Source: an uncultured Acholeplasma sp.
Lineage (GTDB): Bacteria; Bacillota_I; Bacilli_A; Acholeplasmatales; Acholeplasmataceae
Assembly: GCA_964600775.1 (NCBI GenBank)
Contig: CAZRKJ010000010.1
Location: 1 to 21,160, forward strand
DNA length: 21,160 nucleotides
Reading direction: 5' to 3'
Shown: one piece after another, positions 1 to 21,160 of the stretch
How the letters are laid out: each line of letters opens with the position of its first letter
Position numbering within the stretch: the stretch's first letter is position 1
The notes under the pieces: model-generated
What the model was told of the DNA's origin: nothing
Seen by the model: the letters and a program-made list of their open reading frames with translations, nothing else
The model's database searches: none
Position numbers and translations under genes: made by a program

Positions 1-596
1 TTTGGATCTGTAAACCAGTCAAAACGGTATGTACGCCACTCAAAATCATTTTGTGGATATGGTAGCTCATGCGATCTTGTACTAAACTCAGTTAAACTAA
101 TCCAGTTTGTCGTCCAAACACGTCTAAAATCATTTTCTACATTATTTTCAATATCAATTTCATGGTTCATGCCATTGTTATAATAATATGTCCACATTGC
201 CGTTGTAGAGCCAAATCTTGGCATAATACGCATACGTACTTCAAAACGACCAGGTCCTAATGCTTCTCTTGTTTTTATCATTGCCCCTGTACGTCTACCA
301 TGTGTATTTCCAATACCACGAAGTGGTCCATCATATAGATCGCCATTGGTTTGTAAGACAACAATACCATCTGCAGTGTAATGTACGTTTTCATAGATAA
401 CGCCACCATTGCCCACACCCCATTTAGAATTTCCTACGACCCACATATTTGGATCAATACCATTATCAAAGTCATCAAAGATGATATTATCTAAGTCCAA
501 AAATTTATTAGGATCAAACTGTGAGCCACCATCTTCAACACAGCCTACTAAAATGAGTGAAAGTATAAAGATTATTATTAAGCTTATTTTTTTCAT
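1..596 (-). CDS. Glycoside hydrolase family 16 (beta-1,3 / beta-1,3-1,4-glucanase-like) lipoprotein. The N-terminal ~198 aa are present; the 3' end runs off the window start.
   Basis: I translated the minus strand by hand. It starts with ATG at 596..594 and reads MKKISLIIIFILSLILVGC|VEDGG... The signal peptide ends in the lipobox LVGC. Further on comes ...GNSKWGVGNGGVIYENVHYTADGIVVLQTNGDLYDGPLRGIGNTHGRRTGAMIKTREALGPGRFEVRMRIMPRFGSTTAMWTYYYNNGMNHEIDIENN... The motif E-I-D-I-E matches the GH16 catalytic signature E-[ILV]-D-[IVAF]-[VILMF](0,1)-E. There is no stop in the window, so it is not in the ORF track. Confidence 0.8.
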   Translation of the reverse strand, partial: MKKISLIIIFILSLILVGCVEDGGSQFDPNKFLDLDNIIFDDFDNGIDPNMWVVGNSKWGVGNGGVIYENVHYTADGIVVLQTNGDLYDGPLRGIGNTHGRRTGAMIKTREALGPGRFEVRMRIMPRFGSTTAMWTYYYNNGMNHEIDIENNVENDFRRVWTTNWISLTEFSTRSHELPYPQNDFEWRTYRFDWFTDP

Positions 597-609
597 AGTT
601 TTACTTCCT

Positions 610-1779
610 TTATTTTTTTGCTACAACACCAAATGCATTTGTTACACCTACATGGATTGCACCATAAATGATGTTTTCATCACCTAATGTAGTGTACTTA
701 ATGCTAATATCAGTAATTTTTGAATCAATACCTTCATTGACCCAATCTAAATATTGTTGACCAAGTGCTTTTATACGACCACCAATAAAGAATTGACGGT
801 AGTTAAATATATAACTTAAGTTAGAAATCAATTCACCTAGTTTATTTGCTGTATACTTTACAACGTCTAAAACGACTTGATCATTGTTGTAAAAAGCTTT
901 AACAACATCACGGTATCTAAATTGCATGGCCACTTCTGTTTCTTTGCCCATATATTGTTGATAACTAATTTGTTTTTTTATTGAGTTAATCGAACAGATT
1001 AAGTCATAAACCATGTTGTTACCAAATTGATCATATGTAGAAATTAATCCAAACTCTGCAGCATATCCATGATCACCTTCAATGATTCTGTTTTCATTTA
1101 AGATAGCACCACCCATACCTGAATCTACATAGATTAAAATACCATTTTCTGCAATACGTTCAATCTTACCGTAGTGCTGTTCTCCAATAATTGCTAAGTT
1201 GATGTCATTTTTTAAAATAACGTTTAAATTTAGTTTTGCTTCAAAAAATGACCTTACTGGTATATCTTTTACGATTTTAAATTTAACCGAGTTTTCTATT
1301 TCATCATTAAACTTATTAATTTGTCCTGGAGCAGATACAATAATTGAAATAATTTTACATTTATCTGTTTCAAATTGTGTTTTCTTATTTAAGATAATTG
1401 AACAAATTTCGTTCAAATCATCTAAAGTTAAAAACTCTCTTTCTTCGATTACAGTTTCATCAAATATTTGACCATTTAAATAAGAAAAGACAATTTTAAT
1501 GTAGGTCGATCCAAATTCAACTACACCTAAAATACCTGCATCTTTTTTTATTGCATAAAGTGTACGTTTATACTTTTCATTGTCATCACCATTAACTGCT
1601 AGATTTTCAACTAAATGCATACTCTCCATCTCAGAAAGTATTTTAAAAACAGCTGTTTTGGATAACTTTAAAGCTTTTGCAATATGTGTTGCAGACATTT
1701 TTTTTGTATATAAAAGTCTCAAAATAGATTCGATATTATTTTCTCTAATACCTGTATTTTTTACACCTTTTGCTGTCAT
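610..1779 (-). CDS. ROK-family transcriptional regulator (NagC/XylR-like repressor with an N-terminal wHTH)
   Basis: 389-aa ORF. The N-terminus (NTGIRENNIESILRLLYTKKMSATHIAKALKLSKTAVFKILSEME) looks like a MarR-type wHTH. The ROK signature region is LIYVDSGMGGAILNENRIIEGDHGYAAEFGLIS. The gene lies 13 nt upstream of the GH16 gene on the same strand. Confidence 0.8.
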   Translation of the reverse strand: MTAKGVKNTGIRENNIESILRLLYTKKMSATHIAKALKLSKTAVFKILSEMESMHLVENLAVNGDDNEKYKRTLYAIKKDAGILGVVEFGSTYIKIVFSYLNGQIFDETVIEEREFLTLDDLNEICSIILNKKTQFETDKCKIISIIVSAPGQINKFNDEIENSVKFKIVKDIPVRSFFEAKLNLNVILKNDINLAIIGEQHYGKIERIAENGILIYVDSGMGGAILNENRIIEGDHGYAAEFGLISTYDQFGNNMVYDLICSINSIKKQISYQQYMGKETEVAMQFRYRDVVKAFYNNDQVVLDVVKYTANKLGELISNLSYIFNYRQFFIGGRIKALGQQYLDWVNEGIDSKITDISIKYTTLGDENIIYGAIHVGVTNAFGVVAKK

Positions 1780-1817
1780 ATGTATGCGCCCCAGTCTTCA
1801 TTAATTTTTATTGATTT

Positions 1818-1843
1818 GGGCAAGCAATCGTATTTGCTTGCCC
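1818..1843. other. Perfect GC-rich stem-loop (GGGCAAGCAA tcgtat TTGCTTGCCC) between the giant lipoprotein gene and the ROK gene
   Basis: The arms are perfectly complementary over 10 bp with a 6-nt loop, in an otherwise AT-rich spacer. No U-tract follows on either strand, so it is not a canonical intrinsic terminator. Confidence 0.4.
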
Positions 1844-1863
1844 AATCAACATATTTATATATC

Positions 1864-4800
1864 TTAAACCAATGCTATTTGAACTTTCAATGTCGGTACG
1901 AAACCTTCACTAATTGTCCATATTTGAGTATCAAATGATGCATAAGTTGCTGCACTTACAAACGCTGCTGGACTTATAAAGTATGTGCCATCATCTAAAA
2001 CTGCACCAAAGGATCTAAAGTTCGTTGTACCAATCGTATCTATATTTGCATAGACATCAACAACAGTACCAAAGTTTGTTGCTAGTAATCCAACCGCTGT
2101 TGGACCATTATCTGATACAGCTTTACCTAATACAATAATATTTTGTAAAACGCCGTGATTGTGTAGTACTAATGCAGCACCATTTGCACCATAAACATAT
2201 ACTTCAATGTCAACGACGACATCTTGTATTGTACCTGCATTATGTGCAACTAATCCAGCAGACCATGCATTGGCTTCCACATATCCTTCAAAGTGTGTAT
2301 TTTTAACGACACCATCAGCACCAACAAAACCAAAGAATGCCTTTGTCCAACCACCATTTGGCATGTTAATACCAGAAATCATAAAACCTTGACCATCAAA
2401 GATGCCAGTAAATGCAACACCTGCAATACCTTCATCTTCATTAGGAGCAATACCTATAGCCACCCAGTTTTGTGTTAGTTCTATATTTGCTGTAAGCATA
2501 TAAGTCTTGCTTAGCATTTCAGGATCAACTTGTCCTGAAAGATATGTTAATAGTTCTGTTTCATTAGAAATGTATACTGTATCACCTAAAACTGGTTCCT
2601 CAGATGATTCATTTATAAGTACTGGAACCATACCCTCAACGATTAACCATATAGCATCATCAAACGCTGCATAAGTAGCTGCTGCTAAAAAGCTTGCATT
2701 TGAAATAATATATGTACCATCATCTAAAACTGCACCAAGGGATTTAAAGTTTGGTGTACCAACTGTATCTGCGTTTGCATATACTTCAACAACAGTACCA
2801 AAGTTTGTTGCTACTAAGCCGTTTGCACCTGAATCAGATGCAACAGAACCTAAAACTACTATGTTTTGTAAAATACCGTGATTATGTACTGCAATTGCAC
2901 CACCATTACCACCATATACATAAACATCAATTTCAACGATAACATCTTGAATGGTACCTGCATTGTGTGCAACTAATCCAGCAGACCATGCATTACCTTC
3001 TACATATCCTTCAAAATGTGTATTCTTAACAACACCATCAGCACCAACAAAACCAAAGAATGCTTTTGTCCAACCACCATTTGGCATGTTAATACCAGAT
3101 ATTTTATAGCCTTGTCCATCAAAGATACCAGTAAATGCAACACCTGCAATACCTTCATCTTCATTAGGTGCAATACCTATAGCAACCCATGGTGATGTTA
3201 ATACGATATCACTTGTTAATACAAATGTTTTACTTAAATTTTCAGGATTTGTTTGACCTGACAATAAATTAACTAATTCAGTTTCATTTGAAATATATAC
3301 AGTATCATCAACGATTTCAGGGTTATAAACTGCACTAAATGTTTTTTCTGTAGATACTTCAGTACCTTCAATAGATACAACTACAGTAAATGAAAAACTT
3401 GCAGAAACTAATTCTAAATCAAAAGTTACTAAACCTGTTTGATCAATTGAAACACCATTGACTGCATCCTTAAGCGCATAGACTAATAACTCTTCACCTA
3501 AAGGATTAAGAATCGTTGTATCCACTTGTAGTGATTCATCAATTTCTAAGTCTAATGCTACGATTGTATTATCAATTGAAATACCTAACTCTGGAACAAT
3601 CACTGGCGGTACAAAACCTTCATATTTTAACATTGGTGCAATACCATCAGTAACATACCAAATATCTGTATCAAAGGCTGCATAGGTTGCAGCTAAGATA
3701 AAGTTTTGAGCAGAGATGATGTATGAACCATCATCAACGACAGTTCCAAAGGATGCTAGATTTGCTGTGCCTACTGTATCTGCATTCGCAAATACATTTT
3801 CAAGTGTACCAAAGTTTGTTGCAACTAAACCAACAGCAGTTGGACCGCTATCAGATGCAACGCGTCCTAAGACAACGATATTTTTTAATAGACCATGGTT
3901 ATGTACAACAATTGCACCACCATTCGCTCCATAAACATATACAACCATCTCAACAACAACATCTTGAATGGTACCTGCATTATGCGCAGCAATCGCACCA
4001 GACCATGCATTCGCTTCTACATAACCTTCAAAGTGAGTATTTTTAACAACTGCATCTGCGCCAATAAACCCAAAGAATGCTTTTGTCCAACCACCACCTG
4101 GCATATCAATACCAGAGATTGTATAGCCTTGTCCATCAAAGATGCCTGTAAATGGAACACCTACAATACCATCATCTTCATTTGGTGCTAAACCAATTGC
4201 AGTCCAAGGTGTTTCTAAAACAATATCATTTGTTAAGACAAATGTCTTACTTAAGTTTTCAGGATTCATTTGTCCTGAAAGTAAGTTTAATAATTGTGCT
4301 GCTGTAGAAATATATACAGTATCATCAACGATTTCAGGATTATAAACACCTGTAAATGCACGTTCTGCAGTAATTTCTGTACCTTCAATTGTGACTACAA
4401 CTGTAAATGAGAAACTAGATGCGACAAGTTCTGGATCAAATGTAACTAAACCAGATGCATCAATACTTACCCCTGCAACTGGTGCTTTAAGTGCATACTC
4501 TAATACTTCACCACCACTAGGGTTAACAACTTCAGCATTAATTTGAAGTGTTTCAGACACTTCTACATCAACTTCTAATACCGTGTTTCTAATTGCTACA
4601 GCACGCTCTAAAACGATTACAGGTGGCTCAAAACCATCATGTTTTAATAACGGATATGTACCATCTGCAATATACCAACGATCTTGATCAAATGCAGACC
4701 AAGTAGATGCTGATTTCATATCTACTGTTGGTAGCATGTAATTTGGATTAGTCGTAGGAACAAATGCTGCATAGTTTGGTGTTTCAAGTGTTTGATAATC

Positions 4801-5712
4801 TCCATAAACTTCAACCATAGAACCATCATTGGCAACAACTAAACCAGCTGAACGTCCGGATGTATTTGGATTGGTTTCACTAACAACTTTACCAATACCA
4901 TAAGCATATTGGATTAAACCTCTATTGACAGATACAATAGATCCTGCAGAAGTTCCTGCAACAGTTACAACCATATTTGAAACAACATTTTCAATTAAAC
5001 CTTCATTAATACCTGCAATACCACCAGACCATCCGGTTGCATTTACAACACCTTCAAAAGCCGTGTTTCTAACAATGGCTGTAGGTCCGATTTGTGCAAA
5101 GAATCCACCATTAAATAATGGTTCTTCACTTGAAATATCAATACCGCTAATTGTAAAACCATTACCATCAAATATACCAGTAAATGGATCACCAGCAATA
5201 ATATCACCAGTGTCTAGTTCAACTTCAGCAACACCAATTGGTGTCCATGGTGCAGTTAACTCAATATGATTCATTAAGATATATGAACCAGCTAATCCAC
5301 CTTCTGCTGTATTGATCGCACGTAGTTGTGCTTCTGTTGTAATCTCAACAGCTTCTACACCTACATTTTCAACTGTAAAGACAATTGTTTGACGAATTGT
5401 TGGATCATATACAGATGTTGCTACAACTGTAAATGTTGTACCATCTTCAACCGCATTACCAATGTTTAATTTATCATCAGTAATTGATACGCCACTGACA
5501 ATGCCTTGAACTGTAAATCGAATCTGTTGATTTGAACCTTCAGGTAATGCAACTGCAACTAATGTATGCTCACCTGGGGTCAATGTTGTTGAATCCATTT
5601 GAAATTGAATAGATTCAACATCTGGCACGTTTGGTTGTTCTTCTTCACTTGGGGTACATGCTACTAAGACAAGTGATAAAAGAAGTACCATAATCGTAAT
5701 AATCTTTTTCAT
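1864..5712 (-). CDS. Very large surface lipoprotein (1282 aa). Domain order: N-terminal Big_2-like Ig domain, then four tandem GLUG-motif beta-solenoid-like modules (A to D), with extra Ig-like domains after modules A and B.
   Basis: The ORF starts MKKIITIMVLLLSLVLVAC|TPSEEE (lipobox LVAC). A putative RBS reads AGAGGGTAAAGT-ATG. Modules begin at aa ~119, 465, 804 and 1045. Each contains FTGIFDG[QN]G[YF]xISGI...GG(W)TKAFFGF[VI]GAD..V.NTHFEG.V......G...HNAGTI.DV.V...V...G.NGGA...HNHG.L.N..VLG. The N-terminal module reads W-S-G-G-I-A-G-I-N-E-G-L-I-E-N-V, which resembles the GLUG (PF07581) consensus. Ig-like segments: ESIQFQMDSTTLTPGEHTLVAVALPEGSNQQIRFTVQG; and VSETLQINAEVVNPSGGEVLEYALKAPVAGVSIDASGLVTF. 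Confidence 0.85.
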   Translation of the reverse strand: MKKIITIMVLLLSLVLVACTPSEEEQPNVPDVESIQFQMDSTTLTPGEHTLVAVALPEGSNQQIRFTVQGIVSGVSITDDKLNIGNAVEDGTTFTVVATSVYDPTIRQTIVFTVENVGVEAVEITTEAQLRAINTAEGGLAGSYILMNHIELTAPWTPIGVAEVELDTGDIIAGDPFTGIFDGNGFTISGIDISSEEPLFNGGFFAQIGPTAIVRNTAFEGVVNATGWSGGIAGINEGLIENVVSNMVVTVAGTSAGSIVSVNRGLIQYAYGIGKVVSETNPNTSGRSAGLVVANDGSMVEVYGDYQTLETPNYAAFVPTTNPNYMLPTVDMKSASTWSAFDQDRWYIADGTYPLLKHDGFEPPVIVLERAVAIRNTVLEVDVEVSETLQINAEVVNPSGGEVLEYALKAPVAGVSIDASGLVTFDPELVASSFSFTVVVTIEGTEITAERAFTGVYNPEIVDDTVYISTAAQLLNLLSGQMNPENLSKTFVLTNDIVLETPWTAIGLAPNEDDGIVGVPFTGIFDGQGYTISGIDMPGGGWTKAFFGFIGADAVVKNTHFEGYVEANAWSGAIAAHNAGTIQDVVVEMVVYVYGANGGAIVVHNHGLLKNIVVLGRVASDSGPTAVGLVATNFGTLENVFANADTVGTANLASFGTVVDDGSYIISAQNFILAATYAAFDTDIWYVTDGIAPMLKYEGFVPPVIVPELGISIDNTIVALDLEIDESLQVDTTILNPLGEELLVYALKDAVNGVSIDQTGLVTFDLELVSASFSFTVVVSIEGTEVSTEKTFSAVYNPEIVDDTVYISNETELVNLLSGQTNPENLSKTFVLTSDIVLTSPWVAIGIAPNEDEGIAGVAFTGIFDGQGYKISGINMPNGGWTKAFFGFVGADGVVKNTHFEGYVEGNAWSAGLVAHNAGTIQDVIVEIDVYVYGGNGGAIAVHNHGILQNIVVLGSVASDSGANGLVATNFGTVVEVYANADTVGTPNFKSLGAVLDDGTYIISNASFLAAATYAAFDDAIWLIVEGMVPVLINESSEEPVLGDTVYISNETELLTYLSGQVDPEMLSKTYMLTANIELTQNWVAIGIAPNEDEGIAGVAFTGIFDGQGFMISGINMPNGGWTKAFFGFVGADGVVKNTHFEGYVEANAWSAGLVAHNAGTIQDVVVDIEVYVYGANGAALVLHNHGVLQNIIVLGKAVSDNGPTAVGLLATNFGTVVDVYANIDTIGTTNFRSFGAVLDDGTYFISPAAFVSAATYASFDTQIWTISEGFVPTLKVQIALV
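1867..5358. repeat. Four intragenic tandem direct repeats. Unit D is about 1867..2580, C about 2581..3303, B about 3304..4320, A about 4321..5358. B, C and D are roughly 85 to 92% identical at the DNA level over stretches of a few hundred bp. Unit A is more diverged.
   Basis: I aligned by eye. Compare 2279..2470 with 2999..3190 and with 4019..4210. One example is gtccaaccaccatttggcatgttaataccaga, a 32-nt exact match between units C and D. Other long near-identical runs end in ...ccttgtccatcaaagat.ccagtaaatgcaacacctgcaataccttcatcttcattagg... Confidence 0.8.
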
Positions 5713-5727
5713 ACTTTACCCTCTTTT

Positions 5728-5744
5728 TCTGTACACTGTGTGTA
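5728..5744. promoter_or_regulatory. Inverted repeat TGTACAC-tgt-GTGTACA in the 45-nt gap between the permease gene and the giant lipoprotein gene
   Basis: The arms are 7 bp with a 3-nt spacer. It sits immediately upstream of the lipoprotein RBS. It could be an operator or a short RNA hairpin. Confidence 0.3.
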
Positions 5745-5757
5745 CATATTATTTTAA

Positions 5758-6627
5758 TTAACCTTTTAATCCACCTGCTACCATGTTTTCCATAATTGTA
5801 TTTCTAAATGCAATAAATACTGCAAGAATCGGTACAATTGAAATAATCATTGTAGCAAACATTTCGGCATAAGCCCCTTGAGAAACCATCGTTTGTGTTA
5901 GGTACCTAATACCTAATGCAAGCGTTGGATAATTCCTTAAATAAATTGATGGTGTGATGTAATCATTCCATATACCAATACCATAAATAATTGCTAAAGA
6001 TATCATGATCGGTTTAGCCATCGGTAGCATGATCTTTAAGAATACTTGAAAATCTGATGCACCATCAACAAATGCAGCTTCTGCATAGGTTGGTGAAATG
6101 TTTTTAAAATACCCATGCATAATAAAGAATGTAAAGCCAAATGATCCTGAATACAATACTAAGATACCTAAAATAGAATTATATAAACCTAGCGATTGCA
6201 TTAATCTAAACTGCGCTGGTAACGTACCAACAATCGGCATTATTAATGTGAATAATGCAATACTATATATCAGATTACGTCCTTTAAAACGGTATCTAGC
6301 TATAACATATGCTGCCATTGATGAAAGCATTGTATTAATGAATGTTGCAAGTAATGTAATGACCACACTTAATAAAAACATATGTGTAATATTAAATGTA
6401 CCTGCTGCTGTTTGCATGTTATAACCTAAAACATTCATGTAATTTCTAAAACCAAAGGACTGTGGTAATGCCCAAATATTTGTAAAGAACTCTTGATTGG
6501 ATTTAAAGGAGTTCACAAGCATCCATGCAAACGGAAATAATAATGTAAATGCATAAATAGAAAATGCGCCAAATATGATCCACAATATTACTCTTGCAGG
6601 TGTTGAATAAAAGCGATGTGTCCTCAT
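5758..6627 (-). CDS. Carbohydrate ABC transporter permease (CUT1 family, MalG-like)
   Basis: 289-aa polytopic membrane protein. The EAA-like region is ...YAEAAFVDGASDFQVFLKIMLPMAKP... The ATG start overlaps the upstream permease stop in a TAATG-type junction at 6627. Confidence 0.85.
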   Translation of the reverse strand: MRTHRFYSTPARVILWIIFGAFSIYAFTLLFPFAWMLVNSFKSNQEFFTNIWALPQSFGFRNYMNVLGYNMQTAAGTFNITHMFLLSVVITLLATFINTMLSSMAAYVIARYRFKGRNLIYSIALFTLIMPIVGTLPAQFRLMQSLGLYNSILGILVLYSGSFGFTFFIMHGYFKNISPTYAEAAFVDGASDFQVFLKIMLPMAKPIMISLAIIYGIGIWNDYITPSIYLRNYPTLALGIRYLTQTMVSQGAYAEMFATMIISIVPILAVFIAFRNTIMENMVAGGLKG

Positions 6628-7571
6628 TAGTATTCAACCTCCGTAAAGAATAGATTCAGTGTCCTTCTCGTTAACAATATAATTGGTAACCCAAATATGG
6701 ATAATATAATACCAAATGTTGCCATATAGGCGATATTTTGATTTTGAATAACTGAGTTATATATAGCAAGAGCAATCGTATTGGTATCACCACTTGTTGG
6801 CGTTAAAAATAGTGGTTGTAAGAGCGCTGTAAATACCGATGTCATACCTAGAATAAAGGTTGTGACAATTGTTGGCCAAATAAGCGGAATAACAACTGTA
6901 GTAAACTCTTTAAAGAAGCCAATGCCTTCTAATTGTCCATATTCCATCAATTCTTCTGGAATACGGGTAATTGCACCTGTCATTAAGATAATGTTGAACC
7001 CTAAACCTACCCAAACACCGTAGACAAAGATCATTATTTGGTTGGTTGGGTAGCTACCAAACCATGATGGTACAATAACTGTTGAATCAAACATACCAAA
7101 GAACCACTTATAAATATCGTTTACTGGACCTAAATTAGAGTCAAATGTAAATGAGAATGCCATCGTCATAACTACTATTGGTAAAATCGATGGTAAGAAG
7201 TATACAACTCTAAAGAATCCAGAAAATGGTACTTTTTTAAATAAGAAATAAGAAAATGCCATTGATAAAGGTAATATAACTAAACTATTAATCGGCATGT
7301 AAAAAAGTGAATTAATAATTGTTCTTCTGGTCCACTCATCATTAGCGATTCTATCAAAGAACATTACATAATTATCAAACCCGCTATAGATGTATCGACC
7401 TTCAGTCCATGAAAACTTTTGAAAAGTTAAAACAATCGTATCGAAGTTGACATACCCAAAAAACAGTGCAAACTGAAGTACGGGGTATGCCAACATTAGT
7501 GTAATAAATATACGTTGTTTAGTTTTTTTCTTAAGTATTCTTTTTTTCTTTACTTCGATACTCTTTTCCAC
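6627..7571 (-). CDS. Carbohydrate ABC transporter permease (CUT1 family, MalF-like)
   Basis: Polytopic membrane protein. The region ...MEYGQLEGIGFFKEFTTVVIPLIWPT... matches the permease signature region. The ORF-track start at 7601 is a TTG that overlaps the solute-binding-protein gene by 25 nt and has no SD. An in-frame GTG at 7571 (..IDVEK..) lies just after that gene's stop and has a weak AGGT SD, so I prefer it. The start is uncertain by about 30 nt. Confidence 0.75.
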   Translation of the reverse strand: MEKSIEVKKKRILKKKTKQRIFITLMLAYPVLQFALFFGYVNFDTIVLTFQKFSWTEGRYIYSGFDNYVMFFDRIANDEWTRRTIINSLFYMPINSLVILPLSMAFSYFLFKKVPFSGFFRVVYFLPSILPIVVMTMAFSFTFDSNLGPVNDIYKWFFGMFDSTVIVPSWFGSYPTNQIMIFVYGVWVGLGFNIILMTGAITRIPEELMEYGQLEGIGFFKEFTTVVIPLIWPTIVTTFILGMTSVFTALLQPLFLTPTSGDTNTIALAIYNSVIQNQNIAYMATFGIILSIFGLPIILLTRRTLNLFFTEVEY

Positions 7572-7576
7572 ATCTA

Positions 7577-9022
7577 TTAACCTGCTATTTCTGATTGCCA
7601 AGTAGCCCAGTTTGATTGAATATGTTGATAACTACTTACAAATATACCACGTACATCATAGGTATTATCAACCAACCAAGCTTCTGGGTTTATTAGGTAA
7701 TCACGTGTATTGTAATGATTAAATAATGTTGCATAATATTGAAGATTTTGTGGTGGCCATTCTAGCCCAACTTTACCTTCAAGGATCATTAATGAGTTAC
7801 TATATAAGTTAAATTTTTGACTATTTCTGTTAATTTCAAGAATTGATTTAGAAAATTCTGAAAGATTTTCCTCATCAAGTTCTACTGTGTCATAGTTCAT
7901 TGCAAGTAGTACACCATTGGTTTTTTCTGTAAATGTTGCAATACTTGAATCTTTTGCTAAGAATAATAAGAATTGTTTTGCTAATTCTTTATTCGGTGCA
8001 CGTTTTGGAATAATGATTGAATCTCCTGCACCTACTGTATAGTTCACACGAATTGGATTGCCTTCTGTATCGGTTTTAGCATTCGCCATAAATGGTGCTG
8101 GCATCATACGCATTTCCATAATTTCAGGGTTAATATTAGCAATCATTTCACTTTCAAGCCACTGTGCATTAGGAATCATTGCAGCATAACCATTTAAAAA
8201 GTCCATTTGAGCAGCCATATATTGTTTACCAACCGAATCCTCCACAGAGTGTAATGGCTTTTTAGCAATCAAATTTGTCCACGCTTCTAAAGCTTGATAA
8301 TGACCTGGGTGTAGATCTGGGTTAAATACATCCGTTGAACCAAGTGCAGTGTATGTTTCAAAGAAGCCTGTTCCATTTATTTGAGCCCACCAGTCAAAAA
8401 CTAAGTAATCCCAGTAATAAGTTTCTTGACTCCATACAAAGGGTTTAATAGTTGCTGCATTGGGTTTCATATCATTTGGATCAACTTTAATGTTTGCATT
8501 ATAAATTGTATCCGCTAAAGTTACCAATTCTTCATAAGTTTCAGGAACTTCCCATCCGTTATCTCTAAACATTTTTGCATTATATACTATACCACCAACT
8601 CCATTAGTCCATGGTAACTTATAATATGTATCGTTAAATGATGCTGTTTCTAATAAACTTTGATCAATTTTATCTATTAGTTTAATACCATTTTCTACTT
8701 CTTGCTGCATTAAATCATTTAGCGGTTCAATGTGTCCTTGAACAGCTAAAAATTCCCAGTTAATACCATGGGAGAAGAATATATCATCAGGTGAACCATT
8801 TTGTAATCTATTTGGAATATCTGATGCCAAATCAGGATTTGCTTCGATTGTAACCGTAACACCTGGATTTTCGGCTTCAAATTGTCTGGCAAGTGTATTA
8901 ATCCAAACTTGCCCATACCCGCCTAAATATACAGATATTTTTAAACTATTTGGGTCATTTGTAGTACATGAAGCAAGTACAAATGCACCAAATGCTAATA
9001 ATGTGAGAAATATTTTTTTCAT
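7577..9022 (-). CDS. Extracellular solute-binding lipoprotein of a carbohydrate ABC transporter (family 1 SBP)
   Basis: The likely true start is ATG at 9022. A GAGGTGA SD lies 5 nt upstream. The product begins MKKIFLTLLAFGAFVLASC|TTNDP (lipobox LASC). The ORF-track start at 9031 is an upstream in-frame GTG. The size (~480 aa) and W/Y-rich sequence are typical of sugar SBPs. Confidence 0.8.
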   Translation of the reverse strand: MKKIFLTLLAFGAFVLASCTTNDPNSLKISVYLGGYGQVWINTLARQFEAENPGVTVTIEANPDLASDIPNRLQNGSPDDIFFSHGINWEFLAVQGHIEPLNDLMQQEVENGIKLIDKIDQSLLETASFNDTYYKLPWTNGVGGIVYNAKMFRDNGWEVPETYEELVTLADTIYNANIKVDPNDMKPNAATIKPFVWSQETYYWDYLVFDWWAQINGTGFFETYTALGSTDVFNPDLHPGHYQALEAWTNLIAKKPLHSVEDSVGKQYMAAQMDFLNGYAAMIPNAQWLESEMIANINPEIMEMRMMPAPFMANAKTDTEGNPIRVNYTVGAGDSIIIPKRAPNKELAKQFLLFLAKDSSIATFTEKTNGVLLAMNYDTVELDEENLSEFSKSILEINRNSQKFNLYSNSLMILEGKVGLEWPPQNLQYYATLFNHYNTRDYLINPEAWLVDNTYDVRGIFVSSYQHIQSNWATWQSEIAG

Positions 9023-9059
9023 AACTTTCACCTCTTATAAGTTAATTTAGTTTACTTTA

Positions 9060-9095
9060 TCTAAAGTATATCACAGTGTGAAATCGTTTACAAGC
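9060..9095 (-). promoter_or_regulatory. Candidate sigma-A promoter of the ABC-transporter operon (-35 TTGTAA, 17-nt spacer, extended -10 TGaTATACT on the minus strand). A cre-like palindrome TGAAATCGTTTACA at 9079..9092 overlaps it.
   Basis: Read on the minus strand: TTGTAAacgatttcacactgtgaTATACT, about 35 nt upstream of the SD. The cre-like element matches the Firmicutes consensus WTGNAANCGNWNNCW at 14 of 15 positions. Confidence 0.4.
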
Positions 9096-9289
9096 ATTTT
9101 AATGATTTTATTTAGTTATCTTAATTTACTTATCTGATGATCAAAAAAAATCAATAAAATGACCATGTTTTTATCGGTTTTTTTATATTTTTTTACGCTT
9201 ATAAATATCCTTCATATCAGAAGTTATTATTTTTCTTGTATTAATTATCATTATCTATGTTTTAATTCTGTTAATCTTAATCCAAATTA

Positions 9290-9347
9290 AAAACACCTTA
9301 CCAATAATCGATAGATTTGTCATCTATGTTTTACGTTAAGGTGTTTT
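9290..9347 (-). terminator. Candidate terminator structure downstream of the flotillin gene
   Basis: 11-bp inverted repeat AAAACACCTTA ... TAAGGTGTTTT. The 36-nt loop itself holds a small hairpin ATAGAT-ttgtc-ATCTAT. A U-rich stretch follows on the minus strand. The structure starts 8 nt after the flotillin stop. Confidence 0.4.
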
Positions 9348-9355
9348 AGTTTAAA

Positions 9356-10789
9356 TTACTTACTTGATTTTGGTTTTAAATCTTCTTTTGGTTCACTTGA
9401 CTTCTTAGTTAATTTACCAGATGCATAACCTGCTAAGAGTGAGGTTAGATCAATACCTGTTGCCTCTTGAACTGAGGATAGTATTTGTGTCGATGAGTTT
9501 ACGATATCTCCAACCAATTTGGTTGAATTGCCATCACCGTACATTGTGATCTTATCTACTTGTGATAATGGTTGAGCAGCTGCACCTACAATTTTTGGTA
9601 AAACTTCAGAATCTAATATAAGTTCTAAGACTGCTGCTTCTTCCATTAATTTCATTGCTAATGCTTTTTTCTCAATAGCTTCTGCTTCTGCAAGACCAAC
9701 GGCTTGTATACCTTTAGCGCGTTCTTCTTCAGCAAAACGTTGTGCCTCAGCAGCCACCTTAATTGCTTCTGCCTTTTTAGCTTCTTCAATATATTTAGCT
9801 TCTGCATCTTTAGAACGTGTAAATAGATCGGCTTGGGCTTTTTGTTCTGCCGCATAACGTTTTGCATCTGCATCTTTTCTAACAACAGCATCCAAACGTT
9901 TTTCTTCAACTTCAATTTCTTTTTGTTTTAATTCAATTTCTTTTGAGCGTTTTGCAATCTCTGCCTCTTGGATTGCAATATTAACACTCTTAGATTCGTT
10001 TGCACTTTGAATTTGGTATGCTGCATCAGCAACAGCCTTTTGTGTATCTGACTTTTGTTTTAAGGATGCTTGACGTAGTTCTAAATCCGTATTTTGTTCT
10101 GCAATTTTTAATTCAGCAGTAATTCTTGCAAGGTTGGCAGACTCTTTAGCTATAGCTGTTGCAATCTCTACATCTTTTTCAGAGTTTGCACGTGCAATTG
10201 AGGCATCTTTTCTAATTTGAGTGACATTATCAACCCCAAGGTCCTCGATTACACCGTTTTTATCACTAAAGTTTTGAATCGTAATGTTAATAATCTCTAA
10301 GCCCATGCGATTCATATCTTTCATTGCAGAGTTATAGACTTGTTCAGCAAACTTTTCTCTATTCTGTACAAGTTCTTTTAACTTCATTTGACCAATGATT
10401 TCACGCATGTTACCTTCAAGTATTTCTTTTGTAACTACACGAATACCTTCTAAGTCACGTGACAGTAATATTTGTCCAGCTAGACGAATAGAATCTTCAT
10501 CTGTCATAATACGTATATTTGCAACCCCATCTACAAATATATTAATAAACTCATTTGTTGGTACCGCAGAATCTGTTTTAATATCTGTTTGAATTAAAGA
10601 CAGCGGTATCGTATCGATTCTTTCTAAGAATGGGATACGTAATGTACCTTTACCAATAATGACCCTAGATTTTCTAGGACCTGTAATAATGAATGCTTGG
10701 TCTGGTTTTACCTTTACATAGGATGCAGCAAAAAGTGCAATCAATAAGACTGCAATAATACCAACAACCAGCATAATCTGCTCTATCAT
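9356..10789 (-). CDS. Flotillin-like SPFH/band-7 domain protein (FloT/YuaG-like)
   Basis: 477 aa. It has an N-terminal TM helix (MIEQIMLVVGIIAVLLIALFAASY) and an SPFH domain. A long Ala/Glu/Lys-rich coiled-coil flotillin region follows (...EAEIAKRSKEIELKQKEIEVEEKRLDAVVRKDADAKRYAAEQKAQ...). There is a good SD (AAGAGG). No NfeD-like partner gene is adjacent. Confidence 0.8.
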   Translation of the reverse strand: MIEQIMLVVGIIAVLLIALFAASYVKVKPDQAFIITGPRKSRVIIGKGTLRIPFLERIDTIPLSLIQTDIKTDSAVPTNEFINIFVDGVANIRIMTDEDSIRLAGQILLSRDLEGIRVVTKEILEGNMREIIGQMKLKELVQNREKFAEQVYNSAMKDMNRMGLEIINITIQNFSDKNGVIEDLGVDNVTQIRKDASIARANSEKDVEIATAIAKESANLARITAELKIAEQNTDLELRQASLKQKSDTQKAVADAAYQIQSANESKSVNIAIQEAEIAKRSKEIELKQKEIEVEEKRLDAVVRKDADAKRYAAEQKAQADLFTRSKDAEAKYIEEAKKAEAIKVAAEAQRFAEEERAKGIQAVGLAEAEAIEKKALAMKLMEEAAVLELILDSEVLPKIVGAAAQPLSQVDKITMYGDGNSTKLVGDIVNSSTQILSSVQEATGIDLTSLLAGYASGKLTKKSSEPKEDLKPKSSK

Positions 10790-10932
10790 ATTTACTTAAC
10801 CTCTTTCGATTTTTCGTTTTATTTTATTATACCTTAAATATTTTTATTATGCCGTTTTTATAATAATATTTGCATCCATTTTAGTATTTATTAGTTTCAT
10901 AAATTTCTAAGTTATAGTTATGAGATTTGCAT

Positions 10933-10989
10933 ATAACCTTTTATGTACATTAGGCGTTTTACAATAACATGTTAAACACCTAATGTACA
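10933..10989. promoter_or_regulatory. Inverted repeat ATGTACATTAGG ... CCTAATGTACA with a 33-nt spacer, in the flotillin upstream region
   Basis: 11-bp perfect arms. It lies ~145 to 200 nt upstream of the flotillin ATG. A perfect -10 (TATAAT on the minus strand = plus 10826..10831) lies between the repeat and the gene. Confidence 0.3.
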
Positions 10990-11168
10990 ACGTAACAAGG
11001 TGCACTTATCCCCTAATGCATATTTTCATGCAACCCAGCTCTTATTTAATCATTGCTTCACATGATTAAACAGGGCATATCTGTCCTAATTGTCACTTTA
11101 TATTAATAAACTACCAACATGCAATATGTTGATAGTTTAGTATTATGTGTTTAATTTTGAATAATTGA

Positions 11169-11333
11169 CTAACTTTGAATTGGTTCATTAAAGTAATACA
11201 TTAAGTATTCCAATACTTTTTCAAGTGGTATAGCATAACCAATGGCATTTAAGTCAAATGCACCATCCTTTATACCTGCATAATTGATACCAATAATTTC
11301 AAATGATGTATTTAATATGACACCACCTTCCAT
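11169..11333 (-). pseudogene. Remnant of a trypsin-like (HtrA/DegP family, S1C) serine protease gene. Only the C-terminal end of the protease domain survives (54 codons).
   Basis: The minus strand translates to MEGGVILNTSFEIIGINYAGIKDGAFDLNAIGYAIPLEKVLEYLMYYFNEPIQS*. The HtrA consensus near the catalytic Ser is GNSGGPLvNldGEvIGINtAi......GiGFAIP. This fragment matches GG.L.N..E.IGIN.A and IGYAIP. No upstream coding continuation exists in any frame. The fragment lies within a 728-bp non-coding stretch. Confidence 0.45.
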
Positions 11334-11474
11334 ATATTATACAAATATATGTGCTTAATTATTGGTAAATAATTTAATAATCAATAAATAGGGTAATTTT
11401 TTTACTTAAAAATAATGTGGATTGATTATATCATAGATATAAGATGCACATGTTATATAGACGCATAAACTATA

Positions 11475-11494
11475 GGCAGCCAATATTGGCTGCC
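11475..11494 (-). terminator. Perfect 20-bp palindrome GGCAGCCA-ATAT-TGGCTGCC, 23 nt downstream of the lipoprotein gene stop. Likely a transcription terminator hairpin; it could work in both directions.
   Basis: 8-bp GC-rich stem with a 4-nt loop. The flanking sequence is AT-rich but not a clean U-tract. Confidence 0.45.
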
Positions 11495-11517
11495 TAAATT
11501 ATGTAAAATATTTAGAT

Positions 11518-12795
11518 TTAAAGTTCAAAACTTGGTGTTTTATCCATTTTTAAATCATTATCTACAAAATCATAGAATAAATCGAAGTTTTCAATATTAG
11601 AAAAATTGATGAAATCATATTTTGCTAAATCAGCACTATCTTGGTGGATATTTGCCATCACACTTTCAATATAGTCTATTGTAATCTCTGGATGATTAAA
11701 GTCCATATCATAATGATTTAAATTTAGATGTGCTTGGGTTAGGTTTTCTTTGGCCAAATCAATTGTAACTCCTACATTTGCAAACCCATAATCTAAATTT
11801 AAATCGACATTAAACTGTCTATAGTCATGGTTTGTAAATAACATATAGTTATCTACATATACACCTTCATTTCGGTGTGCATTACTATCTAAATATGCAT
11901 GGTCCCACCCGGATGCTTCAAGCAACTGGAACCTTAAGGCAATCATACCATCACCTGAGTCAGAATACGAAAAGATAGATGTCTTATCATTAAATAGTTC
12001 AAAGTGTCTTGTTGATTCATAACCATCACCAACAACCGCACTGATATTGGTTTCAGGGTTATACCAAGATATGACACGTCCATCTGGTCCATAGTTATTT
12101 GGTGTATAGGATATGTCAAAATGTTCATTGTTTACCTGACTAACATATTGATAACGGTATTGCGCGTTATCACTATATGTAACTGTAATCATATTACTAT
12201 CTTCTAAAAATTCAAAATAAGTAAAATTCTTATCTACTTCATAAACCTTTAACTCTTTTAAGTAGAATAAATCATCCTTATAACCCATTTTTATACCGTA
12301 TTGCACTTCGGTATCATTAAATATACCTTGTGCAGTGTATCTAAGGGTTATACCACCGTCTTTAGATAAATAAACAAATGCTTCTATTTGTAGTATACCT
12401 TGAAAGGTAATATAAACATTGGCAGAAATTGCTTCATCATCAATAGCTTCCATTTGTAGTAAAACTTCATCTAACTTATCTTTATAGTGTGTTAAATACT
12501 CACTTAAGACAACATCATTGGTGTTGTTACGCATGTTATCATATACTGTTTGATATGCTGATCTTGGCAGCATATCATCAGGGTTATATGGTGTATTATT
12601 ATAAAACCTTGTAGGTATGGCCTCATCATTGGTACTTGGTACTTCAAGGACGGATGTTAACTTACTATGATAGGTTGTTACACCTTCTTTAAGGGTTTTA
12701 GGTAACTCAATTGTTGGTGCATTATTTGTAGGCGTACATGCTAACAACATAAAACTTATGATTAACATCATTGTTATGACAATTGTTTTTTTCAT
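11518..12795 (-). CDS. Hypothetical lipoprotein (425 aa), no recognisable domain
   Basis: Starts MKKTIVITMMLIISFMLLAC|TPTNN (lipobox LLAC). The composition is Y/N/D-rich. It is the last gene of the minus-strand cluster and is followed by the palindromic terminator. Confidence 0.7.
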   Translation of the reverse strand: MKKTIVITMMLIISFMLLACTPTNNAPTIELPKTLKEGVTTYHSKLTSVLEVPSTNDEAIPTRFYNNTPYNPDDMLPRSAYQTVYDNMRNNTNDVVLSEYLTHYKDKLDEVLLQMEAIDDEAISANVYITFQGILQIEAFVYLSKDGGITLRYTAQGIFNDTEVQYGIKMGYKDDLFYLKELKVYEVDKNFTYFEFLEDSNMITVTYSDNAQYRYQYVSQVNNEHFDISYTPNNYGPDGRVISWYNPETNISAVVGDGYESTRHFELFNDKTSIFSYSDSGDGMIALRFQLLEASGWDHAYLDSNAHRNEGVYVDNYMLFTNHDYRQFNVDLNLDYGFANVGVTIDLAKENLTQAHLNLNHYDMDFNHPEITIDYIESVMANIHQDSADLAKYDFINFSNIENFDLFYDFVDNDLKMDKTPSFEL

Positions 12796-12829
12796 ATAGA
12801 TTATTCCCTATTTTTTCTTTTATTTAAAA

Positions 12830-13084
12830 CTATTTATCATTCGACTTCATTGCATCAACAACTTTGTTGATTTTATCCTTAACCTTATGAATACCCTTAT
12901 TAATATCTTCATTCATTTTATGTCCTGGATTACGTTTGAATACTAATATCACACTATATTTATGTGTAGATATGCCACTATGAAAATTCCAGCCCAGCTT
13001 TTCTTGTTCATTGATCATATCACTGACCATTTTTGCACGTAATTGGATATCTTTGATCTTTTCAATTATTTCTGTTTTAAACAT
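12830..13084 (-). CDS. Small cytoplasmic protein (84 aa), DUF4177-like
   Basis: Strong SD (AAGAGGATAAACT-ATG). The segment EQEKLGWNFHSGISTHKYSVILVFKR resembles the DUF4177 core (..GWELVSV......IVAIFKR). The assignment is tentative. Confidence 0.5.
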   Translation of the reverse strand: MFKTEIIEKIKDIQLRAKMVSDMINEQEKLGWNFHSGISTHKYSVILVFKRNPGHKMNEDINKGIHKVKDKINKVVDAMKSNDK

Positions 13085-13138
13085 AGTTTATCCTCTTTCT
13101 TATCGTTAGCTTTACTTATATTATAACACCAAACAAAA

Positions 13139-13173
13139 AGACAACAATTTTTCAAAAGAAAATATTGTTGTCT
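13139..13173 (-). terminator. Rho-independent terminator downstream of the SHOCT protein gene
   Basis: The stem is AGACAACAAT / ATTGTTGTCT (10 bp) with a 15-nt loop. On the minus strand CTTTTTGTTTGG follows it. It lies 15 nt after the stop at 13188. Confidence 0.55.
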
Positions 13174-13187
13174 CATATTACTTATAA

Positions 13188-13508
13188 TTACTCAATACCT
13201 AATATTTTATTTCTACTTTTATCATATTCATTGCGTGAAATGACACCACGCTCTAATAAATCCTCTAGTTTAAGTAACTCATTTTCAATTGATCGAGTTG
13301 AACTAGCATCAGCAGTTGAAGGACTATTTTGAGCCTTCATCAAGCCATTAACACTTACTAAAATACTAATAAGGTAAAGTATGCCTGAAACCCACCAAAA
13401 TGGTATGGTTGGTATTAAAAATAACATTAAAACTGATCCAATGATACTTACAATTAATGCAGGTTTCCATTTTTTCATAAAGATTAAAACGATTGCTACG
13501 ATATCCAT
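13188..13508 (-). CDS. Small membrane protein with a C-terminal SHOCT domain
   Basis: 106 aa. It has two predicted TM helices (IVAIVLIFMKKWKPALIVSIIGSVLMLFLIPTIPFWWVSGILYLISILV). The C-terminus ELLKLEDLLERGVISRNEYDKSRNKIL fits the SHOCT motif (PF09851). SD is AAAGGGGAAAT. Confidence 0.7.
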   Translation of the reverse strand: MDIVAIVLIFMKKWKPALIVSIIGSVLMLFLIPTIPFWWVSGILYLISILVSVNGLMKAQNSPSTADASSTRSIENELLKLEDLLERGVISRNEYDKSRNKILGIE

Positions 13509-13532
13509 TTTTTATTTCCCCTTTGTTTTTTT

Positions 13533-13919
13533 TTATTTTATAACATCAATAATAGGTATGTCAGCTGCTGCAAAATCATAGTCTTTCATTTCGCTTTTAG
13601 TCAAAAATTTAAAGTCTATATGTTCTGTAGGTCTAAATTCACCACTAACATGATGCACCATATACACATGTAACTTAATTAAAAATGTGTCATATTCATG
13701 AAATACTGTTAAGAGCGGGTTTAATACTTGTACCTTGATCCCAAATTCTTCATCCAACTCCCTTACCAAAGCAACTTCATGTGTTTCACCGGTTTCAATC
13801 TTACCCCCAGGAAACTCCCATTTAAATGCCAGATCTCCTTTAGCACCTCTTTTTGCTACAAAGTATGTATGACCTTTTTTTATAACTGCTGCAACAACTT
13901 CTACTTGCTTTTTTTTCAT
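13533..13919 (-). CDS. NUDIX hydrolase (MutT/NudG-like nucleoside di/triphosphate pyrophosphohydrolase)
   Basis: 128 aa. The Nudix box is GGKIETGETHEVALVRELDEEFG, matching GX5EX7REUXEEXGU. SD is AAAGGAAAG. Confidence 0.85.
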   Translation of the reverse strand: MKKKQVEVVAAVIKKGHTYFVAKRGAKGDLAFKWEFPGGKIETGETHEVALVRELDEEFGIKVQVLNPLLTVFHEYDTFLIKLHVYMVHHVSGEFRPTEHIDFKFLTKSEMKDYDFAAADIPIIDVIK

Positions 13920-13934
13920 TGAACTTTCCTTTAA

Positions 13935-15076
13935 CTAGATACCTAGATAATCATAAACGTTTTTAACAGTATCAATTTCACTATCATTTGAAACTGATTT
14001 TAATCGCATTTTTGTGTTCTTGATTTTAAAAAGTTGTTTAAATATTCTAACAAACCATGCCCATGGTAATAACCATGCATGTTTCTTTAAATATGGATAG
14101 GCTTCTAATAAACGTTTGCGACTAGGAAAAACTTCACCTAAAAAATATCTAAACCTAGACTTTTTTAGTCTTGTTTGTTCAAATGTTCTTTTGGTAATAT
14201 ATGGATCATGTTTTGTACCTGAACCGTGAATACCACTTTGCATAATGTAAGCCATAATGTCAAAATCTTCTCTATTTGGCTCAACTTGATTTAGAAATAT
14301 TTTGTTTAGATGCATAACTTTTTGATTAAAGACATCTAGTTTATATGTCTTTAAGTAGCCATCTAAGATATCTTTATCCATGATGTCATCATAATGATTA
14401 TAATACACCCACATATCTAATAAACTTCTAATACCTACACCAGAGGTCCTTATATGGCGTATTAAATGTGTTAACAAATAGACATACTCAAATTCTGGTT
14501 TTAGTTTATGTGTAAAGCCAAAATCTAAATAGACATTTTCCCATAACTGACTTAGGAGTACTTCATTTTCATATTCATTACTTGATGTAATACTTTGATG
14601 TAGCTCAATATAATTACCATCTATAGTTTCAAAGACATGATGGTGTGATGTTGCTGATTTAAATGTATACCCTGCATCTATTAGATTTTTTTTGCTTTAT
14701 CAAAATCTAATTTAGGTACAACACAGTCAATATCACCCATACCCCGCATATAAGTTTCTGGATATAATTGTTTTAAGTGTGAACCCTTTAAAAATACATG
14801 CTTTATTTCATGCTGATTAAAAAGTTTTTTTATGTCTTCAATAATTGCTTGTTGCTGGATATCTTTAGATACAAAAGAACCAAATGCTTGCGTAAGCATT
14901 TGATAATATTTTTGCATTTTAAAAGTAGACTGATTAATTGACTGATATACCAATCCGACTAAACCATTTTCAAATATAATTTTTGTTAGTGAAAGTTCAT
15001 CTAAGGTTTCGAATTGAAACCTTTCTTGCTTAAAACTTTTTTCTATCAATTGAAATAAAATCAGATTATTATTCAA
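13935..15076 (-). pseudogene. Nucleotidyltransferase-family protein (PF14907 / NTP_transf_5-like) split by a frameshift. The N-terminal ORF is 14681..15076 and the C-terminal ORF is 13935..14477. A +1A change (or -2A) in the A8 tract fuses them into a single ~383-aa ORF.
   Basis: The N-terminal part carries the Pol-beta-fold motif HVFLKGSHLKQLYPETYMRGMGDIDCVV. I checked the frames by hand. The upstream frame ends ...FDKAKKI*. The downstream frame is open from the codon right after a TAA at 14697..14699. It reads SKKNLIDAGYTFKSATSHHHVFETIDGNYIELHQ...LTHLIRHIRTSGVGIRSLLDMWVYYNH... into the second ORF. With 9 A's the junction would read ..DKAKKNLIDAG.. Confidence 0.7.
14686..14693 (-). repeat. 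Homopolymeric tract, A8 on the coding strand (T8 on plus), at the frameshift site of the nucleotidyltransferase gene
   Basis: Direct read of gattttttttgc at 14684..14695. Confidence 0.9.
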
Positions 15077-15093
15077 AATACTCTTACATCCTT

Positions 15094-16974
15094 TTAAACA
15101 TTGTTTGGATTATAGGATTCTACAATTTGACATACATGTTTTTTAACTTCATCATTTGTTAATGTTTCAAGTGTTTCAATTAAACTATGTACAGCTGCCA
15201 TACTTAAGTGGTTACCATTACCATTTTCAATAAAAATAAGTTTATTATCTGTTTTTTGGATATTTGGATCATTGACATCTAGTAACAGTTCTTCATATAG
15301 TTTTTCACCAGGACGTAAGCCAACAACTTCTATCTTGATATCCTCGCCTACTTTGTAGCCAGCAAGACGTATCATCTTTTCAGCAAATTCATAAATTTTA
15401 ACTGGTTGGCCCATATCTAAGATAAATAACTCACCATTTTTAGCATATACACCACACTGTAAAATTAAACTTACTGCTTCTGGTATCGTCATAAAGTATC
15501 TTGTGATTTCTTTATGTGTAACCGTTACAGGACCACCATCTTCTATTTGTTTTTTAAATAATGGAATAACAGAACCATTAGAACCTAATACATTACCAAA
15601 CCTAACAGCTGTGAAACTGGTTTGGCTGTGTTTTTGTTCATTCATGATAACAAGCTCTGCAAAGCGTTTGGTTGCTCCCATAATATTGGTTGCACGTACG
15701 GCCTTGTCACTACTTACTAAAACAAACTTTTTAACACCATACTTGGTTGATAATTCTGCTGCATTTAAGGAACCAATCACATTGGTACGTACAGATTCTA
15801 CAGCACTATCTTCCATTAGAGGTACATGTTTATATGCAGCAGCATGGAATACAATGGTTGGTTTAAATTCTTTAAATATCTCTTCTAATCTAATACGGTT
15901 ATACACACTACCAATACGTACATCTAATTTTGGATATTTTATACTTGGATCTTTATATGCTTTTCTAACAAGTTCCATTTGAATCTCGTAAGCATTATTT
16001 TCATAGATATCAAAAATAATTAATTGTTTTGGTTTTAATTCAAATATTTGGCGACAAAGTTCACTACCAATGGATCCACCACCACCGGTTACCATAACAA
16101 CCTCACCAGAAATAAATTCGCTAATACCATCATCATCTAGTCTAATAACAGGACGATCAAGTAAATCTTCTACTTTAACTTCAACTAATTTCGTATTTTG
16201 ATTTTGATTAACATTCTCTATGAGATTAAGTTTCTTTACACTTAAATGTAATTTAATAAGTCTATTAACGAGATCATGGAACTTAACTTTAGGATAATCT
16301 TTAATCGCTAAGACAACTTCTTTAATATCATATTTATGAACAATCATTTCAATGTCGTTTGATGTACCTAAAATTGTAATGCCCATTATTTGACGGCCAA
16401 CTTTTTCTTTGTTATCATCAATAAAACCAACCGGTACATTATTTAGTTTTCTGTTCTTATATAACTCTTTTAAAACCATTTCACCAGCAGAACCGGCACC
16501 AATAATCAATGTGCGAACACCAGATTGTTGATAGGTTTTCAACCTAAATTGATATGTTAGAAGGTTTGTTGTACGTCTAATGATACGTGGTAGCATCATA
16601 CCAGTAATTTCAATGAGTGAAATTATGATAAATGCTGATTCAGTCATTAAAGGTAAACTAAATATTGCAATTAATAATGCTATTAATGTATTTGCTATCG
16701 TTACAACAATTACAATTCTAAAGAAATCTTCAAAGGAAGCATATTTAGAAATAATTTTGTAAATACCTGTAAAGTAATTGATTAATATCTTAATAGGTAT
16801 AATAAATAAAAAGGCGTTCCAGAGCATTTGGTGATCATAGCTTAACTGTATGTCACCGCCCATGTTTCTAAACACCCAAATGGTAAGATAATAAGATGCA
16901 ACAATGGTTGCAATATCATATACTACATACTTATAGACTTTTATAAATGACATGATTTTCTCTTTCTTTGACAT
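15094..16974 (-). CDS. capD: Membrane-anchored polysaccharide biosynthesis protein of the CapD / PglF / WbpM family (UDP-GlcNAc 4,6-dehydratase-like, Polysacc_synt_2)
   Basis: 626 aa. It has four N-terminal TM helices and two Rossmann motifs (LIIGAGSAGEMV and VMVTGGGGSIGSELCRQI). The SDR-like catalytic region is ...VLVSSDKAVRATNIMGATKRFAEL... Strong SD (AAAGGGGAGA). Confidence 0.85.
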   Translation of the reverse strand: MSKKEKIMSFIKVYKYVVYDIATIVASYYLTIWVFRNMGGDIQLSYDHQMLWNAFLFIIPIKILINYFTGIYKIISKYASFEDFFRIVIVVTIANTLIALLIAIFSLPLMTESAFIIISLIEITGMMLPRIIRRTTNLLTYQFRLKTYQQSGVRTLIIGAGSAGEMVLKELYKNRKLNNVPVGFIDDNKEKVGRQIMGITILGTSNDIEMIVHKYDIKEVVLAIKDYPKVKFHDLVNRLIKLHLSVKKLNLIENVNQNQNTKLVEVKVEDLLDRPVIRLDDDGISEFISGEVVMVTGGGGSIGSELCRQIFELKPKQLIIFDIYENNAYEIQMELVRKAYKDPSIKYPKLDVRIGSVYNRIRLEEIFKEFKPTIVFHAAAYKHVPLMEDSAVESVRTNVIGSLNAAELSTKYGVKKFVLVSSDKAVRATNIMGATKRFAELVIMNEQKHSQTSFTAVRFGNVLGSNGSVIPLFKKQIEDGGPVTVTHKEITRYFMTIPEAVSLILQCGVYAKNGELFILDMGQPVKIYEFAEKMIRLAGYKVGEDIKIEVVGLRPGEKLYEELLLDVNDPNIQKTDNKLIFIENGNGNHLSMAAVHSLIETLETLTNDEVKKHVCQIVESYNPNNV

Positions 16975-17310
16975 AAAATCTCCCCTTTTAATGTCGCAAA
17001 ATAAATGATTTATAAATCAATGATTTTGTTTGTATATATTTTTATGTCTACATAAATAAAAATATACGAATATATACAAAGTATAACATAATAATGTATT
17101 TTAAGCACGCACGAAAATGCTTGTTGTAATTCTTTTTGGTATAAAACCGTTTTACTACTTCATCCATCTATTTTTGTATATTCTAAAACCAAGGTATTTT
17201 TTAGTATGCTTATTACATATATATAATATATATACTTTGTAAGGTATTTTAATATTATTTTGTATACTTTAATAATGAATTGCTTTAAAAGCCTTATAAA
17301 TCCCTTATAA

Positions 17311-17345
17311 ATAGAAAAAAGCACCTGCATTTTAGCTGCAAGTGC
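17311..17345 (-). terminator. Rho-independent terminator of the pfkA-pyk operon
   Basis: On the minus strand the hairpin GCACTTGCA-gctaaaa-TGCAGGTGC (GCAC/GTGC and TGCA/TGCA stems with one mismatch) is followed by TTTTTTCTATTTAT. It lies 20 nt after the pyk stop. Confidence 0.6.
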
Positions 17346-17364
17346 TTTATGATAATCTAATCAA

Positions 17365-18717
17365 TTATTTAATTTCTAATAGTTTTGTAGAACTCTTAGT
17401 TAATTCTAATACGAAGTCGCCAGTTTCTAAACCTAATTTTTCAAGGAAATCAGCAGCTTCTTCTTTGCTTAACACAGGGTAAACACCAAAGTGAATTGCT
17501 AGTGCTCTAGCTTCTTTAGCATTTTTTACAACAGCAACATTAATTGCTTCTGAATGGAAACTTGCAAATGATTTAGCAACTTCAATACCGTTTGTTATAA
17601 CAACATCTACTTCATACTCTAATACAAGTTTAGCTGCAGATTGTGCAATCGCATCGATATTAGATTCACCCATAAAGTAACCGTCTAAAAAGACTTCATA
17701 ATCTAACGTAGATTCTGCCTTTTTATTAATTGTAGCCATTTTCTTAACTGATTCTAATGGGTAATCACCAGCTGCTGATTCACCACTTAACATCGTTGCA
17801 GATGTACCTTCTCTAACAGCGTTAAAGACATCTGATACTTCAGCACGTGTAGGGCGTGGATTTTTTTGCATAGACTCTAGCATTTGAGTTGCAACAATAA
17901 CAACTTTTCCTAATTCTAAACATTTATCAATCATTTCAGATTGATACATTGGTACAAGTTCACCTTCTACCTCAATACCTAAGTCACCACGAGCAACCAT
18001 GATACCATCAACAACATCTAATATAGCATCTAAATTGTCCATACCTTCTTGGTTTTCAATCTTAGCAATAATTTGGACACTCTTACCACCATTAGCATCT
18101 AAAATATCACGTACGGCTTGTGCATCATCACCACGTCTTACAAAACTTGCAGCAACAAAATCATAACCCATTTGAGCAGCAAATTTAATATCATTTGCAT
18201 CTTTTTCAGAAATAAAAGGCATATTTAATACAACACCTGGTACATTTACACCACGTCTTGATTTTACAACATGTGTATTTAAAGCTTTAGTTACTAATTC
18301 TCTAGCTACTGGATCTTTTTCAACAACTTCTAAGGTTAAATAACCATCATCAACTGTTACAAATTCTCCGATTTTCATATCATCGTATAGACCATCATAA
18401 GATACAGAGAATTTCTCTTTATTTCCTAATACTGGTGTAAAAGCAATACGCACTGTAGATCCTTTTTGGATTTCTACTTTACCATCAAATTCATGTGTAC
18501 GAATTTCTGGTCCTTTTGTATCAAGGAGGTATGCAACATGTGTGCCTAACTCTTCATTGATTGCTTGGATAGTTTTTAAACGATTACCGTGTTCTTCGTA
18601 ATCTCCGTGTGAAAAGTTAAAGCGTGCAACGTTCATTCCAGCTTTAACAAGTTCTGTCATAACTGCTTTATTTTCTGAAGCAGGTCCTAATGTACAAACA
18701 ATTTTTGTTTTTCTCAT
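17365..18717 (-). CDS. pyk: Pyruvate kinase
   Basis: 450 aa. Starts MRKTKIVCTLGPASE...ARFNFSHGDYEEHG... It includes ...MVARGDLGIEV... and ...VATQMLESM... The classic pfkA-pyk gene order is present. Confidence 0.9.
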   Translation of the reverse strand: MRKTKIVCTLGPASENKAVMTELVKAGMNVARFNFSHGDYEEHGNRLKTIQAINEELGTHVAYLLDTKGPEIRTHEFDGKVEIQKGSTVRIAFTPVLGNKEKFSVSYDGLYDDMKIGEFVTVDDGYLTLEVVEKDPVARELVTKALNTHVVKSRRGVNVPGVVLNMPFISEKDANDIKFAAQMGYDFVAASFVRRGDDAQAVRDILDANGGKSVQIIAKIENQEGMDNLDAILDVVDGIMVARGDLGIEVEGELVPMYQSEMIDKCLELGKVVIVATQMLESMQKNPRPTRAEVSDVFNAVREGTSATMLSGESAAGDYPLESVKKMATINKKAESTLDYEVFLDGYFMGESNIDAIAQSAAKLVLEYEVDVVITNGIEVAKSFASFHSEAINVAVVKNAKEARALAIHFGVYPVLSKEEAADFLEKLGLETGDFVLELTKSSTKLLEIK

Positions 18718-18757
18718 ATTTTATATAATATACCCTTTCATTTCTATTTTTATATAA

Positions 18758-19708
18758 TTATCTTAATTTTTTAATTAAATCGTATAACTCAACGCGTTCT
18801 TTTGGATGGTTAATAATATCTTTTAATGGTGATATCACTAACTTATCATCTTTAATCCCTACACAGTGTCCACTGACACCTTTCATAATCGATTCAACTG
18901 CAAATGCACCCATACGTGATGCAAGTATTCTATCTTCAGCAATTGGCGTACCACCACGTTGGATATAACCTAATACGGTTGCTCGTGATGTAAACCCTGA
19001 TTTAATAGAAATTTCAGCAGCAAGTTTATGGACATCAAATTGTTGTTCGGTTACAACAATAATTGCATGTCGTCTACCTTCTTCATTATGTTTTCTTAAA
19101 GTAGAAATTAATTTATCTTTATTAATTGGGTTTTCCGGTGTAATAATAAACTCTGCACCACCACAAATACCAGCATATAATGCAAGATCTCCAGATGTTC
19201 TACCCATTACTTCTATAATACTACAACGTCTATGAGATGATGATGTATCACGCAGTTTATCGATTGCTTCAACAATAGTATTTAATGCGGTATGAAATCC
19301 GATTGTATAATCTGTTCCGTACACATCATTGTCAATAGTTCCTGGAATTGCAATTGTTTGGAATTCTAGTTCATGTAGTGCTTGTGCACCTCTGTAACTA
19401 CCATCACCACCAATAACAATTAACGCATCAATACCACGATTACGTAAATTGTCGATTGCAACCATTTGAACTGGCACTTCTTTAAACTCAGAAACTCTTG
19501 AAGTTCCTAACTTTGTACCACCAATGCTTAACATTCCTGAAACGTCTTTGGATGTGAGTGGAATAAATCTGTCTTCTAAAAGTCCTCTATAACCATCCAT
19601 AATACCAAACATTTCATGACCCTCTGCAATGCCTGCACGCACAATTGCACGAATTGCTGCGTTCATTCCAGGTGCATCGCCACCAGAAGTTAAAACTGCT
19701 ATTTTCAT
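18758..19708 (-). CDS. pfkA: ATP-dependent 6-phosphofructokinase
   Basis: 316 aa. Starts MKIAVLTSGGDAPGMNAAIRAIVR. It has GGDGS (LIVIGGDGSY) and PGTIDND (IAIPGTIDNDV). The Gly at both E. coli positions 104 and 124 marks an ATP-dependent enzyme. SD is GGAGGTATGACAT-ATG. Confidence 0.9.
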   Translation of the reverse strand: MKIAVLTSGGDAPGMNAAIRAIVRAGIAEGHEMFGIMDGYRGLLEDRFIPLTSKDVSGMLSIGGTKLGTSRVSEFKEVPVQMVAIDNLRNRGIDALIVIGGDGSYRGAQALHELEFQTIAIPGTIDNDVYGTDYTIGFHTALNTIVEAIDKLRDTSSSHRRCSIIEVMGRTSGDLALYAGICGGAEFIITPENPINKDKLISTLRKHNEEGRRHAIIVVTEQQFDVHKLAAEISIKSGFTSRATVLGYIQRGGTPIAEDRILASRMGAFAVESIMKGVSGHCVGIKDDKLVISPLKDIINHPKERVELYDLIKKLR

Positions 19709-19982
19709 ATGTCATACCTCCTTATACGCCGTTTAATATTATATCATGTTTTAGCCAATAAATAATGCTTAAAATATGAATATTTCTTCCAATCATTAAT
19801 TTCTTTTTAAATAAACGTTACCATATGCTTTAATTACTACATTTTGCAATAATTTAATACTTTTGGTTACAAAAATATCAATAAATTCAACATTAAGCAC
19901 AATAGTGTTTGCAATAACGGACATTCTTTGATAAACTTATTAGTGGATTTTTACATATAAAATTTAAAAAGGACGGTATACA

Positions 19983-21160
19983 ATGAAAAAATTAGTTGGT
20001 GCTGCACTCTTAGGTCAATCTGGTGGTCCTACATCAGTGATCAATGCCTCAGCAGCGGGCGTATTTTTAGAGAGTTTAAAGCATGAAGAAATTACAGAGA
20101 TATATGGTGCACAACATGGTATTAAAGGTATCTTAGATGAAAACTTCTATGATATTAGAAAAGAAGATGTTGAAGAGTTAGAAAGATTAAAATATACACC
20201 ATCTTCTGCAATTGGTTCAGTAAGATATAAATTAAAGGATTTTAAAAAAGATCCAACGGACTATAATAAGTTATTAGAAATCTTTAAAAAATATAATATT
20301 CGTTACTTCTTCTACAATGGTGGTAATGACTCAATGGATACATGTTTAAAAATTTCTAAGTTTATGAAAACAGCTGGTTGGGAAATGCGTGTTGTAGGGG
20401 TACCTAAAACAATTGATAACGACTTAGCTGGTATTGACCACTCACCAGGTTATGGTTCTGCTGCAAAATATGTAGCAACCTCAATTATGGAATTATATTT
20501 AGATGGTACAGTTTATAACACACAACAATTTGTTATTGTTGAGGTTATGGGTAGAAATGCAGGTTGGTTAACAGCTGCAGCAAGCCTAGCATCTATTGGT
20601 GGTGTTAAACCAGACTTAATTTACCTACCAGAATTACCATTTGACATGGATAAATTCTACCAACAAGTTGGTGACTTACTAAAAACAGGTAAATCAGTAT
20701 TTGTTGTTGTATCTGAAGGTATTAAAACTGCTGAAGGTAAATACATTCCTGAATATGAAGCAGAAATTGCACGTGATGCGTTTGGTCATGCAAACTTAGG
20801 TGGTACTGCAAGTGTACTTGCAAGCCATGTTGGTCAAAAATTTGGTGTAAAAACACGTGCAATTGAATTCTCATTACTACAAAGATCAGCAGCACACATC
20901 GCATCTCAAACAGATATTAATGAAGCATTTAAAGTTGGTCAATTAGCAGTTAAAAAAGCAATCTCAGGTACAACAAACAAATTTGTCGGTATCCAAAGAG
21001 TACCAGGTGAAACTTATAAAGTTAAGTATCCACTATTACCACTTAAGATTGTTGCGAATGCTGAACGTAAAGTACCAGCAGAATGGATCTTACCTGATGG
21101 TAAAGGTTTAACTCAAGAATTTATCGATTATGCGCTACCTTTAATCCAAGGTGAAACAAA
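19983..21160 (+). CDS. pfp: Pyrophosphate-dependent phosphofructokinase (diphosphate--fructose-6-phosphate 1-phosphotransferase). The N-terminal ~392 aa are present; the 3' end runs beyond the window.
   Basis: ATG at 19983 with an AAAGGA SD 10 nt upstream. The product starts MKKLVGAALLGQSGGPTSVINASAAGVF... It includes ...FFYNGGNDSMDT..., ...VGVPKTIDNDLAGIDHSPGYGSAAKY... and ...VMGRNAGWLTAAASL... GGNDS and PKTIDND put Asp and Lys where ATP-PFKs have Gly104 and Gly124, which is the PPi-PFK signature. It is not in the ORF track because it has no stop. Confidence 0.8.
   Translation, partial: MKKLVGAALLGQSGGPTSVINASAAGVFLESLKHEEITEIYGAQHGIKGILDENFYDIRKEDVEELERLKYTPSSAIGSVRYKLKDFKKDPTDYNKLLEIFKKYNIRYFFYNGGNDSMDTCLKISKFMKTAGWEMRVVGVPKTIDNDLAGIDHSPGYGSAAKYVATSIMELYLDGTVYNTQQFVIVEVMGRNAGWLTAAASLASIGGVKPDLIYLPELPFDMDKFYQQVGDLLKTGKSVFVVVSEGIKTAEGKYIPEYEAEIARDAFGHANLGGTASVLASHVGQKFGVKTRAIEFSLLQRSAAHIASQTDINEAFKVGQLAVKKAISGTTNKFVGIQRVPGETYKVKYPLLPLKIVANAERKVPAEWILPDGKGLTQEFIDYALPLIQGET

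What the first reader, a model, noticed from the sequence alone, without database searches (positions are those of the whole stretch)
1864..5712. Giant GLUG-repeat / Ig-domain surface lipoprotein embedded in a sugar ABC-transporter operon
A 1282-aa lipoprotein sits between the permease genes and the ROK regulator/GH16 genes. Its spacers are 45 nt and 84 nt, so it is very likely co-transcribed with the sugar-uptake machinery. It has a Big_2-like N-terminal Ig domain and then four modules. Each module has a conserved FTGIFDGQG(Y/F)xISGI segment plus several GLUG-type G-G-[LI]-[AV]-G-x-N-x-G-x-I-x-[ND]-[VC] motifs. These look like a beta-solenoid fold. Modules A and B are each followed by a further Ig-like domain. 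GLUG domains are known from IgA1-protease-like surface proteins of streptococci, but this protein has no protease domain. A lipoprotein in a likely wall-less, Acholeplasma-like organism is tethered directly to the membrane surface. I propose, as inference, that it is a glycan-capture or glycan-presenting protein. That would make it a functional analogue of SusD/SusE-like proteins for a beta-glucan utilisation locus. I believe this architecture in this context is undescribed.
Basis: partly seen in the sequence, partly recalled or inferred. Interest (0 to 1): 0.75.

Follow-up and report, generated by a model that had tools for sequence, protein, structure and literature searches.

The report
Beta-helix lipoprotein partnered with sugar importer
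A 1282-residue membrane-anchored surface protein, built from four IgA1-protease-type beta-helix modules and three Ig-like spacers, belongs to a small family always encoded right after the permease genes of one sugar-importer clade, so it is probably an uncharacterised outer "catching arm" for a GH16-degraded glycan, though binding is not shown.

Summary
ORF 1864..5712(-) encodes a 1282-aa lipoprotein whose only Cys is the lipobox Cys19. Its layout is Ig-M-Ig-M-Ig-M-M, and it lies between two CUT1 permease genes and ROK/GH16 genes.

- **Ig domain:** It models well (pLDDT 91), and its nearest solved structure is a Big_2 domain.
- **Gene context (main new result):** Every close relative examined, from Acholeplasmataceae and Clostridia, follows SBP-permease-permease in a GH16 locus. 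About 70 other GLUG-module loci do not. Scanning from the permease side, a module-bearing lipoprotein follows in 12/17 loci at ≥43% permease identity, 3/23 at 38-42% and 0/29 below. In four loci the gene overlaps the permease stop codon by 4 bp.

The most likely role is a non-catalytic glycan-capture accessory of the importer (about 0.5). This is inferred from gene context, not shown. The glycan is unsettled: the locus phosphorylase is not the characterised ACL_0729, and related loci carry GH20/NagA/NagB. The find is a new variant of a known kind.

The parts
1864..5712 (-). Gene for the 1282-aa modular lipoprotein ('X'). The stop codon is at 1864-1866.
   Evidence: identical to P0001, the only database copy, on an NCBI contig of 21160 bp
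5656..5712 (-). Lipoprotein signal peptide, aa 1-19, with lipobox L-V-A-C. Cys19 is the only Cys in the protein.
   Evidence: read by eye from the sequences, all 24 close-family members carry a lipobox
5359..5628 (-). Ig-like domain 1 (aa 29-118), the membrane-proximal domain
4621..5358 (-). Beta-helix module A (aa 119-364). It is the domain best conserved among orthologs and holds the one strict GLUG-like rung, GGIAGINEGLIENV, at aa 230.
4336..4617 (-). Ig-like domain 2 (aa 366-459)
3604..4332 (-). Beta-helix module B (aa 461-703), the module that was modelled
3319..3600 (-). Ig-like domain 3 (aa 705-798), 57% identical to Ig2
2593..3315 (-). Beta-helix module C (aa 800-1040), 73% identical to module B
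1867..2592 (-). Beta-helix module D (aa 1041-1282), 75% identical to module C. It follows C directly with no Ig spacer.
7577..9031 (-). Solute-binding lipoprotein of the CUT1-type ABC importer; first gene of the unit
   Evidence: PF01547, E 7e-26; 85% identical to the A. laidlawii ortholog
6627..7601 (-). ABC permease 1
   Evidence: PF00528
5758..6627 (-). ABC permease 2, the gene immediately upstream of X. Its clade predicts whether X is present.
   Evidence: PF00528; metagenome scan
5713..5757 (-). 45-nt permease-to-X spacer. It contains the palindrome TGTACAcacagTGTACA (5730-5746) and an AGAGGG ribosome-binding site, and has no terminator-like site on the coding strand.
1809..1851 (-). Strong hairpin in the X-to-ROK spacer, just after the X stop codon (18 bp, dG -24.8 kcal/mol, z -4.7). 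No U-tract follows it.
   Evidence: A. laidlawii has a hairpin at the same place with dG -29.5 and z -6.5; the outer stem is conserved and the inner stem differs but stays paired.
610..1779 (-). ROK-family protein with an N-terminal HTH; probable regulator of the locus
   Evidence: PF00480 1.4e-26, TrmB/MarR-type HTH
1..596 (-). GH16 lipoprotein, 5' part only (cut by the contig end). The catalytic motif is HEIDIE, the ExDxE type.
9054..9093 (-). Promoter-like hexamers upstream of the SBP gene; candidate start of the SBP-perm-perm-X transcript
   Evidence: consensus match only

Best explanation
X is a surface lipoprotein that works as an accessory of the adjacent CUT1 ABC importer. It is acylated at Cys19, so Ig1 and module A sit next to the membrane. 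Modules B-D, spaced by Ig domains, project outward as a rod of short right-handed beta-helices.

The proposed mechanism is non-catalytic and multivalent. The beta-helix modules capture the polymeric glycan that the locus's GH16 lipoproteins cleave. This holds substrate and products at the membrane so the solute-binding lipoprotein can load the permeases. In function it would resemble the SusE/F-type and SGBP-B-type proteins of Bacteroidota PULs, but it is built from the beta-helix module found in M26 IgA1 proteases.

Shown:
- lipobox
- domain anatomy
- beta-helix and Ig folds (predicted)
- kinship with GLUG / IgA1-protease modules
- strict operon linkage to one transporter clade and to GH16 genes

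Inferred:
- surface exposure
- glycan binding
- non-catalytic nature
- hand-over to the SBP
- identity of the glycan (beta-linked Glc and/or GlcNAc)
For: **(1) Conserved position in close relatives.** In every close-family locus the gene directly follows SBP-perm-perm in a GH16-containing locus, across 29-77% identity:
- A. laidlawii
- an Acholeplasmataceae MAG
- L003, L004 and L006
- L007
- Borkfalkia-type L008, L009 and L013
- uncultured Clostridia L011 and L012, and L038
- L088, which carries GH81, GH30 and GH16

**(2) Specificity.** About 70 other loci holding the same kind of module (L014-L089) have none of these neighbours.

**(3) Reciprocal test from the permease side.** A module-bearing lipoprotein lies just downstream in 12/17 metagenome loci with permease identity >=43%, 3/23 at 38-42% and 0/29 below 38%. 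The start overlaps the permease stop by 4 bp in L091, L097, L104 and L143.

**(4) Window sequence.** There is no terminator-like site between permease 2 and X, and an RBS is present.

**(6) No sign of catalysis.**
- Invariant module columns are G63, G67, G69, N98, G120 and W225; D66 of the FDG turn is about 90% conserved. No conserved acid pair is present.
- There is no hit to any GH, PL or peptidase HMM and no HExxH motif.

**(7) Partners are also lipoproteins.** The GH16s and the SBP carry lipoboxes, so all extracellular parts share one membrane surface.

**(8) Conservation pattern.** Membrane-proximal module A is the most conserved domain: 55-61% identity where modules B-D are 37-50%. Distal modules vary in number and type. 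This fits a fixed membrane-side interface with variable outward-facing modules.
Against: - No direct evidence of carbohydrate binding exists.
- No GLUG-type beta-helix has a demonstrated glycan ligand in the literature I could search.
- The best-studied Gram-positive GH16 + ABC + GH94 system, in Blautia producta, works without such a protein (PMC10318527).
- 5 of 17 loci of the closest transporter clade lack it, so it is not obligatory.
- The right-handed beta-helix is also the classic fold of polysaccharide lyases and hydrolases, so a catalytic role cannot be excluded from fold alone.
- Guilt by association cannot separate glycan binding from other accessory roles.
Confidence: 0.5

Rival explanations
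1. X is an accessory of the importer but does not bind the glycan. It would act as a docking or spacing scaffold that organises the SBP and GH16 lipoproteins, or that holds them away from or through the cell envelope. Alternatively it would be a protective stalk layer around the transporter.
For: - The operon linkage is the same as for the main explanation.
- The membrane-proximal Ig1 and module A are the most conserved part, as expected for a protein-protein interface.
- The IgA1-protease beta-helix works through protein contacts, not sugars.
- Ig-domain number varies between lineages: one N-terminal Ig in Acholeplasmataceae, two or three in most of the other members, the Borkfalkia-type proteins included.
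Against: - The GH16s and the SBP have their own lipid anchors, so they need no scaffold.
- Four repeated, fast-evolving outward modules are hard to explain by docking alone.
- No cohesin/dockerin-like partner domains are seen in the neighbouring genes.
Confidence: 0.2
2. X is an enzyme. Each beta-helix module would be a new family of glycan-cleaving or glycan-modifying catalyst (hydrolase, lyase or esterase) that complements GH16.
For: - X sits in a locus otherwise made of degradative enzymes.
Against: - Across 42 modules no conserved Asp/Glu/Lys/Arg constellation is found; only the D of the FDG turn is conserved.
- There is no HMM hit to any CAZy-type Pfam family, even at E<=10.
- Four tandem copies of a catalytic domain would be unusual.
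Confidence: 0.12
3. X is a general adhesin or variable surface antigen, as many GLUG-repeat giant surface proteins are presumed to be. Its place next to the transporter would have no functional meaning.
For: - The module is widespread in huge surface proteins with SLH, dockerin or LPXTG-type anchors in many phyla. There are 2627 representatives at E<=1e-3.
- Module number changes between close relatives: 939, 1046, 1282 and 1302 aa.
- The modules are recent DNA-level duplicates.
- X evolves faster than its neighbours: 77% identity against 85-92% to A. laidlawii.
Against: - The gene position is conserved from Acholeplasmataceae to Clostridia.
- Presence tracks the permease clade, falling 12/17, 3/23, 0/29 with permease identity, and some starts overlap the permease stop by 4 bp.
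- Generic GLUG loci show no such context.
Confidence: 0.1

Closest known systems
N-terminal beta-helix domain of M26 IgA1 metalloproteases (S. pneumoniae ZmpA/IgA1P, PDB 6xja/7jgj; G. haemolysans, 7uvk); Pfam PF05342 Peptidase_M26_N and PF07581 GLUG
   Same: - The module profile reaches GLUG-annotated proteins.
- Family member P0012 passes the Pfam threshold for PF05342.
- Neither is catalytic in itself.
   Different: - X has no M26 catalytic domain, no HExxH motif and no G5 or LPXTG parts.
- This protein itself does not reach the GLUG or M26_N HMM thresholds.
- X has four tandem helices on a lipid anchor and sits in a sugar-importer operon, not a protease.
BACOVA_03286 of Bacteroides ovatus (PDB 3n6z, 'putative immunoglobulin A1 protease'; structural-genomics entry, function unknown)
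   Different: It is a single domain from a Bacteroidota protein. Its genomic context was not examined here, and no function is known, so it does not inform mechanism.
Surface glycan-binding proteins of Bacteroidota PULs (SusD-like SGBP-A; SusE/F-like SGBP-B, e.g. BoSGBP-B of the mixed-linkage glucan PUL)
   Same: - Both are lipid-anchored, non-catalytic (here inferred) surface proteins.
- Both are encoded next to the transporter genes of a glycan locus that also encodes a surface GH16.
   Different: - The folds are unrelated: SusD is alpha-helical TPR-like and SusE/F are beta-sandwich tandems (own knowledge).
- The partner is a TonB-dependent SusC in an outer membrane, not an ABC importer in a single membrane.
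- Binding is experimentally shown for those proteins and not for X.
Gram-positive beta-glucan locus of Blautia producta (BpGH16-MLG, ABC transporter with BpSBP-MLG, BpGH94-MLG; PMC10318527)
   Same: Both loci combine a cell-attached GH16, a CUT1 ABC importer, a cytoplasmic GH94-type phosphorylase and a regulator.
   Different: - That locus has no X-like protein, and its GH16 is itself multimodular.
- The phosphorylase and GH16 of the present loci are far more divergent: the best PDB E-values are 1.7e-20 and 8e-9.
- Related loci add GH20, NagA and NagB.
Non-catalytic beta-helix binders of surfaces and polysaccharides: L. reuteri SRRP binding region (5nxk), S. pneumoniae PfbA (3zpp/4mr0), C. thermocellum Cthe_2159 (4phb)
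   Different: - These are weaker matches than the IgA1-protease type.
- They use different anchors (LPXTG or secreted) and are not linked to a transporter operon.
- Their ligand data come from my own recollection of the literature and were not checked here.

Membership tests
GLUG motif family (Pfam PF07581) | Match to the 28-residue GLUG HMM above the gathering score (20.5 bits) | tested here: not met
   No hit for the whole protein at E<=1 or for single modules at E<=10. Control proteins P0027 and P0064 score 60 and 101 bits.
GLUG motif family (Pfam PF07581) | Homology of the module to modules that carry GLUG motifs | tested here: met
   An HMM of the four window modules hits GLUG-annotated proteins P0025-P0084, with domain E-values down to 2e-25. 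phmmer of the ortholog finds 2627 representatives. UniRef names the PG-8A ortholog 'GLUG domain-containing protein'.
Peptidase_M26_N (PF05342) / M26 IgA1 protease | Match to PF05342 above threshold (27.7 bits) | tested here: not met
   There is no hit for this protein. The syntenic relative P0012 does pass, at 39.8 bits and E 4e-10.
Peptidase_M26_N (PF05342) / M26 IgA1 protease | Zinc-metalloprotease catalytic domain with HExxH | tested here: not met
   There is no HExxH motif anywhere. The whole length is accounted for by Ig domains and modules. No peptidase HMM matches.
Right-handed parallel beta-helix (pectate-lyase-like) fold | Predicted structure is a beta-helix that superposes on solved beta-helices | tested here: met
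   [not shown]
Big_2 bacterial Ig-like domain (PF02368) | Match to the Big_2 HMM | tested here: not met
   No hit for any of the three domains. Among 38 family Ig domains only one hits Big_2 (E 8e-4); four hit He_PIG.
Big_2 bacterial Ig-like domain (PF02368) | Ig-like beta-sandwich fold closest to Big_2 structures | tested here: met
   [not shown]
Bacterial lipoprotein | Signal peptide ending in a lipobox [LVI][ASTVI][GAS]C | tested here: met
   The N-terminus is MKKIITIMVLLLSLVLVAC, with a single Cys in the protein. A lipobox is present in all 24 family members (sequences) and in 13 of 14 downstream module proteins in metagenomes.
Bacterial lipoprotein | Acylation by Lgt and cleavage by Lsp | not testable with these tools
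   This needs mass spectrometry or globomycin sensitivity.
PUL-type surface glycan-binding protein (functional class, SusE/F / SGBP-B-like) | Encoded adjacent to, and co-inherited with, the transporter of a glycan-degradation locus | tested here: met
PUL-type surface glycan-binding protein (functional class, SusE/F / SGBP-B-like) | Binds the locus's target glycan without cleaving it | not testable with these tools
   The only indirect evidence is the lack of conserved catalytic residues and the lack of CAZyme HMM hits.
PUL-type surface glycan-binding protein (functional class, SusE/F / SGBP-B-like) | Sequence or fold kinship with SusD or SusE/F | tested here: not met
   There are no SusD or SusE Pfam hits. 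The fold is a beta-helix plus Ig domains. X is therefore an analogue at most, not a member.

The most novel reading that the evidence does not exclude
This small family has about 52 representatives at E<=1e-30 among 1.84 billion. Together with its shorter single-module cousins downstream of the same permease clade, it may define a previously unrecognised component of Gram-positive and Mollicute glycan-utilisation loci. That component would be an ABC-importer-coupled, lipid-anchored glycan-capture protein built from the IgA1-protease/GLUG beta-helix. If so, it would give the first molecular function (polysaccharide binding) to a module found in thousands of giant bacterial surface proteins. It would also be the first dedicated SGBP analogue for ABC-type glycan loci.
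Probability: 0.4. Interest if true: 0.7.

Novelty: new variant of a known kind. Interest (0 to 1): 0.55.

Why it matters
- **A gap in the Gram-positive model.** Current models of Gram-positive and Mollicute glycan loci contain a surface glycanase, an SBP-dependent ABC importer and cytoplasmic enzymes. They have no dedicated surface glycan-binding protein like those essential in Bacteroidota PULs. A conserved, operon-encoded beta-helix lipoprotein would fill that gap.
- **A function for the GLUG module.** The GLUG / IgA1-protease-type beta-helix is abundant in surface proteins of gut and environmental bacteria. Its role is known only as a substrate gate in one protease. A testable ligand hypothesis would help annotate thousands of 'hypothetical' giant proteins.
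- **A tractable test system.** A. laidlawii is cultivable and its ortholog (ABX81675.1) is 77% identical, so the hypothesis can be tested directly.
- **A possible new pathway.** The locus also contains a very divergent GH94-clan phosphorylase and unusual ExDxE GH16s whose substrate is unknown. Identifying the glycan could reveal a new catabolic pathway.

Tried and rejected
1. **Direct HMM annotation.** Pfam and NCBIfam on the whole protein and on each domain gave nothing usable. The NCBIfam UrtA hit (26 bits against a cutoff of 493) is noise. A PDB sequence search gave only chance PCSK9 hits with E>0.1.
2. **ACL_0729 as evidence for a laminarin locus.** I first took the GH94-Pfam gene of the A. 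laidlawii locus to be the characterised laminaribiose phosphorylase ACL_0729. Cluster look-up shows it is ABX81671.1, not ABX81345.1. It is only remotely like solved GH94 enzymes. That argument was withdrawn.
3. **Identifying the glycan from the GH16 and SBP.**
   - The GH16 matches licheninases only weakly, at E 8e-9 for the second domain of the A. laidlawii enzyme and E>0.02 for the window fragment.
   - The SBP's best solved relative binds fucosylated lacto-N-biose blocks, at E 1e-17.
   - The mutase is closest to GlmM-type models but below their cutoffs.
   - The result is inconclusive.
4. **The palindrome TGTACA-N5-TGTACA as a repeated operator.** It occurs once in the window, which is a chance-level count.
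5. **Inspecting the model for a binding groove or aromatic platform.** Model coordinates are not exposed to the scripting tool.
6. **Literature.** Searches for GLUG function, for the A. laidlawii locus tags and for lipoprotein proteomics found no description of this protein.
7. **Link between N-terminal Ig number and a cell wall.** Acholeplasmataceae have one Ig and Borkfalkia-type proteins three. There are exceptions (P0017 and P0021 have one), and the taxonomy of several MAGs is unknown. I keep this only as a remark.

Full report
**1. The observation**

The window is one NCBI contig of 21,160 bp with 29-37% G+C. Its transporter and ROK proteins are 85-92% identical to those of Acholeplasma laidlawii, so 'Acholeplasma-like' is right.

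ORF 1864..5712 on the minus strand encodes 1282 aa. It starts MKKIITIMVLLLSLVLVAC, a lipoprotein signal with lipobox LVAC. Cys19 is the only cysteine in the protein.

The gene order on the minus strand is as follows:
- a solute-binding lipoprotein (7577-9031)
- two BPD_transp_1 permeases (6627-7601 and 5758-6627)
- a 45-nt spacer, then X
- an 84-nt spacer, then a ROK protein with an N-terminal HTH (610-1779)
- a GH16 lipoprotein cut by the contig end (1-596)

No ABC ATPase gene is in the window.

**2. Anatomy**

Self-alignment and HMMs give the layout Ig1 (aa 29-118), module A (119-364), Ig2 (366-459), module B (461-703), Ig3 (705-798), module C (800-1040), module D (1041-1282).
- Modules B, C and D are 66-75% identical to each other and 39-45% identical to A. 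Ig2 and Ig3 are 57% identical.
- The DNA repeats at spacings of 723, 1017 and 1032 nt with 74-91% identity, so the distal modules are recent duplicates.
- Each module has F[TN]GIFDG[NQ]G[YF]xISGI.
A degenerate rung, NxGx[LIVM]xx[VIC], occurs 11 times against 0.45 expected from shuffles.

**3. What the domains are**

Pfam and NCBIfam give no credible hit for the protein or for any single domain, even at E<=10. PDB sequences give none either. Other evidence restores the idea.

Evidence for the beta-helix modules:
- An AlphaFold2 model of module B, built on 42 family modules, has pLDDT 97.3 and pTM 0.93 and is almost all beta-strand.
- The matched part of the IgA1 protease is its N-terminal beta-helix, residues ~781-1070. 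That domain is a non-catalytic gate that moves about 10 A to admit the IgA1 hinge (PMC7695701).
- An HMM of the four modules finds GLUG-annotated proteins with domain E-values down to 2e-25.
- The syntenic relative P0012 passes the Pfam threshold for Peptidase_M26_N.
- UniRef calls the A. laidlawii PG-8A ortholog 'GLUG domain-containing protein'.

Evidence for the Ig domains:
- Ig1 models at pLDDT 91 with eight strands.
- At sequence level the family's Ig domains only graze He_PIG, Big_2 and similar models.

There is no HExxH motif and no room for a protease domain.

**4. Relatives and their context (the main new result)**

The protein search found 24 proteins with the same Ig/module grammar. 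By my reading of the sequences, all have lipoboxes. They carry 2-5 modules. An exhaustive search with the A. laidlawii ortholog finds only 52 cluster representatives at E<=1e-30, but 2627 at E<=1e-3. The family is small, while the module is widespread.

In every close-family locus retrieved, the gene directly follows SBP-permease-permease in a GH16 locus:

| Locus | Gene order or content |
|---|---|
| A. laidlawii (L001) | SBP-perm-perm-X-ROK-GH16-mutase-phosphorylase |
| Acholeplasmataceae MAG (L002/L010) | SBP-perm-perm-GH16-X-GH20-ROK-GH16-NagB-...-PIG-L |
| Metagenome contig (L007), cut at the 5' end | GH16-X-GH20-ROK-GH16, preceded by a permease-2 fragment |
| L003, L006 | mutase-phosphorylase-GH16-GH16-SBP-perm-perm-X |
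| L004 | same kind of locus |
| Borkfalkia-type (L008, L009, L013) | additionally GH20 and NagA |
| Uncultured Clostridia (L011, L012) and L038 | same kind of locus |
| L088 | GH81, GH30, SBP-perm-perm, two short module proteins, GH16, MalK |

About 70 loci that merely contain the module, from Clostridia, Bacteroidales, Planctomycetota and even a Methanogenium, have none of these neighbours.

I also ran the reverse test from the permease side in metagenomes. A module-bearing ORF starts just downstream of permease 2 at these rates (L090 was added by hand):

| Permease identity | Loci with a module ORF downstream |
|---|---|
| >=43% | 12 of 17 |
| 38-42% | 3 of 23 |
| <38% | 0 of 29 |

Of the 14 downstream module ORFs listed, 13 have a lipobox. 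In L091, L097, L104 and L143 the start overlaps the permease stop codon by 4 bp. Many of these proteins are short: 450-570 aa with one module.

**5. Transcription**

On the coding strand there is no terminator-like site between permease 2 and X. The spacer has an AGAGGG ribosome-binding site and a small palindrome that is also present in A. laidlawii. Promoter-like hexamers lie upstream of the SBP gene, after a terminator-like hairpin that follows the flotillin gene.

Immediately after the X stop codon there is an 18-bp hairpin (dG -24.8, z -4.7). A. laidlawii has a 22-bp hairpin at the same place (dG -29.5, z -6.5). The outer stem is conserved and the inner stem differs but stays paired. No U-tract follows, so it is not a canonical terminator. 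It nevertheless argues that X may close the transporter transcript, rather than being simply co-transcribed with ROK and GH16.

**6. Which glycan?**

I first assumed the locus phosphorylase was the characterised laminaribiose phosphorylase ACL_0729. It is not:
- It is ABX81671.1 rather than ABX81345.1.
- It is a very divergent GH94-clan protein. Its best PDB match is a cellobiose phosphorylase at E 1.7e-20, and PsLBP matches only at 1.8e-7. It has no NCBIfam match.

Other clues are mixed:
- The GH16s of the family loci are nearly all lipoproteins with ExDxE motifs (EIDIE, EIDVE or EIDFE). From my own knowledge this is the type without a beta-bulge, seen in licheninases, XTHs and CRH chitin transglycosylases.
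- These GH16s are only weakly similar to solved licheninases.
- Several related loci add GH20, NagA, NagB and a PIG-L deacetylase. L088 has GH81 and GH30.
- The SBP's closest solved relative binds lacto-N-biose-based oligosaccharides, but weakly related at E 1e-17.

The target is therefore a beta-linked Glc and/or GlcNAc glycan. 'Beta-glucan' is plausible but unproven.

**7. Mechanism**

The best-supported reading is that X is an accessory surface lipoprotein of this importer clade. Its beta-helix modules would capture the polymer that the GH16 lipoproteins cut, keeping substrate and products at the membrane for the SBP.

Support:
- The tight, reciprocal operon linkage.
- The non-catalytic nature of the nearest structural relatives.
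- The absence of any conserved catalytic constellation. Invariant columns are G63, G67, G69, N98, G120 and W225; D66 is about 90% conserved.
- The absence of CAZyme or peptidase HMM hits.
- The fact that all extracellular partners are lipoproteins.
- The conservation pattern: membrane-proximal module A is 55-61% identical across orthologs where modules B-D are 37-50% and vary in number.

Against:
- No binding evidence of any kind.
- No known glycan ligand for a GLUG-type helix in the literature searched.
- The B. producta GH16/ABC/GH94 system needs no such protein.
- 5 of 17 loci of the closest clade lack it.

My confidences are about 0.5 for glycan capture, 0.2 for a docking or spacing accessory without glycan binding, 0.12 for a new enzyme and 0.1 for an unrelated adhesin or antigen.

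**8. Comparison and novelty**

By fold and profile homology, the module belongs to the GLUG / IgA1-protease N-terminal beta-helix kind. By HMM thresholds this protein is not a formal member of PF07581 or PF05342, and it is certainly not an M26 protease.

By function it would be an analogue, not a homologue, of SusE/F-type and SGBP-B-type proteins. The A. laidlawii beta-glucan clusters have been drawn in the literature without comment on this gene (PMC6484121). I found no paper on it.

I rate it a new variant of a known kind. The anatomy and context are solid and the hypothesis is testable, but the mechanism is still inferred.

Noticed in passing
window 1809-1851 (minus strand); L001 12836-12883: There is a strong hairpin right after the stop codon of the lipoprotein gene (dG -24.8; -29.5 in A. 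laidlawii). The outer stem sequence is conserved and the inner stem differs but stays paired. No U-tract follows. It could be a transcript-end or stabiliser element, or a regulatory site, between X and the ROK gene.
   Followed up: partly
window 5730-5746; L001 ~9966-9982: The palindrome TGTACAcacagTGTACA lies in the permease-to-X spacer. A. laidlawii has a related TGTACTcaataAGTACA at the same place. It occurs once in the window, which is a chance-level count. It may be a small hairpin or an operator.
   Followed up: partly
L001 17937-20465 (A. laidlawii; ABX81671.1 in PG-8A): The 842-aa phosphorylase of the locus hits Pfam Glyco_hydro_94 but is very divergent. Its best PDB match is a cellobiose phosphorylase at E 1.7e-20, and it has no NCBIfam model. 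It is not the characterised laminaribiose phosphorylase ACL_0729. It is conserved next to a GlmM-like phosphohexomutase in most related loci, so it may have a new specificity.
   Followed up: partly
L001 14100-16556; window 1-596: The A. laidlawii GH16 (818 aa) has two catalytic motifs, EIDIE at aa 146 and EIDFE at aa 551, so it is a double GH16. The N-terminal domain, which is the part present in the window, has no solved relative better than E 0.02. All GH16s of the family loci are ExDxE-type and nearly all are lipoproteins.
   Followed up: partly
loci L091, L092, L097, L101, L111, L126, L131, L137, L143 (metagenome contigs): Short lipoproteins of 450-570 aa, with one beta-helix module and no family Ig domain, lie directly after the same permease clade. 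In some the start overlaps the permease stop by 4 bp. In L126 and L131 the SBP gene follows them. The giant protein seems to be the expanded form of a wider class of transporter-linked module proteins.
   Followed up: partly
window 5758-9031: The importer has an SBP and two permeases but no ATPase gene anywhere in the 21-kb window. Some related loci (L088, L003, L006) do have an ABC_tran gene nearby. Presumably a shared MsmK/MalK-type ATPase is encoded elsewhere.
   Followed up: no
window 11518-12795 (minus strand): This is a 425-aa lipoprotein (lipobox LLAC) with no Pfam hit at E<=0.01. Its function is unknown.
   Followed up: no
window 13935-14477 and 14681-15076 (minus strand): Two adjacent ORFs match different parts of the same Pfam family, NTP_transf_5 (profile positions 187-248 and 7-112). 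This looks like a split or frameshifted nucleotidyltransferase gene.
   Followed up: no
window 9290-9345 (minus strand): A terminator-like hairpin (AAACACCTTA...TAAGGTGTTT followed by TTTAATTT) follows the flotillin/SPFH gene (9356-10789). A 325-nt AT-rich region with promoter-like hexamers then precedes the SBP gene.
   Followed up: no
window 17365-21160: Pyruvate kinase and an ATP-type phosphofructokinase lie on the minus strand. On the plus strand, running off the right end of the contig, is an ORF that by eye resembles a second PFK-like protein (translation; not tested by HMM).
   Followed up: no

Follow-up and report, generated by a model that had tools for sequence, protein, structure and literature searches.

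Two adjacent open reading frames (ORFs) of 131 and 180 amino acids lie on the minus strand of a 21,160-nucleotide contig from an uncultured Acholeplasma sp. (GCA_964600775.1, CAZRKJ010000010.1; the whole of this stretch is called the window below), and the reading frame changes between them at a run of eight A residues. Is this run a slipped-strand phase switch, the scar of a freshly inactivated gene, a site of recoding or a sequencing error? We addressed this question by comparing the locus with its orthologues and with alleles from other samples.

One nucleotidyltransferase gene with a single lesion

The gene is encoded on the minus strand, and the tract reads T8 on the plus strand and A8 in the sense direction. 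Its parts are as follows.

13935..15076, minus strand: complete gene for the PF14907 (NTP_transf_5) nucleotidyltransferase, frameshifted; 380 aa with an A9 tract
14681..15076, minus strand: 5' ORF of 131 aa, covering the N-terminal helices plus the G-S motif and the strand with D115-x-D117; stop TAA at 14683..14681, followed by TAG
14686..14693, minus strand: A8 homopolymer and frame-change site, read in the 0 frame as GC-A_AAA_AAA-TC, an in-phase X_XXY_YYZ slippery heptamer
13935..14696, minus strand: downstream (-1) frame, open over 253 codons, beginning with AGC at 14696 and closed by the stop codon at 13937..13935

The 131-aa ORF terminates as ...DFDKAKKI-TAA-TAG (sense DNA ...GAT TTT GAT AAA GCA AAA AAA ATC TAA TAG...). 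As the first-pass annotation had described, the two frames join at the A8 and the downstream frame is open immediately past it, reading S-K-K-N-L-I-D and encoding the remaining core strands of the nucleotidyltransferase (H146, E158, H160) together with the C-terminal helical domain. The 180-aa ORF (13935..14477) is only the portion of this frame past TTG at 14477, its first canonical start. Adding one A (A9) produces one 380-aa ORF and removing two (A6) produces one of 379 aa, A8 being out of frame; the continuity predicted for either change was borne out, but the predicted length of ~383 aa was slightly too high. About one third into the gene, at codon 129 of 380, the tract splits the domain past residue 130. 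The gene starts with TTG, which is kept in orthologues, and once repaired it contains no further stop or indel, leaving a single lesion.

The A9 product matched the PF14907 profile with an E-value of 6e-48 and 164 bits (gathering cutoff, 31.2 bits) over profile positions 7-248 of 249, and it aligned over 98-100% of its length with intact orthologues of 371-384 aa. The original proposal that the two ORFs are parts of one PF14907 gene is thus upheld, and far beyond chance they are its halves. All 24 residues that are invariant in a 43-sequence family alignment are kept in the repaired protein, as are the near-invariant columns; the invariant set comprises G98, D115, D117, H146, E158, H160 and 18 further columns, and those kept downstream of the break include H146, E158, H160, H204, H208, G213, G215, R217, D221, G282, H284, G285, L336 and R344. 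The repaired protein carries the Pol-beta-type catalytic signature (hG[GS], DxD and a third carboxylate), and the GS...DxD and HHH motifs expected from the first reading are present as G98-S99, D115-x-D117 and H146 within an HHH run.

An AlphaFold2 model of the repaired protein (pLDDT 92, pTM 0.89) is consistent with a nucleotidyltransferase fold. Foldseek matched it, weakly, only to nucleotidyltransferases of the Pol-beta superfamily, the best PDB fold matches being poly(A) polymerase, ANT(2'')-Ia, LnuA and Cid1 with weak E-values of 3e-4 to 1e-2. This PF14907 gene for a Pol-beta-type nucleotidyltransferase is genuine and single-copy. It resembles its family ('uncharacterised nucleotidyltransferase') in the full profile match, the G-S...DxD...E/H residues and the fold, and differs from it in that the A8 frameshift interrupts the ORF across the PF14907 domain. 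The family is without a characterised member or a solved structure detectable by sequence: searches for a function of PF14907 turned up neither an NCBIfam model nor a match to PDB sequences, and the literature yielded a single incidental mention.

In the AlphaFold2 model the break falls in helix 122-134, past the DxD strand (116-119) and ahead of strands 138-142, 146-150 and 156-160; strands 138-160 bear H146, E158 and H160. The 131-aa product would keep the G-S motif and DxD and, since it would lack the H146/E158/H160 strands and the entire C-terminal domain, should be catalytically dead. A terminator-like palindrome inside the gene (14879..14904) was set aside as a by-product of the conserved Q-M-L-x-Q-A-F-G codons that carries no independent signal.

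Host organism and gene neighbourhood

With 64% identity, Acholeplasma granularum and A. laidlawii are the best named relatives of the organism; the closest sequences are metagenomic contigs. Contigs that are 99.95-100% identical to parts of the window were found in IMG 3300028603 (leachate well LW2, 2017, Southern Ontario municipal landfill), SRR8449813 and ENA ERZ27247346. Since near-identical contigs occur in landfill leachate, the organism is an environmental Acholeplasma, uncultured and using the standard genetic code, and not a host-restricted mycoplasma, and the host-associated mollicute context in which the tract was first placed does not apply.

Three neighbouring features define the surroundings of the gene.

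15094..16974, minus strand: capD/PglF/WbpM-like membrane-anchored sugar-nucleotide 4,6-dehydratase gene (Polysacc_synt_2, E=4e-115)
13533..13919, minus strand: MutT-like NUDIX gene, 15 nt downstream of the nucleotidyltransferase gene, whose start carries an in-frame A8 of its own (13909..13916)
17318..17348, minus strand: terminator-like hairpin past pyk, the upstream boundary of the capD-nucleotidyltransferase-NUDIX unit

The gene order on the minus strand is pfk, pyk, hairpin, capD-like gene, nucleotidyltransferase, NUDIX, SHOCT, two hypotheticals, flotillin, sugar ABC transporter, a 1282-aa repeat protein and a ROK regulator. The capD-like gene ends 17 nt ahead of the nucleotidyltransferase start, and this adjacency is kept through Acholeplasma (L002-L007, L009 and L011), L005 being the A. 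laidlawii locus; the NUDIX gene is probably in one transcription unit with the nucleotidyltransferase. The locus had been described as part of a polysaccharide-type cluster next to capD. The adjacency stands, whereas the cluster does not: within the window the capD-like gene is the only such neighbour, the others being pfk, pyk, NUDIX, SHOCT and hypotheticals. Rfam and tRNA scans of the window were empty.

A second loss was observed 3 kb away, where a deletion of ~1.05 kb took away the greater part of a gene for a trypsin-like protease; L002 and L003 have this gene intact, and the lineage is therefore losing genes in this neighbourhood. An apparent difference between a 106-aa ORF in the JGI landfill contig L087 and a 56-aa ORF in the window was traced to TGA read-through in the JGI gene call, with no difference in sequence.

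Origin of the tract and age of the lesion

The closest full-length orthologues, L002 and L003, share 86% and 85% amino acid identity with the repaired protein. At the tract, L002 reads GCT AAG CAA ATT TTA and L003 reads GCT AAA CAA ATT TTA, aligned with GC(A) AAA AAA AAT CTA in the window, and more distant orthologues have unrelated codons in what is a variable helix. A run at this site was found in none of the 10 orthologue coding sequences, which argues that it arose by a few substitutions in the lineage of the window; at other positions, each of the 10 has between one and six in-frame runs of A7/A8 or T7/T8. Judged by these codon alignments, the run is lineage-specific, and it appears to be a by-product of AT-rich lysine codons. 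The first-pass annotation had called for a comparison of the tract in related strains, and this comparison goes against a conserved tract, the nearest orthologues with DNA being intact and free of a homopolymer at the site.

A tract maintained by selection would be expected to be conserved or over-represented, and this one is neither. A8/T8 runs are not enriched in the window (6 matches against 10.5 +/- 5.2 in dinucleotide-preserving shuffles), and further in-frame A8 runs lie within its NUDIX and ROK genes. Among 82 other homologous loci, none has a true frameshift and all are single-frame; a candidate second frameshifted homologue, L046, was rejected as an N-run scaffold gap. Exact-flank DNA pattern scans of genome and metagenome contig collections, allowing 5-12 bases at the tract, gave no match to a tract-length variant, and a protein-seeded scan of metagenome contigs gave no confirmed relative. 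The contigs of three near strains, L086 (SRR8449813), L087 (JGI landfill LW2) and L090 (ERZ1756178, 95% nucleotide identity), end short of the nucleotidyltransferase gene.

Purifying selection is visible even in the out-of-frame part of the gene. By the NG86 method, dN/dS of the window was 0.11 against L002 and 0.10 against L003; for the out-of-frame part the values were 0.12 and 0.08, and the two intact genes, L002 and L003, gave 0.12 between them. No acceleration was seen towards the outgroup L007, with a dN of 0.235 for the window versus 0.248 and 0.252 for the intact genes. A closer relative, L089 (SRR31629362, 89% nucleotide identity), is intact over the last 205 codons, its contig ending short of the tract. 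When changes over these codons were polarised, 15 synonymous and 9 nonsynonymous ones fell on the branch to the window; the branch to L089, with 11 and 5, did not differ (Fisher p=0.75). Since the divergence from L089, the window branch departs from the neutral expectation of 81% nonsynonymous changes (binomial p=3.7e-6).

With omega of ~0.1 in both halves, no rate acceleration and no second lesion, the lesion is very young, and the gene, if a pseudogene, would be a very recent one. Relaxed constraint or multiple lesions would mark a decaying pseudogene, and neither was found. The alternative of a fresh inactivation, raised at the outset, is in this respect substantiated: the lesion is single, correctable by +1 or -2, and evolutionarily fresh by the omega of about 0.1 in the out-of-frame part. 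A split gene in a metagenome-assembled genome can thus be dated as fresh from constraint analysis alone.

An in-frame version, ...DKAKKNLIDAGY..., is present in a different sample, SRR5690606. Cluster look-up retrieved P0063 (SRC, SRR5690606_38589478), which is exact over residues 12-129 (118/118 upstream of the tract) and continues ...DFDKAKKNLI. A junction-centred search retrieved P0066 (SRR5690606_13142374), which reads ...DFDKAKKNLIDAGYTFKSATSHHH..., with KQLYPETYMRGMGDIDCVVPKLDFDKAKKNLIDAGYTFKSATSHHHVFDTIDGNY... as its junction stretch, and is 95% identical, extending 82 aa beyond the junction; at 4 of its 5 differences the window keeps the state of P0002 or P0004, and the window copy displays no decay. 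Both are Plass protein fragments, and the in-frame evidence is at the protein level; the underlying DNA could carry A9 or a run that is interrupted. Reads with A8 offer a protein-level assembler no way to join ...KAKKI* to SKKNLID...; SRR5690606 therefore holds in-frame K-K-N reads. The exact repaired proteins of 380 and 379 aa were absent from a collection of 15 billion sequences.

The in-frame state that had been predicted for the locus (K-K-N, equivalent to A9) was in this way recovered in P0063 and P0066. These fragments demonstrate, as far as protein sequence can, that an in-frame allele exists and that the frameshift varies between populations; they confirm an ON state at the protein level without showing reversibility. 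The candidate variation in tract length consists of the out-of-frame state in three assemblies and the in-frame K-K-N in SRR5690606, the latter by protein sequence alone and with P0066 95%, not 100%, identical.

Readings of the A8 allele

We favour, with moderate confidence, the reading that a homopolymer confined to this lineage, in a PF14907 gene that is otherwise conserved, slipped very recently from A9 to A8 and so yielded a polymorphic null or leaky allele. Ordinary substitutions would have converted GCT-AAR-CAA-ATT (A-K-Q-I) into GCA-AAA-AAA-AAT (A-K-K-N), giving an in-frame A9 run, and a very recent slipped-strand loss of one A, in a direction that we infer, would have shifted the frame, with translation ending two codons past the tract. 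AT-rich, lysine-rich genes may in this manner make their own fragile sites, three point substitutions having sufficed for an A9 run that then slipped. The A8 allele is the consensus of the landfill-derived assemblies and an in-frame allele occurs in another sample, which together suggest that A8 is a polymorphic fresh null. It may also be no more than a hypomorph: the exact wild-type protein would be restored at a low level both by RNA polymerase slipping on A8 and by the ribosome slipping by -1 on A_AAA_AAA; such leaky rescue of the full-length product is plausible. The A8/A9 tract is intrinsically revertible, and nothing points to selection for it as a switch.

The event is a new example of a well-known kind. 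Poly(A) frameshifts in which polymerase infidelity rescues the product are known from human apoB (A8), from endosymbiont genes and from the 'ORF-restoring' 9A/9T cases of Baranov et al. 2005 (PMC1088944). These are likewise single-base indels in an A8/A9 run of an otherwise intact, constrained gene, and transcriptional slippage would restore the wild-type frame here too. The endosymbiont cases differ in that this Acholeplasma genome is not known as that of a degenerate endosymbiont.

Several observations weigh against a fresh null. For a null allele to become the consensus of a large environmental population, drift, hitch-hiking or selection for its loss is required, and the last of these is also compatible with adaptive ON/OFF variation. 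The occurrence of ON and OFF alleles in near-identical genes is, moreover, exactly what phase variation predicts.

The strongest rival is an evolved slipped-strand phase variation, in which A8/A9 toggles the nucleotidyltransferase and hence a capD-linked modification of surface glycans, with the landfill population mostly OFF. As a contingency locus would require, the tract is an intragenic homopolymer at which a change of +/-1 toggles the frame (A8 out; A9 and A6 in), and the downstream frame is open at the tract. OFF (A8) and in-frame alleles occur in near-identical genes from different samples, purifying selection persists on the gene, and the capD-like adjacency is conserved. There is also mollicute precedent in the vaa gene of Mycoplasma hominis, in which a poly-A of 8 is ON and one of 7 or 9 is OFF, with switching at 1e-3 to 1e-4 (PMC524362). 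Like vaa, and like P78 of M. fermentans, the gene studied here has an intragenic A8/A9 run that toggles by +/-1 in a mollicute lineage, and both allele types occur in nature. By contrast, vaa encodes a surface adhesin and has its tract at the 5' end, conserved among isolates and with a measured switching rate, whereas the present gene encodes a cytoplasmic-type nucleotidyltransferase with a tract at codon 129, absent from the nearest orthologues, in an environmental host.

The comparative data weigh further against such a switch. The site lies in a variable helix, far from the 5' end; A8 runs are not over-represented in the window; all orthologues of this gene, which is rich in AT and in lysine, have in-frame A7/A8 runs at random places; and the 82 other homologous loci are free of frameshifts. 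The surface role of the product is unproven, the family is uncharacterised, and the host is an environmental Acholeplasma of landfill leachate. We consider an evolved switch, the headline suggestion of the first-pass annotation, to be unlikely, and at best unproven, given a mid-gene tract that is neither enriched nor shared with the nearest orthologues.

A more specific form, a contingency locus in a free-living landfill Acholeplasma whose lineage-specific tract reversibly turns on and off a capD-coupled nucleotidyltransferase acting on a surface glycoconjugate, for example to vary a phage receptor, is more doubtful again. If true, it would carry poly(A) phase variation beyond host-adapted mycoplasmas, into a relative that is environmental and uses the standard code, and the PF14907 family would gain its first phenotype. 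Should reads reveal mixed A8/A9 on one haplotype, the locus would become the first candidate phase-variable locus in Acholeplasma and offer a handle on the function of the genus-wide capD-PF14907 pair.

The next alternative is a sequencing or assembly error, with a true genome of A9 and an intact gene. Homopolymers are prone to indels, the gene is otherwise flawless and under full selective constraint, and an in-frame version is present in SRR5690606. However, identical 131-aa and 180-aa ORFs are on record from three differently made assemblies, namely the NCBI contig of 21,160 bp, the ENA contig ERZ27247346 k141_755975 (MEGAHIT; L001) and a JGI/IMG contig of 1,470 bp. L001 carries A8 as well and differs from the window within its own last 83 bases only. 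A linked SNP at window position 17968 is T in L001 and in the JGI landfill contig L087 and A in the window; A8 therefore occurs on contigs of differing linked SNP state. L001 and the Logan contig L086 both end at window coordinate 12173, and A8 as the majority state rests on assemblies that may all go back to a single landfill project or site, or even to a single read set, a possible lack of independence that favours the error reading. The k141-type and JGI contigs are short-read assemblies, in which majority-consensus errors at an A run of 8-9 nt are rare, and the other A8 and T9 runs of the window, among them A8 at 13909..13916 and 1698..1705 and T9 at 13526..13534, leave their host genes intact. 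The frameshift looks real and not like an assembly artefact, and a sequencing indel, which had been kept as an alternative from the start, is improbable with the split ORFs recurring on the NCBI, ENA MEGAHIT and JGI contigs.

Recoding as normal expression was also considered: programmed -1 frameshifting on A_AAA_AAA, or transcriptional slippage, would give the full-length enzyme together with the 131-aa product. A_AAA_AAA is exactly in phase, the 0-frame stop follows two codons on, and constraint persists on the gene. A -1 slip, or an extra A added by RNA polymerase, gives exactly the protein of the A9 allele (DKAKKNLID), with the junction peptide AKKNLIDAGYTFK in place of the truncated ...LDFDKAKKI. 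Runs of about nine A or T are described in the literature as slippage-prone in many bacteria, and eight A are enough in some IS elements; unprogrammed leakiness at A8 is plausible by analogy.

A programmed frameshift, in contrast, was rejected, since the slippery heptamer is accompanied by neither a stimulator nor a conserved two-frame organisation. The RNA downstream folds more weakly than shuffles: a stretch of 56 nt gave -1.6 kcal/mol (z +1.65) and one of 96 nt gave -9.7 kcal/mol (z +0.99). Inspection by eye of the 30 nt upstream found no GGAGG-like Shine-Dalgarno element. Every orthologue and each of the 82 homologous loci has the gene as one ORF, the junction is in frame in close relatives, and the youth of the lesion explains the persisting constraint equally well. 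The gene shares with dnaX and IS3-family -1 frameshifting (A_AAA_AAG or A_AAA_AAA) the in-phase slippery heptamer and a nearby 0-frame stop, but differs in having no downstream hairpin or pseudoknot, no Shine-Dalgarno-like stimulator and no conserved layout. Taken together, recoding as the normal mode of expression is very improbable.

A functional split gene, in which the 131-aa and 180-aa ORFs are made apart and join into an active two-subunit enzyme, can be dismissed as having a negligible chance of being correct: gene finders call both ORFs and both match PF14907, but the downstream frame has no canonical start before TTG at 14477, which loses residues 132-200 with H146, E158, H160 and three core strands, and no homologue is so organised. 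For annotation, the 131-aa and 180-aa ORFs are to be merged as one frameshifted gene.

Gene content around the nucleotidyltransferase frameshift

Three kilobases (3 kb) away from the nucleotidyltransferase frameshift, the window carries a second gene-loss event, the deletion of a trypsin-like serine protease gene of which only the last 53 codons remain, within the gap 10790..11517. This remnant displayed 96% amino acid identity with residues 360-412 of its counterpart in L002 (5797..7032, Flg_new and Trypsin_2, 411 aa), and comparison with L002 and L003, the metagenomic contigs bearing the closest full-length nucleotidyltransferase orthologues, revealed that the window has lost about 1.05 kb here.

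11169..11327, minus strand, trypsin-like serine protease remnant

The locus also harbors an indel, otherwise being syntenic: in A. laidlawii (L005) and the outgroup locus L007, a defence-like gene separates the nucleotidyltransferase gene from the MutT-like NUDIX gene, and it is missing from the window, L002 and L003.

L005 6175..9135, PLD-nuclease/ResIII-helicase/DUF3427 gene, ~985 aa, A. laidlawii
L007 6186..9140, PLD-nuclease/ResIII-helicase/DUF3427 gene, ~985 aa, uncultured Acholeplasma

Homopolymer runs and contig ends

Further long homopolymer runs were observed in the window.

13909..13916, A8, in frame directly after the NUDIX start codon (ATG AAA AAA AAG)
13526..13534, T9, between the SHOCT gene and the NUDIX gene
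1698..1705, A8, inside the ROK gene

The first base of L086, a Logan contig near-identical to the window, corresponds to window position 13917, immediately beside the NUDIX A8, which could reflect read-level length heterogeneity at this run. L086 and the near-identical ENA contig L001 share an end at window position 12173, within a gene encoding a 425-aa hypothetical protein and with no repeats visible around it; the identical end coordinate points to one read set behind both contigs or to a site that varies among strains. Two nucleotidyltransferase homologues of Acholeplasma equifetale lie at scaffold ends and matched the query with equal identity (44.652%) and equal E-value, suggesting that the pair represents a repeat or an assembly duplication.

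L010 31..1152, nucleotidyltransferase homologue, scaffold end
L011 5001..6122, nucleotidyltransferase homologue, scaffold end

Repeat ORF and genes at the window ends

A 1282-aa ORF adjoining a sugar ABC transporter returned no Pfam match and contains three or four internal repeats, each ~300 nt, 74-91% identical and spaced 723-1032 nt apart; it possibly encodes a repeat-domain surface protein.

1864..5712, minus strand, 1282-aa ORF with internal repeats

At the window ends, we found a divergently oriented pair of phosphofructokinase-family genes, of which the plus-strand copy is a second, more divergent type, and an ORF with a lipoprotein-like N-terminus.

18758..19708, minus strand, phosphofructokinase-family gene
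19968..21158, plus strand, phosphofructokinase-family gene (PF00365, E=4e-58), reaching past the contig end
3..620, minus strand, ORF open at the 5' contig end, with a family 16 glycosyl hydrolase domain (E=3e-7)

Follow-up and report, generated by a model that had tools for sequence, protein, structure and literature searches.

What does it mean that an ATP-type and a pyrophosphate (PPi)-type phosphofructokinase (PFK) gene stand back to back in an Acholeplasma genome? A sequence-only reading of the window (the whole 21,160-bp contig of an uncultured Acholeplasma sp. that was analyzed here) had proposed a shared control region and a reciprocal regulation of ATP-spending and ATP-saving entry into glycolysis. 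The answer that we favor, with a probability of about 80%, is an ordinary Acholeplasma glycolytic locus, in which a reversible PPi-type enzyme (Pfp) and an allosteric, irreversible ATP-type enzyme (PfkA) would be expressed from separate promoters.

Organization of the locus

The pfkA gene is an ATG-started open reading frame of 316 aa on the minus strand (18758-19708). The pyruvate kinase gene pyk follows 40 bp downstream on the same strand (17365..18717, 450 aa; TIGR01064 at 494 bits, and PF00224), and the two form an operon-like pair in the same order as in Bacillus subtilis. The pyk product is 89-90% identical to those of the same-position genes of A. laidlawii and A. granularum. A search of the pfkA-pyk gap for a terminator-like hairpin found none; just past the pyk stop codon, a hairpin with a 12-pair stem, a 7-nt loop and a T-rich tail (17318..17348, minus strand) probably marks the end of the pfkA-pyk transcript. 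A putative ribosome-binding site of pfkA, AAGGAGGT (19716..19723, minus strand), was read from the sequence 7 nt upstream of the start codon.

The spacer between the two PFK genes is exactly 274 bp long (19709-19982). On its other side, the plus-strand pfp gene runs from an ATG at 19983 to the contig end (21160), preceded at a distance of 9 nt by the putative ribosome-binding site AAGGA (19969..19973). The coordinates thus confirm the proposed divergent pair of an ATP-type and a PPi-type gene 274 bp apart. The part of pfp in the window comprises 392 of about 414 codons and carries no sign of disruption, and its homologues are 412-418 aa long. The window being the whole contig, the gene stops short because the sequence does, and it is not taken for a pseudogene.

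The ATP-type enzyme PfkA

In whole-protein HMM comparisons, PfkA scored 416.1 bits against PRK03202 (cut-off 253) and 398.3 bits against the TIGR02482 equivalog (cut-off 371.35), and it matched the E. coli structure 1pfk with E=8e-108. Its motifs are VIGGDGSYRGA and IPGTIDND. The published signature of ATP donors is GGDGSxxG (Gly104 and Gly108) with Gly124 in PGTIDND (PMC11609450), and the alignment with the E. coli enzyme places G103, G107 and the Gly before T124 of the window protein at these positions. The proposal that PfkA has Gly at both diagnostic positions (GGDGSYRG and PGTIDND) is therefore correct.

PfkA is 54.7% identical to the enzyme of E. coli (1pfk) and 48.3% identical to that of Geobacillus stearothermophilus (3pfk), sharing with them GGDGSxxG, G124, D127, R162, R171, R243, R252, R21, R25, R154 and E187 and differing at H249 (Tyr), R54 (Ser, at a position that varies in the Geobacillus enzyme too) and K213 (Arg). 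The catalytic and fructose-6-phosphate (F6P) residues T125, D127, D129, R162, M169-G-R171, E222, R243 and R252 (E. coli numbering) are kept, the replacement of H249 by Tyr being the sole exception in this set. The effector site of the E. coli enzyme (R21, R25, R154, E187, K213, H215) corresponds to R20, R24, R153, E186, R212 and H214 in the window protein; the effector residues R21, R25, R154, E187 and H215 are present in PfkA and lost in Pfp. This evidence supports the assignment of the minus-strand gene, operon-like with pyk, as a canonical PfkA with ATP as the predicted donor.

The PPi-type enzyme Pfp

The plus-strand product scored 532.6 bits against the PPi-PFK model NF010675/PRK14072 (cut-off 273; profile positions 5-389 of 416) and remained under the cut-off for all other PFK models. 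Its structural matches include 3hno (E=1e-93) and 3k2q (E=1e-89), and it carries the motifs YNGGNDSMDT and VPKTIDND. The HMMER alignment to B. stearothermophilus 3pfk and the MAFFT alignment with E. coli PfkA agree in placing N115 and D116 at E. coli D103 and G104, and K142 at G124. The GGNDS and PKTIDND residues thus do correspond to E. coli Gly104 and Gly124, as the sequence-only reading had assumed. In the MAFFT alignment, T120 falls on E. coli G108 as a bulky residue in place of Gly108, the same Thr as in the C. thermocellum Pfp (PMC10339645). The roles of positions D104 and G108 in the choice of donor have been described (PMC10339645, PMC11609450), and D116 and K142 are invariant in 12 homologues. 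With the NF010675 cut-off exceeded, and with Asp at 104 and Lys at 124 placed by alignment, the assignment of a PPi-type PFK made from GGNDS and PKTIDND is supported, PPi being the predicted donor.

We rejected chance motif matches for both PfkA and Pfp on the basis of the alignments and of whole-protein HMM scores over curated cut-offs. Tandem duplication was likewise rejected as the origin of the pair, because PfkA and Pfp share just 25.6% identity and come from different PFK-A groups.

The PPi-type motif of Pfp is GGNDS and not the canonical GGDDS, with Asn at the position of E. coli Asp103. It departs from the published PPi-PFK signature GG(D/E)D(S/T) (PMC11609450) at the third position. 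However, the same GGNDS is found in the C. thermocellum protein taken as Pfp and in the C. thermosuccinogenes PFK-A, and 3hno and 3k2q carry GGGDS, so the published consensus is too narrow for the C. thermocellum/Acholeplasma clade and the GGNDS mismatch is no argument against the use of PPi. Because the consensus misses this clade, motif-based prediction of the donor is better based on Asp104 and Lys124. A literature search for GGNDS together with phosphofructokinase returned no match. The motif of Nitrosospira and Marinobacter is GGGDS.

In full-length alignments, Pfp shares 65% identity with the C. thermocellum protein P0216 (394 aligned positions) and 63% with the C. thermosuccinogenes PFK-A P0190. 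We infer that P0216 is Cthe_0347, the C. (Acetivibrio) thermocellum Pfp, from its size (415 aa), its PFK-A domain (PF00365) and D104/K124/T108, in agreement with the published account of that enzyme; the species also has a second annotated ATP-PFK, Cthe_0389, beside the protein compared here. On weaker grounds, namely species name, size and motifs alone, P0190 would be the characterized C. thermosuccinogenes PPi-PFK. Both characterized enzymes are PPi-dependent and also phosphorylate sedoheptulose 7-phosphate (S7P) (PMC7029132, PMC10339645), and like the window protein they are of the PRK14072 type, with YNGGNDSMDT, VPKTIDNDL and Thr108. The setting differs: in the Pfp clade of the two sampled Ruminiclostridium genomes (L026 and L064), with which the C. 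thermocellum protein groups, pfp has no pfkA within 6 kb, and C. thermocellum is a walled, thermophilic clostridium, whereas Acholeplasma is a mollicute. The long PPi-PFKs of Entamoeba histolytica and Borrelia burgdorferi (1kzh) also have Asp and Lys at the two determinant positions (Asp175 and Lys201), but in a GGDDS motif with Asp at 103 where the window protein has Asn. They are about 550 aa long, as compared with about 414 aa, and 1kzh is only distantly related to Pfp (E=6e-11). According to PMC11609450, which cites the Entamoeba work, an Asp to Gly mutation shifts the donor preference.

Conservation of the locus in Acholeplasmataceae

The source organism is an Acholeplasma: its PfkA and Pfp proteins share 95-96% identity with their A. 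laidlawii and A. granularum counterparts, at a nucleotide identity of about 87%. The pyk-pfkA/pfp locus is also present in A. laidlawii, A. granularum, A. equifetale and the genomes of nine further Acholeplasmataceae species. The A. laidlawii locus (CP126461.2, L004) has the same gene order, orientation and both predicted promoter blocks, a spacer of 273 bp, and proteins that are 96% (PfkA), 95% (Pfp) and 90% (Pyk) identical to those of the window. The differences are a separate species-level lineage (dS of about 0.6), a different central spacer and, in the window, a pfp gene cut by the contig end. For both PFK genes dS is about 0.6-0.7 where dN/dS is about 0.05; the dN/dS of 0.05 obtained for pfkA against A. 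laidlawii, and likewise for pfp, indicates purifying selection and led us to reject pseudogenization of either gene.

PPi-PFK activity was reported for A. laidlawii by Pollack and Williams in 1986, as cited in PMC3942410 (reference 31). The statement that Acholeplasma has a PPi-dependent PFK is consistent with this citation, the A. laidlawii Pfp being 95% identical to that of the window. The supplements of PMC3139596 give PFK at the COG level only. Coexistence of ATP-PFK and PPi-PFK has been described as common (PMC7029132, PMC8863071). The locus is real but ordinary, being already known from sequenced A. laidlawii, and the 1986 report, the same locus in A. laidlawii genomes and the common coexistence of the two PFK types leave it little weight as a discovery.

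The intergenic spacer

Across an alignment of five species, conservation within the spacer is confined to TGnTATAAT next to pfkA and TTGCAA-17-TGnTAAACT next to pfp. The predicted pfkA promoter is an extended -10 element, TGaTATAAT, on the minus strand (hexamer at 19738-19743, TG at 19745-19746). Its ATTATA, C and AT are invariant in the five species, and the variable position 19744 is the 'n' of TGnTATAAT, a motif that each of the 13 other divergent loci carries at the corresponding position. The predicted pfp promoter, on the plus strand, consists of a -35 element TTGCAA (19909-19914), a 17-nt gap and an extended -10 element TGaTAAACT (19929-19937). Here, TTTGCA and TTTGATAAACT are invariant in the five species, and more distant Acholeplasmataceae have a TGnTAAAAT-type element at the equivalent place. 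Both promoters are predictions that draw solely on conservation and the extended -10 elements; when 17200-20100 was scanned for consensus promoters, the spacer yielded no -35/-10 pair.

The middle of the spacer (19750..19905) is variable and holds no conserved element. Its central ~150 bp are not conserved among the window, A. laidlawii and A. granularum, and the middle is missing in UBA4853 and A. equifetale, where spacers of 151-153 bp keep both promoter blocks. An Rfam scan of the whole window gave no matches, and thus no riboswitch or leader, and no conserved palindrome was found in the spacer. In the window spacer, the repeat search returned two copies of TTTGCAATAA along with several inverted repeats that are weak and AT-rich. 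These were rejected as an operator, since the second TTTGCAATAA copy is not shared by A. granularum. An 8-mer survey of the window and 13 related divergent spacers (14 in all) recovered only the -10 element. The cre scan found a weak cre-like site in mid-spacer (19810-19823) with two mismatches and no TG; it is absent from A. laidlawii and A. granularum, and the window spacer has no robust cre site. Better cre-like sites lie in mid-spacer in four relatives (L008, L009, L010 and L038), and parts of the family may have shared catabolite control. A conserved element for regulator binding between the two promoters was thus not found by comparative alignment or by the Rfam, repeat, 8-mer and cre scans, and the proposal of shared regulator sites in 19709..19982 gained no support from them.

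Adjacency of the two PFK types in other genomes

Genes for a PfkA-type and a PRK14072-type enzyme are adjacent in 36 of the 73 species-level loci that could be evaluated. The Acholeplasmataceae form is divergent and conserved in 13 species-level loci. In a Christensenellales-like clade, represented by 23 species, both genes lie in tandem on the same strand, for the most part 11-130 bp apart, an arrangement that predicts co-expression and not reciprocity. The adjacent PfkAs of the divergent and the tandem forms fall into two separate clades.

A proposed division of labor and its alternatives

In the arrangement that we favor, pfkA-pyk would be transcribed leftward and pfp rightward, each from its own predicted promoter. 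Pfp would be a non-allosteric, reversible PPi:fructose-6-phosphate 1-phosphotransferase of the same PRK14072 type as the C. thermocellum Pfp. Its Asp116 would fill the pocket of the ATP alpha-phosphate, Thr120 would close the ribose and adenine cleft, and Lys142 would stabilize the PPi transition state. The main flux between F6P and fructose 1,6-bisphosphate (FBP) would most likely pass through Pfp in both directions. The enzyme could then substitute for fructose-1,6-bisphosphatase (FBPase), unannotated in A. laidlawii, and together with aldolase could bypass the missing Mollicutes transaldolase via sedoheptulose-1,7-bisphosphate. No transaldolase is known in Mollicutes, and in A. laidlawii no FBPase is annotated; S7P was nevertheless detected (PMC3942410). 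Both absences are taken from that A. laidlawii paper, the present lineage being represented by 21 kb. PfkA would be an ATP-PFK of the conventional kind, allosteric and irreversible, whose gene shares a transcript with that of pyruvate kinase, as it does in other Bacillota. Any balance of the two would more likely lie at the enzyme level, with PEP, ADP or PPi acting on PfkA and the availability of PPi governing Pfp, than with an operator in the spacer that both genes share. The C. thermocellum PfkA is inhibited by PEP and PPi (PMC10339645).

The alternative from which we started is that the 274-bp spacer is a bidirectional control region, where one regulator toggles between ATP-spending PfkA and ATP-saving Pfp. 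The divergent pair with its common spacer, retained in 13 species-level loci, the cre-like palindromes in mid-spacer of four relatives with a two-mismatch version in the window, and the two copies of TTTGCAATAA are in its favor. However, the spacer middle is not conserved in the nearest species, and two relatives have lost it while both promoter blocks persist there; the cre-like site of the window has no TG and no counterpart in A. laidlawii or A. granularum, the latter of which has not conserved the second TTTGCAATAA copy either. With only the two promoter-proximal blocks conserved, the claim of a shared control region is not supported. Reciprocal regulation fared no better: no conserved operator was found, and the tandem one-strand arrangement in 23 other species implies co-expression. 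Moreover, if one activator acted from a single site between the divergent promoters, the two genes would rise and fall together, not reciprocally. We consider this alternative quite improbable.

Two further alternatives concern the enzymes themselves. PfkA might play no significant part as a glycolytic PFK: its main donor or substrate could be another one, such as GTP or the phosphates of tagatose or sedoheptulose, or the enzyme could be almost silent and all flux pass through Pfp. In extracts of PPi-glycolytic organisms, ATP-PFK activity frequently falls below detection or is 6- to 11-fold lower (PMC8863071), an alternative function of the ATP enzyme has been suggested (PMC7029132), the C. 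thermocellum PfkA uses both ATP and GTP (PMC10339645), and the Tyr at H249 of the window protein points the same way. We nevertheless regard this as unlikely in view of the 54.7% identity to E. coli PfkA with the other listed F6P, catalytic and effector residues intact, a score over the TIGR02482 equivalog cut-off, a perfect extended -10 element, a strong ribosome-binding site, pyk as operon partner, and the dN/dS of 0.05. The other possibility is that the plus-strand enzyme depends on ATP despite its group II sequence, like the trypanosome ATP-PFKs or the small Entamoeba enzyme. Donors have changed repeatedly in PFK-A evolution (PMC11609450) and GGNDS departs from the published PPi consensus, yet Asp104, Lys124 and Thr108 all exclude ATP (PMC10339645), the C. 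thermocellum protein taken as the PPi-dependent Pfp is 65% identical with identical motifs, and PPi-dependent activity is known, as cited in PMC3942410, in A. laidlawii, whose protein is 95% identical. An ATP-dependent Pfp is accordingly extremely improbable.

Implications for PPi-dependent glycolysis

The repeated occurrence of the two PFK types side by side, in two lineages of Bacillota, offers a cheap lead on the balance or the PPi supply of PPi-dependent glycolysis. That the pfkA-pfp linkage, with its adjacent PfkAs in two separate clades, arose more than once and was selected as a coupled module of both enzymes is a speculative idea to which we give little credence. One possible module would be a PPi-sensing switch, in which PPi inhibits PfkA. 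Another could be an F6P/FBP cycle driven by ATP (ATP + Pi -> ADP + PPi), which would resupply PPi-dependent enzymes with PPi; if true, such a cycle would bear on where PPi-dependent glycolysis gets its PPi, a question described as unsolved (PMC8863071). At the level of annotation, many records label Pfp as plain '6-phosphofructokinase', which masks the PPi-dependent step in metabolic reconstructions of Acholeplasmataceae.

The two phosphofructokinases and their predicted donor specificity

Re-reading of the ORFs reproduced every coordinate, strand, spacer length and motif string of the sequence-only reading. On the minus strand, the ATP-type phosphofructokinase (PFK) gene pfkA (18758-19708) is an ATG-started ORF of 316 codons, followed after 40 bp by the pyruvate kinase gene pyk (17365-18717, minus strand, 450 codons). 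A hairpin search found no terminator-like hairpin between pfkA and pyk, and one just beyond pyk (17348-17318, minus strand). The plus-strand PPi-type gene pfp is separated from pfkA by a 274-bp spacer (19709-19982) and starts at an ATG at 19983, with AAGGA ahead of it. The window is one entire contig (21,160 bp), and the pfp ORF reaches the contig end at 392 codons, compared with 412-418 aa in full-length homologues, which indicates that pfp is cut by the assembly and that the gene itself is undisrupted.

In profile searches, PfkA exceeded the cut-offs of NCBIfam PRK03202 (416 bits) and of the equivalog TIGR02482 (398 bits), and it shares 54.7% identity with E. coli PfkA (1pfk; E=8e-108). The protein contains PGTIDND as well as GGDGSYRG, which fits the published ATP signature GGDGSxxG (PMC11609450). 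The alignment with E. coli shows that T125, D127, D129, R162, M169-G-R171, E222, R243 and R252 are retained, as are the effector-site residues R21, R25, R154, E187 and H215, while H249 is replaced by Tyr. PfkA therefore looks like a conventional allosteric ATP-PFK.

Pfp reached 532.6 bits (cut-off 273) on NF010675/PRK14072, named 'diphosphate--fructose-6-phosphate 1-phosphotransferase', and scored under the cut-off of every ATP-PFK model. Its closest solved structures, 3hno and 3k2q, were each deposited as pyrophosphate-dependent PFK. Two alignments (HMMER to Geobacillus PFK and MAFFT with E. coli) agree that N115, D116, T120 and K142 of Pfp correspond to D103, G104, G108 and G124 of E. coli PfkA, so the GGNDS and PKTIDND residues do occupy the diagnostic positions 104 and 124. 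The effector-site arginines are missing from Pfp in the E. coli alignment, as predicted for a non-allosteric PPi enzyme. Thus, the profile scores and the residue mapping support the proposed pairing of an ATP-PFK with a PPi-PFK, the motif of the latter being corrected to GGNDS.

The published PPi-PFK signature is GG(D/E)D(S/T) (PMC11609450); its third residue is Asn in the window Pfp, and the motif of 3hno and 3k2q is GGGDS. GGNDS is present in 12 of 12 homologues in alignment A1. It also occurs in all 80 genome loci sampled below, but this sample carries no independent weight because YNGGNDSM was among the search patterns that selected it. We found no mention of GGNDS together with phosphofructokinase in the open literature. 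Two clostridial proteins fetched for comparison, P0216 of C. thermocellum (415 aa) and P0190 of C. thermosuccinogenes, are 65% and 63% identical to the window Pfp, respectively, and share YNGGNDSMDT and VPKTIDNDL. The purified C. thermocellum Pfp (Cthe_0347) and C. thermosuccinogenes PPi-PFK work with PPi and phosphorylate sedoheptulose-7-phosphate as well (PMC7029132, PMC10339645). The C. thermocellum enzyme has Thr at position 108 (PMC10339645), the counterpart of T120 in the window Pfp. We infer that P0216 is Cthe_0347, because a 415-aa PFK-A protein (PF00365) with D104, K124 and T108 in the alignment fits the description of Pfp in PMC10339645; among C. thermocellum proteins the comparison covered P0216, two further PFKs being annotated there (Cthe_1261 and Cthe_0389). 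By species name, size and motifs only, P0190 is presumably the characterized C. thermosuccinogenes enzyme.

Relation to Acholeplasma laidlawii

The top match of Pfp is A. laidlawii (95% identity), and the PfkA and Pyk proteins are 96% and 89-90% identical to those of A. laidlawii and A. granularum. At the nucleotide level, identity to these species is about 87% and dS is about 0.6-0.7, which places the contig (G+C content of the window, 32.5%) in a sister lineage rather than in either species. The A. laidlawii chromosome (CP126461.2) and three metagenomic contigs have the same layout, in which a 273-bp spacer separates leftward pyk and pfkA from rightward pfp. Pollack and Williams 1986 (reference 31 in PMC3942410) has PPi-dependent PFK activity in A. 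laidlawii as the subject of its title, and coexistence of ATP- and PPi-PFKs is described as common (PMC7029132, PMC8863071). Given this locus, the reported activity and the described coexistence, the pairing is known biology. The observed gene pair is confirmed; it is a feature already known in Acholeplasma and ordinary among PPi-glycolytic bacteria.

Organization of the intergenic spacer

The spacer had been proposed to be a shared control region for reciprocal regulation of the two genes. An alignment of the spacers of the window, A. laidlawii, A. granularum, MAG UBA4853 and A. equifetale contains only two conserved blocks. The pfkA-side block, ATTATAnCAT, is invariant bar one base and reads ATGATATAAT on the minus strand, i.e. 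TGaTATAAT, a predicted extended -10 element of pfkA (hexamer 19738-19743, TG 19745-19746). The pfp-side block consists of TTTGCA and then TTTGATAAACT, giving a predicted plus-strand pfp promoter with TTGCAA at 19909-19914, a 17-nt gap and TGaTAAACT at 19929-19937. A strict -35/-10 scan returned no promoter pair in the spacer, so both promoters are predictions resting on conservation. TGnTATAAT lies beside pfkA in 13 of 13 other divergent loci, and most of these loci have a TGnTA(A/T)AAT-type element on the pfp side. The approximately 150 bp between the blocks vary even among the three closest genomes and are absent from two relatives with 151-153-bp spacers. An Rfam search gave no match, and an 8-mer survey of the spacers recovered the -10 element alone. 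We concluded that the spacer probably comprises two independent back-to-back promoters with dispensable DNA between them; a shared region acting as a reciprocal switch is unsupported by these data.

Palindromes resembling cre sites, with 1-2 mismatches, were found mid-spacer in four relatives' pfp loci (L008, L009, L010 and L038: TGAAAACGATTTAG, TGAAATCGTTTTTA, TGAAAACGATTTTA and TGGAAACGCTTTTA; reference TGNAANCGNTNNCA), about 90-112 nt into each spacer, and could be candidate CcpA-type sites for both promoters in those lineages. The cre-like site of the window (19810-19823) has 2 mismatches and lacks the TG, and the cre scan found none in the A. laidlawii and A. granularum spacers. TTTGCAATAA occurs twice in the window spacer, 65 bp apart (19843-19852 and 19908-19917), the second copy including the predicted -35 element of pfp. 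There are three TTGCAA-containing copies in A. laidlawii; the extra ones are absent from A. granularum. The repeat is probably a chance occurrence or a spare -35-like element.

Linkage of pfkA and pfp in other genomes

Synteny was analyzed in 80 species-representative loci, those with the highest similarity to the window Pfp; this sample is biased toward relatives of the query. An ATP-type pfkA is divergent from pfp in 13 of the 80 loci (Acholeplasmataceae and L038) and directly upstream on the same strand in 23; 37 have no pfkA within about 6 kb, and the flank is too short for judging in 7. The tandem loci mostly have gaps of 11-130 bp. In a Christensenellales-like clade (L015, L018, L022, L023, L032, L034, L035, L039-L041, L043, L047, L051, L053, L056, L057, L060, L062, L066, L068, L069 and L074), the distance from the end of this same-strand pfkA to pfp is 11-436 bp and often only 11-50 bp, an arrangement resembling an operon of two PFK genes. 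Co-transcription is implied by the tandem form, which counts against reciprocity as a general principle. In crude trees, a rough neighbor-joining one for PfkA, E. coli PfkA falls with the PfkAs of divergent loci, and those of tandem loci make up a clade of their own; among the Pfps, tandem loci cluster in a single clade, and no adjacent pfkA occurs in the clade that includes C. thermocellum. Without a dedicated search, we met no literature description of the recurrent linkage or the tandem arrangement; the recurrence is mildly interesting and leaves a small residual lead.

Apart from a few variants, the motifs of the PfkAs encoded next to pfp are GGDG(S/T) and P(G/A)(T/S)IDND. Variant donor motifs are GGEGS/GGEGT (L007, L014), GGNGT (L013) and GGGGS (L035), and Gly124 is replaced by Ala (PATIDND or PASIDND) in L011, L013, L014, L034 and L047. 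In L036 (3199-5976) and L045 (4310-7182), pyk and pfp are transcribed divergently and no pfkA lies between them, as if pfkA had been lost from, or never inserted into, an Acholeplasma-like pyk-pfkA/pfp cluster. In L019, a Mariniplasma MAG, the divergent pfkA (565-1515) and pfp (2856-4100) are 1340 bp apart, versus 100-275 bp elsewhere, indicating an insertion between them.

Proposed roles of PfkA and Pfp

The dN/dS of about 0.05 for both pfkA and pfp reflects strong purifying selection, which indicates that both genes are in use. The PPi-PFK reaction is physiologically reversible and the ATP-PFK reaction is not, and transaldolase-less clostridia employ Pfp and aldolase in a route via sedoheptulose-1,7-bisphosphate (PMC7029132). 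Mollicutes reportedly have no transaldolase, and the annotation of A. laidlawii includes no fructose-1,6-bisphosphatase, but sedoheptulose-7-phosphate is nonetheless detected (PMC3942410). By analogy, Acholeplasma Pfp would most likely serve glycolysis, the reverse FBP-to-F6P step and a pentose-phosphate bypass, and PfkA, co-produced with pyruvate kinase, would provide an irreversible, effector-controlled route. PEP and PPi inhibit C. thermocellum PfkA (PMC10339645), suggesting that which of the two routes is taken may be decided at the enzyme level.

Other genes on the contig

A gene for an uncharacterized nucleotidyltransferase (NTP_transf_5; 13938-15067, minus strand), a single 379-aa ORF in A. 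laidlawii, is broken here into two pieces (ORFs 14681-15076 and 13935-14477), with residues 3-130 read in frame -1 and residues 93-379 in frame -3. A frameshift pseudogene and an assembly error are the two explanations for this split. A 425-aa ORF (11518-12795, minus strand) has no Pfam match; its neighbor (9356-10789) is an SPFH/Band 7 protein. Pfam gave no match (E<=1e-5) for a 1282-aa ORF (1864-5712, minus strand). This ORF is placed immediately downstream of an ABC sugar-uptake set (SBP_bac_1, 7577-9031; two BPD_transp_1 permeases, 5758-7601), adjoins a ROK-family protein (610-1779), and may encode an uncharacterized glycan-processing or surface protein.
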